Virus record (IMG/VR): IMGVR_UViG_3300021425_002620
Origin: a virus
Lineage: Duplodnaviria > Caudoviricetes
Reading direction: 5' to 3' (one strand)
DNA length: 64,000 bases
A model generated the notes under the pieces. The model was not told the origin of the DNA. It ran no database searches and saw only the letters and a list, made by a program, of their open reading frames with translations. The position numbers and the translations under genes are program-made. Shown here piece by piece: positions 1-64,000 of the stretch; the first letter of the stretch is position 1, and each line of letters starts with the position of its first letter.

Positions 1-699
1 ATGCATAATTCGGCAACTATCAATCTAAACATTGTAAATGAAATGGTTAAGAAGGGAGTTAAGCGAGTATTTTATAGTTCAAGTGCTTGCATGTATCCGC
101 AACAATTACAAACAGGTGATGTTGCAGATCCTTCTCTCATCGAAAGTCAAGCATATCCTGCAGATCCAGACAGCGATTACGGTTGGGAAAAATTGTTTAG
201 TGAAAGATTGTATCTAGCATATGCACGTAACTACGGGCTACACGTAAGAATCGCTAGGCTTCATAATATATACGGTCCTGAAGGATCATGGAATAATGGT
301 AAAGAAAAATCTCCAGCAGCACTTTGTCGTAAAGTAGCAGAAAGCGAAAACGGAGAAATTGAAGTATGGGGACCAGGAACACAAAAAAGAACATTTTTGT
401 ATATTGACGAGTGCATAAAAGGCATTGATCGTATTATGAATGGTTCGTATGAGTACCCGTTAAATCTTGGTAGTCAAAGAATGATATCAATCAATGACCT
501 TGCATATATGATTAGCAGTATTGCCAGAAAAAATATTAAAATTAAAAATACAGACGGACCTCTTGGCGTAATGGGCAGAAGAAGCCATAACGGTTTAATT
601 AAAAAGAATATAGGTTGGGCACCTGACGAAGATCTAGAGTATGGATTGAAGAAAACATACGACTGGATATTGGAGCAAGTGCGGAATGCGGCTACCTAA
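1..699 (+). CDS. NAD-dependent nucleotide-sugar epimerase/dehydratase, GDP-mannose 3,5-epimerase-like (5' part lies outside the window)
   Basis: Extended SDR motifs YSSSACMYP, YGWEK (YxxxK), RLHNIYGP, N-terminal Rossmann glycine motif absent because ORF is open at the window edge. Confidence 0.9.
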   Translation: MHNSATINLNIVNEMVKKGVKRVFYSSSACMYPQQLQTGDVADPSLIESQAYPADPDSDYGWEKLFSERLYLAYARNYGLHVRIARLHNIYGPEGSWNNGKEKSPAALCRKVAESENGEIEVWGPGTQKRTFLYIDECIKGIDRIMNGSYEYPLNLGSQRMISINDLAYMISSIARKNIKIKNTDGPLGVMGRRSHNGLIKKNIGWAPDEDLEYGLKKTYDWILEQVRNAAT

Positions 700-1708
700 T
701 ACAGTATCTTTTACACCTTGGTATAATTCAGCAAGTGAAATAGAAGAAAAAGTTTTAAATGATAGAGTAGATATAATTAACTTTTTCTATTTCTACGAAG
801 GCGAACTTCCTAAAATTACACAAAAAGTAGTTGATACAATTAATAGAAAAAATATTACTTGTAATATAGTTCTTGCGTCTCCTATAGACTATCAAAAAAA
901 AGTTGTAAAACAACTTGGTATAAACAAAGAACTATGTAATTTTGAAGAGTGGTTAGACTTTTTTATTTTGTTTGCATATCATAATATGCATCATCATCCT
1001 AATTTTTATACCAATGCTAAAAAGTACCTAAACGATTATGACTATAAGTTTACCATACCATATTCTTGTTTTAATCATAGAGCAAAAGAACACAGAGTTA
1101 AATTAATAGATCAACTAGCAAAAGAAAAAATATTAGATAAAGGTCTTGTGTCGTTTTTAGGTGCAGGAAATCATAACGTAAAATTTGAACATTACAATGG
1201 CAGGGTGTTAAAACTAGGTGATAATTTTGATCAAGATCATCCTTATATTTTTAATAAAAAATACTTTGAAAGTTTTTTACATGTTGCTACAGAATCGTGG
1301 ACTGAAAACTTTTTTCTAACAGAAAAAACTACAATGAGATTATTATTTGGATTACCATTCTTAACTTTAGGCTGTAGACATTTTCATAAAAAATTAGAAG
1401 ACATGGGATTTGTTTTATATGACGAAATTTTTGATTACTCATTTGATAATGAACAATCTTTAGACAAACGTATAAACGGAATAGTTAAAAATATTCGTCA
1501 TGTTCTTAATAACGATGTTAATGATATGTATCAAAAAATTAAACCTGCTCTCGAATGGAATAGAACATTAGCATTAGAATATGTAAAGGGAAAAACAATT
1601 CCAAAATCAGTAAAAAGACAGATGATCTTGTCTTCTGCCAAAACCAATCGAACAGGATTAGATTTTGATCTTTATTCTATGTCATCTTACTTGACAGAAA
1701 CAACATAA
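686..1708 (+). CDS. Putative glycosyltransferase-like protein (GT-B/GT10-like C-terminal half)
   Basis: C-terminal FLHVATES..NFFLTEKT..L..G.PFL motif resembles the ENS...EK donor-binding region of GT10 fucosyltransferases; follows the epimerase. Confidence 0.45.
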   Translation: MRLPNTVSFTPWYNSASEIEEKVLNDRVDIINFFYFYEGELPKITQKVVDTINRKNITCNIVLASPIDYQKKVVKQLGINKELCNFEEWLDFFILFAYHNMHHHPNFYTNAKKYLNDYDYKFTIPYSCFNHRAKEHRVKLIDQLAKEKILDKGLVSFLGAGNHNVKFEHYNGRVLKLGDNFDQDHPYIFNKKYFESFLHVATESWTENFFLTEKTTMRLLFGLPFLTLGCRHFHKKLEDMGFVLYDEIFDYSFDNEQSLDKRINGIVKNIRHVLNNDVNDMYQKIKPALEWNRTLALEYVKGKTIPKSVKRQMILSSAKTNRTGLDFDLYSMSSYLTETT

Positions 1709-1719
1709 GGCTGTATAGT
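1691..1719 (+). promoter_or_regulatory. sigma70-type promoter, probably producing a leaderless mRNA for 1726..3687
   Basis: TTGACA (1691-1696), 17 bp, TATAGT (1714-1719), 6 nt, ATG at 1726. Confidence 0.75.
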
Positions 1720-1725
1720 AATAAG

Positions 1726-3687
1726 ATGTATGATATCTTTTTTATAGGATCAAAAACAGATAACGGCTGGCATGAACTAAGGCAGAGATTTCCTTTTGCT
1801 AAAATTTCTACTGACTTTGAATCAGCACAAAAAACTTCTTTAACAAAGTTTTTATGGATAGTTTGGAATGACGTTAAAATCCTTGATACATTTTCTTTTG
1901 ACTATCAAATAGATGAATGGAGTGAAGAATACACACACTTATTTAAAAATGGTGATGTTTATGATGGAATTTGTTTGCTACACAAGGATTTACACGTTAG
2001 TAAGAAAGAAGTAAAGCATAGATTTTTTGTAAACAAAAAAGAAGTTGATATTGTAGCAAGTATTCCTAGGCCTTATGATAAATTTAGTCCTTCGACCTAT
2101 GATGAATATTTAGAATGTGCAGCAAACAGTACAACAGATATGTTTTGGGCAATCTGGGACGATGTTGATCTTGACTATAATTTAGATTATTATGTTCCTG
2201 CATATGATACGTATCATAAAAAAATTACACATATATTTTTAAATGGCGAAACACAAGACGGTATTTGTCTTTTTAGCAAAACAGAAACAGTTACAAAAAA
2301 AGAATTTGATCATCGTTTTTTTGTAAACAAAAAAGAAGTTGATATTGTAGCAAGTACACCAAAACCCTACCCTGTATATCATATAGATACGTATGAAGAT
2401 TATCAAACAGCATTAGAAAGTTCGCCAACGCAAATGTTTTGGTGCATTTGGAAAAATGTAGAAGTAATCGATCCTACAATATACTCTTTATATTTTAGTT
2501 ACCATAATAGTTATGATAGAAATGAAAATCATGTATGGTCTAATCTGTGTAATGATACAGTAAGTTATCATGGTGGTATAATACTAGCATCAAAAAATAA
2601 ACCTATTTCTAAAAAAGAAATAGAACATAGATTTATTATCAACAGAAAGGAACATGAACAACCTATTAGTCGATATCGCTATCCTAGATATATTATTAGA
2701 AGCTATGACGATTATTTAGAAATAGCAGAAAAAGAAACTAGTCCTTTATTTTGGTGTGTTTGGAATAATGTAGAAATATTAGACGATAGTATATTTGATT
2801 TTTACTATAATCCTACAGATGGCAGATATGATGCTGATAGAGAAATGCATCATGTATACAAACACATATTTAGAAATGAAGAAACTTATCATAACGGAGT
2901 ATTTTTAGCAACAACTAAACATACCATTGGCAAACGAGAGTTTGACCATAAGTATGTTATTACACGTAAAGAGCATGACGAAGTCATTTCAAAATTACGT
3001 CCTTATGATATTGTGTTTATTAGTTATAATGAACCCGATGCTGATGATAATTTTAAAAAATTAAAAGAAAGATTTCCAAGGGCAAAACGTGTACACGGTG
3101 TAACAGGAATACATCAAGCTCACATCGAAGCAGCAAAACTTTGCGATACTGAAATGGTTTGGATTGTTGATGGCGATGCACATATTGTAGAAGATTTTGA
3201 TTTTAGCCATGAAGCAAACACTTATGAAATTGATACTGTACATGTTTGGCAGAGTCAAAACCCAATAAATAATCTTGTTTACGGTTATGGTGGAGTAAAA
3301 CTTTTGCCAAGAGATTTAACTTTAAACATGAACGTAGACACTGCTGATATGACTACTAGTATTAGCGATAAATTTAAGTCAATGCCTGACGTGTCAAACA
3401 TTACAGCATTTAATACTGATGAATTTAGCACTTGGAAAAGTGCATTTAGAGAATGTGTAAAACTAGCATCAAAAACTATTAAAGGACAAATAGATGATGA
3501 AACTGAAAAAAGATTGGAAATCTGGTGTACACAAGGAGACGAAGCTCGCTTTGGAAGGTATGCTATTAGCGGTGCTTGCGCTGGTCGTGACTTTGGGTAT
3601 AACAATAGTGATAAGCCAGATAATTTAAAACTTATAAATAATTTTGAGTGGTTATATGAAAAATTTCGAACAAATTCCGTGGACTGA
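1726..3687 (+). CDS. Glycosyltransferase (GT-A-like) with four upstream degenerate tandem copies of the same domain
   Basis: Five units each starting YD/YP; last unit has YDIVFISY...WIVDGDA (DxD); first four have W-x-D/N at the DxD position and shared K(K/R)E.DHRF...KE motif. Confidence 0.6.
   Translation: MYDIFFIGSKTDNGWHELRQRFPFAKISTDFESAQKTSLTKFLWIVWNDVKILDTFSFDYQIDEWSEEYTHLFKNGDVYDGICLLHKDLHVSKKEVKHRFFVNKKEVDIVASIPRPYDKFSPSTYDEYLECAANSTTDMFWAIWDDVDLDYNLDYYVPAYDTYHKKITHIFLNGETQDGICLFSKTETVTKKEFDHRFFVNKKEVDIVASTPKPYPVYHIDTYEDYQTALESSPTQMFWCIWKNVEVIDPTIYSLYFSYHNSYDRNENHVWSNLCNDTVSYHGGIILASKNKPISKKEIEHRFIINRKEHEQPISRYRYPRYIIRSYDDYLEIAEKETSPLFWCVWNNVEILDDSIFDFYYNPTDGRYDADREMHHVYKHIFRNEETYHNGVFLATTKHTIGKREFDHKYVITRKEHDEVISKLRPYDIVFISYNEPDADDNFKKLKERFPRAKRVHGVTGIHQAHIEAAKLCDTEMVWIVDGDAHIVEDFDFSHEANTYEIDTVHVWQSQNPINNLVYGYGGVKLLPRDLTLNMNVDTADMTTSISDKFKSMPDVSNITAFNTDEFSTWKSAFRECVKLASKTIKGQIDDETEKRLEIWCTQGDEARFGRYAISGACAGRDFGYNNSDKPDNLKLINNFEWLYEKFRTNSVD
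2023..2356 (+). repeat. 40-nt exact direct repeat inside the tandem-domain glycosyltransferase gene
   Basis: ttttttgtaaacaaaaaagaagttgatattgtagcaagta at 2023-2062 and 2317-2356 (encodes FFVNKKEVDIVAS twice). Confidence 0.9.
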
Positions 3688-4642
3688 TATAACCCATTTC
3701 GGCCAAAAAACTCTCCTAAAGAGCCATCTTTTCACAGTTTCGTGGATCACCACAAGATATTGTAATTATTCGTGCAGTTATTGCTGGCCTCACGCAAGAT
3801 CTAGTGTCCCTGACACTAAACCCACAGAATTATACTTAAAGACCATGGATAGTATCAAAGCGCAAGCCCGTGCAAATAACTTTACAGATTTTCATTTTAG
3901 TTTCAGTGGCGGAGAACCTACTGCTAATAAACAGTTTATACCGTTAGTTGAACACTATTGTAGTGACATAGAACCAGCGTATCAAAGCATACACATGACC
4001 ACAAATCTATCACCTGGCCATAAATGGTGGGATAAGTACTTACATATAACGGAAAACTTGCAACGCCGCAGTGTAACAGCAAGTTACCATGCAGAATTTG
4101 CAGACGAACAAAAGTTCGGAGACAAATGTTTACAACTCATGGAAGGAGGTGTTTTTGTTACAATTAATCAAGTTATGGTTCCAGAAATGTTTGAAGATCT
4201 TTATCAAAGGCTTGAACGATTTGCCGCCAGAGGCATTAATGTCACTCTCAAACCACAATCCGACCCTACCGCCTCCTACGTGGTACATGGATATACAGAA
4301 GAACAAATTGCAACAATGCGACGAGGATTCCCACAACACTGGCAAGGAGAAGGAGTTGCACAAGTTGCACTCTACGACAGTAAAGGAAACGAGTACGAAA
4401 TAGACCAAGCAGAACGATTTAATGCGTTCGGGTTTAATAAATTTAAAGGATGGTCTTGTAATGCAGGCTATCAAGGAATAATTATCAGAGATACTGAAGT
4501 TAGGCGAAGTCATAGTTGTCATGATGACATACTAGGAACAATCACAGACGGTTTTGAAATTTTTAAAAAACCAACCGAGTGTGTTACTCCTAGTTGTATG
4601 AGTAGTGCCGATAGTAAATTACCAAAGTGGAAAAACCTTTGA
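3656..4642 (+). CDS. Radical SAM protein with C-terminal SPASM/twitch-like Cys cluster
   Basis: CNYSCSYC, SGGEP, C-terminal WSCNAG...SHSC...CVTPSC; ATG at 3656 preferred over TTG at 3644. Confidence 0.9.
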   Translation: MKNFEQIPWTDITHFGQKTLLKSHLFTVSWITTRYCNYSCSYCWPHARSSVPDTKPTELYLKTMDSIKAQARANNFTDFHFSFSGGEPTANKQFIPLVEHYCSDIEPAYQSIHMTTNLSPGHKWWDKYLHITENLQRRSVTASYHAEFADEQKFGDKCLQLMEGGVFVTINQVMVPEMFEDLYQRLERFAARGINVTLKPQSDPTASYVVHGYTEEQIATMRRGFPQHWQGEGVAQVALYDSKGNEYEIDQAERFNAFGFNKFKGWSCNAGYQGIIIRDTEVRRSHSCHDDILGTITDGFEIFKKPTECVTPSCMSSADSKLPKWKNL

Positions 4643-5235
4643 AAGTTGATATAGAAGATGTATTATTTTGGATGGACGCTATTCGTAATAGTGACGATCG
4701 TTATCGTACACTTGAAAGTTTTTGGAAAGGACAAGTACATAGTAAAGTTTGGCTAATTGAACAGATGCAAGAATATAAAGTTCAAGGTAGTGTTGCTATC
4801 TATGGAGGTTGGAACGGTGTACTTGCAAGTTTGTTGTTTAATAGCGACCTATGTATACCAGAAATTGAAAGTATAGATATAGATCCTGTATGTAAAAAGA
4901 TTGCAGAAACTGTTAATATGCAACAACATATGCAAGGAAGATTTACTGCTACAACAGCAGATATGTGCGAGTACACTGCAGATACAGATATTGCTATAAA
5001 CACTAGTTGCGAACATTTAACACAAGAGCAATATGAAAAATGGTTGAGTAATATTCAACCTGGTACTAAGGTAGTATTACAAAGCAACAATTATTTTGAG
5101 CTAGACGAACATGTAAGATGTGCAAAAAATATGGAAGAATTTGTAAAACAATCAAAAGTATATGTTGCATATGTTGGAGAATTTAAAACACCAAACTATA
5201 CTAGATATATGATTATAGGTCATAAGTTTCGTTAG
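4639..5235 (+). CDS. Class I SAM-dependent methyltransferase-like protein
   Basis: VAIYGGWNG glycine loop, ESIDID acidic motif II, INTSCEH; TTG at 4639 overlaps the upstream TGA. Confidence 0.7.
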   Translation: MKVDIEDVLFWMDAIRNSDDRYRTLESFWKGQVHSKVWLIEQMQEYKVQGSVAIYGGWNGVLASLLFNSDLCIPEIESIDIDPVCKKIAETVNMQQHMQGRFTATTADMCEYTADTDIAINTSCEHLTQEQYEKWLSNIQPGTKVVLQSNNYFELDEHVRCAKNMEEFVKQSKVYVAYVGEFKTPNYTRYMIIGHKFR

Positions 5236-6271
5236 TAATTACAGTATGTATTTTATAATCTAATTCTTGATTAAATTCTAATAGATGATATGTTTTAGTA
5301 TTTGCATGATACCCTATTACTTTTAGTAAATGATTGTGTATAATAGGTCTTCCTAATATATATTCTTTTAAGTATAATTCTTTAACTACAGTTCCGTGTA
5401 CATTAATTTTTAAAATAGGACAATTAGTTGTTCCAACAGGTATGAATACAGCATGTGTATTATATCGTATACCTGATTTAAATTGGTACTTGTTATCAAA
5501 TTCAAGTCCTATATCAAAGTTAGTAGACTGTTTGGTTGTAGTATCAAATATTAATCCCCAATTACCATTGTATGGAGCTGCTATAATTTTGTCATGTATC
5601 AAAACACCGCAATTATATTTTTTAGCAAAATCTTTGCACTGAGTTTTGTACACTTTCATTTCTTTTGTTTCGGTATTAAACTCTATAACTTCATTTAGAC
5701 CTGCGGTTTCTCCAAATGGTAATGCGTACAATGTATTACCTACAACAATAATGTCACTATACTTTTGCGTTATAGAATTATTGATTCCTGCTATTGGGTA
5801 ACTGTTAATTTTTTTGCCGTCAAATTCTAATAATAAATTATAATTAGAATCGTTACTGTATGGCATACTCCAGTAACTACCGTTACAATAAACAGTACCT
5901 ATATGTAAGTTTGTCCCTTGTATAGGCATTTTAATAAATTCAACATCATTGTTAAGACATAATGCAAATTTGCTACCAAAGCTAAATGCTGTTTCATTAT
6001 TAGATGCTAGACTATAATATTGACTACTGTCTGTGTCTATGCTGTAATATTTAGGTTTGTAGTTTTTAATTTGTATAACAGAATTATGTGTAACTAACCA
6101 TATATCGTTTTTAACAACTTTGCATACATTTATTTTGCTTATTTTATCTAATGCTATATTTCTATTTTTATTTAAAATTTTAAATTTAGGCTTGTCTGCA
6201 AGTATTGAAACCAAGTCGTTCTTGTATTGACAGGCAATCGAATCTAAGTAATTTGGCTCTATATGCGGCAT
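5213..6271 (-). CDS. Putative beta-propeller repeat protein
   Basis: Four or more ~45-aa repeats ending in hydrophobic-x-P-(Y/F/V)-G/S (YWSMPYS, LYALPFG, IIAAPYN, AVFIPVG); ATG at 6271 chosen because of upstream TAAATA box. Confidence 0.5.
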   Translation of the reverse strand: MPHIEPNYLDSIACQYKNDLVSILADKPKFKILNKNRNIALDKISKINVCKVVKNDIWLVTHNSVIQIKNYKPKYYSIDTDSSQYYSLASNNETAFSFGSKFALCLNNDVEFIKMPIQGTNLHIGTVYCNGSYWSMPYSNDSNYNLLLEFDGKKINSYPIAGINNSITQKYSDIIVVGNTLYALPFGETAGLNEVIEFNTETKEMKVYKTQCKDFAKKYNCGVLIHDKIIAAPYNGNWGLIFDTTTKQSTNFDIGLEFDNKYQFKSGIRYNTHAVFIPVGTTNCPILKINVHGTVVKELYLKEYILGRPIIHNHLLKVIGYHANTKTYHLLEFNQELDYKIHTVITNETYDL

Positions 6272-6276
6272 AAGTA

Positions 6277-6283
6277 TATTTAA
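6277..6283 (-). promoter_or_regulatory. T4-type late promoter box, leaderless arrangement
   Basis: TTAAATA then 5 nt (tactt) then ATG at 6271. Confidence 0.6.
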
Positions 6284-6323
6284 CAACTGTTATTATACAA
6301 AATAGAAGATATGAAAACTTAAC

Positions 6324-7391
6324 ATGTTTACGTTTAATCAACTAGAAAACATACATTTAGAAATTACAAATCGGTGTCAAGCAAGCTGTCCTATGTGCAG
6401 CAGAAATGTTCACGGCGGTTTAGAAAACCCCTTAATTAAAAATCAAGACTGGACAGTAGCAGACTTTAAAAATATTTTAAATAATGAAGTATTACATCAA
6501 CTAAAAGGATTTTATTTTTGTGGAAACTTTGGTGATCCAATTATTAACAACGATCTAATAGAAATGTGTCAATACAGCACAGATATTAATCCTAATTTAT
6601 ATATTAGAATACATACTAACGGCGGCGCAAGAAATACCGACTGGTGGAAAAGATTAGCAAAAGCGTTACCGCCAGCGCATAATGTTATTTTTGCAATTGA
6701 CGGATTAGCAGACACACATAGTTTATATCGAGTTGGGACTAATTTTCATAAAGTTTTAGAAAATGCAAAGGCATTTATTAGTGCAGGCGGAACAGCTGAA
6801 TGGGCGTTTATTAAATTTAAGCACAATGAACATCAACTAGAAGAAGCAGAAGCATTGGCAAAAACACACGGCTTTGCTAGATTTACATATAAAGATAGTG
6901 CAAGATTTGTTGCTACTAAAGAGTTTCCGGTATATGATGCAAAAGGCAACATAACACGTTATTTAGAACCCCCTACTGGAAGTAAAATTAATCTGATTAC
7001 TCAAGATGTAATTGATAATTATAAAGATATAGTGGACGCTAGTGAAATAGATTGTTACGTAAAACAAACAAAAGAAATTTACATAGATGCATATAAAAAA
7101 ATTATGCCTTGTTGTTTTTTAGCAAGTATTCCTTACAACTATGCTGCTGATAATGACACTACTAAATCTATTAGAATTGAAATTGAACAACAATATTTTA
7201 AACTAATAAAAGATTTAGGAAATACAAGTGCATTAGAAAATAGTATAAAATCAGTAATAAATTCTGTTGCTTGGCAAACAGTATGGCAAAAATATTGGGG
7301 CACAGAAAAATTAATTACATGTGCAAGGACATGTGGAGTTAATAAACTTAGTAAGCCTAAAGATCAGTTTATTGAGCATACCGAACTATAA
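6324..7391 (+). CDS. Radical SAM/SPASM-domain protein
   Basis: CQASCPMC, GNFGDP, C-terminal CY...MPCCFL...CARTC. Confidence 0.9.
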   Translation: MFTFNQLENIHLEITNRCQASCPMCSRNVHGGLENPLIKNQDWTVADFKNILNNEVLHQLKGFYFCGNFGDPIINNDLIEMCQYSTDINPNLYIRIHTNGGARNTDWWKRLAKALPPAHNVIFAIDGLADTHSLYRVGTNFHKVLENAKAFISAGGTAEWAFIKFKHNEHQLEEAEALAKTHGFARFTYKDSARFVATKEFPVYDAKGNITRYLEPPTGSKINLITQDVIDNYKDIVDASEIDCYVKQTKEIYIDAYKKIMPCCFLASIPYNYAADNDTTKSIRIEIEQQYFKLIKDLGNTSALENSIKSVINSVAWQTVWQKYWGTEKLITCARTCGVNKLSKPKDQFIEHTEL

Positions 7392-7402
7392 AAAGGAAAA
7401 TA

Positions 7403-8794
7403 ATGTCTGACTTAAAAAAATATCAGTCTGAAATTGCAAAAGTAAGCGGTACCGATACGTTTTGTGTACTACCGTGGATACATTTTGCTACTAGACCTAA
7501 TGGTGATATGCGTTTATGTTGTAGTTCAAATGCAAGCGGCGCCGGAGGAGATCATACAATTGGTCTTGTTAAAATGGAAGACGGAAAACCAGCAAACTTT
7601 GGTAGAGAAACTCCGATGGAGGCATGGAATAACGAATATATGAAAAGTGTGCGTAGAACTATGCTGAATGGTGAAATTCCGGCTAGTTGTACAAAATGCT
7701 TTGAGGAAGAAAGTCAAGGTATTGTAAGCAAACGTATTTGGGAAACAGGTACATGGCATCGAGACGAAGATGCAGGAGTTGATATTCCCGAACTTATTCG
7801 TCAAACTAAAGAAGACGGTACTGTACCAGAAAATTTAAAATATTTAGATTTAAGATTAGGACATACATGCAATATTAAGTGTGTAATGTGCAGTCCTCAT
7901 GATAGTAGTAAGTGGGTTGCAGATCATAAAAAACTTATTCCTGTTTTACAAGACCCAGAAGTTAAAAGACAAATGCAATGGGAACGTAAAGACTTTAATA
8001 ATAAATGGCACGAAAAAGATTCATTTTGGGAAGAAATAAATGCACAAATTCCTAATCTAAGACAAGTATATTTTGCAGGCGGTGAGCCTTTAATGATTCG
8101 TGAACACAAACAGTTTATTGAAGAAATAGTACGTCAAGGATATCAAGACAAAATACTGTTACGATATAACTCGAACGGATTGTTAGTAGATGAAGATTTA
8201 ATTGAACTATGGAGTAAATTTAAGAAAGTTAAATTTGCTGTAAGCATGGATGCTAGTCATGAACGTGATGAATACATTCGTTATCCTACCGACTGGACAA
8301 CAGTTGAACGCACACTACATATGTTAGACAATACACCTGACAATATACAAACTAGCCTAGCAACTGCTATACAAATCTTTAACGTAAAACACTTGCCAGA
8401 CTTTATGAAGTGGAAATTAGAAAGCGGGTTTAAGAAATTAAACACAGGCACAGTACCAGGCGGCGTACAAATGGGCGGCGGTCTAGTCAATATGCATTTA
8501 TTATACATTCCTACGTTTTTAAGCATTCAAATTCTACCTAAAGAAGATAAGCAGGAAGTTAAAGAACGCTTTATGGACTTTAAAGACTGGCTGTGGAAAA
8601 ACTATAGACAGGATGATGATTATTGGAAACATAATCCTTACGGATGGAAGCGTTGGGAAGCAGTTATTAATCATATGAACGCACAAGACAATAGTCATTT
8701 ACTTTCTGGCTTTAAGGAGTATACAAATAAATTAGATGCAATCCGCGGACTTAGTGCAGCAAAAATATTCCCCGAGTTAGCACATTTATTATGA
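7403..8794 (+). CDS. Radical SAM protein with N-terminal SPASM/twitch-like domain
   Basis: N-terminal FCVLPW...RLCC...CTKC followed by CNIKCVMC and AGGEP. Confidence 0.9.
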   Translation: MSDLKKYQSEIAKVSGTDTFCVLPWIHFATRPNGDMRLCCSSNASGAGGDHTIGLVKMEDGKPANFGRETPMEAWNNEYMKSVRRTMLNGEIPASCTKCFEEESQGIVSKRIWETGTWHRDEDAGVDIPELIRQTKEDGTVPENLKYLDLRLGHTCNIKCVMCSPHDSSKWVADHKKLIPVLQDPEVKRQMQWERKDFNNKWHEKDSFWEEINAQIPNLRQVYFAGGEPLMIREHKQFIEEIVRQGYQDKILLRYNSNGLLVDEDLIELWSKFKKVKFAVSMDASHERDEYIRYPTDWTTVERTLHMLDNTPDNIQTSLATAIQIFNVKHLPDFMKWKLESGFKKLNTGTVPGGVQMGGGLVNMHLLYIPTFLSIQILPKEDKQEVKERFMDFKDWLWKNYRQDDDYWKHNPYGWKRWEAVINHMNAQDNSHLLSGFKEYTNKLDAIRGLSAAKIFPELAHLL

Positions 8795-9771
8795 TTAAAG
8801 AAATTAGAAATAATCAAGACCCTAAAATGATACGTATTGAATACATGCCGGGAAACTTGTGCAATCATAAATGTCATTATTGTTTTCCAGGAAGTAACGA
8901 AGGTGATGCTCCTTGGCCAGATGTAGAATTAGTAAAAACAAATTTAAGTCACTTATTAAGGCATTATGAAAGTCAAGGTAAAACTAAAAGTAATCTTTAT
9001 ATTGTCGGAGGCGAACCTACTCTATGGAAGGGATTAGAAGATCTTTGCAAACATTTAAAAGATAATCATGATATTATTATAGAAATAAGCACAAACGGAA
9101 CACGCAAAATAAATTGGTGGAAAGAAAATGCTAGTAACTTTGATCATGTAACAGTAAGTGTACATAGAGAGTATGCTAACGTTGAACATTTAATAAATGT
9201 GTGTGATACTTTGTATGAAGCAGGAACATTCTTAAACGCTGATGTGTTAATGGATCCTGATGCATTTAATGTATGTACACAGATAGTAAAAGATTTACAT
9301 AATAGCAAGCATAATTGGCCCATAGTAGCAAAGGTTGTGCATTTTAACGGTGCTCATAGATATACAGATTTACAGTTAAGTTATTTTGATGAAACAATTA
9401 AGCGATATCCTAGCATAGAATGGTACACATCAACAACCAAAAAACCACTTACTAAAATAGATATAGTCAAAGATAATGACGAAATAATAACAGTTGACAA
9501 CGACAGCTGGATTACAAGGAATAAATTAAATTATTTTTCTGGATGGGAATGTAGTTTAGGATTAGATATTTTAAAAATTTTTCCTAATGGCAGAATAACT
9601 GGAAATTGTCAGCAAAAACTATACGAAGACTATAATTTATATCAAAGTGATTTTGTTAAAAAATTTAATCCTAAAATTTCTCCTGTAATTTGTACAAAAT
9701 ATATATGCGGGTGTAACGGAGAAATATCTGCAAATAAAAGAAAGTTAGAAGATATTAATAAAATCAATTAA
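8791..9771 (+). CDS. Radical SAM protein with C-terminal twitch-like domain
   Basis: CNHKCHYC, VGGEP, WECSLG...GNC...CTKYICGC. Confidence 0.9.
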   Translation: MIKEIRNNQDPKMIRIEYMPGNLCNHKCHYCFPGSNEGDAPWPDVELVKTNLSHLLRHYESQGKTKSNLYIVGGEPTLWKGLEDLCKHLKDNHDIIIEISTNGTRKINWWKENASNFDHVTVSVHREYANVEHLINVCDTLYEAGTFLNADVLMDPDAFNVCTQIVKDLHNSKHNWPIVAKVVHFNGAHRYTDLQLSYFDETIKRYPSIEWYTSTTKKPLTKIDIVKDNDEIITVDNDSWITRNKLNYFSGWECSLGLDILKIFPNGRITGNCQQKLYEDYNLYQSDFVKKFNPKISPVICTKYICGCNGEISANKRKLEDINKIN

Positions 9772-10806
9772 GTCTTTTGCTTTTGGCACACACATTCCAC
9801 AACCGCATCTATCATTTGGACAAATAATAGGACCGCTTGCTACAGCAGTTTTAGCATACTCTAATATTTTATCAGGCTGTGTTAAACTGCCCAATGGTCC
9901 ACGCTTGCCTCCGTGCAATGCTTGACAAGTTTGATGATGATAAACTAATTTTAGATGTTGATCAATATGCATAAAATAATGATTTACTGAACAATGCCAA
10001 CCTTTAAAATGATTATCGACATGTGTTATTGGAATCCATTTGTTGTCAACTTTCCCCTCCATGCATCTTCCTCCACAACACCCTCGACCAACTGCTGACC
10101 CTTCGTTAGTAGATTTTACAGGTTTAGGTTGGCCAATATAATCAAAAAACCATTCTTGTTGTTCTTCGCTATAACTGTGACTAGTTCTACGCATTGAACC
10201 GTCAGTATCTATAAACCATCCGCTGCGTTCTATTGCGCCATCACCTATTGGTATTGGTTTATGTTTTACACCTAAGTCTTTTAACATGTAACATATACCC
10301 TGTACTTCTTCAAAGTAATCAACATGCATCATTACATTAACTTGTAGCCAAATTCCTGACTCGTGTAATCGTTTGATATTTTCTATCACGTGTGCTTTAG
10401 ATTTGGCGTTACCTTCTGCATGATAACTAACAGTCAATCCTTGGAAAAGATCTAAAATTTCTTTAGTACGTTTTGGATTCCACACGCCGTTAGTTGTTAA
10501 ACCTAAACTAAATGTAGGCTCGTTATCTTTAATGTGTCTTGCTAATTTCCAAAGTGCAGGATTAGCAGTAGGCTCACCACCTGTAAAATCAATATTTACA
10601 TTTTGATTAGCAGTGTTGTATATTTTAGTATATTCTTTGATAAATTCAAAAGTTTCAAATAGTTCTTCGTAAGAATGATAAGGACTATATGTATCGTGCC
10701 TAGAGATCTCACAGTATGTACAATCATAATTACATCGTCTGCCGGTGTCCCAGGTTACCATCATTTTTTCAGGATTAGGTAAATTAATTGCAGTTGTTTT
10801 TATCAT
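9745..10806 (-). CDS. Radical SAM protein with C-terminal Cys-rich domain
   Basis: CNYDCTYC, TGGEP, GCCGGRC and WHC...TC...CPNDRCGCGMC. Confidence 0.9.
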   Translation of the reverse strand: MIKTTAINLPNPEKMMVTWDTGRRCNYDCTYCEISRHDTYSPYHSYEELFETFEFIKEYTKIYNTANQNVNIDFTGGEPTANPALWKLARHIKDNEPTFSLGLTTNGVWNPKRTKEILDLFQGLTVSYHAEGNAKSKAHVIENIKRLHESGIWLQVNVMMHVDYFEEVQGICYMLKDLGVKHKPIPIGDGAIERSGWFIDTDGSMRRTSHSYSEEQQEWFFDYIGQPKPVKSTNEGSAVGRGCCGGRCMEGKVDNKWIPITHVDNHFKGWHCSVNHYFMHIDQHLKLVYHHQTCQALHGGKRGPLGSLTQPDKILEYAKTAVASGPIICPNDRCGCGMCVPKAKDLIDFINIF

Positions 10807-11708
10807 TCTTTTACCTTAGTTAAAGGAATGTCGGCAGCACATGTACACCATTTGCGTGTACAAATAATAGGATCTTTTGGAACTTCAAAACTACCATTGT
10901 AAATATTACCTAAACTGCCGCCTACGCGACATGTAGCACGATGTACTTCTCCGTCCCAATTTATCATTAAACTTTCAAGACCTGCATTACAGCGCCATCC
11001 TTCGAACTGATTTTTATGTTCTTTGATAATATCATTAGCATGTATTAAGTGTTTGTTGTCAATTACACAGTTTTCTTTAGCAGTTGACTTTTGTTCTAGT
11101 ATCCATTTTAAATCATCTGCACTATATTTCAAATCGTCAAACCAATCACGATTATCTGCATCTGTCCAACGAATACGTCTTACTACATAAGGAATACTAT
11201 GGCTGTCAAATAACGTAGCTGCGTCCTTTACTTTTTTCATGTATTTGTGATGAGCCATTAGATTAATTTGAAAAGGTATGTTATAACCATCGTGTGTTTC
11301 GTTAAGATGTGCAAAATCTAAAATATTGTATAGTACGCGATCCCAATGATTGTCAAAATGTAAACTAAACACATAGTGATTGACTGGTAATCTTAAATAC
11401 AATTTATTAGGAAGTGTTCCGTTAGTTGTAATGTTAATCCAGTCCAAACGCTGACTAGCATGATTAACAATTTCTTCAATTTGAGGATGTACACAAGGTT
11501 CACCGCCTGTAAAACTCAACCGTATAGGTTTGCCTATTTCAGCTAATGCATCTATAGTGTTTAGCATTACTTTAACGTTAGTATGTGGACTAAAATTATC
11601 GTGTATTTCAGCAGGACAGTAACTACAATCTAAATTGCATCTTTTACCAATATTCCATTCTACTTTAATAGAGTCTTGATGCGGCCATCTTGAAGTTACA
11701 TTATACAT
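10803..11708 (-). CDS. Radical SAM protein with C-terminal twitch-like domain
   Basis: CNLDCSYC, TGGEP, WRCNAG...ATC...CTRKWCTC; ATG at 11708 overlapping upstream stop. Confidence 0.9.
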   Translation of the reverse strand: MYNVTSRWPHQDSIKVEWNIGKRCNLDCSYCPAEIHDNFSPHTNVKVMLNTIDALAEIGKPIRLSFTGGEPCVHPQIEEIVNHASQRLDWINITTNGTLPNKLYLRLPVNHYVFSLHFDNHWDRVLYNILDFAHLNETHDGYNIPFQINLMAHHKYMKKVKDAATLFDSHSIPYVVRRIRWTDADNRDWFDDLKYSADDLKWILEQKSTAKENCVIDNKHLIHANDIIKEHKNQFEGWRCNAGLESLMINWDGEVHRATCRVGGSLGNIYNGSFEVPKDPIICTRKWCTCAADIPLTKVKE

Positions 11709-12972
11709 AAGGAGTAAACTCTGGATTTGTAGAAAGAAAGTCTTGGTCTCTAGTAACATCGAGTCTACGATTAAATTCTATACAATCTTTCCAATGTGTA
11801 TTATACATACACTTTGCTTGTAAAAAATTAATATTATCTTGTATTTGTTGTAGTGTTACAGTTTTTAATAAATCATGTTGTTGTACTAGAGGATAGTTTA
11901 ACACCTCGGTTTTCATTTGCTCTAAACGTTTTACTATTTGCTTCTTTAATGCAGGCGGCAATACTTGCGCCGATAATGACATAGGATAGTTAACACGATG
12001 CGAATAAAACACAATACCCATAGTGTTAATAAAGTAGTCAATTACCCGATCAATCTGCATAATGTTGTTTGCTTGTACAGTAAATGCACCAACTACGCGA
12101 CTTACATTAGGAAAACTTTGAAATACTTTTACATTTTTTTCTACTTCTTCAAACTTGCCATTGCCTCTAATGTACTCATATACATCGTGTATGCCGTCTA
12201 TGCTTACGTTTACAGCAATGCTTTTAAACTTAGGCCAATAGTCGTGTATAGTGCGTCCGCCTTTTATACCTAGTGTAGTGCCGTTTGTAGCATACTTTAG
12301 TTCTATGTTTTTACCATACTCTGCAAGTCTATCTAGTATCTTGTAATGATATGGATCCATCAGAGGCTCACCGCCTGCAAACTCTACACGTCTAAAATAC
12401 GGTAAAAGTTTTTCAAAACTTGACCACCAATTATCACTATTGTCAAATGGTCCAATATATTGTCCTGGTTTGTTTACTAGTGCATCTACTGTAGGAATAA
12501 GGTAGTTGTTTTCTTTTTTATAAAACTCTGTAACTTGGTCCCAGTCTTTCCAGCTAGTACTATCTAGTGGGTTACACATACGACATTTTAAATTACACAA
12601 GTTGTTTAGTTTAATTTCCATTGTAGGAAGCTCAAAAGGCATGCTGTAATCGTCGTCTAAAGCGTCTAATGCATCAGGGTATAAGTTGACCCTAGCTTCT
12701 GGTATTACCCCTGCTGTATGACGCTGTCGTAAGCTCTGTACACCCTGATCTTCGAGGTCAAAGCACGGTTTACATACATCTGGACGCTCGTCATTTAGTA
12801 CTTGACGGCGTACTTCGCGCATAGCATCGCCATTCCAAACTTCTTCTAAACTCTCGTTTTGAATCCAGCCAATAGGTTGGCTACGGCAACAAACTTTAAT
12901 TGCACCATCTTCTCGTGTTGCTAATCCAGTAAATGGATGCATACAAAATGTACAACTATTTGACTTTGCCAA
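11701..12972 (-). CDS. Radical SAM protein with N-terminal SPASM/twitch-like domain (paralog of 7403..8794)
   Basis: FCMHPF...KVCC...CKPC then CNLKCRMC and AGGEP. Confidence 0.9.
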   Translation of the reverse strand: MAKSNSCTFCMHPFTGLATREDGAIKVCCRSQPIGWIQNESLEEVWNGDAMREVRRQVLNDERPDVCKPCFDLEDQGVQSLRQRHTAGVIPEARVNLYPDALDALDDDYSMPFELPTMEIKLNNLCNLKCRMCNPLDSTSWKDWDQVTEFYKKENNYLIPTVDALVNKPGQYIGPFDNSDNWWSSFEKLLPYFRRVEFAGGEPLMDPYHYKILDRLAEYGKNIELKYATNGTTLGIKGGRTIHDYWPKFKSIAVNVSIDGIHDVYEYIRGNGKFEEVEKNVKVFQSFPNVSRVVGAFTVQANNIMQIDRVIDYFINTMGIVFYSHRVNYPMSLSAQVLPPALKKQIVKRLEQMKTEVLNYPLVQQHDLLKTVTLQQIQDNINFLQAKCMYNTHWKDCIEFNRRLDVTRDQDFLSTNPEFTPYV

Positions 12973-13633
12973 AAGCCCACTCCCTTTCTAGACACCAAAA
13001 GCATTTCCCGCATATTGGAACAGAATCACCCGGTGTATATGTTTTATAATTCAAACCTTCAAATTCTCCTTCGCAACTACGAGTAATATCTAATAAGTCT
13101 AGAATATCGTGTTTGTAATATTGTTTGATAATCCAGTCTTTCTTAGTATACACGAAAGGGTGACAAATGTCAATACCGTCGTGAATAAAATGTGGCTCAA
13201 TATGTCCTTCATCTCGTTCTTTTACTCTACCTTCAAACTTAACATCTGGATTTAAATTTACTCCACCGTACAATGCATTTAACTTATACTTGTGTGCAAT
13301 GTATTCGTTATGTGATCGCAATATAATTCTGTTACCTGGCTTCATTTTGCCATACTCATCTTGTATAAGATATTCAGTTGGCTCTTCTAGTTCTGGCGGC
13401 ACTAAATTTTTATGATGATAAAAGCAGTTGTCAAAGTTTTCTTTAAACCAAGCAACAACATTTTCAGAAATATGCTCTGCCCAAGGGCGAGTTTTCCACA
13501 TTCTTATCTGTGTATTAAAATGTATGTCAGCATTAGTTTGTGAACAAATTAAAAATGCAAGAAGGGCACTATCTGCGCCACCGCTAAGACTAATACCTAT
13601 ACGGTTCCACTCCTGGTTCAGATACAAGTTCAT
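12956..13633 (-). CDS. QueC-like PP-loop ATPase (7-cyano-7-deazaguanine synthase superfamily)
   Basis: SLSGGADS PP-loop at the N-terminus; C-terminal TRSC...CGKCFWC zinc motif. Confidence 0.7.
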   Translation of the reverse strand: MNLYLNQEWNRIGISLSGGADSALLAFLICSQTNADIHFNTQIRMWKTRPWAEHISENVVAWFKENFDNCFYHHKNLVPPELEEPTEYLIQDEYGKMKPGNRIILRSHNEYIAHKYKLNALYGGVNLNPDVKFEGRVKERDEGHIEPHFIHDGIDICHPFVYTKKDWIIKQYYKHDILDLLDITRSCEGEFEGLNYKTYTPGDSVPICGKCFWCLEREWAFGKVK

Positions 13634-13638
13634 GCAAA

Positions 13639-13645
13639 TATTTAT
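13639..13645 (-). promoter_or_regulatory. T4-type late promoter box, leaderless arrangement
   Basis: ATAAATA then 5 nt (tttgc) then ATG at 13633. Confidence 0.65.
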
Positions 13646-13688
13646 GTACTAAATATTACATTATACACATTATTGGCAAAGGGCTAGT

Positions 13689-14351
13689 ATGCTACAAACA
13701 TTACCATATACAGTTGATTTAAAACTTCTTAAAGAGGCACAGTGTTCCATTCCTTCTGTAGATTCTAAACTAACAATTAATCAGCCAACAGGTAATTTTT
13801 TCTATGACCCTTGGGAGATTAAAGAAGAATTTAAAGGCACAGTTTGGGAGAAAATATTAAGTACATTACCTTTAGATCTTGGCGAAGCAAGAATTATTGT
13901 ACTTGGTAACGGAACAACTTATATGTCGCATACTGATATAGATGATAGATATCATCTAAGTCTTAAAGGACAATATTCTTTTTTAATTAGTATAGACGAT
14001 GAAAAAATGTATCCTACAGTTGCAGACGGACAATGGTACGAAATGAATACTGGTCTACGTCATGTAGCAGCAAATTTTGGATCGTATGAAAGAATTCAAC
14101 TTGTTATAAGAAAACTTTTAAATAATCCAACCTTAGAAAATTACACATCTGTAACAATTAAACCAATATGCAAAAATCCTAGATTTGAGTTTGACGATAT
14201 CGTTAGTCCGTGGCTAAACAAAATAAACAAACAACATGTAATGTCAAATTTTAAAATACTAAACGACGGCGTCAGTTTTAATTTAGATTCTAGTTTAGTT
14301 AATAAATTAGATTTTATTCCTACAGATAAATTTAAGGTAATAGTAGAATGA
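13689..14351 (+). CDS. 2OG-Fe(II) oxygenase, Asp/Asn beta-hydroxylase-like
   Basis: HTD...RYHL...WYEMNT.LRHVAAN.G..RIQLV facial triad pattern. Confidence 0.7.
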   Translation: MLQTLPYTVDLKLLKEAQCSIPSVDSKLTINQPTGNFFYDPWEIKEEFKGTVWEKILSTLPLDLGEARIIVLGNGTTYMSHTDIDDRYHLSLKGQYSFLISIDDEKMYPTVADGQWYEMNTGLRHVAANFGSYERIQLVIRKLLNNPTLENYTSVTIKPICKNPRFEFDDIVSPWLNKINKQHVMSNFKILNDGVSFNLDSSLVNKLDFIPTDKFKVIVE

Positions 14352-15892
14352 ACCATGTATTATTCTTTTCGTTAACGGGTAAACGCTGGGAAAGAGCACT
14401 ATGGCCTCATCGCACTGCTACATTTTTACGTATGAATGACTGGGATGCAGAAGTAGTAGACTTTGCATCATTTTGGAAGTTAGAAGAACTACAAGAGCTT
14501 GTACGTAGTCGAGTATCAAATAAAACAGTTATGTTTTGTTTTGGTACTGCTTTTTTAAATCCGTGGAGTCCTTATCTAAATGAATTTATTGCATGGTTAA
14601 AAAACGAGTATCCGTCAATACCTGTTGTTGTAGGAGGTCAAAATGCACTAGTTACACCTGCAGAAAACGTAGATTATTGGGTAGACAGCTACGGCGAAAA
14701 TGCTATACTTGCATTATGCCGACATCTTATTGGAACATTAGGCAGTCCATTAAGAACAGACGGTATGATATTAGATAAAAAAGTAATCAGAGGGTTACGT
14801 CATTATCCGTCTGCGCCATTAGATACATATATTGTAGATTACGAAACTCGTGATTTTATGATGCCATATGAATGTCCGCAAATAGAAACTGCAAGAGGTT
14901 GTATGTTTGATTGCAGTTATTGTAACTTTCCTATAATTGGACAGAAAAAAGATGTAAGTGTAAGTAAAGAAGCATTTAAGGATCAGCTACGCACAGGGTA
15001 CGAAAAATGGGGTATTAAAAACTGGAGAGTAATGGACGAAACATTTAACGATCGTCCTTCAAAATTACAAAAATATGCTGAAGCCGTAGACGAGCTAGGT
15101 TATAATCCTTGGATATGTGGTTTTGCTCGAGGCGACTTAGTTGTTAAACACAAAGATCATTGGGATACGTATATTAGATTAGGATTTCTTGGTCACAGTA
15201 TGGGTATTGAAACATTTAATAGGGATGCAGGTAAACTTGTACGCAAAGGCATGGATCCTGATCAAGTAAAAGAAGGTTTACTAGAATTCCAAGCGTATAC
15301 AGATATACATGCTCCAAAAAGATATCGTGCAAACATACAATTTATTTGCGGCATTCCTGGAGAAACAAAAGAATCGTGGTATGATTCAGTTAACTGGTTA
15401 AACACACATTGGACAAGACAAAGCGCCAGTGCCCATATTTTAGAAATTGGCGACTACGATCTTAGCCTAACAAATCAAAGTAGATTTACTAAACAGTTAA
15501 CAGACAATGGTCTTGTGAAAATAGACGCAAGACAAAACCCCGGATATAATGTATATAAAGACGCAAAAAATAATGTTGTATTCCAGTCTACTACTCCGCG
15601 TGGAGGCGGCGTAGGAAGTACTAGAAACGATATAGTAATTTGGAAACACAACACTATGGACTGGTACGAAGCTGAAGATTTAGTAAAAGAATTCTATTCA
15701 GATAATGGATTTATGGGACTTCGTGGGTGTAATCCGTTTTTATCAGATAGATTATTTGTTCTAACAGAATCAGAACGGTATGAAGACATTTACGATATAA
15801 ACATGTCACAAACAGATACTAACGATCCTAAGTTTAAAACTTTTGTGCAGAACTATATTGATAAAAAACTAAGTTGGGTACCTAACAAATGA
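14348..15892 (+). CDS. Cobalamin (B12)-binding radical SAM protein
   Basis: N-terminal B12-binding-like domain (VVVGG), ETARGCMFDCSYC, DETF, GIET, ICGIPGET typical of class B radical SAM enzymes. Confidence 0.85.
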   Translation: MNHVLFFSLTGKRWERALWPHRTATFLRMNDWDAEVVDFASFWKLEELQELVRSRVSNKTVMFCFGTAFLNPWSPYLNEFIAWLKNEYPSIPVVVGGQNALVTPAENVDYWVDSYGENAILALCRHLIGTLGSPLRTDGMILDKKVIRGLRHYPSAPLDTYIVDYETRDFMMPYECPQIETARGCMFDCSYCNFPIIGQKKDVSVSKEAFKDQLRTGYEKWGIKNWRVMDETFNDRPSKLQKYAEAVDELGYNPWICGFARGDLVVKHKDHWDTYIRLGFLGHSMGIETFNRDAGKLVRKGMDPDQVKEGLLEFQAYTDIHAPKRYRANIQFICGIPGETKESWYDSVNWLNTHWTRQSASAHILEIGDYDLSLTNQSRFTKQLTDNGLVKIDARQNPGYNVYKDAKNNVVFQSTTPRGGGVGSTRNDIVIWKHNTMDWYEAEDLVKEFYSDNGFMGLRGCNPFLSDRLFVLTESERYEDIYDINMSQTDTNDPKFKTFVQNYIDKKLSWVPNK

Positions 15893-16488
15893 TACATAAG
15901 TTAAATTTGAAATATAATGCAGACGAAGCTTTTGAATATTTTAATACACTAAAAACAAACTTTAGTCATTTACATTGGAATTATTTGGAGCATCATAACG
16001 AGCCAACATTTATTGATCCTAAAAATACAATTGATGATATCAATGGCTGGGGACTGCAAACAATATACGATGATCCTACATTCCCCTATCATCCTGACTT
16101 AGATCCACACGACGAAGGTCCTGAGTATTTTAAAGATACTCCAATGGTGTTTGGATTCTTTAAAAGATTAAAAAATTTACTAAAACAACCTTTTCGATCG
16201 TTTTTGATTAGCTATCCTCCTAATCAAAAAATAGGTAAATGGCAGTCTCATTTACCAAAACATGTTACTATTATAATTCCTATTATAACTAATGACAAGG
16301 TTTGTCTGATTAGTAATCAAGAAAATACTCAAACTTTTATTTTAGAAAAAAATAATATCTACTTATTAGATACAACAAAATACCCTGCCGAATTTCAAAA
16401 TAATAGTCAAGAAACAGTAACTATAATGATTGCTAGTGTTCTATTAGAATATAAACAAGAAATATTAGATATGAAGGAATTTATATAA
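15889..16488 (+). CDS. Degenerate cupin/2OG-Fe(II) oxygenase-fold protein
   Basis: Same spacing as neighbouring oxygenases (IIIPIITN...YLLDT...NNS) but HxD and distal His not intact. Confidence 0.45.
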   Translation: MIHKLNLKYNADEAFEYFNTLKTNFSHLHWNYLEHHNEPTFIDPKNTIDDINGWGLQTIYDDPTFPYHPDLDPHDEGPEYFKDTPMVFGFFKRLKNLLKQPFRSFLISYPPNQKIGKWQSHLPKHVTIIIPIITNDKVCLISNQENTQTFILEKNNIYLLDTTKYPAEFQNNSQETVTIMIASVLLEYKQEILDMKEFI

Positions 16489-17075
16489 TGGACAATCCTG
16501 GCTCACTTTACGATAAAAGATTGTTAAATTTAAAAAGTTGTGCGTTTCTAAATGCATACAGACGTATAAATTTAAAAGAAATAATAGAATCATTAAAAGA
16601 TAAACAAGGATCAGATGTTACTACAGATCCAAGTCGTTGGAATTTAGATAATAGCGAATACGGAAAAATTCATACTATTTGGAAGGAAGCTAACTTTAAT
16701 CCTGCTGCTATGAAGTGGACAAATTATTACCCCAAAAAAGATTTCTCTCAAGAATTTGTTGACGATGTTGCATTTTATCTTCGTCTATCTGGTGTTCATC
16801 GTGCATGGATTAGTAGAGTTGATCCCGGATATTACGCTCCGTGGCACTGGGATATTGATGATAACGAAGAAGAATATTTAAAGCACGGTGAAATCAAACG
16901 TTACAGTATTATGTTGGGGGATAAGACACCTGGACACATTTTTATGCTAGGACAGGATTACTTATACGATTGTGCCCAAGGTTCAATATTTCGCTGGCAT
17001 AATCATAACGAATGGCACAGTGGAATCAATGCAGGTATGATTCCAAAATTTATGTTTCACATACTTGGATATTAA
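16488..17075 (+). CDS. 2OG-Fe(II) oxygenase family protein
   Basis: PGYYAPWHWD ... PGHIF ... WHSGINAG. Confidence 0.75.
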   Translation: MDNPGSLYDKRLLNLKSCAFLNAYRRINLKEIIESLKDKQGSDVTTDPSRWNLDNSEYGKIHTIWKEANFNPAAMKWTNYYPKKDFSQEFVDDVAFYLRLSGVHRAWISRVDPGYYAPWHWDIDDNEEEYLKHGEIKRYSIMLGDKTPGHIFMLGQDYLYDCAQGSIFRWHNHNEWHSGINAGMIPKFMFHILGY

Positions 17076-17079
17076 CTTA

Positions 17080-17760
17080 ATGAACACATCTAATTGGAAA
17101 TATTACTACAAAAGAACTGCTATACATGATATAGCATCGTCTAATATGTTATATTCGCCCCTAATGAATTCGGATAAAAACATTTTATGTAAGCACTATT
17201 GTATTGATGAAGATTATCAAGGTGTACAGCCTGGAATGACACAAGAAATAGTTGATTTTTTTTATGAAAGGGAAGTACAATTTTTAGAAAAGCTACAGCA
17301 TTTAAATTGTACGCCTAAACTTTTAGAAATAGATCGAGCTAATAATAAAGTTTTTATAGAATGGAATACAGAGACATTGGCTCAAATAATATTTGATCCA
17401 AGTAGATCAATAGACAACGAACTTCCTAATTGGAAAGATCAATTGTATAGCATTGTAAAAGAACTTAAAGATAGCGGTCATTATAAATTAGCACTCTATC
17501 CGCATTGTTTTTTTATAAACAAAGACGGTGTTTTAAAAACTATTGATTATTACTCAGTTGTACCACATGACGACTATTTTATTGAAAGAAATTTAATTGA
17601 AGGTATGATCGGAGACGAAGGCTCTTATAGATTTGATCGAGTAGAGTTAATTGACGGCATACTCGATCTTAAAGAATTTTTTAATCTTACAATGAAAGTA
17701 CATTTGCCAAAGTATTGGCCTGATTGTCCATTCCCAGATTTTTTTAATAAACTTTATTAA
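17080..17760 (+). CDS. Protein-kinase-like fold protein with altered catalytic motifs
   Basis: YEREVQFL (helix C Glu), PKLLEI, LALYPHCF and TIDY at the positions of the catalytic loop and DFG; ATG at 17080. Confidence 0.5.
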   Translation: MNTSNWKYYYKRTAIHDIASSNMLYSPLMNSDKNILCKHYCIDEDYQGVQPGMTQEIVDFFYEREVQFLEKLQHLNCTPKLLEIDRANNKVFIEWNTETLAQIIFDPSRSIDNELPNWKDQLYSIVKELKDSGHYKLALYPHCFFINKDGVLKTIDYYSVVPHDDYFIERNLIEGMIGDEGSYRFDRVELIDGILDLKEFFNLTMKVHLPKYWPDCPFPDFFNKLY

Positions 17761-18281
17761 TCGTGTAGTGTAATTTGTAGAGTGAGTCTAGGAGTATATC
17801 CAATGTTAGCAGGACCGTGTATACACTCAGGATCGCTCCACTCATATAAATCTCCTGCTCTATAATTTGTTAATATTTTATCATCATAACAAAATATGTG
17901 TCCTGGTTCCCAGTCTTGTAAAAACATAGTATACCTAACAAAGTTTTTTATTTCTGTCAAATGAGGATCTACGTGCATTGCTTGGAATTCACCAGGATAC
18001 AGTTTTACAAACCACCAAAATTTATTTTTTCTTGTTTCAGGCAAATCAGGATATACAAAATTATAATCTTCCATCTCAGGAGAACTTGCATTAAGTTGAT
18101 GAAAGAAAAATTTGTTAGTAGAATAACCTGGTCGTGCAAGTTCTCTAAATTTTTCTAATGTTTCGTTACCAGTCCATCTATCAGGCTGCCACACAGGTGT
18201 ACATTCGCCTTGTTTAGACTCTAATAAACTTATTATATTATTTTCTATAATCCAATTATTATAATTGCCTATGTAATTCAT
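17757..18281 (-). CDS. 2OG-Fe(II) oxygenase family protein
   Basis: PGEFQAMHVD ... WEPGHIF ... IHGPANIG..PRLTLQIT. Confidence 0.75.
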   Translation of the reverse strand: MNYIGNYNNWIIENNIISLLESKQGECTPVWQPDRWTGNETLEKFRELARPGYSTNKFFFHQLNASSPEMEDYNFVYPDLPETRKNKFWWFVKLYPGEFQAMHVDPHLTEIKNFVRYTMFLQDWEPGHIFCYDDKILTNYRAGDLYEWSDPECIHGPANIGYTPRLTLQITLHD

Positions 18282-18283
18282 TT

Positions 18284-18778
18284 TTACCTTTCATATGTAC
18301 TAAAATGGAATGTTAATCTAGTAGTATAACTTATATTACATGCTCCATGAATTTCGTTTGCATTAGGATATTGAAAAATATCTCCTTTTTTATAATTAGT
18401 TAAGACTTCGTCTTTGTATTGAAAAATGTGTCCCGGAACGTAGTCTTGCATAGCAATCCAATATCTTTTGCACTCTTTAAATTCATGAGTGTGCGGATCT
18501 GTGTGCATAGGCATAAAGTTGCCAGGATTCATTTTTATACCCCACCAAATATTATCTAAGTGACTGTCAAATGGTATTGTAATTTCAAAAGGGAACGTGT
18601 GCGGCTCGTAAATGTACCAATATGTGCTAGTTAAATCGTAACCTGCGGAAGTAGCAATTTTAAATTCTTCACTATCTGGATTTGGCCCGCCTCCTGGTCT
18701 GCTAGTCCCATCATTATTGGTCATAAACTCTATGTACTCGTCTTTAATCCAGTCTTTATAGTTGCCGACATAGATCAT
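18284..18778 (-). CDS. 2OG-Fe(II) oxygenase family protein (paralog of 17757..18281)
   Basis: PGNFMPMHTD ... VPGHIF ... IHGACNIS..TRLTF. Confidence 0.75.
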   Translation of the reverse strand: MIYVGNYKDWIKDEYIEFMTNNDGTSRPGGGPNPDSEEFKIATSAGYDLTSTYWYIYEPHTFPFEITIPFDSHLDNIWWGIKMNPGNFMPMHTDPHTHEFKECKRYWIAMQDYVPGHIFQYKDEVLTNYKKGDIFQYPNANEIHGACNISYTTRLTFHFSTYER

Positions 18779-19404
18779 ATTAAGTCCTCAAAATCTAATA
18801 AATCTTCAAATTCAAAATTAGTTATTCCTTCATCAAGACCTGCTCTAATAATTAACACTGTTCGTATCTCTTTTGAATTATTAGTTACTCCGTGATATGT
18901 ATCTCCTCGCATCAAAGTAACGTTATCAGCGGTTACACTTGCAATAGGATTTAACAAAGAATCATCTTTTACCATCGAAATTGTATAGCCGTATAATGGA
19001 GGTTTATTATTTTTTTGGATTATTTTAAAAACGTTGTCGTCTTTAATATCTGCACGATCGAACCAATGAGTAGTTGCATGTTCATAATTTTTAATTGGAA
19101 CATTGATAACAATCTTTTGCGAAATATCGTCATCGCCGTCTAAATGAATTTGAAATTTTGTTTCTGGAGGAATAAACAAAATATTGATATACTGCAACGG
19201 CATTTTTAATCTAGGCATTAACCAATTTTTAAGGACAGGAAAGTCTTCTATGTTTAGTATAGGTCTGCAAAACGAGCCATGACTAGTAGTTAGAGCTTGT
19301 TGTATTTCTGAACTAGTAATTTCTATATTTTTATCGATATAATCTAGTACTTCTTTTTGAATTTCGGGTAGTTCTTCTACTTGTAGTTTTTGATAGTATC
19401 TCAT
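18775..19404 (-). CDS. 2OG-Fe(II)/cupin oxygenase-like protein
   Basis: FQIHLD ... NVPI ... YHGVTN...IRTVLII. Confidence 0.6.
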   Translation of the reverse strand: MRYYQKLQVEELPEIQKEVLDYIDKNIEITSSEIQQALTTSHGSFCRPILNIEDFPVLKNWLMPRLKMPLQYINILFIPPETKFQIHLDGDDDISQKIVINVPIKNYEHATTHWFDRADIKDDNVFKIIQKNNKPPLYGYTISMVKDDSLLNPIASVTADNVTLMRGDTYHGVTNNSKEIRTVLIIRAGLDEGITNFEFEDLLDFEDLI

Positions 19405-20213
19405 TAATAATGTTCCAATTCGCTTACACCTAAAATTTTACGGAACTCATCTGTAAACTCGCCATCTATTCTTAGAGCATAACTTTGTTCCATAATGCGA
19501 TCACCTCCGTGCCAATCTTGATCATTCCACCAAGCAGCTCGAGTATTTAAGTATGTTTTATTCTTAGTTTCAGGATCCCATATATAAAAAGGTTTTTTAG
19601 TATTAGGTCGAATATGTATAAATTCGTTCTTGTGTGGAAAACTTTGATTCATGCCATTTTTAGCATCTAAGTCTCTATGCTCAAATGGAATACCGTCTGC
19701 ATCGCAATGGAAGAAAATAACTCTACCAATATGTTTAAATATTTTTTGGTCAATTAAATTTTCAACCCACTTTACTGTTTTAGGAAAATATTTTGCTTCT
19801 TCAGTTAACGTTCTTTCAGCTGTTCTATCATCCCAACTACCTTCTTCCCATAAAAAATAATAAATGTAAGGATCGTATGCTCCCATAGCCATTTTTAAAA
19901 AACGAGTAAAAATATTACGCTGTTTATAATCACTAAAGTCTTGTGGCATAATTTTTGCCCCAGCTTGTTTGATAGGATCGTCGTCGGATAATTGCTGCCA
20001 TTCTTGTAATGCTTGGTATATAGGCTTCCAGTTGTGAATATAGCTCATGTTTTCAAATGTAAATCCTGGAGTCATCCAAGTTGCTTCTTTTGCATATTCT
20101 CTTGCTAGTGCAAATCCTGTTATAATTTCTGGCTGCAATTTTTCAAATCCGTCCATGTCAATATATTCTTCCATATCAAAATATGGTATTCCGTTAATTC
20201 CTCTATTTGCCAT
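19404..20213 (-). CDS. 2OG-Fe(II)/cupin oxygenase-like protein
   Basis: PFEHRD ... WNDQDWHGG...YALRIDG. Confidence 0.55.
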   Translation of the reverse strand: MANRGINGIPYFDMEEYIDMDGFEKLQPEIITGFALAREYAKEATWMTPGFTFENMSYIHNWKPIYQALQEWQQLSDDDPIKQAGAKIMPQDFSDYKQRNIFTRFLKMAMGAYDPYIYYFLWEEGSWDDRTAERTLTEEAKYFPKTVKWVENLIDQKIFKHIGRVIFFHCDADGIPFEHRDLDAKNGMNQSFPHKNEFIHIRPNTKKPFYIWDPETKNKTYLNTRAAWWNDQDWHGGDRIMEQSYALRIDGEFTDEFRKILGVSELEHY

Positions 20214-21255
20214 AATTATCTATCCATTCTTTTGGTATTGTATCTAGTAGTGGTAGTTTTTTATTAATAGCACCGTCTCTTAATATCACTTGGTGTACTA
20301 ATGGACTCGGCGGCTGTCCTGGTAATATATCTGCAATAGCTTCGGTTTGTATTTCACTTAGATCAAGAGTTGTGGCATCGGGCCATTGTATTATTTTGAG
20401 AGGTAATCCATTTACTTTTACAGAATAATGTGCTCTATTACCATATATATCTTCTTCGTATGACCAGTTATATTTTTTACATATATTTTTTGTTTCTCTT
20501 ACTAAATCTGAAAGATAAATTTGTGGACCGCCCGGTGTTCTACCTATATCAGCACCACATCTAACTCTGTACTGTTGACATATTGAATTACCAAACTCTT
20601 GTATTTCTTTTAAACAATATTCTAATTGAGACATGTCTTCTAGTGTATAACTTACATTTTTTATAATTAGTCCTAATTCTATACAGTTTTTAATGCCTTC
20701 AATTTGTTTTTCTCTAACCTTATGTCCTTGATAGTCTGGATGGTTTAATCCGAATGTCCATGATAAGTTAGGTATTCCTACAAAACTTTCTACATACGAT
20801 CTATTAGACATATTAACACCATTTGTTAATACCATTACTCCTCTAGGTTTTCCAGGCAGAGATTGTATTGATCTTATAATATCAGGTAAGTCCTTTCTAG
20901 TAGTAGGTTCTGCTCCTACGAGTGCAACCGGATAACCGTCATCGGGCCATGATTTAATTTTTTCAAGCAAAGATATTATTGTTGGATCTATTGACAAATT
21001 GTCTGGCATTTGATAGCAATGGGGACATGCTAAATTACATTTGTTAGTAACTTCAACAAAATAACTCTGTAAGGCATGTCTATGATATTTGTAATCCAAA
21101 TAAAACTGTCCATCAGGTTCTATTAGATGTGTTACAGTGCCATGAGTAGGGCATGTTTTTTCTAACCAAATACTACCATTCTTTTCAAATTTAGTAGCAT
21201 GTACATGTCTGTAACAATGTTCACACACTGATAACGTTGATATCTGGTAATCCAT
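20203..21255 (-). CDS. Radical SAM protein with Tes/GDGT-MAS-like N-terminal rubredoxin-type domain
   Basis: TLSVCEHC-x20-CPTHG then VTNKCNLACPHC and VGAEPT. Confidence 0.8.
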   Translation of the reverse strand: MDYQISTLSVCEHCYRHVHATKFEKNGSIWLEKTCPTHGTVTHLIEPDGQFYLDYKYHRHALQSYFVEVTNKCNLACPHCYQMPDNLSIDPTIISLLEKIKSWPDDGYPVALVGAEPTTRKDLPDIIRSIQSLPGKPRGVMVLTNGVNMSNRSYVESFVGIPNLSWTFGLNHPDYQGHKVREKQIEGIKNCIELGLIIKNVSYTLEDMSQLEYCLKEIQEFGNSICQQYRVRCGADIGRTPGGPQIYLSDLVRETKNICKKYNWSYEEDIYGNRAHYSVKVNGLPLKIIQWPDATTLDLSEIQTEAIADILPGQPPSPLVHQVILRDGAINKKLPLLDTIPKEWIDNYGK

Positions 21256-22306
21256 CTTTAGTATATTTCCTCGGTATTGTATCTAATAAAGGTTTTCTTT
21301 CGTTTATAAATCTATCTCTCAATATAACCTGATGTAATAGCGGACTCATAGGTTTATGTGGTATTAAATTAGCCCAACTCTCACTTTGTGTTTCTTCTAA
21401 GTCTATAGTTTTTACGTCACACCATTTTATAAATCTGTGGGTAACTCCATTGATGTATACTGCAAAATGAGTTCTATTAGATATTTCAGGTGCTTCTATC
21501 CAAGTATAACCTTTTTTAATACATAAATCTTTTGCACACTTGACTAAGTCTGACAGATAATATTCTCTATGATCGCCGTCTGGCGTTCTACCAATATCTA
21601 CACCTACTTGTATTCTTGCTTCTTGTGCAATGCCCTTTGAATACCAATCTTGCATTTCGTCTAAAACATAACTTAATTGATCTAAATCGCCTAAGGTGTA
21701 AGTAAGATTTTTAATTCTTAGTCCTAAATCAATACAATTTTTTATACCTGTTTCTTGTTTTTCTCTAATTACACCGCCGTTATAGTCTGGATGGTTAAGT
21801 CCTATAGTCCATGTTAAATTTTTAAATGTAGTAAATTTTTTAGCATAAGCTATTTTTCCAAGATTTATACCATTAGTGACAATCATTAACCATCTTTCTT
21901 TTCTTGGTAATAAATTTATTTTTTCTATAATTGTAGGCAAATCTCGTCTTGTAGTTGGTTCTGCACCTACAAGTGCTACAGCCTTTCCGTCGTCGTCCCA
22001 AGACATTATTTGATTGAGTATCCAACTTACTGTAGGATCTTTAGACAAATTGTCCGGCATTTGGTAGCAGTGAGGACAGTCTAGATTACAACGATTAGTT
22101 ATATCTAACCAATATGAACTAGGATGTCTTTTTTCGTACACTTGTGATTTATAAAATTCTGCATCTATCTCTACAAGAGATTCATGATAACCATGCTCAG
22201 GACATGTTTTGCCTAACCATATTTTGTTTCCTCTTTCAAATTTAGTAGCAAGTACATGTCTATAGCAATGTTCGCACATTGATAAGGTATCTGTTAACTT
22301 TGTCAT
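21221..22306 (-). CDS. Radical SAM protein with Tes/GDGT-MAS-like N-terminal domain (tandem paralog of 20203..21255)
   Basis: TLSMCEHC-x20-CPEHG then ITNRCNLDCPHC and VGAEPT. Confidence 0.8.
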   Translation of the reverse strand: MTKLTDTLSMCEHCYRHVLATKFERGNKIWLGKTCPEHGYHESLVEIDAEFYKSQVYEKRHPSSYWLDITNRCNLDCPHCYQMPDNLSKDPTVSWILNQIMSWDDDGKAVALVGAEPTTRRDLPTIIEKINLLPRKERWLMIVTNGINLGKIAYAKKFTTFKNLTWTIGLNHPDYNGGVIREKQETGIKNCIDLGLRIKNLTYTLGDLDQLSYVLDEMQDWYSKGIAQEARIQVGVDIGRTPDGDHREYYLSDLVKCAKDLCIKKGYTWIEAPEISNRTHFAVYINGVTHRFIKWCDVKTIDLEETQSESWANLIPHKPMSPLLHQVILRDRFINERKPLLDTIPRKYTKDGLPDINVISV

Positions 22307-22334
22307 TAATCTCTCATATTTCAGTTATATAGTA

Positions 22335-22341
22335 TATTTAT
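22335..22341 (-). promoter_or_regulatory. T4-type late promoter box upstream of the Tes-like pair
   Basis: ATAAATA followed by a short leader with GAGAG before ATG at 22306. Confidence 0.5.
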
Positions 22342-22373
22342 TGGATAAATTATAATATAACGGAGAGATTGAT

Positions 22374-23051
22374 TTGTACAATTACTATTACAATGATGTT
22401 CCTGGCATTGGACTTTGTAGAAATAATTTAATATACACAAGTCTTGCAAATAAAGAGTTGACAAAATTTATCCAGTGGTATTTTAACGACGGTGAATATC
22501 ATAAAGGACAAAATCAAGTTGTAGACCCTAAACTAATGCAAGAAAAGTTTGATAGAGAAGTTAAGTACCTATCATTAATGCATACTAATTATCCTGAATT
22601 AGTTCCTAACTTTTACGCAGATGTATCTGAAAGAAAAATTTATTTAGATATTGACGGTAAAGACTTTTGGAATCGTGCAGGATGTTTAACAGAAAATTAT
22701 GATAATGTGTTACCTGATTGGCAAGATCAAATGTTAGAAATAATAAAGGCACACAAAAGTTTAGGACTGCACAAGTATAGTATGCATCCGTCAAGTTATT
22801 TTGTTGTAGACGGAAAGTTAAAGAGTATGAATTACTTTTTTACATATCATGAATCAGAACCATGTGTAAGTATTGCAGATGTAGAAAGTCACATATACAG
22901 TACACGTCAAGATGAAATGCGTAAACATTTAGAAAGTTTAGGCATTGAATGGAATAAACCACAGCCTTGGGAAGTAATGGACAAATTGTGTTGGAATAGT
23001 TTTAGAACAAATTATCCATCAGACTTTATAGAGAAAGCACTTAATGTATAA
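22374..23051 (+). CDS. Protein-kinase-like fold protein (paralog of 17080..17760)
   Basis: FDREVKYL, LPDWQDQM, YSMHPSSY, SMNYFF align with the 17080 protein; TTG start after GGAGAG. Confidence 0.5.
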   Translation: MYNYYYNDVPGIGLCRNNLIYTSLANKELTKFIQWYFNDGEYHKGQNQVVDPKLMQEKFDREVKYLSLMHTNYPELVPNFYADVSERKIYLDIDGKDFWNRAGCLTENYDNVLPDWQDQMLEIIKAHKSLGLHKYSMHPSSYFVVDGKLKSMNYFFTYHESEPCVSIADVESHIYSTRQDEMRKHLESLGIEWNKPQPWEVMDKLCWNSFRTNYPSDFIEKALNV

Positions 23052-23601
23052 AATAATACCTTGGAATAAAGATTTAGATTTAACAAATTTTTACAAAGAA
23101 GCCGAAAAGCGAGGCTTTGAAAATAATGCCTCTCAGCATATGCTAGTAGATTGCTTTCGAAAAGAAACTAAATGGAATACATGGATATTGTACTACAACA
23201 ATGAAGCAGTTGGAAGTGTGGCAGCACATAGTTTTGATGATGTAATGGGTCCTAACACATATCGTGTTGCTGCTAGGACCTGTGTGTTTACAGATAAACT
23301 ACCTTTAGTTAGTTTAAGGACACGCAATCAAATTATTACACATCAACATGCTACATCACAGTTTTTAATACCTGCTTGCTTAGAATGGTTACCACAGGAT
23401 GCTAGAGCATTTATTACGTCTAATGAAAATGAAGCAGGAACACAAAGAATTGTACATCGTATATATGGACCTGCAATGGAAAAAAGCGGACAAATGAAAC
23501 GAGTTAAAGATGTATACTATAGAGGCACTAATCAAACAGTATGGGAAATCTTTCCTGATAAGTTTTTTGAAGAATTAAATAAACATCCTAGATGGAGGTA
23601 A
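23044..23601 (+). CDS. Hypothetical protein, possible GNAT-like fold
   Basis: WILYYNNEAVGSVAAH beta-hairpin pattern resembles GNAT strands; no clear acetyl-CoA loop. Confidence 0.3.
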   Translation: MYKIIPWNKDLDLTNFYKEAEKRGFENNASQHMLVDCFRKETKWNTWILYYNNEAVGSVAAHSFDDVMGPNTYRVAARTCVFTDKLPLVSLRTRNQIITHQHATSQFLIPACLEWLPQDARAFITSNENEAGTQRIVHRIYGPAMEKSGQMKRVKDVYYRGTNQTVWEIFPDKFFEELNKHPRWR

Positions 23602-23604
23602 GTT

Positions 23605-24345
23605 GTGCAAGAGAGTGCAGAAGAATTTTTAAAACAGTTAAAGAACGATTTGCATAGATATATTGATGCATTCAAAGAGAAAACTAGAGATTTTAAAGTA
23701 GGTCATATAGAAGATATTGATAAGTTTTTTGACGAATATTTAGGAAAACTATTTGATAATAAAACCGACCAAAGAATTTTTGATTCTATCAAAACTTTAA
23801 GGTTTCTCGAGCCACATCATGTAGATAACTGTAAAGCAATACTTGATCGTATGAGTTTACTAGAACAACTACCAAAAAATGCTGTAGTAGCAGAAATAGG
23901 TGTTGATAGAGGTCGGTTTGCAGAACGCATATACGAAGTAACACAACCACGAAAGCTACATCTTATTGATATTTTTCAATTTGATTATCAATTAGAATCA
24001 ATAAACAATATACTAGGCAAAAAAGAAAACATAGAGATACATCAAGTAGACTCTGCAGAAGCAGGAAATTTGTTTGATGACGATTATTTTGACTGGATCT
24101 ATATAGATACTGATCATACATATGAAAGAACTAAAGCAGAACTAAATGCATTTGCAAATAAAATTAAACCAGGAGGTTATATATCAGGTCACGACTACTT
24201 TCAAGTTGGTATATCAAACGGGTTTTCATACGGTGTAATGAGTGCAGTACACGAGTTTGTAGTTATTAATGACTGGAAACTATATGCAGTTACACTAGAA
24301 CCTTTAGAAAATCAAAGTTTTGTTATACAAAAGCCAAATAACTAA
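23605..24345 (+). CDS. Class I SAM-dependent methyltransferase (Methyltransf_24-like)
   Basis: VAEIGVDRG, LIDIF, DWIYIDTDHTYE, IKPGGYISGHDY. Confidence 0.85.
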   Translation: MQESAEEFLKQLKNDLHRYIDAFKEKTRDFKVGHIEDIDKFFDEYLGKLFDNKTDQRIFDSIKTLRFLEPHHVDNCKAILDRMSLLEQLPKNAVVAEIGVDRGRFAERIYEVTQPRKLHLIDIFQFDYQLESINNILGKKENIEIHQVDSAEAGNLFDDDYFDWIYIDTDHTYERTKAELNAFANKIKPGGYISGHDYFQVGISNGFSYGVMSAVHEFVVINDWKLYAVTLEPLENQSFVIQKPNN

Positions 24346-25106
24346 ATCTTATAATACTCTAAAGTTTCAATATTATCCCATATCTGCTCGCCCATTGTAT
24401 CGCATGTTCTATTGAACTCGTCGACAAACTTAAACACATTATCAACAGGAAGTGTTTTTAATATGTCTAATCGTGCGTTCCACCATTTTGTTTCTAAAAG
24501 CATTTCTTTTACTTTATCGGGAAATCTATCTCTAATAATTTTATTTACTCCACCTACAATAGTATAAGGTGAAACATCTTTAGTAATTACAGCGTTAGCA
24601 GCAATAACAGCACCGTTGCCAATCGTAACACCTGGCATTACAATAATGTTGTCGCCTAGGTATACATCATTACCTATTATAACAGGGCGACCGTTCATTT
24701 CTTTTACATCTGTTTGACTTCTACTAATGTTTAGCATAGCAAGTTCTTTGTCTGTATAATTACTCTGGTTAGCCATTATAGTATCTGGATTAATACTGAC
24801 GCCTGAAAAGTTATGCATACCAGCAGCAATAGTACAGCGATATCCTATACCACTATGTCTGCCCATAAAAAAGTTATCTCGCATATAACCACCATCTCTA
24901 ATACTAGAATATGCTCCGATAAAGATTGTATTTGGTTCGGAAGTAAAATTAGGACAATCAACCTTACAGCCTTTTTCAAATAAAATATTATTTAAAAATG
25001 AAATATTCTCTGTACGTATTTTATGTTCTTCTGTTGTAGTTATGGTTTGATCTGCAGATAATTTCTTTTGTTTAAAGGATTCTAATTTATCTTCTATACC
25101 TTTCAT
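24342..25106 (-). CDS. Hexapeptide-repeat O-acetyltransferase, CatB/Vat-like
   Basis: VIIGNDVYLG...MPGVTIGNGAVIAANAVITKDV.PYTIVGG and LLETKWWN. Confidence 0.85.
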   Translation of the reverse strand: MKGIEDKLESFKQKKLSADQTITTTEEHKIRTENISFLNNILFEKGCKVDCPNFTSEPNTIFIGAYSSIRDGGYMRDNFFMGRHSGIGYRCTIAAGMHNFSGVSINPDTIMANQSNYTDKELAMLNISRSQTDVKEMNGRPVIIGNDVYLGDNIIVMPGVTIGNGAVIAANAVITKDVSPYTIVGGVNKIIRDRFPDKVKEMLLETKWWNARLDILKTLPVDNVFKFVDEFNRTCDTMGEQIWDNIETLEYYKI

Positions 25107-25111
25107 AAATC

Positions 25112-25139
25112 TATTTATAAAAAAACAGGCAGATAAATA
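25112..25139. promoter_or_regulatory. Back-to-back divergent T4-type late promoters, both leaderless
   Basis: Minus: TATAAATA (25119-25112), 5 nt, ATG 25106; plus: ATAAATA (25133-25139), 5 nt, ATG 25145. Confidence 0.7.
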
Positions 25140-25144
25140 TAATT

Positions 25145-25705
25145 ATGGACTGGACAAAAATTAAAGCAGCTACTATTGATTTAGATGTTGATACAAACCG
25201 ATTAGAAAATGAATTAAAGAATATCCCTAACGATCGATGGGGTTCTTATATTCACCAATCGGGTCATGAATGGAAGAGTATGTTCATTAACAAAAATTCT
25301 ACAGAAGTTTTTAAAGATTTTAAAACTGCTAAAATGATACCCCATAGCGATTGGTATTGGGATGAAACTTTAGACACTCCGTATTTAAAAGAATTAGTAG
25401 AGTCGTTACCTATGAAAAATATTGGCATGATTAGGGCATTTATTTTAAATGGTCCTCTTGTAATGCATACAGATAGTAACGAAACTACTCCAGTTGAATT
25501 AAATTATAATTTAGGTTTAACCATTGCAACTAAAATGGAAGGTCCTATGCAAATGGCCGGCTGTGGACCTATTGAAGGTTATAATGTATTGTTTAATGAT
25601 TCTATAGAGCACGGATTTCCAAACGGTGTTGGCGAGCAAATTAGTTTAAGAATATTTGGAGATTTTGACTACGATAAATTTAAGGTAACACGCATATATG
25701 AATAG
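25145..25705 (+). CDS. 2OG-Fe(II)/cupin oxygenase-like protein
   Basis: LVMHTD ... LFNDSIEHG...ISLRIFG. Confidence 0.6.
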   Translation: MDWTKIKAATIDLDVDTNRLENELKNIPNDRWGSYIHQSGHEWKSMFINKNSTEVFKDFKTAKMIPHSDWYWDETLDTPYLKELVESLPMKNIGMIRAFILNGPLVMHTDSNETTPVELNYNLGLTIATKMEGPMQMAGCGPIEGYNVLFNDSIEHGFPNGVGEQISLRIFGDFDYDKFKVTRIYE

Positions 25706-26153
25706 TATAATTAAAAAATCATCTATTTTAGACTTTACAAAAGAAAGTCTGTTTGTTGTAGAACAAGAGTTTACAAACGAATTTATGGGAATGACCCTTC
25801 AACGTGCAGTAACTAAAAATTTAAAACTTCTAGATATAGAAGAATTATCTCCAATTAGAGAGTACATTTTAAGTTGTATTCCTGGATACGAGTTTATGGG
25901 CAGCTGGGCATCTAAGATTGATCCGGGAGTTGGTGCAGGAGAACACATTCATCCTGATGCTGATGTTTCGGGTACAATATGTCTAAGCATTAATGAAGGA
26001 ATCATATATCACCATGTAGAAAACATTGTAAGGAAGGAAATTTTATATCCTAACGATTTAATATTCTGGCCGTCAAATATTGTACATTCTGTACCAATTA
26101 ACGAAAATGAAAATCCTTGGTATAGTATTAATTTTGATTTAAGGAAAGTTTAA
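25698..26153 (+). CDS. 2OG-Fe(II) oxygenase family protein
   Basis: GEHIHP.ADVSGTI ... LIFWPS.IVHSVP...SINFD. Confidence 0.75.
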   Translation: MNSIIKKSSILDFTKESLFVVEQEFTNEFMGMTLQRAVTKNLKLLDIEELSPIREYILSCIPGYEFMGSWASKIDPGVGAGEHIHPDADVSGTICLSINEGIIYHHVENIVRKEILYPNDLIFWPSNIVHSVPINENENPWYSINFDLRKV

Positions 26154-26599
26154 TGTATCTAGAATATCTTGACTTACCTAAATTATCAGCAAATTTAATA
26201 GAAAACGTATATGAGACAGTCAAAACTAGTAAAAAATATACTAGTCAAGGAAACACAGATGCCGAAAATTATGAACACTTTACAAGTATAGATGCTAGTA
26301 ATGAATTAAAAAAATTTACTCAAAGCATTTTTGATTTTGAACATCTCACCCATATATTTTTTTTAACAGACGATTTACCTATGCATATTGATAATCTTGA
26401 TGTAAGAAGTAAAGCCTATAATTATGTTATCGAGTCCGGCGGCGGAAACACTAACATTTATAATCAAAAAGCAGAACTAATAGAATCTTATGATATTGAT
26501 TTACATCGTTGGCATATATTAGATGTTTCTCAAAACCATAGTGTTTCAATACCTAACCCTCCAAGGATATTAGTTACAGTAACGCCAATAAAAGGTTAA
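26153..26599 (+). CDS. 2OG-Fe(II)/cupin oxygenase-like protein
   Basis: LPMHID...AYNY ... WHILDV.QNHSV...PRIL. Confidence 0.6.
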   Translation: MYLEYLDLPKLSANLIENVYETVKTSKKYTSQGNTDAENYEHFTSIDASNELKKFTQSIFDFEHLTHIFFLTDDLPMHIDNLDVRSKAYNYVIESGGGNTNIYNQKAELIESYDIDLHRWHILDVSQNHSVSIPNPPRILVTVTPIKG

Positions 26600-26602
26600 A
26601 TT

Positions 26603-28129
26603 ATGCATAATAACATAAAAAATATAACAATCGTTGGAGGTGGTACAGCAGGTTGGTTAGCAGCAGCCTGGTTTTCTAAATTTAATAAAAACTTAAAAAT
26701 AACACTGATTGAATCTCCTACTATTCCGCCTATTGGAGTAGGTGAAGCAGTTACTCCGCATGTTGCTATATTTTTTGAAAAACTTGGAATAAATGAAAAA
26801 GACTGGATGAAACATACAGGCGCAGTCTATAAGTATGCTAATAAATTTGTAAACTGGAATACTAACAAAAAAAGCGAATATTCTAGTTTTAATTATCCAT
26901 TAAATAGCTCTGTTTTGTTACGTGATATAGATCACGGATTAAATACTGATGATTTTATTACAAATGATATTAATACTGCTGATACATTTATGCACTTGTT
27001 AGCAACTGGAGAAATAGATAAATTTGACAAGTATTTTCACAGCCAATTCCCTTACATGGAAAATAATGTTGCTCCGTTTGATAACAATGATTATTTACTC
27101 AATAAAAATTATAGCTGGAGTCAGCATATAAACGCAGAACTAGCAGCTGAATATATAAGAGATAATGTTGCTATTCCTAATGGTGTAGAGCATATAAAAG
27201 CTAATGTTGCTAAAATTGTAAAAACTAATCAAGGCATTGACAAACTAATTTTAGATAATGGATCTATTAACCATGCAGATTTTTATATTGATGCTTCTGG
27301 CTTTAAAAGAATTTTAGCATCAGAATTAGAATGGAATTTTAAAGAATACAAAAACCAACCAATTAGATCTGCTTGGGTTTCGCAAACAGATTACAATGAT
27401 ATTGAATCTGAATTAGTTAACTATACACAAAGCATTGCTGAACCATTTGGATGGAGATTTAAAATAGGATTATATCACCGAATGGGTAATGGTTATTCTT
27501 ACAGTCCAGACCATTGTAGTGATGACATAGCTAAAGAATATTTTTTAAATCAATTATCAAATGTAAAAACTACTCCAAGAAAACTATCTTGGACTCCAGG
27601 AAGATTTGAAAATCCACTACAAGGTAATGTTGCAACTATAGGATTAAGTATTGGATTTATAGAAGCATTAGAAGCTACATCGCTTTTAATTATTACAGAA
27701 AGTATTAGAGAATTAAGTGAAGTCTTAAACAACAAAATGACTGTTGAAGAATTTAATAATCATACCAATAGAAAATTTGATATTATTGCTGATTTTATTT
27801 TGGTGCATTATACTTTAAGTGACAGAACCGATACTGAGTTTTGGAAAGATATGCATGAGCTTGGTAAAAAAGAAAATCATGCCGACTTAGTGTATGAATA
27901 TTTTAAAAAGTTAAAGTTTGGCCAAGGTAATGTGTTTCCTGATTTTATGTGGGGGCAAGTTGCACATAGTTGGGGACAAAATTTAGACAAATGGATTTTA
28001 GATTCTAAATATAAAGATTTAATCGATTTAACTAAACTACACTATACTAATAGTAAATGCAAACATGAGATTGTTAGTAGGTCGCGTTTAACAAATTACA
28101 AATGGCTTACTCGATATATCTATAACTAG
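26603..28129 (+). CDS. Tryptophan-halogenase-family flavoprotein
   Basis: IVGGGTAGW, IGVGEA, conserved Lys in GAVYKYANKFVNW, YIDASGF, FIEALEATS; WxWxIP is replaced by WRFKIG. Confidence 0.85.
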   Translation: MHNNIKNITIVGGGTAGWLAAAWFSKFNKNLKITLIESPTIPPIGVGEAVTPHVAIFFEKLGINEKDWMKHTGAVYKYANKFVNWNTNKKSEYSSFNYPLNSSVLLRDIDHGLNTDDFITNDINTADTFMHLLATGEIDKFDKYFHSQFPYMENNVAPFDNNDYLLNKNYSWSQHINAELAAEYIRDNVAIPNGVEHIKANVAKIVKTNQGIDKLILDNGSINHADFYIDASGFKRILASELEWNFKEYKNQPIRSAWVSQTDYNDIESELVNYTQSIAEPFGWRFKIGLYHRMGNGYSYSPDHCSDDIAKEYFLNQLSNVKTTPRKLSWTPGRFENPLQGNVATIGLSIGFIEALEATSLLIITESIRELSEVLNNKMTVEEFNNHTNRKFDIIADFILVHYTLSDRTDTEFWKDMHELGKKENHADLVYEYFKKLKFGQGNVFPDFMWGQVAHSWGQNLDKWILDSKYKDLIDLTKLHYTNSKCKHEIVSRSRLTNYKWLTRYIYN

Positions 28130-28791
28130 ATTGTCTTCCAAGTATTGCCAGTTGCTTGTTCTCGTCTTGCATGGAAAGTCATTGTCTGCATATTAAAGAT
28201 ATCACCTGTTGAAAAACCATTTATAATGCATTCTGCTAAATGAGATGATGCATTTACTGGGTTAAACATTACGTGATGTTTATCTGCATTAACTGTAGTT
28301 ATATCAAACTTGCTTGAGTTATAACCTATAAATACAGGCGGCGGAAACTCTGTCATACCGTACCAGTTAGCAACAGTGCCAACACCTTTGCTTTTAAAGT
28401 CATCTATCATTTCTTGTGGAACTGGACCGCTTCCTGTAACCATGTATCTTACACAACTCATATCTAAGTCGCGCCATTCGTTATGTTCGGATAATATCTC
28501 CCAATGCCTAGGAATAAGTGCTATATAAGTTGGTTGAAACTCTTTGAACTTTGCTATATAATCTATAGCTTCGAACTTAGCACTTATAAGATTTGCTTTT
28601 GCTAGATAAGCAGGAAACGCAGTTACAGTATAATGTGCTATTGTATTTCCTGGAAATACATCTAGAACTCTGTCGTTGCTTGTAAGCCCTATTTCTTTAA
28701 TAGACAATCTTGCTAGTTCTTCTATCTCGTCCCAGCTGTGTGCAACCTTCTTAGGTGCCTTAGTGGTACCTGATGTAAGTAATGTTAGCAT
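28126..28791 (-). CDS. Minimal AMP-binding (ANL superfamily) adenylation protein
   Basis: LLTSGTTKAPK (A3), WYGMTE (A5), STGDIF (A7); lacks the usual N-terminal subdomain and the C-terminal lid. Confidence 0.7.
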   Translation of the reverse strand: MLTLLTSGTTKAPKKVAHSWDEIEELARLSIKEIGLTSNDRVLDVFPGNTIAHYTVTAFPAYLAKANLISAKFEAIDYIAKFKEFQPTYIALIPRHWEILSEHNEWRDLDMSCVRYMVTGSGPVPQEMIDDFKSKGVGTVANWYGMTEFPPPVFIGYNSSKFDITTVNADKHHVMFNPVNASSHLAECIINGFSTGDIFNMQTMTFHARREQATGNTWKTI

Positions 28792-28810
28792 ATTATTGTT
28801 TATCCGTCAC

Positions 28811-28837
28811 AAAAAAAGCCAATAGTTAAATTGGCTT
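28811..28837 (-). terminator. Rho-independent terminator after the fibre gene
   Basis: 8-bp perfect stem aagccaat/attggctt, 6-nt loop, followed on the minus strand by T7. Confidence 0.75.
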
Positions 28838-28852
28838 AATTTTAAGATTGTA

Positions 28853-30016
28853 TTAGTATAAATTGTTCCAAGAAGTGCCATCATACCCTTGGTGCTTTGC
28901 AACATCAGTTACAAACACTATCATGCCTGCAACCGGTGATGTGATAGCTGCGTCTCTTGCAGTAGCATCAGCATATGTACCCGGAGTAACAGGTCCTGGT
29001 GCTACAAACTGGCCAATGTGATCCATTGAAAAAATATTAATACCTGTGCCGCCAGCATTTGTAATAACGTTGAAACTAGATGAAGGATTAGTATCTGCCA
29101 TGTTTGCACTAGAGTCAAAACGTGCAGATGCTACAACTGCATTTAGAGTGCCGTTTAAACCTGTTTTATAACTTGATATTTTCCAGCCACCTATATAATC
29201 ACCTGCTACTAAATCTGTAGGTGTTTCTAAAGAACCTTTTACAGAATTAAAGTCTACATACGAAAATCCACCTAAACTGCCTGTAGATACTGACGTAATT
29301 TGTAATGGTATTCTGTTACTATTGTTTATAAAAATAGGCTCATCGGCTAGACCTGGAGTAATTACATTCGTAACAAGATTGTCTATATCTATTGTATCGC
29401 TAGTAGAGTCAAATATTAATTTAGTTCTATCAGCAGTATACAGTGATCCTGCTAATGAACCATCTGACGAATCAATTATTTTAGCATCTTCTATGGCATT
29501 ATATACATCAGCAATAACTCTACCTGTAGTTCCATTGATAATTTGTGTGCCACCGTCTGCGGTATAGACATCACCAAATGTAGTACCGTCGATACTTATT
29601 GGATAAGTTGCACCTTCTACTAATCCAGTGCCTGCTACAGAGTTATCATCACCAGGAACAAACTTTGTACCGTCCCATTTTAAAACTTGACCAACAGTTG
29701 CAGGAGTTGAAAGGTCTACGTCTGATAGTGCGTCGATGCTTTTGTCGTCTAGTTTTGTAGGATCGCCTGGTACAAATGCAGTATTACCAGCATCGTATAC
29801 TAGTCCTTGTCCGCCTACAGGTGGTGCAAGCACTGTTACGTCTGTTAAATCATTTAGTGCTAGTTCGTTATTTGCAATGTCAACTGCAACACCGCCTGGT
29901 GTTGTTCCATCGCCAACATATAATTTGCTTGTGTCAGTATCCCATACTGGCTCACCAACTTCTGGAGTGTATCCAGTGCGTTGAGCTGTGGTACCTCTTA
30001 ATACTTTTAATGCCAT
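28853..30016 (-). CDS. Virion fibre/structural protein with Mtd-N-like N-terminal domain
   Basis: N-terminal LRGTTAQR..YTP.VGEP.WDTDT.KLYVGDG.T.GG motif typical of phage fibre proteins; LNDLTDV/IDALSDV repeats; G/T/D/S-rich. Confidence 0.65.
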   Translation of the reverse strand: MALKVLRGTTAQRTGYTPEVGEPVWDTDTSKLYVGDGTTPGGVAVDIANNELALNDLTDVTVLAPPVGGQGLVYDAGNTAFVPGDPTKLDDKSIDALSDVDLSTPATVGQVLKWDGTKFVPGDDNSVAGTGLVEGATYPISIDGTTFGDVYTADGGTQIINGTTGRVIADVYNAIEDAKIIDSSDGSLAGSLYTADRTKLIFDSTSDTIDIDNLVTNVITPGLADEPIFINNSNRIPLQITSVSTGSLGGFSYVDFNSVKGSLETPTDLVAGDYIGGWKISSYKTGLNGTLNAVVASARFDSSANMADTNPSSSFNVITNAGGTGINIFSMDHIGQFVAPGPVTPGTYADATARDAAITSPVAGMIVFVTDVAKHQGYDGTSWNNLY

Positions 30017-30059
30017 TTTTAATTAACTCCTGATAACCTTTGACAGTTCTTCTATACTG

Positions 30060-30066
30060 TATTTAT
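30060..30066 (-). promoter_or_regulatory. T4-type late promoter box for the fibre gene
   Basis: ATAAATA in the intergenic gap, followed by leader with AGGAG. Confidence 0.6.
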
Positions 30067-30079
30067 GCCAAACAGGAAA

Positions 30080-30400
30080 TTATTTTCTCTTCTTCATAAA
30101 TTGTCTAGTGCGTTTTTGAACATCGCGTTTTACTTTATCAATATTAACTATAAAGTTAACACCTTTTATAGCGTCTTCGTATTCTTCAAAAAGCTCTTCT
30201 AGTGTTGCTTCTAGTTCGTCAGCACCGCGTTGATCTGAAGTGGCACGTGGGTCTACATCAACAACCCACGTATTACCATCATCAAAATGCACTTCTACTG
30301 CTTTAATATATTGAACAGGTACTACTTCCACGTCAATAGATTCGAGTACTTCTGGCCATTTTTTGATAATATCTTTCGCAAATTTACCTTTATTAGCCAC
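30080..30400 (-). CDS. Hypothetical protein
   Basis: 106-aa ORF in co-oriented gene run, overlaps upstream stop. Confidence 0.7.
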   Translation of the reverse strand: MANKGKFAKDIIKKWPEVLESIDVEVVPVQYIKAVEVHFDDGNTWVVDVDPRATSDQRGADELEATLEELFEEYEDAIKGVNFIVNIDKVKRDVQKRTRQFMKKRK

Positions 30401-30995
30401 CGCTCGCAGTCTTCGCTTTGGCTTTCTTAGTTGGGACCAGCTCTTCGGCCTGCTCTCTTAGGCGCTTTGCTTCTTTAAACATTGCGTCAGCCTGCGAACG
30501 AAATTGAGCAGCAAGATCTTCGTCTGATAGGACACCAGTTGGTGCATCAGTTTCTCCTGTTGATACACTTTGAACACTTGCTTCTGTTGAAGCTGTTTCA
30601 GTAGAGCCACTAGACATAGCTAAATCTGCAACAGTTACACCTTGTTGTTCTGCTACAAGTTGGTTAAGTTCTGCTAGAACAATACTTGATTGCATGTTTG
30701 GTGTTACTTCAATATCAGTAGTAGGAACTTTAGTTAGTTTACCCATTTTATCAAATTGTACTAACATGTTTCTACCATCAGGCAAACGTGTTCTAAACAT
30801 TGCATCAGCAAGTTCTTTTGCATTTTGACCTGTATTGCTTTCAATCAACTGCATTAGTGATTGATGATCGGGTGAGTCTAAAGTATCAGTATAGACTACT
30901 AAGCAATGATCAGGATCATTAGGCACAACTCTATATGCTATTGCACATTTACGTTGACCTTTAACTGATCTTCCTACGTGTTTTAAATCTGCCAT
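30393..30995 (-). CDS. Hypothetical protein
   Basis: 200-aa ORF, GGAA/GGGG RBS, co-oriented. Confidence 0.75.
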   Translation of the reverse strand: MADLKHVGRSVKGQRKCAIAYRVVPNDPDHCLVVYTDTLDSPDHQSLMQLIESNTGQNAKELADAMFRTRLPDGRNMLVQFDKMGKLTKVPTTDIEVTPNMQSSIVLAELNQLVAEQQGVTVADLAMSSGSTETASTEASVQSVSTGETDAPTGVLSDEDLAAQFRSQADAMFKEAKRLREQAEELVPTKKAKAKTASGG

Positions 30996-30997
30996 AA

Positions 30998-31246
30998 TTA
31001 TTCCCCTTGTGGAGCACCTTCACCTTGTGCTTCAGCGGCTGCTGCCTGCTGTTCTGCTACTGCATTTAAAAATGCTTCTAGCTTAGTGTATAGTGTACCA
31101 ACAGTTGTCATTTCGTTTGGTTTAAATGCACCACGCTGACTTGCTACATCAATCACTGATTTCATTGCAGTTAGATCTTGAATAGTAAGATCTGGAGATT
31201 GTTGTGCTTCTGCTTCTGGTGCGGTTTGAGTTTGCTGTTCGCTCAT
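30998..31246 (-). CDS. Hypothetical protein
   Basis: 82-aa ORF with AAGGAG RBS. Confidence 0.75.
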   Translation of the reverse strand: MSEQQTQTAPEAEAQQSPDLTIQDLTAMKSVIDVASQRGAFKPNEMTTVGTLYTKLEAFLNAVAEQQAAAAEAQGEGAPQGE

Positions 31247-31285
31247 ATTAAATTTCTCCTTTGTTAATAATATATATGCGCAGTT

Positions 31286-31292
31286 TATTTAT
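31286..31292 (-). promoter_or_regulatory. T4-type late promoter box
   Basis: ATAAATA overlapping the stop of 31289..31567, leader with AAGGAG. Confidence 0.5.
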
Positions 31293-31567
31293 TTGTACTT
31301 CAAATGTGGACATGCCAACATGAAATAACTTGCTTCTTTTGGTTCTTCAAAACCAATTTTTATTACGTTAGTAATGCTACCGCTTTTTAAGTCGACATCT
31401 TTACTAACATAAAATCTTCCTTTTAAGTTTTCTTTAATCCATCTTGCTAAACTGTGTTCTATGTTGTAGACTGGCTCAACTGTAGTGACTTCGAAATGAG
31501 GCGGACAAAGATCTAATTGCCTCATTTCTAAAAAGTCTAATGGGTTTGGTTCTCGTTTTTTATTCAT
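31289..31567 (-). CDS. Hypothetical protein
   Basis: 92-aa ORF overlapping upstream stop. Confidence 0.7.
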   Translation of the reverse strand: MNKKREPNPLDFLEMRQLDLCPPHFEVTTVEPVYNIEHSLARWIKENLKGRFYVSKDVDLKSGSITNVIKIGFEEPKEASYFMLACPHLKYK

Positions 31568-32879
31568 GCGTTAAATCATAGTGTGCAGTTTGTCCAAATG
31601 GTGCCTGTACGTTTTTATCATGATGACTGTGAATAACAAAAATAGTATCGCAGTAGTCTGGGTCTCCCCAACTATCCCATGCATAGCCGTCTGTGAACAT
31701 AATGAACTTCTTGGGCTGGATATCATTTTCTTTCATGTATTCCCAATTGGCCATAAAGTCAGTGCCGCCACCGCCTTTAATTTCGTACTCCATTAAGTCT
31801 CGACCATCGTCTGAGCTAAAATCATCTTCGTTGTAAACTGCGGTATCAAAACACCAAATTTTAATTTTGTAGTCTTGATATTCTTCCATAATACCTTTAA
31901 CTTCGCCTAAGAAATCTTCAGCTTGTTTGTTGCCAATAGATCCGCTCATATCGATACCAATTGCAATATCAATAGTATCTTGAAAATTTTGTCCTGGAAG
32001 TATTGCACCTGTGTGCCAGCCTTTGCGATTTGGACGAGCAAAACTAAAGTCATGCTTAATTGTGCTTTGGATTTGCATACGAAGTAGCTCACGCCAATTC
32101 ATTTTAGGTTCAGTAAGCTCTTTAATCATACGCATAACACCTGCTGGAGTATTTCCTGCACCAGCAGTTTGTGCCGCACTGATCATGTTTTCTTTGATCT
32201 CATCACGTATCTTTTTTAAATCATCTTTGCTATACTTAGGCTTCTTTTTGCTAACGGCATTACCGTTTCCATCTTTACTGTCTTCGCCTTCGTTGCTTCC
32301 TTCTCCGTCACCTTCGTTCCAGTCAAGGTGTTCGTCGAGCAATTCGCCTAATGCGTTTAACTGTTCTTCGTCATACTTTTCAAAAAGATCTTCATATACT
32401 TCTTCCGAAGTCCAATTTTCATATTTAAAGTCTTGGTAGCACTCTACAATTTTAGGCTTAGTACCAATACGATCACGTACTAGTACATTGTTTACAATAT
32501 AGTCTTGTGCAATGTTAGATAGCATAGCATCTAAGTTACGACCTTGCCAAGTTCTACGTTCTAAGTGATCAAATACACAGTGAAGAATTTCGTGTGCAAT
32601 AACAAACTCAATTTCTTTATTATCCATAGCATTAAAGAATTGAGTATTATAGTATAAGTTACGACCGTCTACTGCGGCAGTAGGACACCAATCATCTGCT
32701 GCCTTAATAGTAAGACGTGTTGCCATATTACCAAAAAATGGGTGACGTAGTAACAAACCTACTCGGGCAATAACAATGCGATCGTATACTTCTACTCGCA
32801 TTTCATCTAGTTGTTCGGGGGTAATATTGGGGTCAGGTTGCCAATTCTTTTTGCCAATTTCTTGTGTACTAGTGCCCAT
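31560..32879 (-). CDS. VWA-domain protein with N-terminal HExxH metallopeptidase-like domain (DUF2201-type)
   Basis: FVIAHEILH zincin motif; acidic Gly-rich linker; MIDAS IDMSGS, GGGGTDF, IMFTDG. Confidence 0.85.
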   Translation of the reverse strand: MGTSTQEIGKKNWQPDPNITPEQLDEMRVEVYDRIVIARVGLLLRHPFFGNMATRLTIKAADDWCPTAAVDGRNLYYNTQFFNAMDNKEIEFVIAHEILHCVFDHLERRTWQGRNLDAMLSNIAQDYIVNNVLVRDRIGTKPKIVECYQDFKYENWTSEEVYEDLFEKYDEEQLNALGELLDEHLDWNEGDGEGSNEGEDSKDGNGNAVSKKKPKYSKDDLKKIRDEIKENMISAAQTAGAGNTPAGVMRMIKELTEPKMNWRELLRMQIQSTIKHDFSFARPNRKGWHTGAILPGQNFQDTIDIAIGIDMSGSIGNKQAEDFLGEVKGIMEEYQDYKIKIWCFDTAVYNEDDFSSDDGRDLMEYEIKGGGGTDFMANWEYMKENDIQPKKFIMFTDGYAWDSWGDPDYCDTIFVIHSHHDKNVQAPFGQTAHYDLTHE

Positions 32880-32912
32880 GTGCTATGTCCTCTTTTCTAA
32901 CTTTATATGTAT

Positions 32913-32940
32913 ATTATACATTATTTACAGAATTTGTCAA
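32913..32940 (-). promoter_or_regulatory. sigma70-type promoter with nested TAAATA box
   Basis: TTGACA (32940-32935), 16 bp, TATAAT (32918-32913); TAAATA at 32927-32922. Confidence 0.7.
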
Positions 32941-32942
32941 CC

Positions 32943-32978
32943 ATAAAAATAAGGGCGAGCTCAAAAGAACCCGCCCTT
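32943..32978 (-). terminator. Rho-independent terminator between the MoxR and VWA genes
   Basis: Minus-strand AAGGGCGGGTTC-TTTT-GAGCTCGCCCTT 12-bp stem (two G-U pairs) followed by ATTTTTAT. Confidence 0.8.
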
Positions 32979-32985
32979 ACCGTTC

Positions 32986-34071
32986 TTAGTTTTGAGCGGC
33001 TTTAATGTACTTTCCATATCGATCGTGGAACTCATCAAAACACTCAATTGCATCTGGATCAATTGGAAGACCGTATTGTGTAAGAGCAAGTTTAATACCC
33101 ATAACTACCAATTCAGTTTCAAAATTATCCATGCTAAAGCGTAAGAAATTGTTGACTTTATCGTCAAAGTTCTTATCTTTCTTAGCTTCTGCTTCTTGCA
33201 GTTCGTAGCAGAGAGACACTGTTAAGGAATACATAGCACTGATTTCTTTAGTATCCATCTCCTTAACCTTACCTGCAAGAATGTCAGTTGGGTTAGGCAT
33301 CTGCGACGCAACTTTACGGTGCGCCATAAACTTGACAGCCAGACCTTCACCAACCGAGCCACTTACTAAATCAGTAAGTGTGTTTTCGTCTAAGTCATCT
33401 TCAAGTAGTTCAGAAACAAACGACCAAGAACGAGGCGTTGCAAAAGAACGTGAAGGTGATTTAGGATCGAAATCGTATAGGTCCTTTTTAGCAAACTGTA
33501 AGTAACCTACAACATCTTTATGAATTTTATTTTCAGTAGCCCACTGGAACCAGTCATCAAAATTAACAGCAAGTTCTAAGTGAACAAAACGATTAGCAAG
33601 CGGAGCAGGCATACGATATGTAACACCCTTGTCGCTCTCACGGTTACCAGCCGCTACAATCATTACATTGTCGGGCAGTTTATACTGACCTACTCGACGA
33701 TTCAAAATCAACTGATACGCTGCCGCTTGTACAGCAGGTGCCGCCGAGTTCATTTCGTCAAAAAATACCACAATATTATCATATTGCGATGCAAACTCTT
33801 CGTCTGGAAGTTCGCTAGGCGCACCCCAAACCATTTTACCAATATTACTATCAAAATAAGGAATACCTTTAATATCGGTAGGTTCCCAAAGAGATAGTCG
33901 AATGTCAATCAAATGACTGTTAGGTAACATATTGGTAATTTGTGAAACAATATCCGACTTACCAATGCCGGGAGGTCCCCAAAGAAAAATAGGACGCTTC
34001 TTGCTAATAGCATGTCGAATGCTTGCTTTTGCGCCGTTAGGACCAACTGTACGTGTTGCTGTAGCTTCCAT
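32986..34071 (-). CDS. MoxR-like AAA+ ATPase
   Basis: Walker A GPPGIGKS, Walker B VFFDE, AAGNR sensor, FATPRSW. Confidence 0.9.
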   Translation of the reverse strand: MEATATRTVGPNGAKASIRHAISKKRPIFLWGPPGIGKSDIVSQITNMLPNSHLIDIRLSLWEPTDIKGIPYFDSNIGKMVWGAPSELPDEEFASQYDNIVVFFDEMNSAAPAVQAAAYQLILNRRVGQYKLPDNVMIVAAGNRESDKGVTYRMPAPLANRFVHLELAVNFDDWFQWATENKIHKDVVGYLQFAKKDLYDFDPKSPSRSFATPRSWSFVSELLEDDLDENTLTDLVSGSVGEGLAVKFMAHRKVASQMPNPTDILAGKVKEMDTKEISAMYSLTVSLCYELQEAEAKKDKNFDDKVNNFLRFSMDNFETELVVMGIKLALTQYGLPIDPDAIECFDEFHDRYGKYIKAAQN

Positions 34072-34119
34072 AGTGTATTCCCTCTTGTGAATCAGTGCTT
34101 AATTTCTAACTATGTATAC

Positions 34120-34147
34120 AGTATAGCATCATTGTATTAGATGTCAA
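34120..34147 (-). promoter_or_regulatory. sigma70-type promoter (extended -10) for the MoxR gene
   Basis: TTGACA (34147-34142), 16 bp ending TGC, TATACT (34125-34120). Confidence 0.7.
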
Positions 34148-34164
34148 CCATTTTTTTAAAAAAA

Positions 34165-34548
34165 TTACAAATTTTTTGATCTAGTCATGGCTTTTGTTAA
34201 GCCGTATTTGCGTAAGTCACCGCTAAAAAGAGTAAGTTCAACAGCCTTCTTTTCGTTGGTTACTATGATACTGCGGTTAGTTAAGTAGTATGGACAATCA
34301 ATGAATTGATCTAAAAAAATAATAACTTGTGTAGTTAAAGGCATATCTTTAGGATATGGTACATCATAAGTTGCAAGTTCAATTTCTAATAAAACATCAT
34401 AACCTTCGTCAGTAAGACGTAAACCACCTGCACCTTTATTTCTAGTATTTTTCCACCAAAGTGGCATGTGTTCCTTTACAGACAACTCAGAAGAACTTTT
34501 ACCTAATTGTTTTAAGAAAATCTTAGTATAGGTTTCTTTCCAGTTCAT
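34165..34548 (-). CDS. Hypothetical protein
   Basis: 127-aa ORF, ATGA overlap. Confidence 0.7.
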   Translation of the reverse strand: MNWKETYTKIFLKQLGKSSSELSVKEHMPLWWKNTRNKGAGGLRLTDEGYDVLLEIELATYDVPYPKDMPLTTQVIIFLDQFIDCPYYLTNRSIIVTNEKKAVELTLFSGDLRKYGLTKAMTRSKNL

Positions 34549-34835
34549 TCTTCTGTTACTACCTCTCCTTGTGTAAGTCTTACTACAAGAAAGTCCTTAC
34601 AGTCGAATAAATCGTTTAATTTTTTTGCAAGATTGTGTGCGTGACCAGGATTAGAAAAACTTGTTTTCTTATACTTTGGTCCAGGATAGTTTGTCAGTGA
34701 ATTTGAACTTTTAAGATTAAAAGGTTTATCTTTGTAGAACACAGCCCAGATAGCATCCGCATCTAGTACTTGTTCTGATCTATAATTCTTTTTGTTAATG
34801 TGCTCTAATAGCACCGTTGGCTTTGGTCTGCTCAT
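34545..34835 (-). CDS. Hypothetical protein
   Basis: 96-aa ORF downstream of a late promoter box. Confidence 0.7.
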   Translation of the reverse strand: MSRPKPTVLLEHINKKNYRSEQVLDADAIWAVFYKDKPFNLKSSNSLTNYPGPKYKKTSFSNPGHAHNLAKKLNDLFDCKDFLVVRLTQGEVVTEE

Positions 34836-34836
34836 A

Positions 34837-34874
34837 ATATACGTAATCCTTTAATTAACTACGTATATATTTAT
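34837..34874 (-). promoter_or_regulatory. Late promoter box overlapping a 9-bp hairpin that encloses the RBS
   Basis: ATAAATA (34874-34868); ATATACGTA (34868-34860) and TACGTATAT (34845-34837) are perfect complements flanking AAGGA. Confidence 0.6.
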
Positions 34875-34899
34875 CTCTTTAAACAGTTATCTACGTGCT

Positions 34900-35172
34900 T
34901 TATAATTTGATCGCAAGTAAAAGTAGAATAGCAATCAGAACAATATTTGTAAAAAAGATACCTATTGCTAGAATAGTATGGTACCATATCCATCTAGTCT
35001 TGTATGCATTTTCAATAGATAAGACTTCAGGATCAACATCGTCTTTCATCATATCGATTACATATTTTGTTTCTTTTACCTCTTCTGGCTCCTTCCAAAA
35101 ATTATACCATGCCATAATAAATTCCGTTTTATTCGTCGCCCCAACTGGAGCCTCCGTCCATTTGGACTTCAA
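34900..35172 (-). CDS. Small membrane protein
   Basis: C-terminal hydrophobic stretch ILAIGIFFTNIVLIAILLLLAI; start uncertain. Confidence 0.6.
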   Translation of the reverse strand: MKSKWTEAPVGATNKTEFIMAWYNFWKEPEEVKETKYVIDMMKDDVDPEVLSIENAYKTRWIWYHTILAIGIFFTNIVLIAILLLLAIKL

Positions 35173-35383
35173 TTATTTCTTCTTGTTTTTCTTTATTTGC
35201 TTGCTTAACAAGCTCTTCAAGTTGTCCGTGTAATCTTGACATTACTATACCAAGAGTAAACGCTAGATTCTTAGCAGTTCCAATTTCTAAACGTATTTCT
35301 TTTTGCCTAGAATTTTCTGCACTTTTTACTTGTTGGATAAACTGTTGTAAAGGTGCAGTGTTAAGATCATCGTTTGTTTGCAC
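35129..35383 (-). CDS. Hypothetical protein
   Basis: 84-aa ORF in co-oriented run. Confidence 0.65.
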   Translation of the reverse strand: MQTNDDLNTAPLQQFIQQVKSAENSRQKEIRLEIGTAKNLAFTLGIVMSRLHGQLEELVKQANKEKQEEIIEVQMDGGSSWGDE

Positions 35384-35834
35384 GGCTTAACTCCTGTCTC
35401 ATTTCAAGTTCGGTATTCATAGGTCCTACAAACTCATAACGATCTAACGTAACTAGTTTAGGACAAAAACTTTTAACCCAACCTTTATCAAATTTAATAA
35501 TATAATAACCTGCACAATACAAACTTTTAGACTTTATACTTTTAGTAAACAGCGGCAGTTTACGTTTTACATCATACATTACGTTATAAGGTGATGTGCT
35601 AGTAGGATAGCCGTATACTTCTTTTTGTATTTCAGGTTTTGCACTTTTATCACGCTCGAAGATTGTTTTTCCGAGCTGCTTTTCTAAATCCTTTTTATTG
35701 TCATAAAATGTAATTGCTTCACCTGTAGACAACATAAAGCGATCGTCGTTCATGGATATTGTACCAACACGTTCTCCGTTGTTTTCAACAATCCAAAATT
35801 TATTTTTTAATATTGTTTTTGCTTTAATACTCAT
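35367..35834 (-). CDS. Hypothetical protein
   Basis: 155-aa ORF, ATGA overlap with rnh. Confidence 0.75.
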   Translation of the reverse strand: MSIKAKTILKNKFWIVENNGERVGTISMNDDRFMLSTGEAITFYDNKKDLEKQLGKTIFERDKSAKPEIQKEVYGYPTSTSPYNVMYDVKRKLPLFTKSIKSKSLYCAGYYIIKFDKGWVKSFCPKLVTLDRYEFVGPMNTELEMRQELSRANKR

Positions 35835-36814
35835 TTAGGATACCTCGCTTGTAAAGGTTGTGCATATTGTGCGGCATTGTCTGCAATACGTTGCATATCC
35901 CACTTAGCACAAAACTTCATTAAACGCATACCAACCTGCGAAATATCTTTAGGTTCAACACTTGAAATAGTACTGTCAATTATTTCTCTAATTTCAGCAG
36001 GTTGTGCTGACAAATCACAAAGAGTAACATTACGAGTGTAGTCGTCTAGCACTCGATGTTCTACACCTTCATGATCAGTCCAACGCTGTAACATCATGTT
36101 ATTCCAATTAAAGCCTTTATTGTCTTTATCTTCAAATGCTTCTATAAGACCAACCTTGTTTTTTGTACCTTTTTTACGTACACCTGGATATGCACTGAAT
36201 ACATTATCACTGGTGTCACCACGCATACATTTTTCAAATAGCATAAATTCAGGATTAGGTGCAGGTTTTACTTCTTTAGTTTTTTTATCTACAACAGGCT
36301 TACCTTTGTCATCAAAGTAGCCTTCGTGTGTAATAGTTGTATTAGATACACCATTATACTGTTTAACATTAGGTGCAATAAGTTGTGCAAAGTCACCATC
36401 GGTACTAATAATAACATGATTGTCATTAGGATGTGCTTGCACCCAACCTGCAATCAAATCATCTGCTTCTAGTTGCGGATGACGCATCATTGTACAGTTA
36501 GTCTTAGAGCCAATAAAGTCTTTAAACTCGTCAAAGATCTCCCAAAACACAGTATCTTCTTCTTGCTGTGCAGGAGTCATTGCATCACGAGTTTCTTGTC
36601 GATTGCGCTTGTATGGCTCATAATAGTCCTTGCGCCAACTACGACCTTCTAAACAAAACACAACATGATCTGCACTAAAGTCAGTCCATGCCTTTTTAAC
36701 ACTGTTTAGTGTGATATGTAGTGCCATACCAACTTTAGTATCAATGTCACCACGTACTACGTGACGAGCTCTAAAGAAAGTATTAGCAGTGTCTACAAGT
36801 ATATATGTACTCAT
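35831..36814 (-). CDS. rnh: T4-type RNase H / 5'-3' exonuclease (FEN-1 family)
   Basis: ILVD, CLEG.SWRK, LEADDLIA, ISTDGDF.QL, GDTSDNV acidic motifs. Confidence 0.9.
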   Translation of the reverse strand: MSTYILVDTANTFFRARHVVRGDIDTKVGMALHITLNSVKKAWTDFSADHVVFCLEGRSWRKDYYEPYKRNRQETRDAMTPAQQEEDTVFWEIFDEFKDFIGSKTNCTMMRHPQLEADDLIAGWVQAHPNDNHVIISTDGDFAQLIAPNVKQYNGVSNTTITHEGYFDDKGKPVVDKKTKEVKPAPNPEFMLFEKCMRGDTSDNVFSAYPGVRKKGTKNKVGLIEAFEDKDNKGFNWNNMMLQRWTDHEGVEHRVLDDYTRNVTLCDLSAQPAEIREIIDSTISSVEPKDISQVGMRLMKFCAKWDMQRIADNAAQYAQPLQARYPK

Positions 36815-36841
36815 TTGTACCTCTTATGTTTAACATAACTT

Positions 36842-36870
36842 ATTATAGTATAAAATTGTATAGATGTCAA
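36842..36870 (-). promoter_or_regulatory. Consensus sigma70-type promoter for rnh
   Basis: TTGACA (36870-36865), 17 bp, TATAAT (36847-36842). Confidence 0.85.
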
Positions 36871-37202
36871 GAAGATCTTTTACCATCAAACACACAAATA
36901 AATTCTAACCAAAATGGACCTTCTTTATTATATACCTTATGGAATGCATTGTCTTCAATAAGTACAATGTCTCCTTCTTTAACATCAAAGATCTCATGGT
37001 TAACTTCCATTTGACCTTGGCCTTTTGTAAATATATAAACTTCTTCTTGTCCAGCGTGTCGATGGCCGTTTGTTTCTTGTCCTGCTCGTAATCTAGTCTT
37101 ACTTAAAACAAGATTGTTTAATAAGGTGTTATCAAATAGTTGATACTGATCGTTATCTTTAACTAATGTTCCACCTATGTCTTCTATAGAATATTTCTTC
37201 AC
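36867..37202 (-). CDS. Cupin domain protein
   Basis: GHRH..QEEVYIF..G.G ... GDIVLI....HKV.N. Confidence 0.85.
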   Translation of the reverse strand: MKKYSIEDIGGTLVKDNDQYQLFDNTLLNNLVLSKTRLRAGQETNGHRHAGQEEVYIFTKGQGQMEVNHEIFDVKEGDIVLIEDNAFHKVYNKEGPFWLEFICVFDGKRSS

Positions 37203-37603
37203 GATACTGAACTTTTGTTTTTATCAATTGGTACAACATTAATATATCCTGCACCTCTGTCGGTATCTAATCCTTCTTCGCCTAGCATATTATAAACAAT
37301 ATCACGGAACCAACGATCTACAATTTCTTCTTCTGCATCGTTTTCAATTCCGTATCCTGCTTCAATTAACTGTGCGATAAAATACTTATTCCAGTCCATT
37401 TCAAAGAATCCGTTTCGAACGTTATCTTCATTTACTTTAACATCAAGTACACTTACCCAAGGCTCTTTGCGTCTTGTAGCATACTCTTTTGGATTCTTCT
37501 TTTTAAGAAGTTCCATTTCTTCTTCTTCAACACGGGCTTTTTCTTCAGCAATTCGCTGTTCTTCTTTATCTAATCCTGTTAGTTTTTTAAAGAACTCTTT
37601 CAT
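37199..37603 (-). CDS. Hypothetical protein
   Basis: 134-aa ORF with GGAGG RBS and ATGA overlaps. Confidence 0.75.
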   Translation of the reverse strand: MKEFFKKLTGLDKEEQRIAEEKARVEEEEMELLKKKNPKEYATRRKEPWVSVLDVKVNEDNVRNGFFEMDWNKYFIAQLIEAGYGIENDAEEEIVDRWFRDIVYNMLGEEGLDTDRGAGYINVVPIDKNKSSVS

Positions 37604-37719
37604 AGTCCTGCCTCCCTAGCTCTTGTTTCTAAAGTATCAACAACACGAGCTTGTTTAGATTTATTTTCTTGTCTTTCGAAGTCATCTGGATCGAAAGCAT
37701 TTTCAAGTCCCCCATGCAT
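37600..37719 (-). CDS. Possible small protein (39 aa) filling the gap after queE
   Basis: MHGGLENAFDPDDFERQENKSKQARVVDTLETRAREAGL; stop forms ATGA overlap with the next gene. Confidence 0.4.
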   Translation of the reverse strand: MHGGLENAFDPDDFERQENKSKQARVVDTLETRAREAGL

Positions 37720-38599
37720 TTCCGAATAAGGAGATGTGGAGTCTCGGGGTAAAACGCCATCCTTTTTCCATGCATAACTCTGCGACTTCTTGGACGTTGA
37801 GATTGTATTCTTCACTACGTCCGCCCAGCGGCATACAGTAGACCGGACATTCAATTCCGGCACTTTTATATTCGTCAACAGCTCTGCCAACTTCTGCAAC
37901 GTCAGTTGCATCAGCGACAACAAACTTAAGATAAATGTCACTACCATTAATGCCGAAATACTCACTAGCAATGTCAGGCTTAATAGCAGTATCCCAAGGT
38001 TCTCCGCTAACTGAAAGTTTTGGGGAACAACTCCAAGTGACTTCAAATCTGTCTTGATTGCTAAGATAATCTTTGAAATCTTCTCGTAACTTTTGAGTAG
38101 TATTTGTTTCAAATGTAACATTTTTCAAATCCTGCATCTTAGGATGCTCAAATAAATCGATGTAGAGTTTTTGCCAACCTAGCAAAGGCTCTCCACCTGT
38201 TAGTATTAAGTGAACATCTTGACCATTGTCCATTGTCCACTTGCCTTCTGGTGTAAGACTAAGTAAGTGTTCAACTACTTCGTCTACAGTTTTATCCATC
38301 ATAAACTTTTTAAATTCAGGATAGATACTTGCATAAGTATCACAACCTGTATGTATGATAGGTAAATCGTCAAACTTTTCAACAGTATTAATTATATTAC
38401 TATCGAGCAAATCTTTTACTTCAGGATTATGTTTGATACCTTGTTTTTGTTTCTCATCACGCATAGGCTCATCACGACCTAAACCAAAGTTCATGCAACG
38501 AAAGTTACAACCAAATGTTCTTAAGAACACACTAGGGACTCCAACAAACTTGCCTTCACCCTGTACACTATAAAATGCTTCTGAATAACGTAACTTCAT
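37703..38599 (-). CDS. queE: 7-carboxy-7-deazaguanine synthase (radical SAM)
   Basis: YSEAFYSVQGEG...PSVFLRTFGCNFRC...CDT, LTGGEP, ETN, SPKL, PRLHI; true start ATG 38599. Confidence 0.9.
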   Translation of the reverse strand: MKLRYSEAFYSVQGEGKFVGVPSVFLRTFGCNFRCMNFGLGRDEPMRDEKQKQGIKHNPEVKDLLDSNIINTVEKFDDLPIIHTGCDTYASIYPEFKKFMMDKTVDEVVEHLLSLTPEGKWTMDNGQDVHLILTGGEPLLGWQKLYIDLFEHPKMQDLKNVTFETNTTQKLREDFKDYLSNQDRFEVTWSCSPKLSVSGEPWDTAIKPDIASEYFGINGSDIYLKFVVADATDVAEVGRAVDEYKSAGIECPVYCMPLGGRSEEYNLNVQEVAELCMEKGWRFTPRLHISLFGNAWGT

Positions 38600-38600
38600 C

Positions 38601-39284
38601 TTAACACGCAAATTCCTGTTGTAATTTAATATTATCCATAAATTCTTTTTTAGTACCTGGATCAATCTTAAATGCACCTTTTAGCACAGTTGTCTGTGTA
38701 AGACTACTATGCGCCATAATACCGCGATTCTCACAACAACCGTGTGTTGCTTGAATGTATACACCTAAGTGATCTGCACCAGTTGCTCGTTGAATTTCAC
38801 GTGCAATATCATTTGCAAGTTCTTCTTGCAGTGTGCCACGTCTAGCACACCATTGTGCAATACGAGTATACTTTGAAAGACCAATTAATTTAGGACCTGC
38901 AATAATACCAATATATGCTACACCTGATACTGGTTGGTGATGATGTGAACACATACTCTTTAGTTCACTTCGAACTACAAGCATACCTTCATAGCGTTCG
39001 TCTGAATCATTTGGAAATGCTGTTGCACTTGGGATAGGGTCATAACGTCCTGCCATAATTTCATTAAAATACATTTTAGCAAGACGTTTTGCTGTACCTT
39101 TTGAATTAGGATCGTTATGTCGATCAATTAGTAATGTATCAAGAACTGTTTCAAATGCTGTTGTTGCTTCTTCAATTAGTTCTTCTTTATCACCTTTTTG
39201 TAGGACTTCTGAAATATTGTCGCCAGCCCAGTAGCGAATTTTTGCGTCTTCGAGACGTGCCTTAATTTGTTTGCTCTTACTCAT
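38601..39284 (-). CDS. folE: GTP cyclohydrolase I
   Basis: SMCSHH, GLSK..R, LQE, ATHGC...RG, T-fold motifs. Confidence 0.95.
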   Translation of the reverse strand: MSKSKQIKARLEDAKIRYWAGDNISEVLQKGDKEELIEEATTAFETVLDTLLIDRHNDPNSKGTAKRLAKMYFNEIMAGRYDPIPSATAFPNDSDERYEGMLVVRSELKSMCSHHHQPVSGVAYIGIIAGPKLIGLSKYTRIAQWCARRGTLQEELANDIAREIQRATGADHLGVYIQATHGCCENRGIMAHSSLTQTTVLKGAFKIDPGTKKEFMDNIKLQQEFAC

Positions 39285-39290
39285 TTTTAT

Positions 39291-39374
39291 CTCCGATGTT
39301 TAGGCAGTGGATTGCCGTGTATACTGCAAGCAATTCATTATATACAGTATACACTTATTTAGGTTTTTTGTCAA
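39291..39374 (-). promoter_or_regulatory. folE/queE promoter with nested TAAATA box and structured leader
   Basis: TTGACA (39374-39369), 17 bp, TATACT (39351-39346); TAAATA 39361-39356; 10-bp inverted repeat 39317-39326/39345-39354; GGCA-ATCCAC-TGCC hairpin 39316-39303 before CGGAG. Confidence 0.75.
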
Positions 39375-39376
39375 CC

Positions 39377-39535
39377 TTAAAGTTGTTTTCTTGCTGCTTT
39401 TTTGCGGGCTTCTTCTTTCTCCCACTTTTGGCGGTTTGTCCATTCAACTTTTTTCTTTTGATATTCTTCTTCGCTTAATGAATGCCAACCAATGCATTTA
39501 CCAGTTGGCGATCTTTTACAGCCACATAAAGCCAT
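39377..39535 (-). CDS. 52-aa CDGSH-like (3Cys-1His) iron-sulfur mini-protein, missing from the ORF track
   Basis: AGGAGA RBS; MALCGCKRSPTGKCIGWH followed by a charged helix. Confidence 0.65.
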   Translation of the reverse strand: MALCGCKRSPTGKCIGWHSLSEEEYQKKKVEWTNRQKWEKEEARKKAARKQL

Positions 39536-39547
39536 GATGTTCTCCTA

Positions 39548-39754
39548 TTAACTAAAATATTTGTCTAGCATTTCTAGACGATCATTGGCCGCAGCCATAG
39601 AATCCAATTCTTTTTGAATTGTTTCAATGATATCAGAATGTTCACCAATACCGACAACTTTTTGCATATACACTTCGATATTAGTTTTGTGCAATTCAAT
39701 CTCCGCCTCTGCGTGTTTCCTTGCTGCTCCGATCATTTGTTCTCTCAAATCCAT
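39548..39754 (-). CDS. Small helical hypothetical protein
   Basis: MDLREQMIGAARKHA...; ATG 39754 with AAGGAAAGGA RBS. Confidence 0.75.
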   Translation of the reverse strand: MDLREQMIGAARKHAEAEIELHKTNIEVYMQKVVGIGEHSDIIETIQKELDSMAAANDRLEMLDKYFS

Positions 39755-39764
39755 TTTCCTTTCC

Positions 39765-40145
39765 TTAGTATTTTTGTTTAGATGGAATGACGCCCCTAAC
39801 GCCGCCTTTCGGATCTTCCATATCTCCATCACGACGGAAGATTAAATGTACATGGGGATACATGCATGTCTGTCCAGCACTTACTCCCATATTTATGCCT
39901 ATATTGTACCCGTCAACGTTGTTATCGGCTTCTATATTTTGTTGACCCATAGCAAGTGCAAATTTAAAACATTTAAGTATTTCGTCTTGTGTTGCTTCTT
40001 TTGGAACTACAAGTGTATGACCTTCTGTTACAGGGTAGATATCTTCATAAACAACAAAGTCACGAGTGTCTAACATAACATTAGTCCAAGGCGCACGACC
40101 TTCTTCTTGGGCTTTATCTAATGTATCAGTAGTCATAATCTGCAT
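39765..40145 (-). CDS. HIT family nucleotide hydrolase
   Basis: DIYPVTEGHTLVVPK, GYNIGIN.G.SAGQT..YPHVHLI. Confidence 0.9.
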   Translation of the reverse strand: MQIMTTDTLDKAQEEGRAPWTNVMLDTRDFVVYEDIYPVTEGHTLVVPKEATQDEILKCFKFALAMGQQNIEADNNVDGYNIGINMGVSAGQTCMYPHVHLIFRRDGDMEDPKGGVRGVIPSKQKY

Positions 40146-40395
40146 CGTCTTCAAAGTCTCCCATTTCAACTTTTGATGCTTCCCATAATTCTAATACAGT
40201 TCTTAGTCCATATTGCATAACGGAAAACTCGTTTAATTCTTCTTGAAATTTTCGAACTTCGTCAATTTGTTCTTTTGATAGATCGTCAATTAAATCAACA
40301 TTATAAAATTCACAAATATATTCTTCACAACTACGAAGGATATCGTCTTCAATATTAGTTTCCCATTTATGAATTCGATCCCAATTAAATGACAT
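40126..40395 (-). CDS. Hypothetical acidic protein
   Basis: 89-aa ORF, TAATG overlap. Confidence 0.65.
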   Translation of the reverse strand: MSFNWDRIHKWETNIEDDILRSCEEYICEFYNVDLIDDLSKEQIDEVRKFQEELNEFSVMQYGLRTVLELWEASKVEMGDFEDDADYDY

Positions 40396-40595
40396 TATTT
40401 TACCTCCAACAACGGTTCAATAGTAGAAGTATCGTGCCAATCATAAATTGATTCATCTTGGTACTGATGTCTTCTACTATGTGTTTCTTTAACAAACATA
40501 CCGTCTCTTTTGCGATAAACAGTATATACTTCTTTTATAATTCCTTCTTTTTCTGCTTGTACAGCATCTTTAAAAGGTCCTTCTTTTTGTGTCAT
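40395..40595 (-). CDS. Hypothetical protein
   Basis: ATG 40595 in ATGA overlap with the PRTase stop. Confidence 0.65.
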   Translation of the reverse strand: MTQKEGPFKDAVQAEKEGIIKEVYTVYRKRDGMFVKETHSRRHQYQDESIYDWHDTSTIEPLLEVK

Positions 40596-41155
40596 TGTCC
40601 TACATTCTCCCATGGATATACAAGCCAAACATCCTCTTCGGCTTTATTTACTTCGTCAACACTATAGTCTATAGTGCCTTTGAATTCGCTTGATAAATTA
40701 TCAGTAAGAACAGCAAAGCGAACATTACGATGCCACACAGTGTCCCATGCACTTGTTTCTTGCGGCAGACAACTACTAGGCCAATCTTCTTTGATCCAAT
40801 TTAATGTTGCACCTGTGTCATTAATATCGTCTACAATAAGAATGTTTTTGCGTTTGTTTAGATCCCATCGGCTTTTATAAATTTCACGTTCTTCTTCGTC
40901 AACGTAACCAAACGCATCATCTGCCATCCAACAGTTAGTTTCACATTCGCTATCATCGTCACGCAAACTAATTTTTAATGCTTCGCAACGTACACCTAAC
41001 ATATGTGATAAAATTGTAGCAGGTACGTTACCACCACGTGTAATACCTACTATATAATCAGGCCGCCAATTATCATTATACATTTGAAGAGCAATATTTA
41101 AACATGCTCGTTCTACATCTTGCCAACTATAATATTTTTTATTCACTTTTTGCAC
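40592..41155 (-). CDS. Type I phosphoribosyltransferase (purine PRTase-like)
   Basis: IVGITRGG and PRPP-binding ILIVDDINDTGAT. Confidence 0.9.
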   Translation of the reverse strand: MQKVNKKYYSWQDVERACLNIALQMYNDNWRPDYIVGITRGGNVPATILSHMLGVRCEALKISLRDDDSECETNCWMADDAFGYVDEEEREIYKSRWDLNKRKNILIVDDINDTGATLNWIKEDWPSSCLPQETSAWDTVWHRNVRFAVLTDNLSSEFKGTIDYSVDEVNKAEEDVWLVYPWENVGQ

Positions 41156-41654
41156 CTCTTGCTAAGTATTCTTCGTTATGTATCCAACGGTATCCTGCAT
41201 CAGTAATGTCTTCTACTTTTGATGCATGTACAAACCGCATAAAACCCCATTCCTTTTGTTTACGTCCCATAAAGAACAAACTCCAACAAGGAATTTCGTT
41301 ACCGTTAGAATCTTTTTGTAATTCTAACCAATGTAAATCATCTGGCTTACGAAAGCGAAAATGTCCAGGACCTCTCCAAACGCTAGTAGAACCTACAACA
41401 ATACCTTCTTTTGAAACAACAGGTACGTGTTCCCAATAACCGCCCTTAATAATAAAAGTAGCATAACTCCAAGGATGATCATGTAGTGTAGGTTCATCAC
41501 TCTTTAAAACTTTATGTAATGTGATATTAAACGGAAAATTTTTTCTATCTTTTAGAAATACATAAAACCTTATTAGATAAGGTTCTGTACTATCGCGTTC
41601 TGTAATTACTCGACGTCTGCCAAGTTTGTCCATAAGTTTAGAAAGGAATGTCAT
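41139..41654 (-). CDS. Cupin-like protein
   Basis: LHDHPW...IIKGGYWE ... HWLEL...WSLFF.G. Confidence 0.6.
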   Translation of the reverse strand: MTFLSKLMDKLGRRRVITERDSTEPYLIRFYVFLKDRKNFPFNITLHKVLKSDEPTLHDHPWSYATFIIKGGYWEHVPVVSKEGIVVGSTSVWRGPGHFRFRKPDDLHWLELQKDSNGNEIPCWSLFFMGRKQKEWGFMRFVHASKVEDITDAGYRWIHNEEYLARGAKSE

Positions 41655-41994
41655 CGTCTAAGCCTCTTTCTTTTTGTTTACCTTTATAGTCTTGTAATAC
41701 CATATCATACACGCTTTTAAAATTGCGCCATACTTTTTCTAGTGCTGGATACTCATTACACATATCTTCAACTTGATCTGGATTAATATTTTTAGTAGTA
41801 TTGATACTAAAAGTATAATCGGATGATCCAGTCCACAAACCATCGTCAATGATAAATGAACTATCAAATGATTTATCATCAACAGTGGTAATAGTAATAT
41901 TACTTAAATCAATATCGTCAGATGTAATATCAATAGCAGTACTTACAACACTGTCACCCATATCAAGCCATATATCTTTGTTGGATTTGCTCAT
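41638..41994 (-). CDS. Hypothetical acidic protein
   Basis: 118-aa ORF in co-oriented run. Confidence 0.65.
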   Translation of the reverse strand: MSKSNKDIWLDMGDSVVSTAIDITSDDIDLSNITITTVDDKSFDSSFIIDDGLWTGSSDYTFSINTTKNINPDQVEDMCNEYPALEKVWRNFKSVYDMVLQDYKGKQKERGLDDDIPF

Positions 41995-43018
41995 ACAATG
42001 CCTTTCCGCTAAAAAATTCTTTGTTTAAAAGAGTACGTTGCTTATCCAAACTTACAAGATAATCATCATAGTTTTCTATATAGTCTCTAATTTTATTAAC
42101 AATCTCACCTCGATATTGTCTATAAGAGTTCCAATCTTCTGTCCACTTACTTGGATATTTAAATTCCGGTAATGCCATTTCACCGTAGCTCAATCTATCA
42201 GGTACTACAGGAATAGCATCTACTAGTGCGCCTTCGTACCAACTAATACCAAGTGTTTCTTGTAAGTTAGCACTAAAAACTATTTTTGCTTCGCCTAATA
42301 GATTGTGATATTCGTTTTTAGTAAGTTCACGTTCTTGACAAACTACAAATTCGTAGTCAGGTAATTGTTCTGCTAGATCACGAAAAATATCTACTTGCTT
42401 CTCAGGTGCGATGCGATGCGGAAAGAGTATAAGATTTCGCTTGTCCATGCCTTTGTATTGATCTAAACTATTGCGTAGATACTCCATAGGCCATCCTACA
42501 CGATGTGTTTTATCGTCATCGATGTCTAAACTTTCTGCAAACAAGTCTATATGAAAGTCTGTAGCATAAAAGTTATCGTCATAGCACTCATACATACTTT
42601 GTTCAGCATGACGTACCCAAGGTTTATCACCTATTAGTCTACCTAAAAAATCATGAGGATCATAACTGCCAGCATGCCATAGACCGCCCACTCCAATGTC
42701 AACGCCCAGTAGCTCAGCCATGTAGCGAAGTTGGATAACAGTCGGGTTCCATGCATCTGTATATAGGAAATAATCTCCATCTTTAATTTGTCCTTTGCAA
42801 AACATTTCGCCTATAGTTTCTAATTGTTTAGACTTATAAACATTTGTACCGCCGAAGTTAAGAAAAGCCCCAGGTGTTGTAGCCTGAGGCGTTTCTCCAC
42901 CACTGATGACAGTTACATCTTCATTCGTAGCTCGTTGCAATTGACGTGGAAGATGTTCTTTCCACTGTTTTGTGTAACGTGTGTCAACTGCTTCAATGTC
43001 TACAATGTAAATAGTCAT
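41963..43018 (-). CDS. GT-B fold glycosyltransferase (GT4-like)
   Basis: ILFPHRIAPEKQ (RxxxEK) and NLQETLGISWYEGA...PVVP donor-binding motif; LWHAG in N-terminal lobe. Confidence 0.75.
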   Translation of the reverse strand: MTIYIVDIEAVDTRYTKQWKEHLPRQLQRATNEDVTVISGGETPQATTPGAFLNFGGTNVYKSKQLETIGEMFCKGQIKDGDYFLYTDAWNPTVIQLRYMAELLGVDIGVGGLWHAGSYDPHDFLGRLIGDKPWVRHAEQSMYECYDDNFYATDFHIDLFAESLDIDDDKTHRVGWPMEYLRNSLDQYKGMDKRNLILFPHRIAPEKQVDIFRDLAEQLPDYEFVVCQERELTKNEYHNLLGEAKIVFSANLQETLGISWYEGALVDAIPVVPDRLSYGEMALPEFKYPSKWTEDWNSYRQYRGEIVNKIRDYIENYDDYLVSLDKQRTLLNKEFFSGKALYEQIQQRYMA

Positions 43019-43224
43019 TAGTTTCTCCGTGAATTTATATTCCTACCAGCATTACGTGCTTTAGCACGTAAGTAGTTTTGGTGTTTTTGATACGCCTGCC
43101 AAACAGGTGCATCTTTCTTATAAAGGTCTGCTTCATTGAAGACCTTACCTTCAAAGCGACAGTAGTCGCGAAACTTGTCCAAGTCGTCAAATACCTTATT
43201 GACAGGAGGGAAGTTATTAGCCAT
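43018..43224 (-). CDS. Hypothetical protein
   Basis: 68-aa ORF, TAATG overlap with the glycosyltransferase. Confidence 0.65.
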   Translation of the reverse strand: MANNFPPVNKVFDDLDKFRDYCRFEGKVFNEADLYKKDAPVWQAYQKHQNYLRAKARNAGRNINSRRN

Positions 43225-43238
43225 TTTGAATTTCTCAC

Positions 43239-43691
43239 TTATGCCTTTGGATAAAAAATGGAACAGCCGTTTTCGTTGTCTTCAGCGACACTAATCTCTA
43301 CAAATCGGCCGGGGTACTTTGTAGAAATCTCTTGATACAAGTCATCTGCAATCATCTCACACGACTTGTGATTTAACTCTAGTACGCCTTCGACGTCATA
43401 GAGTCGTTGCATCCAGCGTTTAAACTGAATGAATTCAATATCGCGATCGTTATGAAATACTTCAATACGAACACGAAAGTGAAAGATATGACGATGCGGG
43501 ATACCAAGGAATGATACATCATCCCAATCGCCAGTTGCTAGTTTAGGATCAGTGTCAGCACCTGGGTACATATGTACACCTTCTTTGCTAAAGGTTACCC
43601 AAATACTACGTTCTGCGTTTTTCATTATGTCTTTCATACTTTCTTCTTTTAATCTACGACCCATATAGTTGTGATAGGATTCACGTTGCAT
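43239..43691 (-). CDS. QueD-like T-fold protein with LxxxHRHxF motif (DpdL-type)
   Basis: F..EG.H.YP...FLGIPHRHIFH.RV...DIEF...K...SCEMIA...ISVAEDNENG mirrors QueD layout with HRH for HGH and no active-site Cys before it. Confidence 0.7.
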   Translation of the reverse strand: MQRESYHNYMGRRLKEESMKDIMKNAERSIWVTFSKEGVHMYPGADTDPKLATGDWDDVSFLGIPHRHIFHFRVRIEVFHNDRDIEFIQFKRWMQRLYDVEGVLELNHKSCEMIADDLYQEISTKYPGRFVEISVAEDNENGCSIFYPKA

Positions 43692-43698
43692 TGTTTAT

Positions 43699-43727
43699 AG
43701 TATACTTTCATTTAATAACTTTGTCAA
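43699..43727 (-). promoter_or_regulatory. sigma70-type promoter, probably leaderless, inside the 3' end of the upstream gene
   Basis: TTGACA (43727-43722), 17 bp, TATACT (43704-43699), 7 nt, ATG 43691. Confidence 0.75.
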
Positions 43728-44241
43728 GGCCATATTTCGTCCAATCTGTGAATTTTTCTCTATCCATTAGATCGTGCAAACTATGACACCAAACACCTGG
43801 GTTAGTTGCCTTAAAGTCTACATCGTCAATTTTGACCATTGCGTTGTAATTCCACAGTTTTGTGTAAGGCAATGGAACACGGATTTGTGGAATAAAGTTA
43901 TCTCGTTCGTTAAAACCACCGTCATGAAAAGTATCACAAGCATCAAGTGGAATATCAAGTGTACAAAGAACGTCTTTGTCTAGGAAGTAATAGATCATTT
44001 CTTCCCACTTCTTGTAATAATCGTATTCACTTTTATTTGATGCCTTAGGATTAAAACTGTGATTAGCACCAAAGAAGATGTGTTCACACTGTTCTTTTTC
44101 GTACCAAAATTCAATTTCATCTACAGGTTGTACATCTGTAACAAACAATGTACGCATACCGTAAGCAGGAGTCTTTTCAACTTCTATACCAGTAAAGAAG
44201 ATGATATTATCTGCTTCGCCTGTTTCGTAATCTCTTTTCAT
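43708..44241 (-). CDS. Hypothetical protein within the deazaguanine cluster
   Basis: 177-aa ORF with conserved-looking G.EVE.TPA.G..TLFV, HIFFGANHSF, NPGVWCH. Confidence 0.75.
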   Translation of the reverse strand: MKRDYETGEADNIIFFTGIEVEKTPAYGMRTLFVTDVQPVDEIEFWYEKEQCEHIFFGANHSFNPKASNKSEYDYYKKWEEMIYYFLDKDVLCTLDIPLDACDTFHDGGFNERDNFIPQIRVPLPYTKLWNYNAMVKIDDVDFKATNPGVWCHSLHDLMDREKFTDWTKYGLDKVIK

Positions 44242-44242
44242 A

Positions 44243-44518
44243 TCACACCTTATCGTGCATGTCAGGATTTGCTTTTAATTGTTCTATTTGATCTAAAATA
44301 GATTCTTTATGTTTTTGATAGATAGGAATATGTCTAGGGTCAGCAGCTTCTCTTGCACCACTTAACACTTTTTCACATTCTTCAAGAGCATCATTCAAAC
44401 TATCCATGCGTATTTCATACGGTGATCTTTCTTCCTGCATTGGAGGAATTTTACTAAACTGATATTCTTTATATGTATCAGCATCTGAATGATATTTTCG
44501 ATTTTTAAAATCACTCAT
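44243..44518 (-). CDS. Hypothetical protein
   Basis: 91-aa ORF, TAATG overlap. Confidence 0.65.
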   Translation of the reverse strand: MSDFKNRKYHSDADTYKEYQFSKIPPMQEERSPYEIRMDSLNDALEECEKVLSGAREAADPRHIPIYQKHKESILDQIEQLKANPDMHDKV

Positions 44519-44721
44519 TATCTTAACTCCTTTAGTTCACTTTCTAGCCTATGTATTTCATCTTTAAACCAAAGTTTTTTAGTTTTTAAGCGATTAATTT
44601 CTGAATCGCTTGCAAACTTATTATACAACTCTTTTACTTCGTCGTCAAGTTTTCTATGCTTTTGATAAAGCTCTTGTAGATAGTTTGCCAATTTATTGTG
44701 TTTCTCCGTAAAGTTGCTCAT
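44518..44721 (-). CDS. DUF465/YdcH-like small coiled-coil protein
   Basis: KHRKLDDEV...LKTKKLWFKDEI pattern. Confidence 0.65.
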   Translation of the reverse strand: MSNFTEKHNKLANYLQELYQKHRKLDDEVKELYNKFASDSEINRLKTKKLWFKDEIHRLESELKELR

Positions 44722-46252
44722 CTTCTAATACCTCTAGATTGTGTTCTTCTTCTTCGGTAAAGGTTCCATCTTCGTGTTCATCAGTTTCAGGCTCTGATAC
44801 TTCAAACAAAGCATTAAACTGTGTACTTGCATTAACAGTCTTTTTACCTACAGCACCCCTTGTACCGGGTATAGCCATCCAAAATTTGCTATATTGATCA
44901 ATAAGTGCTAGGGCTTCTTCTTTGTTGTCAATAGCAAATATTTCTTCCACAACATCTCTAAATAAAACCCGGTCAAAGCGTTCTTGGACAAGCATTGCTG
45001 GAATGACTCCATTGTCGTATTGTCTATTTGCTTCTTGTACTGCATTTACATGACTCCATACGTTATGACCCATTTGGATCGCATAAGAAAAACTATCCCA
45101 TGATGTTTTTCCTTCTTTACCAATTTTATTTAAGTCTCCTGGAGCATAAGTGCAAACGTCCGATACTTTGAGTTCGGCAGTGAGAGGACTGTCTTCAAAG
45201 TTTTTAAATATCCCATCTGATATAACAGCATCTCTAAAGAGACGGTTGTCTGTAGCATATTTTTTATCGTCAACACTCGGCACCATTCGATATGTCCATT
45301 TCGACCTATCCTCAGTTTCGTTTTGTATGTATATCTGTCCATTTGCGGTTGCGAGAAAAGGACTAGCACAATCAAAAGTAATAGTAAAGTTTTCATTATA
45401 ATTTTTTCGTACTGCACGTTGAATATCAGTAAGCAAACATGCCCACTCTAATTTACTTGTACCCAAGAAGTGCATAACATCATGTATGCCTTTTTGCAAC
45501 AAGTTATCAAAATGTAACGTAACAATGCGTTTAAGAACTAGATGTACATCGCACATGTTCTGTCCACCCATTGCCCAGCCATTAAAGTGATTGTCTGGAT
45601 ATTTTGCAGGATCGCAGTAATCTTTCATTTGTTCATACCAGTCATCTGCTTCTGCATGGTTTTCGCCTTGTAAAACATTTAAGAATTTACAAGCACCAGT
45701 TCTATGCTTCATCCAGTAATCATTATTAATACGTGTACCTTCTACAGCTTCTTGATAAGTGGTAATGCCAGTTGCTTCTTGTCCTGCAGGAGATCTACAA
45801 ACCCAAGCAGGAATATCAAGCACCATACCATAGTCCATGTATGCATCCATCCAGCGTAAAACTTGATCTCTCTTTTTTGCTGCTTTAGGACAGTTAGGAT
45901 TTTTCCAATCACCTTCCCAAACACCCTTACCAATCTGGAAACCACCTGAGTCTCCTAGTATCCAAGAGTTTTGTCTATCTCTATTACGCACCATATCTTC
46001 TTTGGGTGCGTGTTTGTTAATATCAAGTTCTGCATGTCCTGCAGAATACAATGTCCATTGATACTGGAATTGTCCTTCTTGCGTATTTAGATAGTTTAGA
46101 CTTTCAACACCATTTGTAAAGTTGCTAGGAATACGTGACTTATCTACATATTCGTCATAACGCTGTTTACCCACATAAGTTGCATAAAAGCCACTTAGTG
46201 CTGGTAAAAATCTAGCGTAATCATTTTGTGTTGCAGTTAAGTCTTTATTCAT
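44693..46252 (-). CDS. dpdA: TGT/DpdA-family deazaguanine transglycosylase
   Basis: DSGGFQ (TGT catalytic Asp motif), LDIP, GWAMGG, HFLG, TFDCASP (second catalytic Asp), GHN; Zn-binding cysteines absent as in DNA-acting DpdA. Confidence 0.75.
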   Translation of the reverse strand: MNKDLTATQNDYARFLPALSGFYATYVGKQRYDEYVDKSRIPSNFTNGVESLNYLNTQEGQFQYQWTLYSAGHAELDINKHAPKEDMVRNRDRQNSWILGDSGGFQIGKGVWEGDWKNPNCPKAAKKRDQVLRWMDAYMDYGMVLDIPAWVCRSPAGQEATGITTYQEAVEGTRINNDYWMKHRTGACKFLNVLQGENHAEADDWYEQMKDYCDPAKYPDNHFNGWAMGGQNMCDVHLVLKRIVTLHFDNLLQKGIHDVMHFLGTSKLEWACLLTDIQRAVRKNYNENFTITFDCASPFLATANGQIYIQNETEDRSKWTYRMVPSVDDKKYATDNRLFRDAVISDGIFKNFEDSPLTAELKVSDVCTYAPGDLNKIGKEGKTSWDSFSYAIQMGHNVWSHVNAVQEANRQYDNGVIPAMLVQERFDRVLFRDVVEEIFAIDNKEEALALIDQYSKFWMAIPGTRGAVGKKTVNASTQFNALFEVSEPETDEHEDGTFTEEEEHNLEVLEDEQLYGETQ

Positions 46253-46335
46253 TTATTAATTTCCGATACTGCTATTATATAAAAGCCAATTATAATAACG
46301 GCTAATATGCTAATTGCTGTTGCAACTTCGCCCAT
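46249..46335 (-). CDS. 28-aa single-pass membrane peptide, missing from the ORF track
   Basis: MGEVATAISILAVIIIGFYIIAVSEINK; fills the gap exactly and ends in ATGA overlap with dpdA. Confidence 0.6.
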   Translation of the reverse strand: MGEVATAISILAVIIIGFYIIAVSEINK

Positions 46336-46336
46336 A

Positions 46337-47059
46337 TTACTTACTCTGCGCTGGCAGGATATAGTCATACTTGGCCATACCGCTGTCTACACTAATCATC
46401 ATAGCACCTTGATCTGAAATACTCATAGTTAAATCGCCGTCTAACCCTAAGATTGCTTGTACTTGTGCAACTGGCCAACTCCAAGTATGTTGTAATGTAC
46501 CTTCAACGCCGTGTTGGAAAACAAATTCGCCTGCGTGTGTACTTGCATCACCAAAGCTGAATACTAAACTATTATCTTTAGTTGTTACATTAAATGTTGG
46601 CTCTTCTGAATGTGCCGCACTCATAAGTTTCATACGTCCAATACTAGCCATAGTTGGTGACACTGTAACATTCCATTGAGCACCTTTGAATTTAACAGTT
46701 TTTAATTTTTCATCAATAATTGCTTTGTTCATAAAGCGATAATCGTTTTGAAAGTCGCCTGCTGCGTTCTCAAAGTGAATGTGTGTTGGTACAACTTCGC
46801 CATTACGCTCTGCTGTAACAACTTCAATCTTTGCATTATCTTTGTATTCAGGATTTTTTAAATGTAATGCTAGTTTGTCTAAGTTAGGCATACCAAATGT
46901 AGCATTAGCAATAGTATGACTTGATGTAGCACTTAAAATTACACTGCGATCTTCTGCCATTGAGTCAATTTGAGTACCTTCGTCGTTAGATACTTTTACT
47001 AATGATAGGAAGCCTAGTGCGTGAGTATGTGCTACTACGTCTTGTAATATGTCTTTCAT
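46337..47059 (-). CDS. Probable DNA polymerase sliding clamp (gp45/PCNA-like)
   Basis: 240 aa, alternating alpha/beta pattern, D.DRSV and C-terminal KYDYILPA like clamp C-termini, close to polB. Confidence 0.55.
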   Translation of the reverse strand: MKDILQDVVAHTHALGFLSLVKVSNDEGTQIDSMAEDRSVILSATSSHTIANATFGMPNLDKLALHLKNPEYKDNAKIEVVTAERNGEVVPTHIHFENAAGDFQNDYRFMNKAIIDEKLKTVKFKGAQWNVTVSPTMASIGRMKLMSAAHSEEPTFNVTTKDNSLVFSFGDASTHAGEFVFQHGVEGTLQHTWSWPVAQVQAILGLDGDLTMSISDQGAMMISVDSGMAKYDYILPAQSK

Positions 47060-47826
47060 GATATAGTTTCTCCATTGAATAAGTTAATTATATTACTATT
47101 TTCTTCGTTTGTCAAGAACTTTTCTACTGTGTATTTAGGTTTAAAGCCTAAGGCCTTTAACTTTTCTGTATCGGCACATGTAAAGTTTCTCTCTCCTGGG
47201 GTATTTAGACGCACTGGAAGATCCGGTGCAAGGTCTTGGATTCGATGCGGAATCCCCGTTCCAATATCGATTGTACCTTTCAAGTAAGTTGCCTTAATTA
47301 AAAGTTCAACAGCATCTAATACATCTTGTAGATGAATAAAATCTCTGTAATGTTTGGTTGTATATTCTAGTGTACCGTCACGCAATCTCTTAAAAAACAT
47401 GTTATCTCTAGGACAGTTATCACTGTATACTGTATGAAATCTCATACCTAATGTATTAGGATAACGTTCTGCAAGTTCTTCTAAACAATACTTAGATGCC
47501 GCATAAGGATTTAAGTCAGGTTCGTATGCACTAGAACTACTAGCATACAATATACGTGTATCTTCGTAGGCTTCAAATAGTCTACGACTTGCTTCTATAT
47601 TATTCATCCAATATGATGCAGGATCTTTTAAACTTTCTCTTACTCCGCTTTTGCCTGCAAGATGGATTACAAGATCTATCTTTTTAGGCCAAGCAGTGTA
47701 GTGTAACAAATCACAGTCTGGACCATCTTTAATATCAATACCAAATACATTATGATTTGCTCTTAGCAATCTAAATTCTAAAGCACTTCCAATAAAGCCT
47801 TTGTGTCCTGTTAATAATATGTTCAT
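47056..47826 (-). CDS. NAD-dependent nucleotide-sugar epimerase/dehydratase
   Basis: ILLTGHKGFIG, IHLAG, YASSSS, YAASK, RFHTVY, RDFIH. Confidence 0.9.
   Translation of the reverse strand: MNILLTGHKGFIGSALEFRLLRANHNVFGIDIKDGPDCDLLHYTAWPKKIDLVIHLAGKSGVRESLKDPASYWMNNIEASRRLFEAYEDTRILYASSSSAYEPDLNPYAASKYCLEELAERYPNTLGMRFHTVYSDNCPRDNMFFKRLRDGTLEYTTKHYRDFIHLQDVLDAVELLIKATYLKGTIDIGTGIPHRIQDLAPDLPVRLNTPGERNFTCADTEKLKALGFKPKYTVEKFLTNEENSNIINLFNGETIS
47087..47115 (-). promoter_or_regulatory. Consensus sigma70-type promoter for the clamp-dpdA segment, inside the epimerase 3' end
   Basis: TTGACA (47115-47110), 17 bp, TATAAT (47092-47087), GGAG RBS. Confidence 0.8.
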
Positions 47827-48530
47827 ATTATATTCTTAAGTATATCCCATGTATCTTTATAATCTTTTACATGAAATAACTCGCCGCCTTTCTCTTTTAC
47901 AACTCTTGACAATGTATAATCATTGCCGTTTTCGTCCATTCTATCTCCAAAGAAGTAAATTTTTGCATCTTCATCGCTAAAATGGCTTATAATTTGTGCT
48001 TTATCTTTACCACGTTGGATAATGTCAATTCCTGTTTCACCACCAACTCTACATTCAATTTGAGGAAATAAATCATTAATAGCATTAGCAATTCGAATAC
48101 GTTCTTGATTTTCTCTATCCCATTTTACATATTCAGCTCTTTGATCTAAATTTGCATTTCTGCCAACTACACTAAAATTACAAAGTCCTGTTCTGTGTTC
48201 AAAGTGTAAGCCTGTTCTTAACGGGAATTTGCTTTCAGTTAATAGAAAAGATAGTGCTTCGTGTACAACTTCTGGCAATACCCAATTACTTTTGTAAATA
48301 TTATTATTACCTTGCCAAACATCATTACCTAAACAGTTATAAACTGTATGACAAGAATTATATATTTCAGGTGTTAGTTGTTCTACTGTTTTTTCTTTGT
48401 CACTTCCAGTAACCAAGTATACTAAATTATGTCGACAAAAAGGTAAAAAATATGAATAGAATCTTTCATCTATACGTTGTCTACTTGGTGTAAGTGTACC
48501 ATCTACATCAAATATAAAATACTGTTTCAT
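47823..48530 (-). CDS. HAD-superfamily phosphomannomutase (eukaryotic PMM-type)
   Basis: FDVDGTLTPSRQ, VTGSD, FEHR.G..NFS..GR, GG..GIDI...G.DK, FFGD.M..NGND. Confidence 0.85.
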   Translation of the reverse strand: MKQYFIFDVDGTLTPSRQRIDERFYSYFLPFCRHNLVYLVTGSDKEKTVEQLTPEIYNSCHTVYNCLGNDVWQGNNNIYKSNWVLPEVVHEALSFLLTESKFPLRTGLHFEHRTGLCNFSVVGRNANLDQRAEYVKWDRENQERIRIANAINDLFPQIECRVGGETGIDIIQRGKDKAQIISHFSDEDAKIYFFGDRMDENGNDYTLSRVVKEKGGELFHVKDYKDTWDILKNII

Positions 48531-48943
48531 TTTGTTTCTCTCTTTGTTACACGTGATCTTAAATCGCTTGAACTAAAACGATGATCTCTTTTATTAAAAA
48601 ACAATTCAATATCTCTTTGTCGGCATATATCCTTGCCTGTAAAATCCATATCTCTGTATTCCTCTCCTAGTATTCGTATATCAATATGATACATTTGTAG
48701 TATGTCTTCTAGGTCTTGTTCAGTGCCATATGGAATAATTTCATCTACGTATCCAACTGCTTTTAGTTGTGTATAACGTTCTACAATAGTTTGTATTGGA
48801 GGATTTTTTGACGGTCTATCTACACTAGGATCCATTTGCAATCCTACCATTAAATAGTCACATTGATCTTTTGCGTCACGCAACATTTGTACATGTCCTG
48901 CGTGTAGTAAATCAAAAGTTGAACAAGTAAACCCTACTTTCAT
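48527..48943 (-). CDS. Cytidylyltransferase family protein (TagD/RfaE-II-like)
   Basis: TFDLLHAGH HIGH motif, ER...L.AV.YVD, LGEEY, R.H.FSSS. Confidence 0.9.
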   Translation of the reverse strand: MKVGFTCSTFDLLHAGHVQMLRDAKDQCDYLMVGLQMDPSVDRPSKNPPIQTIVERYTQLKAVGYVDEIIPYGTEQDLEDILQMYHIDIRILGEEYRDMDFTGKDICRQRDIELFFNKRDHRFSSSDLRSRVTKRETK

Positions 48944-49056
48944 TAGTCGTCCTCTTCGTCTTCCCTATTTCTAATAGCTTCTATTATATCCATAAGCGAT
49001 TGTAGCTCGTCAGCATCTCGAACAGTATCAAGTTCTAACTCAATCTTTATTTTCAT
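48943..49056 (-). CDS. 37-aa acidic small protein, missing from the ORF track
   Basis: MKIKIELELDTVRDADELQSLMDIIEAIRNREDEEDD; GGAG RBS, TAATG overlap with the next gene. Confidence 0.65.
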   Translation of the reverse strand: MKIKIELELDTVRDADELQSLMDIIEAIRNREDEEDD

Positions 49057-49057
49057 A

Positions 49058-51730
49058 TCAATCTCCAAAGTCAAACAAACTACTAAATGTGTTGTGTTGT
49101 TTAGTATCTTCTAGATCATAATTCAACACACCAATCAAATTATCAAGTTTGTTATCAATAATTGTTTCTGCCATTGCTGCATCATCAAATGGCAATTCTT
49201 TAAACCACTCAGGTAATCTTAGCTCATCTGTTGGATAAGCAACACTTGTATAACCTAAGGGATTCTGTTTTAATTTACAAACAATAACTTTCATACCGTC
49301 AACGATTTCTTGTGAGTATTTGTCACCGTTCATACGTTTTAGTGTATTCCAATTAATGCTTGCCCGCACGTGGCCCGGCATATTTGCCTTGCCTTGTTTT
49401 TGTTCAAGACGCTGATAGTGTCCAATCTTGTTTGCACGTTTAGGCGAACCTTTTTCCCAACCTGGCATCTCTTGAAACTCTTTACGGAACTGTGTAATAC
49501 GTTCTAGTACTTCAGATTCTTCTGCATCTGTAAGCACCATTAAAAGTACTTCGCTTAAAAACTTTTGCATAAACACAGGAGTGTCTGACCTACGTAAGTC
49601 TAAGCCCATTGCCTTTACTTTACCAGGCTTACCGTCTTGATCTGTTCTAAAACCTTCATTGTCAACTACTAGTGCCGCATATCGCTTCTTAGTAATATAA
49701 AGACCACTCTGAGCAACAATTTCTCTACCTGCCGCAATAACGTCACTTCTGCTCTTTGGACAATGAAATGCTTGCAACATAAACTTTTCAAATGTTGTAT
49801 TTGCTTGTTCACAAACTTGATCATATAGTGCAATACATTTTTCAGTATTCCATTCAAGTTTACCAGTTCCTACGTCTTCCTGTAGTACAGGCCATGCACT
49901 AAAGTAAACAGAGTCAGTGTCGCCATATATTACTGCTTTACCGGTATGATCGTAATCACCTGTAATTACATTGTTAACTTCAGCACTCATATGTTTAACA
50001 ATTTGTCTACCAGTTAGTGTAGTTGACTGACCAATACGTTTATCGAAAAATCTACAGCCCGGATTCAAAATAGCACCATACAAGCTGTTCAAGTTAATCT
50101 TTTTAACTAACTGTCGCTTGTCCCAGTATTCTATTTCTGCATCAAGATTTGCGTCTTTTGCTTTTTTAAGTTTCTTTTGTAGTTCTTTACGTTCTGCGTA
50201 CCAGCGTTTAAGAATACCCGGAATAACACCTTCAAACTCTGTAGTAAAGATTGTACCATTTGCACTAAGCATCCAAGGCATCTGACTGTCAAATATAAGT
50301 TGATAAATCTCTGCACCACTTAGTACATCTGATCTACCATCCTCCCAATCAACAGTTAGCGCAACATCTTTACGTTGCTCCATTACTGCTTCATATTCTT
50401 CAGTTGAAAATCGTCCTTCCCAACTACCTGCGAAGCTCTTCTTCTTAAGAGTCATATCTTCGTGTACACGAGATTCAGTTATTTCAGGACGTATTTGTCC
50501 AACAATAGTTTCCGGTGCCATATTTAAAGCACGAATCACTGAAGGATATAGTGAGTTTAAGTCCATTGAACCAATCCACTTGTGCAGTCCTTTTTTTGGA
50601 AATGCAACATATGCTCCAGCAGCCTGTGTATTTTCTGTGTCGTCACGTTTGGGGCGATTAGGAACCTGTAGTCCTCTGTTATGTGCTTCGTTAATAATAC
50701 CTTGCTCTGTAACGGCAACAGCACCCATTGTTGTTTGAAGCATCACAGTATTTTCGTGTGCAATACTGTTACTAAGATCAATAAATCGTAGTTTCTTGTC
50801 TAGTTTGTCCAGTAGTGCAGTATCCTGAATGTTATATTCAATAAACTTACGGAAGTCGTTGTTATATAACTGATCCAGCGTACCTTCATATGGCACTTTG
50901 TTTTCGCCTACTTCAATCTCACCAATCGCATCTAATCGATATGAGTGACGTTCTTCATATGTATACTTACGATACAGTTCTAATGAGTCTAAGTGTACAC
51001 GACCTACTAAATCAAATGTAACTGCTTGCTTCCCATATTTTTCGTATTCACGCTTCTTAGGCAGTTGTCCCCATAGGCAAAACCGCCTTGTGTCATCTTT
51101 ACTGAGTACACGACTAGTTCTGTTTACAGTATACGGAATATCATAACCTTCACTGTTCCAACCACTTAGTATGTCAGCATCTTCAATTAGCGTTAAGAAG
51201 GTATCAATCATATCACCTTCACGTTCAAACAACATTACATTATCAATGCCTTCTAATTCTTTTTGTGCCTGATCCATAGTTAGTGTTTTAGGAGGAACAG
51301 CAAGACACACCATTGTTTCTAACCACTGCAAATACACAGAGATAGATGTAATTGGCATAAAAGGATCGCTTGGATCAGCAAAGCCACGCTCTGGATCAAA
51401 GTCAGTCTCAATATCGAAAAATGCAATATTTAGTTTAGGTGCATCTTGGTTAAGATAGTTTTCACTAAGACATTGAAAAAGTGGATTGATGTCGCTTTCG
51501 AATAAGTTCTTGCCTTTGTTAATAGCAACTTCTTTTCGAAAGTCTTTTGTGTTTTTACAAACAATACGTGATAGAGGATCTCCGTAAATACTTTTGTATT
51601 TGCCTCGAGGATCTTCGTAATAAAATGTATATTTGGCAGGATATTCTGTAAAGTGTCTTTTGCCATCGCGTCTTTCTACAACACGAATAATATCCTGATC
51701 GCGATCGAACATCGCATCTACGTATGGCAT
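49058..51730 (-). CDS. DNA polymerase family B (T4 gp43-like)
   Basis: ExoI FFDIETD, ExoII GWNS..YD, motif A DLNSLYPS, motif B KINLNSLYG, motif C YGDTDS. Confidence 0.97.
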   Translation of the reverse strand: MPYVDAMFDRDQDIIRVVERRDGKRHFTEYPAKYTFYYEDPRGKYKSIYGDPLSRIVCKNTKDFRKEVAINKGKNLFESDINPLFQCLSENYLNQDAPKLNIAFFDIETDFDPERGFADPSDPFMPITSISVYLQWLETMVCLAVPPKTLTMDQAQKELEGIDNVMLFEREGDMIDTFLTLIEDADILSGWNSEGYDIPYTVNRTSRVLSKDDTRRFCLWGQLPKKREYEKYGKQAVTFDLVGRVHLDSLELYRKYTYEERHSYRLDAIGEIEVGENKVPYEGTLDQLYNNDFRKFIEYNIQDTALLDKLDKKLRFIDLSNSIAHENTVMLQTTMGAVAVTEQGIINEAHNRGLQVPNRPKRDDTENTQAAGAYVAFPKKGLHKWIGSMDLNSLYPSVIRALNMAPETIVGQIRPEITESRVHEDMTLKKKSFAGSWEGRFSTEEYEAVMEQRKDVALTVDWEDGRSDVLSGAEIYQLIFDSQMPWMLSANGTIFTTEFEGVIPGILKRWYAERKELQKKLKKAKDANLDAEIEYWDKRQLVKKINLNSLYGAILNPGCRFFDKRIGQSTTLTGRQIVKHMSAEVNNVITGDYDHTGKAVIYGDTDSVYFSAWPVLQEDVGTGKLEWNTEKCIALYDQVCEQANTTFEKFMLQAFHCPKSRSDVIAAGREIVAQSGLYITKKRYAALVVDNEGFRTDQDGKPGKVKAMGLDLRRSDTPVFMQKFLSEVLLMVLTDAEESEVLERITQFRKEFQEMPGWEKGSPKRANKIGHYQRLEQKQGKANMPGHVRASINWNTLKRMNGDKYSQEIVDGMKVIVCKLKQNPLGYTSVAYPTDELRLPEWFKELPFDDAAMAETIIDNKLDNLIGVLNYDLEDTKQHNTFSSLFDFGD

Positions 51731-51738
51731 CTAATTTT

Positions 51739-51810
51739 CTCCTCGTTGCTTGTGGCCAACTTAACCTTCATTCTTGCTCGACAATCGTCTTTGAGCGTAA
51801 TAATATTTAT
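51739..51810 (-). promoter_or_regulatory. Late-type box and structured leader of the DNA polymerase gene
   Basis: ATAAATA 51810-51804; GCTC-AAA-GAC-GATT-GTC-GAGC hairpin 51796-51776; GTTG-N8-CAAC stem abutting GAGGAG. Confidence 0.5.
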
Positions 51811-52091
51811 TACCACCATTTCATAGCAACACCAAATCCGAGTACGTTAACAAATATAAACCAACCTGTTAACATCATTGGCCATGCTAGTTTGCGTCTG
51901 TAATATCCTAGTACTCCAAAAACACTACCTATAAAAAAGCCTGGATAAACTATACGCATATCAGGCGCATCTGCGGTAAGTGCTAATGAAGCACTGGCGG
52001 CTACTGTAAAAACAAAACTTAATAGTTCGTATCCAAATGCTATACGATCAGTCCGATAACTGTCGGCCCAAAACTCGTATATTTTTCTCAC
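51810..52091 (-). CDS. Small multi-pass membrane protein
   Basis: Three hydrophobic segments; GTGA overlap. Confidence 0.75.
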   Translation of the reverse strand: MRKIYEFWADSYRTDRIAFGYELLSFVFTVAASASLALTADAPDMRIVYPGFFIGSVFGVLGYYRRKLAWPMMLTGWFIFVNVLGFGVAMKWW

Positions 52092-52348
52092 TTGTCATAG
52101 CCTAATGTAGTAATAAGTGTTTCTAGATCGTCATATGCATCTGCATGACTTTCCCAATCACGTTTTTGTGCAATTTTAATTGCTTTATTAATTAGAGATG
52201 GTTTAATGTCCATTTCTTCTGCAACTGCTTTTACAGTTTCTTTTAATCCTGTATTAAGATCTTCAATCTCTTGTAATACAGTAACACCTTCTCTTACTAG
52301 TCTTTCTAATTTTTGCTTTTCGTCAGCACCGTAGGTACGAGATCCCAT
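52088..52348 (-). CDS. Small dsDNA-binding protein, T4 DsbA/GapR-like
   Basis: L.RLV.E...EIEDL...LKE.V......I.P..I.K.I helical pattern; own strong promoter. Confidence 0.5.
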   Translation of the reverse strand: MGSRTYGADEKQKLERLVREGVTVLQEIEDLNTGLKETVKAVAEEMDIKPSLINKAIKIAQKRDWESHADAYDDLETLITTLGYDK

Positions 52349-52375
52349 AGTATTCTCCTGTTAATGTTATTATAT

Positions 52376-52404
52376 ATTATAGTATCTGATTAGATTAGTG
52401 TCAA
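52376..52404 (-). promoter_or_regulatory. Consensus sigma70-type promoter
   Basis: TTGACA (52404-52399), 17 bp, TATAAT (52381-52376), AGGAG RBS. Confidence 0.85.
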
Positions 52405-52407
52405 CCG

Positions 52408-53040
52408 TTAAATGACTTTTATGTTATCAAAGGCACGATGCCAGCCAAAATGCTGTGCTTTGTAGTCTGATTGATCGTCGGAAGATAGTTTTTCCCATTC
52501 TGCTCGTCTTGCATTAAGCTCGTGAGCACCTTTATACCAGTTGGTATTTTCAATGATATGTTCAAGTTGTTCTTTTGCCTTATTTGCTTCTTCAAGTGTA
52601 TCAAAGTCTTGTTCAATGTGTATAACTTCCATTACAATGCCATGATCGATATAATCTAAACTAAAATCTATACCGTATTTAGGCTTTACTGCTAGTAACT
52701 TCTGTAATATTGGACGTTTAAATACTGCATCTTCTAATTGTTTTCTTGCTTCTCCTGCAAAAGCAAATCTTTGCAACAACATACAATGATCAAGAACTGG
52801 ACCTACTTCTGCATCTTCTTTATCAATATACCAAGGTATAACTGGTGCTACATGATACTGTATATCGTAATTTAGTTTGATACCTTGTGCTTCGTAGTAT
52901 GCACGTTCTAGAGGTGCAGGAACTTCATAGCCGTCTTTATCAAAATCTTTAAGGCTATATGTATCTATAAAATGTTGGGGTATAGGGTTGGTAAGTAAAA
53001 GTGACTCATTAAAACTGGCGTTTTGTTTAATAAGTTGCAA
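52408..53040 (-). CDS. Hypothetical protein
   Basis: 210-aa ORF, TTG start after AAGGAAG. Confidence 0.75.
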   Translation of the reverse strand: MQLIKQNASFNESLLLTNPIPQHFIDTYSLKDFDKDGYEVPAPLERAYYEAQGIKLNYDIQYHVAPVIPWYIDKEDAEVGPVLDHCMLLQRFAFAGEARKQLEDAVFKRPILQKLLAVKPKYGIDFSLDYIDHGIVMEVIHIEQDFDTLEEANKAKEQLEHIIENTNWYKGAHELNARRAEWEKLSSDDQSDYKAQHFGWHRAFDNIKVI

Positions 53041-53054
53041 TATTGCACTTCCTT

Positions 53055-53969
53055 TTATTTTTTTGCATCTAAGAGTCTGTATAGTTCATCTTTGATAGAC
53101 TCGTATGGTTGTCCTTTATGCTTTACTTTACCTGCTTTAGCATCTTTTTTCTTATCTTTGTGTGCGCCCATTGCACCACTTTTACGTAAGTCAGTCATAT
53201 ACTGAGCATTTGGATCGCGTGGTTTTAGACTTGGAACTTTTTTACCTTCTACAAGTGTTTCTATAATACCTTCAAGGTATGCTACTCTTGCTTCTAGTGC
53301 TTCTAATTTACCTTTGCCTGCTGCTGGATCAGTGAGTGTAAATTTACGACCGTTAACAGCAATAATTTGATCTCTACTAATGGCAAATGTTGCACCATTT
53401 AGTTCTAACTGTATTACATTTTTACCGTTAGTATCAAGATTCTTTAACATTTTAACTGCTGGTGCAGTACGTCTTTGACCTTTTTTATTAACATACGTAA
53501 TATCATCGCCTGCTTTTAGTGTGTAACCTTCGTCACTTGTAGGCATAGCACTTGGTTGTGCTTGTGCTGGTTGTTGTGCTGGTTGTTGTGCTGTTGGTTT
53601 TTTATCTTTGCCTTTAATTAAATCTTTAATTTGATCAACATCTGATTTTGGCTTCTTACCGTCAACTTGTGTATTAAGAGCATCTAGTTTGTTGTAGTTT
53701 TTAAAACCGTGCTTTAGTGCATCTAATGGTGTTGCTTCGTTAGTTTTTACACCAGCAAGGGCAGCAAAGTCACTTACACTATAATCTCTATCCATTTTCA
53801 ACGAACCTTCTGTAACTTCAGCATTCTCACGTAAGTAATCTTTGGTTGGTTCAACTGTTCCGGATGCCACCGAACCACCTTGTGCTACTTGCTGTAATTT
53901 TGCTAAATCTTCTCTTGGATCTGTTGGATCCAATTCAAAAAGTTTTTGCTGAAGTCTATGAAAGTCCAT
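53055..53969 (-). CDS. Putative virion-internal protein
   Basis: Modular, low-complexity QQPA repeats (12-nt unit x2.6 at 53563-53593), xxE-G/A junctions, basic C-terminal module. Confidence 0.55.
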   Translation of the reverse strand: MDFHRLQQKLFELDPTDPREDLAKLQQVAQGGSVASGTVEPTKDYLRENAEVTEGSLKMDRDYSVSDFAALAGVKTNEATPLDALKHGFKNYNKLDALNTQVDGKKPKSDVDQIKDLIKGKDKKPTAQQPAQQPAQAQPSAMPTSDEGYTLKAGDDITYVNKKGQRRTAPAVKMLKNLDTNGKNVIQLELNGATFAISRDQIIAVNGRKFTLTDPAAGKGKLEALEARVAYLEGIIETLVEGKKVPSLKPRDPNAQYMTDLRKSGAMGAHKDKKKDAKAGKVKHKGQPYESIKDELYRLLDAKK

Positions 53970-53973
53970 TAAC

Positions 53974-54465
53974 TTAGTTTCCGCCTTTGTTTGGACTTAT
54001 ATTTTTTGCTTTAATATTTTTTGCTGAAATCTTCTTTGTAGTAACTGCTTGTTCAGTTGCTTTTTTCTCAGCTAGTTTAGCATGTAAAGTATCTTTATAT
54101 TCTGATTCAGTCTTGCGAAGTTTCTTTTTACCACGCTTGCCACTTGCTTTTGCAGCATGTACCGCCTTACGATGTGCATCAGATTTAAATTTTCCTTCTG
54201 CAACTTCTTCACCTAGCTCACCTGTTGCTTCTTCGTAGTCTAGATGATGATATACACTGCCGATATAATCTGCTGACTTAGTAATTTTTGATTGAACCCA
54301 ACCTTCTAAGCCTTGTTCTTCGGATACACCTTTAAGCATGTCATGTAGTTTGATTGCATATTTTGCAATTTTATAAAGGTCTGAACGAGCCATTTGTACT
54401 TCGTGATCACGCTCTGCACGATCAGCTAGTTCGCCTAAACCTTCTTGTATTTCTGTTTTGTTCAT
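53974..54465 (-). CDS. Putative virion-internal protein
   Basis: MNKTEIQE-G N-terminus, VAE-G junction, Lys-rich tail. Confidence 0.55.
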   Translation of the reverse strand: MNKTEIQEGLGELADRAERDHEVQMARSDLYKIAKYAIKLHDMLKGVSEEQGLEGWVQSKITKSADYIGSVYHHLDYEEATGELGEEVAEGKFKSDAHRKAVHAAKASGKRGKKKLRKTESEYKDTLHAKLAEKKATEQAVTTKKISAKNIKAKNISPNKGGN

Positions 54466-54489
54466 TTATAATCTCCGGATCTTATATAC

Positions 54490-54496
54490 TATTTAT
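54490..54496 (-). promoter_or_regulatory. T4-type late promoter box
   Basis: ATAAATA over the upstream stop, leader with GGAG. Confidence 0.55.
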
Positions 54497-54828
54497 CTTT
54501 TGATAGGTTTGCCGCCCATGATATTATTTTTAACATCTAATGCATTTTTAGCAGTACCATCTGTATTTTTAACTTGTGGTGCTTTCGGCGCTCCGTATTT
54601 GCCCTTCTTTGTAGATTTAGCATGTGCATATGTTGGATTAACAACTGCGGCTATATTACCTGATGATGTTGCTCCTGCTGTTGCATCTTCTTTAACGTCT
54701 TCTGCATTACAATTACAGTGAGGACAGTCTGGTGGACATTTACAATCTTCTCTTTTTACGTCTGCTCCACAACATTTATCTGAACAATGTGTATCTCTTT
54801 TTTGTTCTAGTAATTCGCTTATTTTCAT
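54493..54828 (-). CDS. Putative virion-internal protein with Cys-rich segment
   Basis: MKISELLE-Q N-terminus, HCSDKCC...CKCPPDCPHCNC, VKE-DATAG junction. Confidence 0.6.
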   Translation of the reverse strand: MKISELLEQKRDTHCSDKCCGADVKREDCKCPPDCPHCNCNAEDVKEDATAGATSSGNIAAVVNPTYAHAKSTKKGKYGAPKAPQVKNTDGTAKNALDVKNNIMGGKPIKR

Positions 54829-54837
54829 TTTTCTTTC

Positions 54838-55074
54838 CTATCTCACAAATTGCTGTATTAGAAACATACAACTTAACATAAGTCCTAACAAACTAACTTG
54901 TAGTATAGAAAGACCTATAATAAGTTTTCCTTGTACATCTGCCCAATACTTTCCTTCTGTATTAATCCATTCCTTTTGTTCTTCCGGTGTGCAATCTCTA
55001 GGCTGCCAGATCATTCCAGGTTGTCTACCTGCTGTTTCATAAGGTGTGTAAAATTTCATTTCTGTTTGCTTCAT
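54838..55074 (-). CDS. Small membrane protein
   Basis: C-terminal hydrophobic helix. Confidence 0.65.
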   Translation of the reverse strand: MKQTEMKFYTPYETAGRQPGMIWQPRDCTPEEQKEWINTEGKYWADVQGKLIIGLSILQVSLLGLMLSCMFLIQQFVR

Positions 55075-55238
55075 TTTAAGTATTCTTTATAAGTTTTCCA
55101 ATAGTTTTGGCGTTCATTTGTGCTTGCTCGTCGAGCTTCATGTTCTTTAAGTTTTTTAATATAGTGACTTATATCTGTGTTATCTCTTGGATAAAGTTCT
55201 ACTATTTTTTCTTCCGTCCCGACTTCATATTTGCGCAC
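55071..55238 (-). CDS. Possible 55-aa protein, missing from the ORF track
   Basis: GTG/TTG start; ...ELYPRDNTDISHYIKKLKEHEARRASTNERQNYWKTYKEYLK; stop forms ATGA overlap with next gene and fills a 130-bp gap. Confidence 0.45.
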   Translation of the reverse strand: MRKYEVGTEEKIVELYPRDNTDISHYIKKLKEHEARRASTNERQNYWKTYKEYLK

Positions 55239-56773
55239 CAATGATACATCCTCGCTTTCTCACCTGAGTATTTTTTTGCTTTCTTACGTAAACTAGTTAC
55301 CGATCCTTTACAACTTGCACCAGCCTTTTTGACTCTACCAGGACGACTTTTGCCTTTTTTCTTTCCGTCAGCAAAATTTTCTGCAAGTTCAGCAACTTCA
55401 TCTGGCACTTCGAACTGCCATACAGTTGCTTTACTGTTCTGTGCCATCATTGCAGTAAGTCTTGTGTTACCACCTACAAGTTCTTTGTATCCGTCACTGT
55501 AAACAGCAACGATAGGCATTTCAACATCGCCACTTTTTAATTGTGCTAATGCTCTTGCTTGTTTGTTTTTATCTAAACTTTTAAATGAGTTAGGGTCTGC
55601 TGCATCTGTGTTATTAATATCTTTAGCACTTTTAATAGTTACTGCTTTGCCCTTCTTAGCAAGTTTAATCCATTCTTTTTTACCAAGTTTCTTAAACTCT
55701 GGATAGCGAGTTGCTTCTTCCCATTCTACATCAAACTTTGGTTTTACAAATTTTATACTGTTAGTAATATTTTCTTCTAGCCAACTTTCGTCTAACATAT
55801 CTTCTAATACAGCATCTGCCATGTGTACACGAGCATACTCTGCACCTGTTAAACGCAGTGCATCATATCTATGATGTCCGTTTACAATGCGTCCTTTTCG
55901 ATCAATTTGTAAAGGTGCATAATCGTCGTTTAAAACTTTTACTAACTGTCTGCCTAGTTTATGCCATTGACGTTCGCTTTGTACACTTTTTAATTTGTCT
56001 AATTTAATTTTTCCAAGAGGCCCGAACTTTTTAATTTGAGGAGGTGCTTCTCCACCTGTAGGTTTGTCATCAAAGTGTGCGTCTTTATAACCTTGTGCAT
56101 CTTGTACATCATATCCTATGCGTTTTAGTTGTTTCATAAGATACTTCATTTCTTTTTCACCAGCATATGGCGCAACCATTATATCTGGTTCATCAACATT
56201 ACCACCAGCTGGCACTGATTTTAAATTAGCCATATTAGTACCTAATTTAACAAAATCATATGCTGTATCTGATTTTGTTATGAAAGTATTGCTAGGATTT
56301 GGTATTAAAGAACCTTCGTTTGATACACTATCTATTGCTTTAGGACCGTCTGGATGTTTAGGATTTAAGACAACAGTTTCGCCATTCATTAGTTCTGAAA
56401 TGTTTGCTGCTTTACCTAAACTATCTAAAAGTCTATGTAATTTGTCTTTAGGATCGTAATTGCCGCTTTCGTAACCTTTTTTGCCACGAACTTCTACACG
56501 ATTCTTTCCTTTTTCTTTTATATGTAAAATATCGTAATCGTCCGTGCGTTCAAATTTTATAGCAACACTTTCAGTAAGTCCTAAATTAAACATAACGTTA
56601 GTTGACTTACCTTTGATTTTTTTGCTTAGTGTAGGAGGCCTTCCATCTTTGTCAACTTTGTTTCCAAACTTTGCAGCCTGTTTTTTGATCTCACCGGGAC
56701 CAACATCAGCAGTTTGATTTTGTTTAGTTATACGGCCAACGCCTGCTGCTTCTTTAATGTCGTCCCATCTCAT
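55202..56773 (-). CDS. Modular protein with two ParB/Srx-like domains, putative virion-internal polyprotein
   Basis: PLQIDRKGRIVNGHHRYDAL and PIVAVY...LVGGNTRLTAM; modules separated by LTE-S, LEE-N, LAE-N; MRWDDIKE-A N-terminus. Confidence 0.65.
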   Translation of the reverse strand: MRWDDIKEAAGVGRITKQNQTADVGPGEIKKQAAKFGNKVDKDGRPPTLSKKIKGKSTNVMFNLGLTESVAIKFERTDDYDILHIKEKGKNRVEVRGKKGYESGNYDPKDKLHRLLDSLGKAANISELMNGETVVLNPKHPDGPKAIDSVSNEGSLIPNPSNTFITKSDTAYDFVKLGTNMANLKSVPAGGNVDEPDIMVAPYAGEKEMKYLMKQLKRIGYDVQDAQGYKDAHFDDKPTGGEAPPQIKKFGPLGKIKLDKLKSVQSERQWHKLGRQLVKVLNDDYAPLQIDRKGRIVNGHHRYDALRLTGAEYARVHMADAVLEDMLDESWLEENITNSIKFVKPKFDVEWEEATRYPEFKKLGKKEWIKLAKKGKAVTIKSAKDINNTDAADPNSFKSLDKNKQARALAQLKSGDVEMPIVAVYSDGYKELVGGNTRLTAMMAQNSKATVWQFEVPDEVAELAENFADGKKKGKSRPGRVKKAGASCKGSVTSLRKKAKKYSGEKARMYHWCANMKSGRKKK

Positions 56774-56991
56774 TTTTTACGACTCCTAAGTCCGGGTGGA
56801 TATTCTTGGCCCTTCCAGTAAGGTCTACTAAACCAAAGTTTAAACCAATCTTCGTCACCTGGACGTAAATTCTTTTCTCTTTCTATACGTTGCTTTTCAG
56901 TACCTGTAACAGATATATTTTCTTGATAAGGAGTATATCCTTTAAACTCGTTAACACCTGCTAGTTTTTTAATGTACTCAAGCTCGTCCAT
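56770..56991 (-). CDS. Hypothetical protein
   Basis: 73-aa ORF with ATGA/TAATG overlaps; IKKLAGVNE motif. Confidence 0.7.
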   Translation of the reverse strand: MDELEYIKKLAGVNEFKGYTPYQENISVTGTEKQRIEREKNLRPGDEDWFKLWFSRPYWKGQEYPPGLRSRKK

Positions 56992-57929
56992 TATTTTTTA
57001 GCCATTTTAGTTGCTGTTGCATACATTACTGCTTCTGCATCTTTGCCATAACGCTTTTTAAAATCGCTTTTGTTTTTCTTCATGCCTTTAACATATTTTT
57101 CTTTATCTTTTTCTTCACCTTTAGAAAGTTCACGTTCAATAATTGCTAGTGCTTGTTTTATATCTTCTTTTGTTACAATATAACGTTTGCCTTTAGCTTT
57201 AATTTCTTTACCTGCAATATACTTTAGTAGTGCTGATAATTTTTCTACATCTTCTTCTCTGTTGACGTAGTCTTGAATCATATCTTTAATGTAGTTAATT
57301 AAACTACCTTTGTCTAGTATTAAGTCACCTTCTTCAACAGGTTCTACATCTTTTACACCCATGCCTTTGCGTACAGCATCATACATAGTTTGTGCTAGTT
57401 TCTTATCTGGTACACCTTGTGCAAATGTTTCTAATTCACCCGCAGCAGCCGCTGCTCTCATTTTGCTTGCACTCATGCCACTTACATCATCAGCATCTGG
57501 ATCACGTTCACCAGCACTTAGTACATTGATACTATCAAACTTAAACGGAACATTACCACTTTTATCAGGTTGACCGTTGTATGTATCAAATAATTTTTGG
57601 AATCCTGCTACACGATCACTTCCTGCTATAAAAATAACATCAGTATATCCTAAACCTTGTAACATTTCTAATGCTTGTACAGGTGTGCGTACACTTTCAT
57701 GACCAATGTTTATACCAGGAAAGAATTGTTTAGCAAACTTTAACTTCGTTGCAAAGTCTAGTGGATCTGTCTTAGGCTTTTGTGTTTGACTTAAGAATAG
57801 ATAATGATCGCCATCTTGCTTCTTGATAGCGTCTACTAATTTAGCATGACCTATTGTAGGTGGATTTAATCTACCAAATGCTAATACTGCTTGTTTTTTA
57901 GGTGCTTCGTATAACTCTCTTAATAACAT
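56991..57929 (-). CDS. HIGH-superfamily nucleotidyltransferase (phage cytidyltransferase/NMNAT-like)
   Basis: AFGRLNPPTIGH, IAGSDR, SAG.RD.D....GMSASKMR; start ATG 57929 (MLLRELYE-A). Confidence 0.85.
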   Translation of the reverse strand: MLLRELYEAPKKQAVLAFGRLNPPTIGHAKLVDAIKKQDGDHYLFLSQTQKPKTDPLDFATKLKFAKQFFPGINIGHESVRTPVQALEMLQGLGYTDVIFIAGSDRVAGFQKLFDTYNGQPDKSGNVPFKFDSINVLSAGERDPDADDVSGMSASKMRAAAAAGELETFAQGVPDKKLAQTMYDAVRKGMGVKDVEPVEEGDLILDKGSLINYIKDMIQDYVNREEDVEKLSALLKYIAGKEIKAKGKRYIVTKEDIKQALAIIERELSKGEEKDKEKYVKGMKKNKSDFKKRYGKDAEAVMYATATKMAKK

Positions 57930-57933
57930 TATC

Positions 57934-59034
57934 TTAATTAGGCTGCCAACGTGTTCTAGGTACAAGTTTAGTTTTGCTACCTAGTGCAACATATCCTTCA
58001 CCGCCTTTTTCTCCTCCTGTTGATGCTTTAACATCTGCATCAGCATTATCTAATTGATCTATAATACTATCTTTAGCAGTCATAACCTGCTTTATAAGAT
58101 CAAACATTTCTGGTAATGCTTTTGGATTAGCATCATTCATTGCTGCTAATTTTGCCTGTTGTCCTTGACTTACTTTACTAGTTTTTAACCAATCAAAAAA
58201 CCCTGTAGCAATCTTATCTAACTGCTGCGTACGAGTCATATGGTTCATATACGTATAAATTATTTGAGCTGGATTACTTAAACCTTGTGTACCTGCTAAA
58301 AATTGATCTATATCAGTTGCATACTTTTTAGCCTTTGCTCTTACAGCATCAACAACTTTAGTGTCTACATTTGGTTGATGTGTAACATATGTTTGTCCTA
58401 ATACTACTGCATCTTTTGAATTAAGTTCTGAAACATTTTCTATAGGGGTTCCTGATTTACTACCCCACTCTTCATACTTTTGATGTACTACTAAGCCTAC
58501 CTTAGACCCTGCTATACGCTTTCCTAAATCACTTGAAGGATCTACAGTATACTTTACTTTATTAGGTGTAAATTCTAAACCGTCGTTGCTTGATACAAAT
58601 GATTTACGTGGACTGTATAGTAAGTCACCGTATACGTAACCTCTAAAGTTAGGTGGTGTTGAATTTTTCATTACATCAAAAATTTCAGCCATTTCTTGAC
58701 CAAACTCTTTACGCCATGGTTCTTCTTCTACACCTTTACCTGAATTTTGAATAAAACGTGATAAATCCTGTGACGATGTTGATTTGTTTTTGCCCCAACC
58801 GTTTTTACCTACAAGTACAAATGTACCATCAGGTTCACGTCCCCAATAAATTGTTGGATTGCCGTCCCACTTAATAGCAACATCTCCGCTGTCGCTACCT
58901 AGTTTTTCTAGTATGTCTGCTGCTTCTAAAGCACCTTTAGATCCTTTAACAAATACCAAATCCTCAAGATGCTGATATTCGCGCCCAACTTTTGCTGCTT
59001 CGGTTAGAACGTGACGGAATTCAGCAAAGCGCAT
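57934..59034 (-). CDS. RNA-ligase-like covalent nucleotidyltransferase fold protein
   Basis: Motif I IKWDG, motif III YGDLL, motif IV EGYV, motif V KLV; MRFAEF..VLTE-A N-terminus. Confidence 0.6.
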   Translation of the reverse strand: MRFAEFRHVLTEAAKVGREYQHLEDLVFVKGSKGALEAADILEKLGSDSGDVAIKWDGNPTIYWGREPDGTFVLVGKNGWGKNKSTSSQDLSRFIQNSGKGVEEEPWRKEFGQEMAEIFDVMKNSTPPNFRGYVYGDLLYSPRKSFVSSNDGLEFTPNKVKYTVDPSSDLGKRIAGSKVGLVVHQKYEEWGSKSGTPIENVSELNSKDAVVLGQTYVTHQPNVDTKVVDAVRAKAKKYATDIDQFLAGTQGLSNPAQIIYTYMNHMTRTQQLDKIATGFFDWLKTSKVSQGQQAKLAAMNDANPKALPEMFDLIKQVMTAKDSIIDQLDNADADVKASTGGEKGGEGYVALGSKTKLVPRTRWQPN

Positions 59035-59369
59035 TAGTACTCTCCTGACTCTAGTTTTGGCATTTCCTCGTCATAAAGTTTTTCAATGATAGCATCTTCA
59101 TCTTCTTTTGTAAAGACACTTTGCGGATTGGCTGCGACATTAAATTTAGCACAATAATCTTTAATTGCACTTTTTATCATAGGTCTTGTGTTTGCTACAA
59201 AGTTACAATCATTGCCTTTAATGCTTTCGTCTTGCATTTTAACCATACAAGGGTAATAAGACTTGCGATAAAAATTAGGATCGTTTTTCATAAAGACCAT
59301 TAGGTCGTCAGTAACACTAAATGGTAATTCTTTTTCAAACTTTTTGCTAGTAAATTCATCTATACGCAT
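59034..59369 (-). CDS. Hypothetical protein, putative virion-internal
   Basis: True start ATG 59369 (MRIDEF...), directly after upstream stop. Confidence 0.7.
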   Translation of the reverse strand: MRIDEFTSKKFEKELPFSVTDDLMVFMKNDPNFYRKSYYPCMVKMQDESIKGNDCNFVANTRPMIKSAIKDYCAKFNVAANPQSVFTKEDEDAIIEKLYDEEMPKLESGEY

Positions 59370-59370
59370 A

Positions 59371-59940
59371 TTACCACTTCCTACATGACCAGTATCTTGC
59401 TTTTGTTCTTGGACCTGGATTATCACAGTTGTGTCTAGCACGGAATGAACGTCTACGTGCTGGGTTAGACTTTTTAATCTTCATGTTAGGATCGCCAAAG
59501 TTTACTTTTTTTACATTCTTAGTCTTTGGATCTCTAACATATACTTTAAATTTTTTAACATCTCCACGCATAGGTTTACCAAGTTTAACTTTACGTCCTT
59601 GATATTCTGCTTCGTCCATTTCGTCGTCATCATTGTACCACATTACACCATATTCTTCAAAGAAATCATCTCCGTCATATGTTTCTTCAATAATTTCTTC
59701 ATCAAGGTCTGTACTAATTTCTATATCAAAATCGTCAAATCCATTTTCAAACATATAGTTTGCTAGTCTTTCAGCATATTCTTCTGCTTCATCTTCTGAA
59801 AGCTCTCTCGCTAACGGTATTTGATAGGCGCTTGCACCTTGATCTGTTTCAAGTAATTCGTTACCTGGAAAGATAGATTCGTCTAAGTTTTCAGTTATGC
59901 TATCGTCTTTTTCAAATATTACTCTTACAAAATGTTCCAT
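59371..59940 (-). CDS. Acidic-N/basic-C two-part protein, putative virion-internal
   Basis: Very acidic first 110 aa, then DE-AEYQGRKV...VNFGDPNM...RRSFRARHNC...ARYWSC..W. Confidence 0.7.
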   Translation of the reverse strand: MEHFVRVIFEKDDSITENLDESIFPGNELLETDQGASAYQIPLARELSEDEAEEYAERLANYMFENGFDDFDIEISTDLDEEIIEETYDGDDFFEEYGVMWYNDDDEMDEAEYQGRKVKLGKPMRGDVKKFKVYVRDPKTKNVKKVNFGDPNMKIKKSNPARRRSFRARHNCDNPGPRTKARYWSCRKW

Positions 59941-59949
59941 GATATTTCC

Positions 59950-60738
59950 TTATAAGCCTTGGAGTTGTGTTACTAAATCATTTAGTGCATCTGATATACT
60001 TTGTGGATCTGTTTCGTCACCAATAGTTACGCTAAGGGTTGAAAAATCAACACCACTGCCGCCGCCACCTAGTAGTCCTGTATTATCTGTTAGTTCGCTT
60101 ATGTCTGTTGGTACTGTAGGCGCTGTATATTCAAATGTAAATACACCTGTAGTATTATCATATGATAAACTTGCACCAGCATCGGAAGTATCTGTTACAC
60201 TAAGATCAGTTAGTGCAATGCCACCTCCTGCACCAGTTTGATCTGCTACCCACTGGTAATCTGCCCCAGTCCAACTTAGTATTTGACCGCTAGTTGCAGT
60301 GCTTGTATTTAAGAGACTATTTACACTAGAATCTCCATAACTAGCAGCATCAGGATCAACATTTACAAATGAACCACTTGCATTATCAAACGCAAGTATT
60401 TGCCCGTCGCTTACACTAGTAATGTTTACATCTGCTAAATCTTCTAATTGACTAGGAACACTTGGAGCACCTGTTAAGTCTGCATATAGTCCACTAAACA
60501 ATGTAGGTCTATTAAGTAAATTATTATAATCGCCATTAAATGTATTTGCTGTAAGAGCATATACAGAAAGGTCTGGTTTGTTTGTTAGGCTGTTGTAGTC
60601 ACCATCAAAGGATTGAAGGCCACCTAGATTAACATAGACTTCATCAAAATTATCATTTACTTTACTAAATGCTGTGCGGAGACTTTCACCGTCGCCTGCA
60701 TAGTCTGTTGATCCTATATTAATTATTTTTTGTGCCAT
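59950..60738 (-). CDS. Baseplate/fibre structural protein with gp9/gp10-like N-terminus
   Basis: INIGS....GDGESLRTAF.KVNDNFDEVY resembles T4 gp9/gp10 N-termini; three F(D/N/S)G.Y..L...P repeats. Confidence 0.7.
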   Translation of the reverse strand: MAQKIINIGSTDYAGDGESLRTAFSKVNDNFDEVYVNLGGLQSFDGDYNSLTNKPDLSVYALTANTFNGDYNNLLNRPTLFSGLYADLTGAPSVPSQLEDLADVNITSVSDGQILAFDNASGSFVNVDPDAASYGDSSVNSLLNTSTATSGQILSWTGADYQWVADQTGAGGGIALTDLSVTDTSDAGASLSYDNTTGVFTFEYTAPTVPTDISELTDNTGLLGGGGSGVDFSTLSVTIGDETDPQSISDALNDLVTQLQGL

Positions 60739-60749
60739 TCTTTACGTCC

Positions 60750-61172
60750 TTAATAGTTCAACATTATACTGTCAACTGTTCCGTTTGTCCAGTTTCCTAG
60801 TATTGCTCTAACCCAAACATAGTTTCCTACAAAATTATAGTTAGCATTTATATTACTACTAGAATACGAAAGATCAGTTAATGTAATACTTTCTCCTACC
60901 GATATAGCACCTGTTGTATCAACAGTTCCTTGTACACTTGTATTGGTTTGTAATGTAATATCAAACCAATCTCCTTCTGAAGGATCAACTTCTAATGACC
61001 CTTGCATCTTTATCTCTCCAGAAAATCCGTTTAAATTAATTTGGACAGTATGAAATCCGTCTGCACGGCCATAATATCCGTCAGCTTTAAACTTATCTCC
61101 AGTGTATGATTGTACTGTGCTATCATCTGGATGTGTTTGTGTTGGTACTATTGTTTTACTATTATTCGGCAT
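60750..61172 (-). CDS. Hypothetical beta-rich protein, probably structural
   Basis: ATG 61172 5 nt after ATAAATA; beta-strand rich composition. Confidence 0.65.
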   Translation of the reverse strand: MPNNSKTIVPTQTHPDDSTVQSYTGDKFKADGYYGRADGFHTVQINLNGFSGEIKMQGSLEVDPSEGDWFDITLQTNTSVQGTVDTTGAISVGESITLTDLSYSSSNINANYNFVGNYVWVRAILGNWTNGTVDSIMLNY

Positions 61173-61176
61173 ACTA

Positions 61177-61845
61177 TTATTTATCAATATCTTGCTTACA
61201 TACTAATTTATCTATTCGCCGAATAGAAGGTGCAATCATTAATTTTATAAGATTTAAAACACGTTCGTCACGAGCATAAAAATAATAATTTGCACAGTGT
61301 AGAGATTCACGAATTGCATCTCTACATACAACACCCATTTTTACTTTATCTTCGTTTTTATCTAACCAAGTGTTAAATCCAGGATCAACATTATAGTCTC
61401 CAAATGTAATTTTATAGTCATAACCAGTATGTTCGTCAACTATAATTGTATTTGGCACAACATGTTTAACAAGTTCTTTAGGCGGCGCCGAAAAACTTAT
61501 AGGATCAGAAATTTTAGTTGCAAATAATAATAACCAAGATTTGTCATTGCTGTATACATGTACACTAGGGTGCTCGATCCTTATTTTATAATCAACATTT
61601 GTATTTTTAAGTTCGTGATATATTGCAACACATTCATAAAATATATGAGGTTCTATAGTAAACTGACGGTAGCCGGTAGATCTAACTAACGGCATACCTT
61701 TTTCTGATCTATGATAAAGTTCGTCTAATACTTCTTTAGCATAATTAAAATTTTTATCTCTAAAAATTGTTGCTAGAGAGTTACGAAAAACAAATTTGTA
61801 AAGATATTTGTTATAGAACAGTTTATTTGATTCAGATTGTAACAA
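61177..61845 (-). CDS. Hypothetical protein
   Basis: 222-aa ORF overlapping the clpA stop. Confidence 0.7.
   Translation of the reverse strand: MLQSESNKLFYNKYLYKFVFRNSLATIFRDKNFNYAKEVLDELYHRSEKGMPLVRSTGYRQFTIEPHIFYECVAIYHELKNTNVDYKIRIEHPSVHVYSNDKSWLLLFATKISDPISFSAPPKELVKHVVPNTIIVDEHTGYDYKITFGDYNVDPGFNTWLDKNEDKVKMGVVCRDAIRESLHCANYYFYARDERVLNLIKLMIAPSIRRIDKLVCKQDIDK
61178..61184 (-). promoter_or_regulatory. T4-type late promoter box, leaderless arrangement
   Basis: ATAAATA then 5 nt (atagt) then ATG at 61172. Confidence 0.65.
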
Positions 61846-64000
61846 GGGATTCCTCTACACACTCTAGTAATAGACTGTCAGAATCCTCTGTAGTTGTAAC
61901 AGTTACAGTTCCGCCATTTTTCAAATTACCAAACAGTAGTTCTTTTGATAGCGGTCTTTTAATTTCGTTATCAATAACACGCTGTAAAGGTCTTGCACCC
62001 ATTTTAGGATCAAATCCTTTGTCTACTAAGTAGTCGAGTGCTTCATCTGAAACTTTAATATTAACTCCTTTGTCTGTAACCATTTTTCTAAGTTCGACAA
62101 GAAACTTACCAACAATTTTAAGCATAACTTCTTTGTTCAACTTACCAAATGTAATTACACCATCTAGTCTATTTCGAAATTCTGGACTGAAGAACTTTTT
62201 AAGTTCAGTATCTTCGTAGTCTTTTTCAACTTCTTCGTTAAAGCCAATAGCATTTTTGTCTGCATCTTTGGCTCCAAGATTAGTTGTAAGAATCAAAATA
62301 GCATTTCTTGCATCAGCTTCTTTACCATTTGATCCTGTAACTTTACCATTGTCCATAATTTGTAGCAAAATTTGAGAAACATCTGGATGTGCTTTTTCAA
62401 TCTCATCTAATAGCAATACACAATTAGGACTTTCTTGTAATTTTGTAATTAACTGGCCTGCATTGTCTTCAAAACCTACATAACCCGGAGGCGAACCAAT
62501 TAATTTAGCAACTGAATGCTTTTCTTGATATTCACTCATATCAAATCGAACTAATTTAACACCTAGTTGAGTTGATAGTTGCTTTGCAGTTTCTGTTTTA
62601 CCTACACCTGTTGGACCCATAAATACAAATGAACCTACAGGCTTGTCATCAGGTTTCAAACCTGCTTGTGCAACTAGAATTTTATCAACAATATTATCAA
62701 TTGCTTCATCTTGACCGTACACTTCTGCTTTAAGATTTACTTCAAGATTAGCAAGTCCTGAAGTTTCTTTTTCAGCAATGTTTTCAACAGGCATATTAAT
62801 CATTTTAGCCAGTTCGAACTGTACTTCTTCTTCAGTTACTAACTTTTCAACTTCGGGGTCTTTTAGTTTAAATCTTGCACATGCAACATCAATAAGGTCA
62901 ATTGCTTTATCTGGTAACTTTTTATCACTTTGATATTTAATTGATAGTTTGACTGCCGCTTCGATTGCTTGTTCGGTAATACCGGTGCTATGAAATTCTT
63001 CGTAATACTTTTTAATACCACGTAAGATGTCTTTAGTTACTTCCGGAGTTGGCTCGTCGACAGTTACACGTTGGAATCTACGCATCAATGCACGATCCTT
63101 TTCAAAAGTTTTGCGATATTCTTCCCAAGTTGTACTTGCTACAACTTTAATATCACCTTTTGATAGTGCAGGTTTTAGCATATTTGCTAAATCATTTGTT
63201 TTGTCGCCACCACCGGCTCCGGCACCGTTCATCATGTGTGCTTCATCAATGAACATTACAGTCTTGCCTTTTTTCTGTAATGCTTTAATGACAAGTTTTA
63301 AACGTTCTTCAAAATCACCTCTATACTTTGAACCTGCAAGCATTGCGCCGATGTCAAGATTGTATACTTCGTACTCTTGTAGGAACGGAGGAACATTATC
63401 ATTAACAATATTATAAGCAAGGCCTTCAGCAATAGCAGTTTTACCAACACCAGGATCGCCTACAAGGATAACATTGTTTTTATTACGGCGTCCTAATGCC
63501 AAGGCAATACTTTCTAATTCTTCAGCACGACCAATAATTGGATCAATCTTATCTTTATTTGCTTCTTCGTTTAAGTTAGTTGTAAATGCACGTAGAGCTT
63601 TTTGCATTGCTCCAGACATTTCTTCGTCTTCAATTTCGTTTTCAACTTCTGAACTAATATATTCACTAAATGTTTCTTTTGAAACACCTGCCTTTTCAAT
63701 CCAGTAAGTTGCAATAGATTTTTTCTCGTTAAGAACACTTAGAAAAACATCACTTAGTTCTATGTTATTTCTTCCAATAAACAAAACTTGTGTAAAGGCC
63801 CTGTTTAAAACACGCTCAACTGTTTGTGTTTTTTTAGGTTTCCATTTTTTAATCTCAGGATCCATTTTAATATCATCGCACTGAGTTTTTAGATAATTTT
63901 CAAGATTGCTTTTAATAAAAACAGGATCTGCACCATACCCTTTAATAATAGTTTCAAAAGATGAATGACACATTAGAGCAAACACAAGATGCTCTAGTGT
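61832..64000 (-). CDS. clpA: ClpA/ClpB-family Hsp100 ATPase (start lies beyond the window)
   Basis: Two AAA+ modules GDPGVGKT/FIDE and GPTGVGKT/LLDE, RFDMSEY, GARPL; frame stays open to base 64000 (TLEHLVFAL, Clp N-domain); no long ClpB middle domain. Confidence 0.9.
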   Translation of the reverse strand, partial: TLEHLVFALMCHSSFETIIKGYGADPVFIKSNLENYLKTQCDDIKMDPEIKKWKPKKTQTVERVLNRAFTQVLFIGRNNIELSDVFLSVLNEKKSIATYWIEKAGVSKETFSEYISSEVENEIEDEEMSGAMQKALRAFTTNLNEEANKDKIDPIIGRAEELESIALALGRRNKNNVILVGDPGVGKTAIAEGLAYNIVNDNVPPFLQEYEVYNLDIGAMLAGSKYRGDFEERLKLVIKALQKKGKTVMFIDEAHMMNGAGAGGGDKTNDLANMLKPALSKGDIKVVASTTWEEYRKTFEKDRALMRRFQRVTVDEPTPEVTKDILRGIKKYYEEFHSTGITEQAIEAAVKLSIKYQSDKKLPDKAIDLIDVACARFKLKDPEVEKLVTEEEVQFELAKMINMPVENIAEKETSGLANLEVNLKAEVYGQDEAIDNIVDKILVAQAGLKPDDKPVGSFVFMGPTGVGKTETAKQLSTQLGVKLVRFDMSEYQEKHSVAKLIGSPPGYVGFEDNAGQLITKLQESPNCVLLLDEIEKAHPDVSQILLQIMDNGKVTGSNGKEADARNAILILTTNLGAKDADKNAIGFNEEVEKDYEDTELKKFFSPEFRNRLDGVITFGKLNKEVMLKIVGKFLVELRKMVTDKGVNIKVSDEALDYLVDKGFDPKMGARPLQRVIDNEIKRPLSKELLFGNLKNGGTVTVTTTEDSDSLLLECVEESLVTI

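What the first reader, a model, noticed from the sequence alone, without database searches (positions are those of the whole stretch)
53055..59940. Cluster of cargo proteins with T4-like capsid-targeting N-termini and internal Glu cleavage junctions
Seen: consecutive genes start MRIDEF, MRFAEFRHVLTE-A, MLLRELYE-A, MRWDDIKE-A, MKISELLE-Q, MNKTEIQE-G, and contain module borders LTE-S, LEE-N, LAE-N, VKE-D, VAE-G, LVE-G, MDE-A; two share LAGV-x1-3-NE. No gene outside this block starts this way. Known: T4 internal proteins use a ~10-aa sequence such as MKTYQEFIAE that directs encapsidation and is removed by the gp21 protease after Glu. Inference: these are head-packaged polyproteins, cut into modules and injected with the DNA, a ready-made first-minute anti-defence kit that here includes enzymes.
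Basis: partly seen in the sequence, partly recalled or inferred. Interest (0 to 1): 0.78.

Follow-up and report, generated by a model that had tools for sequence, protein, structure and literature searches.

The report
Capsid-targeting leader tags on phage cargo
A marine jumbo phage with T4-like core genes has a late-gene block of mostly unrelated proteins, some enzyme-like, that start with a short tag resembling the one phage T4 uses to load proteins into its head; their modules are joined at motifs that match head-protease cut sites, so they are probably head-packaged cargo, though no experiment shows this.

Summary
Eight of the 11 genes at 53055-59940 (minus strand) start M-x-x-x-[D/E]-hydrophobic, against 0 of 76 true starts elsewhere in the window. 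The codons differ, so the signal is at protein level.

The reading as T4-like capsid-targeting leaders plus prohead-protease junctions is supported by comparison only:
- A matrix built from 120 marine leaders ranks T4 gp24, IPI, IPIII, IPII and Alt within the top 18 of 250 T4 ORFs.
- In related head modules, the small gene after the portal (the place of T4 gp67/68) carries the motif in 29 of 30 loci. Other genes carry it in 21 of 854.
- Natural length variants and fusions break exactly at hydrophobic-x-Glu junctions.
- In 41 of 43 long proteins with an internal DUF6267 domain, such a junction lies just before the domain (21% expected).
- The block follows virion genes behind late-type promoter boxes.

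Packaging, cleavage, injection and an anti-defence role remain untested. No head genes lie in the window.

The scan has reported similar leader-tagged clusters in other T4-like phage genomes. Verdict: a new variant of a known kind.

The parts
61178..61184 (-). Late-promoter-like box ATAAATA, 5 nt before the ATG at 61172
   Evidence: The same box with the same spacing precedes the homologous gene in relative G001. In G008 and G001 this box precedes portal, tube, sheath and fibre genes. Exact TATAAATA is depleted in the window, 3 found against 11.9 expected.
60750..61172 (-). 140-aa virion structural protein, first gene of the putative late operon
   Evidence: phrog_14467 'virion structural protein', E 3e-11.
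59950..60738 (-). 262-aa fibre or baseplate-like protein, directly upstream of the block
   Evidence: Tail-fibre and baseplate phrogs 9729, 677 and 958. Its N-terminus is like the fibre genes of G001.
59371..59940 (-). 189-aa protein: an acidic 110-aa N-part (pI 4.1), junction MDE|A, then a 79-aa basic KKFKV module (pI 11.1)
   Evidence: The basic module is a stand-alone 79-90 aa protein starting MAKYQGR in Pelagibacter phages Kolga and HTVC202P.
59034..59369 (-). 111-aa protein with leader MRIDEF
   Evidence: The same leader family occurs in G001 and other loci.
57934..59034 (-). 366-aa DUF6267 protein, ligase-like. Leader residues 1-12, MRFAEFRHVLTE|A, correspond to nt 59034-58999.
   Evidence: Pfam PF19782, E 6e-28. 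AlphaFold model pLDDT 94.6, with only residues 1-12 below 50. Invariant K55-x-D57-G58. VIA-align top matches are RNA and DNA ligases, Z 5-6.3. The leader is conserved in 80 loci.
56991..57929 (-). 312-aa cytidylyltransferase-like HIGH nucleotidyltransferase with leader MLLRELYE|A and extra C-terminal modules
   Evidence: phrog_3041 E 5e-51 and phrog_395 E 2.5e-35. Leaderless homologues in other phages. Fused to ParB and other modules in L089.
56770..56991 (-). 73-aa protein starting MDELEYIKKLAGVNE|F, which carries the scaffold-C-terminus-like motif
   Evidence: The G008 homologue gave weak support for binding the MCP.
55202..56773 (-). 523-aa modular protein: leader MRWDDIKE|A, several modules including two ParB/Srx-like ones, and a basic tail after LAE|NFADGKKK
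   Evidence: phrog_620, E 1.5e-5. Natural 387-aa and 456-aa variants differ by whole modules removed or replaced exactly at MLDE|, LAE|N and G(L/M)TE|.
55071..55241 (-). 56-aa ORF with a TTG start; membership of the block is doubtful
   Evidence: It is called as a gene in only some relatives.
54838..55074 (-). 78-aa protein starting MKQTEM, with a hydrophobic C-terminal segment and no hydrophobic-x-Glu site
54493..54828 (-). 111-aa Cys-rich protein with leader MKISELLE|Q
   Evidence: The cyanophage ACG-2014e counterpart starts MKTFRQLRED.
54490..54496 (-). Second late-promoter-like box ATAAATA, 24 nt before the ATG at 54465, with GGAG in between
   Evidence: A box is conserved before the G001 homologue.
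53974..54465 (-). 163-aa basic protein with leader MNKTEIQE|G
   Evidence: Homologous domain in a 615-aa leader protein of G008.
53055..53969 (-). 304-aa basic protein with MDFHRLQQKLFE|L, the motif SDFAALAGVKTNE and a basic C-terminal module
   Evidence: Variants of 300, 418 and 518 aa exist in relatives.

Best explanation
The block is a late-expressed set of prohead-targeted proteins of a marine jumbo phage with a T4-like core.

Proposed mechanism:
1. Each protein starts with a short amphipathic leader, roughly M-(K/R)-hydrophobic-x-(E/D)-hydrophobic, usually ending in hydrophobic-x-Glu. The leader works like the T4 capsid-targeting sequence and carries the protein into the scaffolding core of the prohead.
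2. A gp21-type head maturation protease then cuts after Glu. This removes leaders and acidic pro-pieces and separates the modules of multi-module proteins.
3. Mostly basic mature products stay in the head with the DNA. They include a ligase-like DUF6267 enzyme, a HIGH-type nucleotidyltransferase, ParB/Srx-like modules and small basic proteins.
4. Two proteins also carry the peptide that ends this clade's scaffold protein (D/E-hydrophobic-K-K-LAG-hydrophobic). This may be a second handle on the capsid shell.

Shown here: the motif and its restriction to the block; its likeness to T4 leaders; its presence on a head-module gene in relatives; module exchange at the junctions; the late-type promoter boxes.

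Inferred: targeting, cleavage, retention in the virion, ejection into the host, and what the enzymes do there.
For: 1. The motif is specific to the block: 8 of 11 genes against 0 of 76 true starts outside. The codons are not conserved.

2. In the 236-kb relative G001 about 12 of 347 genes carry the strict motif. In the 223-kb relative G008, 12 of 202 do. By my own rough estimate from amino-acid frequencies, chance would give about 0.5. The genes sit in a few clusters.

3. A position matrix built only from 120 marine leaders was scored on 250 ORFs of T4 (first 150 kb). It ranks gp24 #2, IPI #6, IPIII #8, IPII #9, alt.-1 #15 and Alt #18. The T4 leaders and the role of gp21 are described in PMC9026906 and PMC5694885.

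4. Head modules of the clade were found with an MCP alignment in 80 IMG/VR loci. The first gene after the portal, where T4 has gp67/68, starts MILRELFYF, MKLLEFFYF and the like in 29 of 30 loci. Other genes there carry the motif in 21 of 854.

5. G008 holds a portal, a gp21-type protease (E 2e-42 to S-PM2 gp21), scaffold and MCP together with a DUF6267 homologue and leader clusters. The protease of L166 matches phrog_207 at 8e-56.

6. Junctions:
- The 523-aa protein and its 387-aa and 456-aa natural variants differ by whole modules bounded by MLDE|, LAE|N and G(L/M)TE|.
- L089 fuses the nucleotidyltransferase with ParB modules through ITE|, TNE|, LNE|N and VKE|N.
- Among leader families, alignment breakpoints carry hydrophobic-x-Glu in 31 of 92 starts (7.7 expected) and 20 of 71 ends (7.8 expected).

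7. Among 124 diverse DUF6267 representatives, 16 start directly with the domain. Of 65 with short N-extensions, 56 have hydrophobic-x-Glu 5-16 residues before the anchor His. Of 43 with an internal domain, 41 do, against a null of 21%.

8. In the AlphaFold model of the window's DUF6267 protein only residues 1-12, exactly the leader, fall outside the confident fold.

9. Known protease substrates in the clade show the same site type: the MCP has the conserved ALLE|GL, and T4 gp23 has FLTE|A.

10. Scaffold proteins end ..IDIKRLAGL in 80 of 80 loci. The same motif occurs in the window only in the 73-aa and 304-aa block proteins.

11. Complex prediction on the G008 MCP and the G008 homologue of the 73-aa protein gave weak support: score 0.59, best of 3 controls 0.01. 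That mark was reached by 58 of 80 solved complexes and 2 of 110 mismatched pairs. At 0.60 or under it was reached by only 7 of those 80 and by both mismatches that passed. The runs agree in at least 40% of contacts, and the partner's pLDDT is at least 51.

12. ATAAATA boxes precede virion genes in G008 and G001, and precede the same two genes in the window and in G001. The two genes just upstream of the block are virion proteins.
Against: - No portal, protease, scaffold or MCP lies in the window, in G001 or in five other large related contigs. The window's genome was not available. The protease is therefore inferred from relatives whose DUF6267 is only 28% identical.
- The enzymes occur without leaders, beside replication genes, in T4-like cyanophages, Rak2-like KP13-7 and PA5oct-like MIJ3. 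The block itself abuts DsbA and the DNA polymerase.
- Some leader proteins have no early hydrophobic-x-Glu with a hydrophobic P3 (the MRIDEF protein, the MKLNELI family). The 78-aa protein has none at all.
- The T4 test is not clean. rI.-1, td, dda and 61.1 also score high, while gp21, gp22, gp23 and gp68 score low.
- The motif and the junction windows were defined after seeing the data, and related sequences are not independent.
- The unrestricted breakpoint test showed no enrichment at alignment starts: 34 of 548 against 55.5 expected.
- Vibrio phage 2.275.O, the closest cultured phage by MCP (65-74% identical to the clade's MCPs; 46% by DNA polymerase), has no leader genes between its MCP and its polymerase.
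- No virion proteome is known for any homologue. Searches of the paper library for 'DUF6267' and 'cytitidyltransferase' returned no papers.
Confidence: 0.6

Rival explanations
1. The leader and the hydrophobic-x-Glu junctions are only the conserved N-terminal helix and inter-domain linkers of a fast-shuffling set of cytoplasmic accessory proteins in a hyperplastic region. They have no role in capsid targeting or proteolysis. The likeness to T4 leaders would be convergence of short K/E-rich amphipathic N-termini in AT-rich phages.
For: - Homologous enzymes in cyanophages, KP13-7 and MIJ3 lack leaders and sit in replication modules.
- The block is next to the DNA polymerase.
- Hydrophobic-x-Glu is short and common.
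- Non-head T4 proteins also score high with the matrix.
Against: - This does not explain why the same motif heads the post-portal head-module gene in 29 of 30 loci.
- It does not explain why leaderless DUF6267 proteins lack the hydrophobic-x-Glu while 41 of 43 internal copies have it.
- It does not explain the scaffold C-terminal motif in two block proteins, the late boxes and virion genes upstream, or leader residues 1-12 lying outside the fold.
Confidence: 0.22
2. The leader is a recognition sequence for a modifying enzyme, for instance one of the many radical-SAM enzymes of this phage, as in RiPP-like systems where one maturase serves many tagged substrates.
For:
- An earlier follow-up on another phage (e1-127136) concluded that a shared N-terminal tag was linked to a radical-SAM enzyme and not to capsid sorting.
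Against: - The leader clusters are not next to radical-SAM genes. In the window they are more than 30 kb apart.
- In G008 the two radical-SAM hits lie at 123-125 kb, while the leader clusters lie at 0.3-8, 34-39, 64-69 and 173 kb.
- G001 has about 12 leader genes and no radical-SAM hit on 236 kb.
- T4 has similar leaders. From my own knowledge, it has no such maturase.
- The leaders have no conserved Cys, Ser or Thr target.
Confidence: 0.06
3. The leader is a tag read by the phage's own chaperone or unfoldase set, timing the folding or turnover of these proteins. The window has a ClpA/B-like ATPase at 61832-63985. A DnaJ homologue lies beside it on the near-identical contig L002, and earlier notes name clpP, clpS and dnaK elsewhere in the genome.
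For: A Clp-type ATPase lies 2 kb upstream of the block in the window, and on L002 and G001 it sits next to DnaJ.
Against: - The tag starts with Met-Lys/Arg, which is not an N-end-rule residue.
- Nothing links the motif to Clp adaptors.
- The motif also occurs on the head-module gene and in T4, which lacks these Clp genes.
Confidence: 0.04
4. Chance, or an artefact of start-codon choice in an AT-rich genome.
For: The pattern was defined after the fact, and two starts had to be moved to internal ATGs.
Against: - Both moved starts sit directly after the upstream stop codon.
- The counts are 8 of 11 inside against 0 of 76 outside.
- The leaders are conserved across 80 loci at 66-86% protein identity and in representatives at 30-56% identity.
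Confidence: 0.02

Closest known systems
Phage T4 capsid-targeting sequences on the internal proteins IPI, IPII, IPIII and on Alt, removed by the gp21 prohead protease; gp24 carries a similar gp21-cleaved N-terminal propeptide (Mullaney & Black 1996; reviews PMC9026906, PMC3012670, PMC5694885)
   Same: - A short N-terminal leader of similar pattern: T4 has MKTYQEFIAE|A, MKTFKEF..ITE|A, MAKINELLRE|S and MELITELFDE|D; here MRFAEFRHVLTE|A, MKISELLE|Q and MLLRELYE|A.
- The leader ends at hydrophobic-x-Glu.
- It sits on otherwise unrelated, mostly basic proteins, including an enzyme (Alt in T4).
- The cargo is variable behind a conserved leader.
- Paralogous enzymes occur with and without a leader (from my own knowledge, Alt against ModA/ModB in T4).
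   Different: - No sequence homology to IPI-III or Alt.
- The acidic residue sits one position earlier (position 5, not 6).
- There are many more tagged families per genome (a dozen or more).
- Multi-module proteins have internal junctions, and modules are exchanged at those junctions.
- Two cargo proteins carry an additional scaffold-C-terminus-like motif.
- Nothing has been shown experimentally.
Propeptide-bearing inner-body and ejection proteins of phiKZ, 201phi2-1 and SPN3US, cut by a gp21-related protease at (S/A)-x-E (PMC5694885, PMC10052503)
   Same: - Jumbo phages that load many proteins, including enzymes, into the head.
- Cleavage after Glu at a three-residue motif.
- Several cut sites per precursor.
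   Different: - Those phages have long propeptides (about 80-130 aa) and a small residue at P3. Here the leaders are short and T4-like, with a hydrophobic P3.
- The phage clade is different: a T4-like core, not chimalliviruses.
Scaffold C-terminal coat-binding peptides (P22-type) and encapsulin cargo-loading peptides (from my own knowledge)
   Same: A short conserved peptide, here D/E-hydrophobic-K-K/R-LAG-hydrophobic. It ends the clade's scaffold protein and recurs in cargo proteins, as if used to dock onto the inside of an HK97-fold shell.
   Different: - Binding is only weakly supported by one prediction.
- In the cargo proteins the motif is N-terminal or internal, not C-terminal.
- No structure or experiment exists.
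Pfam DUF6267 (PF19782) and the covalent nucleotidyltransferase (RNA/DNA ligase, capping enzyme) superfamily
   Same: - PF19782 hit at E 6e-28.
- Invariant KxDG, an EG motif and late lysines.
- The best structural matches are RNA and DNA ligases.
   Different: - No significant sequence match to any solved structure.
- Structural Z is only 5-6.3.
- Substrate and activity are unknown.

Membership tests
T4-type capsid-targeted internal head proteins (CTS plus gp21 processing) | N-terminal leader of about 10-19 residues with the conserved CTS-like pattern | tested here: met
   Found on 8 of 11 block genes. A matrix from 120 marine leaders ranks T4 gp24, IPI, IPIII, IPII and Alt within the top 18 of 250 T4 ORFs.
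T4-type capsid-targeted internal head proteins (CTS plus gp21 processing) | The leader ends at the protease motif, hydrophobic-x-Glu followed by a small residue | tested here: met
   LTE|A, LYE|A, IKE|A, LLE|Q and IQE|G at residues 8-12. The MRIDEF protein and the 78-aa protein are exceptions.
T4-type capsid-targeted internal head proteins (CTS plus gp21 processing) | The same genome encodes a gp21-type prohead protease and a scaffolding core | tested here: inconclusive
   Not in the window, G001 or five other contigs, and the genome was not held. Present in relatives G008 and L166 and in Vibrio phage 2.275.O.
T4-type capsid-targeted internal head proteins (CTS plus gp21 processing) | Expressed late, together with head assembly | tested here: inconclusive
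   ATAAATA boxes lie at 61184-61178 and 54496-54490. They are conserved before the homologues in G001, and the same box precedes virion genes in G001 and G008. This is motif evidence only, with no transcript data.
T4-type capsid-targeted internal head proteins (CTS plus gp21 processing) | The protein is present in virions with the leader removed | not testable with these tools
   Needs virion mass spectrometry. No proteome of a homologue was found in the literature searches.
T4-type capsid-targeted internal head proteins (CTS plus gp21 processing) | Sequence homology of the mature part to IPI, IPII, IPIII or Alt | tested here: not met
   The Pfam and PHROG scans give other families or none. 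The block works like the T4 internal-protein set but is not made of its homologues.
DUF6267 (PF19782) | Match to the Pfam model above its gathering score | tested here: met
   98.6 bits against a cut-off of 27, E 6e-28, residues 21-362.
Covalent nucleotidyltransferases (RNA/DNA ligases, capping enzymes) | Motif I KxDG with the catalytic lysine, plus motifs IV (EG) and V (K) | tested here: met
   K55, D57, G58, K321 and K356 are invariant, and W56, E346 and G347 nearly invariant, in 70 sequences.
Covalent nucleotidyltransferases (RNA/DNA ligases, capping enzymes) | Adenylyltransferase fold | tested here: inconclusive
   Foldseek against the PDB gave no hit at E <= 0.001. In VIA-align, 24 of the top 25 entries are ligases or capping enzyme, but at Z 5-6.3, rmsd 4.2-6.0 Å, over 142-191 aligned residues.
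Cytidylyltransferase-like HIGH nucleotidyltransferases | Family profile match and the H-x-G-H motif after the first strand | tested here: met
   phrog_3041 E 5e-51 and phrog_395 E 2.5e-35. The sequence reads ..FGRLNPPTIGHAKL. Pfam gave no hit at E <= 0.01.
ParB/Srx-fold domains | Profile match to a ParB-like family | tested here: inconclusive
   phrog_620 E 1.5e-5 over only 37 residues, and phrog_8071 E 0.003. There was no Pfam hit.

The most novel reading that the evidence does not exclude
Marine jumbo phages with a T4-like core run a two-handle cargo-loading system. One handle is an N-terminal T4-like targeting leader. The other is a mimic of the scaffold protein's C-terminal peptide (D/E-hydrophobic-K-K-LAG-hydrophobic) that docks on the capsid protein. 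Cargo is encoded as polyproteins whose modules (ligase-like, nucleotidyltransferase, ParB-like and small basic DNA-binding units) are swapped between genes precisely at head-protease sites. The protease motif would then be both the processing signal and the evolutionary joint of a very large, exchangeable pool of injected proteins. The DUF6267 search alone returned 1000 representative clusters at E <= 0.001; among the 124 best-scoring anchored ones, 108 carry an N-terminal extension or upstream modules and 16 start directly with the domain.
Probability: 0.3. Interest if true: 0.8.

Novelty: new variant of a known kind. Interest (0 to 1): 0.62.

Why it matters
If these proteins are really loaded into the head and injected, several things follow:
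- T4's capsid-targeting principle would be ancient. It would be shared by a large group of uncultured marine and freshwater jumbo phages.
- These phages would deliver a much richer pre-made protein set than T4 does, including ligase-like and nucleotidyl-transferring enzymes.
- Cargo could be predicted from sequence alone, using the leader plus hydrophobic-x-Glu junctions.
- Hundreds of 'hypothetical' phage proteins and the orphan family DUF6267 would gain a working context.
- New short tags would be available for packaging foreign proteins into phage heads.
- The scaffold-like LAG motif gives a concrete, testable docking peptide.

Tried and rejected
- **Whole genome:** none is held for this window.
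- **Head genes near the block:** Pfam Peptidase_S77 and Gp23 searches on G001 and two other records found nothing, and the controls did not ring either, so this is uninformative. phmmer and tblastn with S-PM2 and Vibrio 2.275.O head proteins found none in the window, G001 or the DUF6267 loci. PHROG scans of ten G001 candidates gave fibres, helicase and ligase, not head genes.
- **Walking off the end of G001:** a 190-kb contig (L114) was reached, but it cannot be searched because the record is not held. The first G001 gene is not on record.
- **Literature:** 'DUF6267' and 'cytitidyltransferase' returned no papers. No cyanophage or jumbo-phage virion proteome mentioning these families was found.
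- **Profile search of solved structures with the DUF6267 alignment:** no hit at E <= 1. Foldseek against the PDB gave nothing at E <= 0.001.
- **Unrestricted breakpoint statistic over all 1460 proteins:** no enrichment at alignment starts. This is largely explained by my ORF caller extending N-termini, so the test was repeated on leader families only.
- **DNA-level explanation (recombination cassette or translation box):** rejected, because the codons differ.
- **Exact TATAAATA near the block:** none. Only the 7-mer ATAAATA is present.
- **Radical-SAM tag idea:** No neighbourhood link was found.

Full report
**What the window is.** The 64-kb window is AT-rich (GC about 0.30-0.40). It carries a family-B DNA polymerase whose best matches are jumbo phages with a T4-like core: Sinorhizobium phage Phosso, Vibrio phage 2.275.O, Agrobacterium phage Atu_ph07 and Rak2-like phages, at 43-50% identity. 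It also has a sliding clamp, a flap endonuclease, a DsbA-like gene, a ClpA/B-like ATPase and a large radical-SAM island. No whole genome is held. The same block occurs almost identically on several short metagenome contigs.

**The observation.** All block genes lie on the minus strand and are tightly packed. Two starts are ATG codons that follow the upstream stop directly.
- The pattern M-x-x-x-[D/E]-hydrophobic fits 8 of 11 block genes and none of 76 true starts elsewhere in the window.
- I chose the pattern after seeing the block, so the Fisher p of about 1e-7 is optimistic. The contrast is still stark.
- The codons behind the motif differ, so selection acts on the peptide and not on a DNA cassette.
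- The block proteins are mostly basic, pI 9-9.6. The 189-aa protein is a 110-residue acidic part (pI 4.1) joined at MDE|A to a 79-residue very basic module (pI 11.1). That module exists as a stand-alone small protein in Pelagibacter phages.

**The motif beyond the window.** A search of viral contigs with the DUF6267 protein returned 80 loci at 66-86% identity.
- The leader MR(F/Y/W)xE(F/I)(R/K)..LTE|A is kept throughout.
- In some variants small modules are inserted between the leader and a retained hydrophobic-x-Glu|AAKVGREY junction. One is a Cys knuckle, another a basic GGGKAAD..KKKRGKHP piece.
- In a 236-kb relative (G001) about 12 of 347 genes carry the strict motif, in a few clusters. 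One cluster is syntenic with the window's block.
- In a 223-kb relative (G008), 12 of 202 genes carry it.
- In all, 120 distinct leaders were collected.

**Likeness to T4, measured.** I fetched 150 kb of the T4 genome and read the N-termini of its head proteins:
- IPII and IPIII: MKTYQEFIAE|A
- IPI: MKTFKEF...ITE|A
- gp24: MAKINELLRE|S
- Alt: MELITELFDE|D
- gp23 maturation site: FLTE|A

A position matrix built only from the marine leaders, allowed to slide by up to two residues, ranks gp24 second, IPI 6th, IPIII 8th, IPII 9th, alt.-1 15th and Alt 18th among 250 T4 ORFs. It does not pick out gp21, gp22, gp23 or gp68, and a few non-head T4 proteins also score high. The likeness is therefore to the T4 capsid-targeting class of leaders, with imperfect specificity. 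The reviews PMC9026906 and PMC5694885 describe these leaders. They are 10-19 residues long, they target proteins to the prohead core, and gp21 removes them by cutting after Glu.

**Link to head assembly in this clade.** The window and G001 contain no head genes.
- Vibrio phage 2.275.O has a gp21-type protease, a scaffold (MSKLEQLLKE|S) and an MCP (MSQLLTE|S..KLTE|G) 10 kb from its polymerase.
- An MCP alignment retrieved 80 head-module loci at 65-74% MCP identity. Their order is portal, small gene, two further genes, protease (phrog_207, E 8e-56), scaffold, MCP.
- The small gene after the portal, where T4 has the core proteins gp67 and gp68, starts MILRELFYF, MKLLEFFYF, MLLNEFFYF or MKLFEMF. 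29 of 30 such genes fit the core motif, against 21 of the other 854 genes in these loci.
- G008 combines this head module with a DUF6267 homologue and leader clusters.
- The MCP has a conserved ALLE|GL near its N-terminus.

**Junctions.**
- The 523-aa protein has natural variants of 387 and 456 residues. They differ by one whole module removed between MLDE| and LAE|N, and one module replaced after G(L/M)TE|.
- In L089 the nucleotidyltransferase is fused, through ITE|, TNE|, LNE|N and VKE|N, to modules that belong to the 523-aa protein in the window.
- Among leader families, alignment breakpoints coincide with hydrophobic-x-Glu far more often than expected: 31 of 92 starts against 7.7, and 20 of 71 ends against 7.8. 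The unrestricted test was negative for starts, largely because of start-codon artefacts.
- The search of 1.84 billion representatives gave the cleanest result. DUF6267 domains that start a protein directly have no such motif (16 cases). With a short extension, 56 of 65 have it 5-16 residues before the anchor His, and 42 of 65 begin with a leader. When the domain is internal to a long protein, 41 of 43 have it, against 21% expected.
- The AlphaFold model of the window's protein (pLDDT 94.6) leaves exactly residues 1-12 outside the confident fold.

**The LAGV motif.** In all 80 head loci the scaffold protein ends with ..(V/I)(I/V)D(I/L)(K/R)(R/K)LAG(L/I). In the proteomes of the window, G001 and G008, a motif of this type occurs only in the 73-aa family (MDELEYIKKLAGVNEF), the 304-aa family (SDFAALAGV) and the G008 scaffold. 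A 96-aa MRIDEI protein of relatives ends ..NIKALAGLTK. A complex prediction of the G008 MCP with the G008 homologue of the 73-aa protein gave weak support:
- Score 0.59; best of 3 controls 0.01.
- The mark was reached by 58 of 80 solved complexes and 2 of 110 mismatched pairs. At 0.60 or under it was reached by only 7 of those 80 and by both mismatches that passed.
- The runs agree in at least 40% of contacts, and the partner's pLDDT is at least 51.

I treat this as a lead only.

**Timing.** Exact TATAAATA is depleted in the window, 3 found against 11.9 expected. On the minus strand between 52 and 64 kb the 7-mer ATAAATA occurs only twice. One copy lies 5 nt before the ATG at 61172. The other lies 24 nt before the ATG at 54465, with GGAG in between. 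In G001 the same two homologous genes have the box. In G001 and G008 the box precedes portal, tube, sheath and fibre genes. The two genes between the first box and the block are a virion structural protein and a fibre or baseplate-like protein. The block is therefore probably part of late, virion-gene transcription units. This rests on motif evidence only.

**What the cargo is.**
- DUF6267 has an invariant KxDG and further ligase-type motifs. Its best structural matches are RNA and DNA ligases at modest Z of 5-6.3, with no significant sequence or Foldseek match.
- The next gene is a HIGH-type, cytidylyltransferase-like nucleotidyltransferase.
- The two are neighbours in T4-like cyanophages and are fused in PHROG 455.
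- Long metagenomic proteins fuse DUF6267 behind an 'EGGNVFK' domain. That domain is the gene directly upstream of DUF6267 in G001.
- Their substrates are unknown, and an anti-defence role is a guess.

**Against the reading.**
- The enzymes are leaderless in cyanophages, KP13-7 and MIJ3, and sit beside replication genes there.
- The block abuts the polymerase.
- Some leaders lack an early cut site.
- The protease is inferred from relatives.
- No virion proteome exists for any homologue.

**Novelty and verdict.** T4's targeting leaders and the Glu-specific processing in phiKZ-like phages are well known. Three things seem new: a T4-type leader system in this uncultured jumbo-phage clade with a dozen or more tagged families per genome; modular proteins whose units are exchanged at the protease motif; and the reuse of the scaffold's C-terminal peptide. 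I found none of this in the paper library. The scan itself has reported similar leader-tagged clusters in other T4-like phage genomes. I rate it a new variant of a known kind. My confidence is 0.6 that these are prohead-targeted, protease-processed proteins.

Noticed in passing
L118-L197 (head-module loci) and G008 174951-176051: The scaffold protein of this jumbo-phage clade ends with a nearly invariant peptide ..VIDIKRLAGL in 80 of 80 loci. It may be the coat-binding end of the scaffold. T4 and S-PM2 gp22 end differently.
   Followed up: partly
T4 genome (L109, L110): genes 61.1, rI.-1 and 57B: T4 gp61.1 starts MKTFKEFIKED, almost the IPI leader. rI.-1 (MKFSDFSQ) and 57B (MMEFKDFS) also score high with the marine leader matrix. 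They may be unrecognised CTS-type proteins, or they show the limit of the motif's specificity.
   Followed up: no
window 59371-59606: The basic KKFKV...RRSFRARHNC module shares about 70-76% nucleotide identity with genes of Pelagibacter phages (Aegir, Kolga, HTVC202P), a roseophage and a Nitrosopumilaceae spindle-shaped virus. That is unusually wide sharing across virus types. In Kolga and HTVC202P it sits near head and packaging genes.
   Followed up: partly
window 56998-57114: The C-terminal module ..YGKDAEAVMYATATKMAKK of the nucleotidyltransferase shares about 74% nucleotide identity with stretches annotated as hypothetical proteins in several Synechococcus phages. It matches phrog_12788 and phrog_727. 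It looks like a promiscuous C-terminal tail of unknown role.
   Followed up: no
P0150-P0231 (representatives) and G001 95921-97893: DUF6267 is often fused behind a roughly 230-290 aa 'EGGNVFK' domain. In G001 that domain is the gene directly upstream of DUF6267. PHROG 455 fuses DUF6267 with the cytidylyltransferase. The three probably act in one pathway.
   Followed up: partly
window 61172-61184; G001 and G008: In several genes the late-type box ATAAATA lies exactly 5 nt before the ATG, with no Shine-Dalgarno sequence. Examples are window 61172, G001 199761 and the G008 portal. This suggests leaderless late mRNAs, as earlier notes on this genome also proposed.
   Followed up: partly
window 52088-52348: An 86-aa gene resembles the gene annotated DsbA (double-stranded DNA binding) in Pseudomonas phage MIJ3. 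In the window it lies between the block and the DNA polymerase. MIJ3 has the same order: cytidylyltransferase, DsbA, polymerase.
   Followed up: partly
G001 29794-33145: In G001, a 720-aa ORF (29794-31956) and the overlapping 423-aa ORF that matches S-PM2 tail sheath gp18 (31874-33145) look like one sheath gene split in two. The cause could be a frameshift, an assembly error or a real split.
   Followed up: no
window 52408-53040: The 210-aa gene after the block starts at TTG without a leader. Its G001 homologue starts MRLQDLYPKF, a strict leader. Leaders are therefore gained or lost between close relatives.
   Followed up: no

Follow-up and report, generated by a model that had tools for sequence, protein, structure and literature searches.

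The locus considered here raises the question of what two adjacent phage genes, one resembling an RNA ligase (gene A) and the other a nucleotidyltransferase of the HIGH family (gene B), accomplish together, and whether their products travel inside the virion. They lie in a 64,000-nucleotide stretch of DNA from a virus of the Caudoviricetes, an uncultured marine jumbo phage (IMG/VR record IMGVR_UViG_3300021425_002620), referred to below as the window, and both were found on its minus strand where an earlier note, made from the letters alone, had placed them. That note had proposed a two-enzyme repair module, delivered by the virion and acting on RNA ends or on NAD-type nucleotides.

Gene A (57934-59034, minus strand) encodes a protein of 366 aa belonging to DUF6267 (Pfam PF19782, E 6e-28), which scored 98.6 bits against a gathering cut-off of 27 and in which residues 21-362 align to positions 5-366 of the 376-position profile. 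The family is abundant: a single length band holds 1,475 clusters at 90% identity, and at 50% identity there are at least 1,000 representatives. Its carriers include cyanomyophages and Melnitz-type phages as well as marine jumbo phages; a literature search for DUF6267 found no paper. In an alignment of 67 diverse homologues, H22, K55, D57, G58, G65, K321 and K356 are invariant, while E24, D25, W56, R66, D137, P157, N158, Y162, E346, G347 and R360 are conserved in at least 90%. These residues fall into a succession of minus-strand elements, beginning with a QHLEDL box (58957-58974), which carries H22, E24 and D25 and precedes motif I, KWDG (residues 55-58; 58861-58872), whose lysine K55 is the predicted nucleotidylated residue. 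They are followed by a motif III-like YGDLLY (residues 135-140; 58615-58632) containing D137, and by motifs IV, GGEGYV (344-349), and V, SKTKLVPR (353-360), which together occupy 57955-58005. Thus, the order characteristic of ligases is retained (GD137, PN..Y162 as motif IIIa, E346-G347-Y-V and K354-x-K356, every named residue except K354 being conserved in at least 90%), an assignment made from order and conservation. The chain stops six residues past motif V, leaving no OB domain and no motif VI, and A is therefore like RNA ligases rather than DNA ligases or capping enzymes. In fact, the earlier note had described this same motif order without an OB domain, and the conservation of the motifs among the 67 homologues bears it out. 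Two of these 67 family members were also weakly touched by the Pfam RNA_lig_T4_1 profile. Additionally, the secondary structure of the model shows that motif IV is separated from the sheet core by a six-helix insertion (residues 225-329; 58048-58362, minus strand), and the invariant K321 sits inside it.

The AlphaFold2 model of A reached a pLDDT of 94.7, and its only low-confidence part is formed by residues 1-14, with values below 50. When this model was compared with 48,161 chains by VIA-align, in an unbiased manner, the best 23 rows were all covalent nucleotidyltransferases, that is, ligases or a capping enzyme, in agreement with the ligase-like fold that had been claimed for A, with modest scores: Z was only 5.0-6.6 (below 8), with an rmsd of 4.2-5.9 Å over 142-191 residues. 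The highest values were obtained with NgrRnl (6.6), REL1 (6.1), Trl1 (5.9) and T4 Rnl2 (5.7), and lower ones with the T4 and T7 DNA ligases (5.4) and the vaccinia capping enzyme (5.0). Foldseek against the PDB gave weak rows, at E 0.03 or worse and with CorA mixed in, and no solved ligase was matched when PDB sequences were searched with A by sequence and by profile; a shape search of the ESM Atlas returned DUF6267 clusters only. The model points, with a modest structural match, to a lysine nucleotidyltransferase fold of the ligase and capping type lacking the OB domain.

Gene B (56991-57929, minus strand; phrog_3041, E 5e-51) encodes 312 aa, consisting of a HIGH-motif nucleotidyltransferase (residues 1-195) and a helical C-terminal module. 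The listed open reading frame begins at a TTG at 57965. The true start is almost certainly the ATG at 57929, 4 nt past the stop of A, because the leader M-x-L-R-E-L-x-E that begins there opens 117 of 120 homologues. The first motif, GRLNPPTIGH (residues 19-28; 57846-57875, minus strand), contains the (H/T)xGH nucleotide-binding signature as TIGH at residues 25-28; G19 and P23 are invariant, and R20, N22, P24, G27 and H28 are conserved in at least 90%. The second, SASKMR (residues 153-158; 57456-57473, minus strand), is of the ISxTxxR type, with S153, A154, M157 and R158 conserved in at least 90%, and its cyanophage counterpart reads ISGTKMR. Foldseek recovered PPAT, NadD and NadM at E of about 1e-5 with TM scores of 0.66-0.73, and a total of 76 PDB matches to its Rossmann-like fold at E 0.001 or better, in which the TM scores of PPAT, NadD and NadM, taken by target, span 0.59-0.73. 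The HIGH nucleotidyltransferase of the earlier note thus stands, as an enzyme of the HIGH/ISSTxxR type. The CTP_transf_like profile (PF01467) scored B at 14.3 bits, below its gathering threshold of 21, and three B homologues passed it with 32.6, 27.4 and 25.0 bits. The C-terminal module (56991-57317, minus strand) differs among homologues, where it is exchanged for Sigma70 region 4 (above the Pfam cut-off in several), ParB_N (below the cut-off), DUF5824 and others, and the last 40-57 residues of B match phrog_12788 and phrog_727.

The linkage between both genes, which the earlier note had also put forward, was verified well beyond the 4-nt spacing seen here. The phrog_455 family extends across both proteins, and Pfam records metagenomic fusions of DUF6267 and CTP_transf_like in both orders; among cultured phages, ACG-2014j has the two genes side by side, S-PM2 d138 is a fusion of both, and in Melnitz a single gene separates them. 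However, a module of two enzymes, as originally proposed, is too narrow, since a Pol-beta-type nucleotidyltransferase is an equally regular third partner. Among 150 representative clusters, DUF6267 is fused to the HIGH domain in 30, to the Pol-beta domain in 37 and to both in 17, in every order. A partner gene of one kind or the other lies within 0-153 nt on the same strand in all 81 close loci, but in 69 of these the direct neighbour of DUF6267 is the Pol-beta gene and not the HIGH gene, and in a 236-kb relative with the Pol-beta-A arrangement the HIGH gene is 105 kb distant. The Pol-beta partner, which is absent from the window, displays G-S...D-x-D...D motifs together with weak NTP_transf_2 and pol-beta-palm leads. 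As for further partners, a HAD DxDxT phosphatase domain occurs in a single DUF6267 fusion cluster and no polynucleotide kinase was found as a partner of the module. The triple fusions also have a C-terminal domain that recurs among them; a kinase identity for it was considered and ruled out, as this domain has neither a Walker A motif nor a Pfam match. The loci of the module adjoin helicase, primase or polymerase genes. The predicted complex of A with the catalytic domain of B scored 0.00, which counts neither for nor against binding. Taken together, A, B and the Pol-beta enzyme constitute a functionally linked phage module, widespread and often fused, whose three nucleotidyltransferases belong to three different superfamilies.

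Both genes begin with a short leader and belong to a co-directional, tightly packed cluster of leader-bearing genes (53974-59369, minus strand), which also encodes a ParB-like protein of 523 aa (55202-56773) and whose gene order is retained in related viral contigs. The leader of A (residues 1-13, MRFAEF..LTE12/A; 58996-59034, minus strand), recognized from its pattern and the low model confidence, resembles the T4 capsid-targeting sequence, and that of B reads MLLRELYE8/A (57903-57929, minus strand). The pattern M-[KRL..]-x-x-[DEQ]-[FILMV] was detected in 7 of 10 genes at 53-60 kb and in 0 of 73 elsewhere in the window (Fisher p = 3e-8, for a pattern picked after inspection). It also opens 48 of the 85 representative clusters in which DUF6267 is N-terminal, compared with about 1.2% at internal Met positions, and in 19 of these 85 the domain starts directly, without a leader. 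The motif is thus real, recurrent in homologues and, within the window, limited to the A/B cluster, as the claim of leaders common to both genes would have it. Delivery with the virion, the other half of that claim, is a step further. The T4 capsid-targeting sequence is a propeptide of 10 residues, cleaved behind a Glu (PMC9026906). In the phage PA5oct, whose virion was analysed by mass spectrometry (PMC7318152), gp253, a homologue of the Pol-beta partner, and the syntenic gp259 are annotated as virion proteins, the gp253 record citing ESI-MS/MS, and neighbouring proteins detected by mass spectrometry begin with MRLDEI, (V)KIKDI and MFLKDV. A packaging role of the leaders is suggested by the analogy with T4 and by this virion-associated homologue. 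On the other hand, cyanophage homologues have no leader and are located among replication genes, S-PM2 d138 carries no virion-protein annotation, and the L-x-E-[AG] element preceding the A domain need not be a cleavage site, because it is also found in fused proteins where the domain is internal. The possible counterpart of A in PA5oct, gp256, bears no virion-protein mark and reached a probability of 18% against the A family in hhalign; KxDG and EGYV..K motifs are visible in it by eye, which is a lead only. The T4 prohead protease profile (PF03420) had no match in three partial relatives, and none in the controls either. Late expression is not demonstrable through the T4 late-promoter box TATAAATA, since the region contains no copy of it and the window as a whole has fewer than expected (3 versus 11.9), and scans for sigma-70 promoters and terminators remained at chance level.

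The explanation that we tentatively favour, with slightly less than even confidence, is a module for nucleic-acid end processing by three nucleotidyltransferases, which in the leader-bearing jumbo-phage lineages would probably be loaded into the head and injected. Whether the substrate is DNA or RNA, what chemistry B performs, and the packaging and cleavage are all points that we infer. In such a scheme, K55 of A would be charged with a nucleotide that is then transferred to a 5'-phosphate end, and this end would either be sealed to a 3'-OH or be left capped, while the Pol-beta partner would add nucleotides to 3' ends. B may join an NMP to a phosphorylated acceptor through a phosphoanhydride bond, the acceptor being perhaps the phosphorylated end itself, perhaps a small cofactor that the module uses; to our knowledge, action on a nucleic-acid end would be without precedent among HIGH-family enzymes. 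The leader-bearing proteins of the jumbo lineages would probably enter the head, be trimmed and be injected with the DNA.

Part of this evidence is open to other readings. The most serious of them, although unlikely, holds that A, helped by its partners, is the phage's own nick-sealing DNA ligase, working on phage DNA in the cell, and that the leaders are unrelated to packaging. In ACG-2014j, S-PM2 and Melnitz the A-B pair has helicase/MazG genes on one side and primase genes on the other, and the complete genomes of these phages encode neither an ATP-dependent (PF01068) nor an NAD-dependent (PF01653) DNA ligase. However, PA5oct and the 236-kb relative (G001) also possess a canonical PF01068 ligase, so that A is not simply the replicative ligase in these phages, and the lack of an OB domain and motif VI in A, the restriction of the leaders to one cluster and the virion-associated Pol-beta homologue of PA5oct also speak against such a function. 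Another possibility, that A and B have lost their catalysis and that their enzyme folds now serve as structural or scaffold cargo filling the head, would fit their position, since small leader-bearing proteins surround them and fibre and virion genes lie upstream. It is nevertheless very improbable, considering that the catalytic motif positions are without exception invariant or almost so in sequences that share 27-46% identity with the query.

The remaining readings concern what the nucleotidyltransferases make. The earlier note had attributed to B a part in rebuilding NAD, and an NMN or NaMN adenylyltransferase restoring NAD+ against NAD-depleting defences, with A using the dinucleotide as AMP donor or acting independently, would be consistent with the resemblance of its motifs (GRxxPxTxGH; ISGTxxR in cyanophages) to NadM/NadR-type NMNATs, with the NMNAT/NaMNAT models being its best, albeit weak, family matches and with NadD and NadM among its structural matches. 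Yet PPAT fits the structure equally well, and B falls far under the cut-offs of the NCBIfam NMNAT, NaMNAT and PPAT equivalogs, the best reaching 15 bits against 164 and the others lying similarly low. Moreover, the phage NAD+ pathways NARP1-3 require Adps and Namat, Nampt and Nmnat, or PnuC and a NadR-like enzyme, and no Nampt, Adps/Namat, PnuC or ribosylnicotinamide kinase was detected by Pfam and PHROGs among the neighbours scanned, where the constant partners are instead the ligase-type and Pol-beta-type enzymes. This role, which gene context does not support, is regarded as improbable. Slightly more doubtful still is the view that the trio does not repair breaks but marks transcripts at the polymerase, giving them a 3' tail and, at the 5' end, a cap-like nucleotidyl group. 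Poly(A) and poly(U) polymerases belong to the Pol-beta enzymes, A matches a capping enzyme (Z 5.0) and has no domain for step-3 sealing, and several B homologues carry the sigma-70 region 4; against this, B in the window carries no sigma domain and no triphosphatase or methyltransferase partner was seen. Its boldest form, held to be just as doubtful, is a virion-delivered machine for marking RNA ends, in which A would cap the 5' end, the Pol-beta enzyme would tail the 3' end and the HIGH enzyme would make a dinucleotide or activated donor, with docking on the host RNA polymerase through the copied sigma-70 region 4 in some phages; if true, bacterial viruses would possess an equivalent of the capping and polyadenylation enzymes that poxviruses and giant viruses package.

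Returning to end processing by three nucleotidyltransferases, a healing or marking module injected with the genome would constitute a counter-defence or genome-maintenance kit of a new kind, packaged in advance, and in cyanomyophages it might also explain the missing DNA ligase. DUF6267 is tractable by experiment, as it offers a ligase-type active site and natural triple fusions with two nucleotidyltransferases, that is, single-chain versions of the module, and its cultured carriers include S-PM2, Melnitz and possibly PA5oct.

Among known systems, A is closest to the ATP-dependent RNA ligases lacking an OB domain (T4 Rnl2, Trypanosoma brucei REL1, Naegleria NgrRnl and the adenylyltransferase domains of fungal Trl1 and T4 Rnl1), which are its best structural matches (Z 5.3-6.6 over 156-191 residues). 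They appear to share with it a nucleotidyltransferase core in which KxDG is followed by an acidic motif III, by EGYV, which is motif IV as in T4 Rnl2, and by K-x-K. A differs from them in having no detectable sequence homology and no N- or C-terminal accessory domain; instead, motif IV is preceded by a 105-residue helical bundle, and motif I by a conserved H-x-E-D box. The multi-enzyme logic of end healing and sealing is shared with T4 Pnkp and Rnl1 and with bacterial Pnkp/Hen1, a likeness that extends to the HAD DxDxT phosphatase of one DUF6267 fusion and to a weak match between A and the Pnkp ligase domain (4drf, Z 4.2); unlike those systems, however, the module has no kinase and no methyltransferase, and its partners are Pol-beta-type and HIGH-type nucleotidyltransferases. 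A small Pol-beta enzyme that would work together with a ligase on one and the same broken strand recalls Pol X and the ligase of ASFV, and the TUTase and REL1 of the trypanosome editosome; the Pol-beta partner here is recognized from the motifs and weak profile leads given above. B shares its Rossmann-like fold and its (H/T)xGH and ISxTxxR motifs with the NMNAT, NaMNAT and PPAT enzymes of the CTP_transf_like family (NadM, NadR, NadD and CoaD), but differs from them in its linkage to enzymes of nucleic acids and to tails that bind DNA or polymerase. Finally, the short leader M-K/R-x-x-E-F/L...[LI]-x-E on unrelated, clustered proteins is found here as in the T4 internal proteins and Alt, whose targeting sequences are cut by gp21, whereas the leaders described here, read from gene sequences, vary in length and part of their motif may belong to the domain that follows.

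On the minus strand of the window, genes follow one another closely and without a break from 64 kb to 52.4 kb. This run comprises, in order, a ClpA-like ATPase, a virion-type protein, a fibre/baseplate-connector-like protein, several small proteins, A, B, a protein of 73 aa, a ParB-like protein of 523 aa and further small proteins, and it stops just ahead of the T4-type DNA polymerase gene (49058-51730). The ATG of gene A (57934-59034, -) overlaps the stop of the preceding gene (TAATG), with AGGAGA upstream, and 4 nt separate its own stop from the ATG of gene B (56991-57929, -). The polymerase has its nearest relatives in jumbo phages (Phosso, Atu_ph07, Vibrio 2.275.O and the Rak2-like group; 43-50% identity), and contigs bearing the nearest relatives of B reach 187-189 kb. 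The run, which holds the leader-bearing proteins, begins with a ClpA-like AAA+ unfoldase (61832-63985, -; phrog_4871, E 2.5e-243), and the order ClpA, p222, ..., A is retained in related contigs. A 189-aa protein (59371-59940, -) has a C-terminal box rich in Cys and Arg (..RARHNCDNPGPRTKARYWSCRKW; phrog_7595), and the DUF6267 homologue P0135 has a related box (..INCANPKGFSQKAHCAGRKK) inserted in its leader. A perfect sigma-70 consensus (TTGACA, 17 nt, TATAAT) was found at 52376-52404 (-), in the region's sole sizeable gap, which precedes a small gene and the DNA polymerase; the window contains fewer TATAAATA boxes than expected (3 found versus 11.9 expected).

The product of A belongs to Pfam DUF6267 (98.6 bits). 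In an alignment of 67 homologues, 27-46% identical to A, residues H22, K55, D57, G58, G65, K321 and K356 are invariant, and E24, D25, W56, R66, D137, P157, N158, Y162, E346, G347, V358 and R360 nearly so. They map to KWDG, YGDLLY, PN..Y, GGEGYV and K-T-K-LVPR, so that the ligase order I, III, IV, V read in the earlier note was upheld, with motif IIIa also present. As that note had likewise proposed, there is no OB domain, since the chain ends directly after motif V. Sequence and profile searches of the PDB returned no match for A, and Foldseek matches were weak. The AlphaFold model is confident (pLDDT 94.7) save for residues 1-14. In an exhaustive structural comparison with 48,161 representative chains, rows 1-23 were all covalent nucleotidyltransferases, with modest Z: NgrRnl 6.6, REL1 6.1, Trl1 5.9, T4 Rnl2 5.7, T4 and T7 DNA ligase 5.4, T4 Rnl1 5.3 and vaccinia capping enzyme 5.0. 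Despite these values, the uniform match list and the motif pattern make A a convincing candidate for a covalent nucleotidyltransferase of ligase/capping type. Ahead of motif IV, residues 225-329 form an inserted bundle of six helices, a topology not found among known ligases.

The N-terminal 195 residues of B hold GRLNPPTIGH and SASKMR, replaced in cyanophage homologues by GRFQPPTTGH and ISGTKMR, and the fold resembles phosphopantetheine, NaMN and NMN adenylyltransferases (E about 1e-5, TM by target 0.59-0.73). The HIGH nucleotidyltransferase identity proposed earlier is certain at superfamily level, yet it does not fix the substrate: B scores below the Pfam cut-off and far below that of every NCBIfam enzyme model, and its PHROGs family is labelled 'cytidyltransferase'. 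The C-terminal third varies as an exchangeable module, in place of which homologues have sigma-70 region 4 (above the Pfam cut-off, 40-59 bits), a ParB_N-like segment (below cut-off), DUF5824 or unknown segments. Four homologues (L076:8887-10032, P0306, P0337 and P0384) carry at their C-terminal end a near copy of sigma-70 region 4 (Sigma70_r4), which suggests possible docking on RNA polymerase or -35 DNA. In a relative of the window's phage (L086:34-2061), a single 676-aa protein, whose C-terminus resembles ParB_N weakly and below the Pfam cut-off, unites B and the ParB-like protein of 523 aa, which the window encodes as separate genes. The final ~40 residues of B (56991-57140, -; ..KRYGKDAEAVMYATATKMAKK; phrog_12788, phrog_727) form a mobile tail module on differently built homologues, and similar basic tails close the ParB-like protein and a 163-aa protein of the cluster.

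The linkage of A and B extends to a third enzyme. phrog_455 spans both proteins, and an exhaustive search among representatives at 50% identity yielded many long proteins. Among 150 representative DUF6267 clusters scanned with Pfam and custom HMMs, 30 are fused to the HIGH enzyme, 37 to a small Pol-beta-type nucleotidyltransferase (G-S...SGDLD...QTD) and 17 to both, in orders that include Pol-beta-A-HIGH, HIGH-Pol-beta-A and A-HIGH-Pol-beta; one fusion also carries a HAD DxDxT phosphatase domain. In the window and 80 viral contigs with A homologues at 66-100% identity, a partner gene shares the strand of A at a distance of 0-153 nt in 81/81 loci. Pol-beta is directly upstream in 69 and HIGH directly downstream in 12; in a 236-kb relative that has the Pol-beta arrangement, the HIGH gene is 105 kb distant. 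Among cultured phages, A and B are adjacent in ACG-2014j, fused in S-PM2 d138 and separated by one small gene in Melnitz. Thus, A and B are truly coupled, as the earlier note held, but its two-gene module is too small, and the conserved neighbour is mostly Pol-beta: A and B supply two of the module's three enzymes. Co-folding of A with the catalytic domain of B scored 0.00, which speaks neither for nor against binding. The triple fusions P0162:810-1118, P0192:807-1259, P0214:912-1267 and P0234:861-1158 share an extra domain at the C-terminus, helical, acidic and of no recognised family, with conserved STGIN..L..II and TGR..A...DYLITNLKLYFDKFE boxes, and in a 65-member viral cluster of the ESM Atlas DUF6267 is joined to a Cu/Zn superoxide dismutase domain.

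Folds, motif conservation and three-way linkage are shown, and substrate and chemistry are inferred. The constant ligase-type and Pol-beta-type partners, the occasional end-healing-type phosphatase, the DNA- or polymerase-binding tails of B and the neighbouring helicase, primase and polymerase genes point to action on nucleic-acid ends. A replicative-ligase role for A is conceivable in cyanomyophages, given that three complete Kyanoviridae genomes with the A-B pair encode neither canonical DNA ligase family, but it cannot be general, since PA5oct and the 236-kb relative also encode a canonical ATP-dependent ligase. NAD rebuilding by B, also proposed earlier, would have superfamily resemblance as its one argument, and no partner of the known phage pathways NARP1-3 was found among the neighbouring genes scanned with Pfam and PHROGs; this role gained no support from gene context, and nucleic-acid ends remain the preferred target.

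The leaders noticed on A and B are real. The pattern M-[KRL]-x-x-[DEQ]-[FILMV], chosen after looking at the sequences, occurs in 7/10 genes at 53-60 kb versus 0/73 others in the window, in 48/85 representative clusters that have DUF6267 at the N-terminus and in 117/120 B homologues, against a background of about 1% at internal Met positions. Nineteen clusters and the examined cyanophage homologue (ACG-2014j) start directly at the DUF6267 domain. Cyanophage copies lie without leaders among replication genes, and the L-x-E-[AG] element just ahead of the A domain is kept even where the domain is internal in fusions, both of which speak against over-reading the leaders. Indirect support from experiment comes from PA5oct, where gp253 (a homologue of the Pol-beta partner, with an ESI-MS/MS note) and gp259 (a syntenic small protein) bear virion-protein annotations. 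The two lie in a block of small proteins, most of them with the same MS note, and several of these start MRLDEI, KIKDI or MFLKDV. Inside this block, the 446-aa hypothetical protein gp256 (L083:2306-3646), with KHLDNL, EKIDGY and VEGYV..VKIV in DUF6267 order, is possibly a very distant DUF6267 homologue. The T4 prohead protease profile (PF03420) had no match in three partial relatives, and none in controls either. Internal proteins of T4 are targeted to the prohead core by their 10 N-terminal residues, which are cut off after Glu (PMC9026906, PMC3012670). The leaders of A, ending LTE|A, and of B, MLLRELYE|A (bars, supposed cleavage points), match this T4 scheme at the level of sequence, and by this analogy the module may be delivered with the virion.
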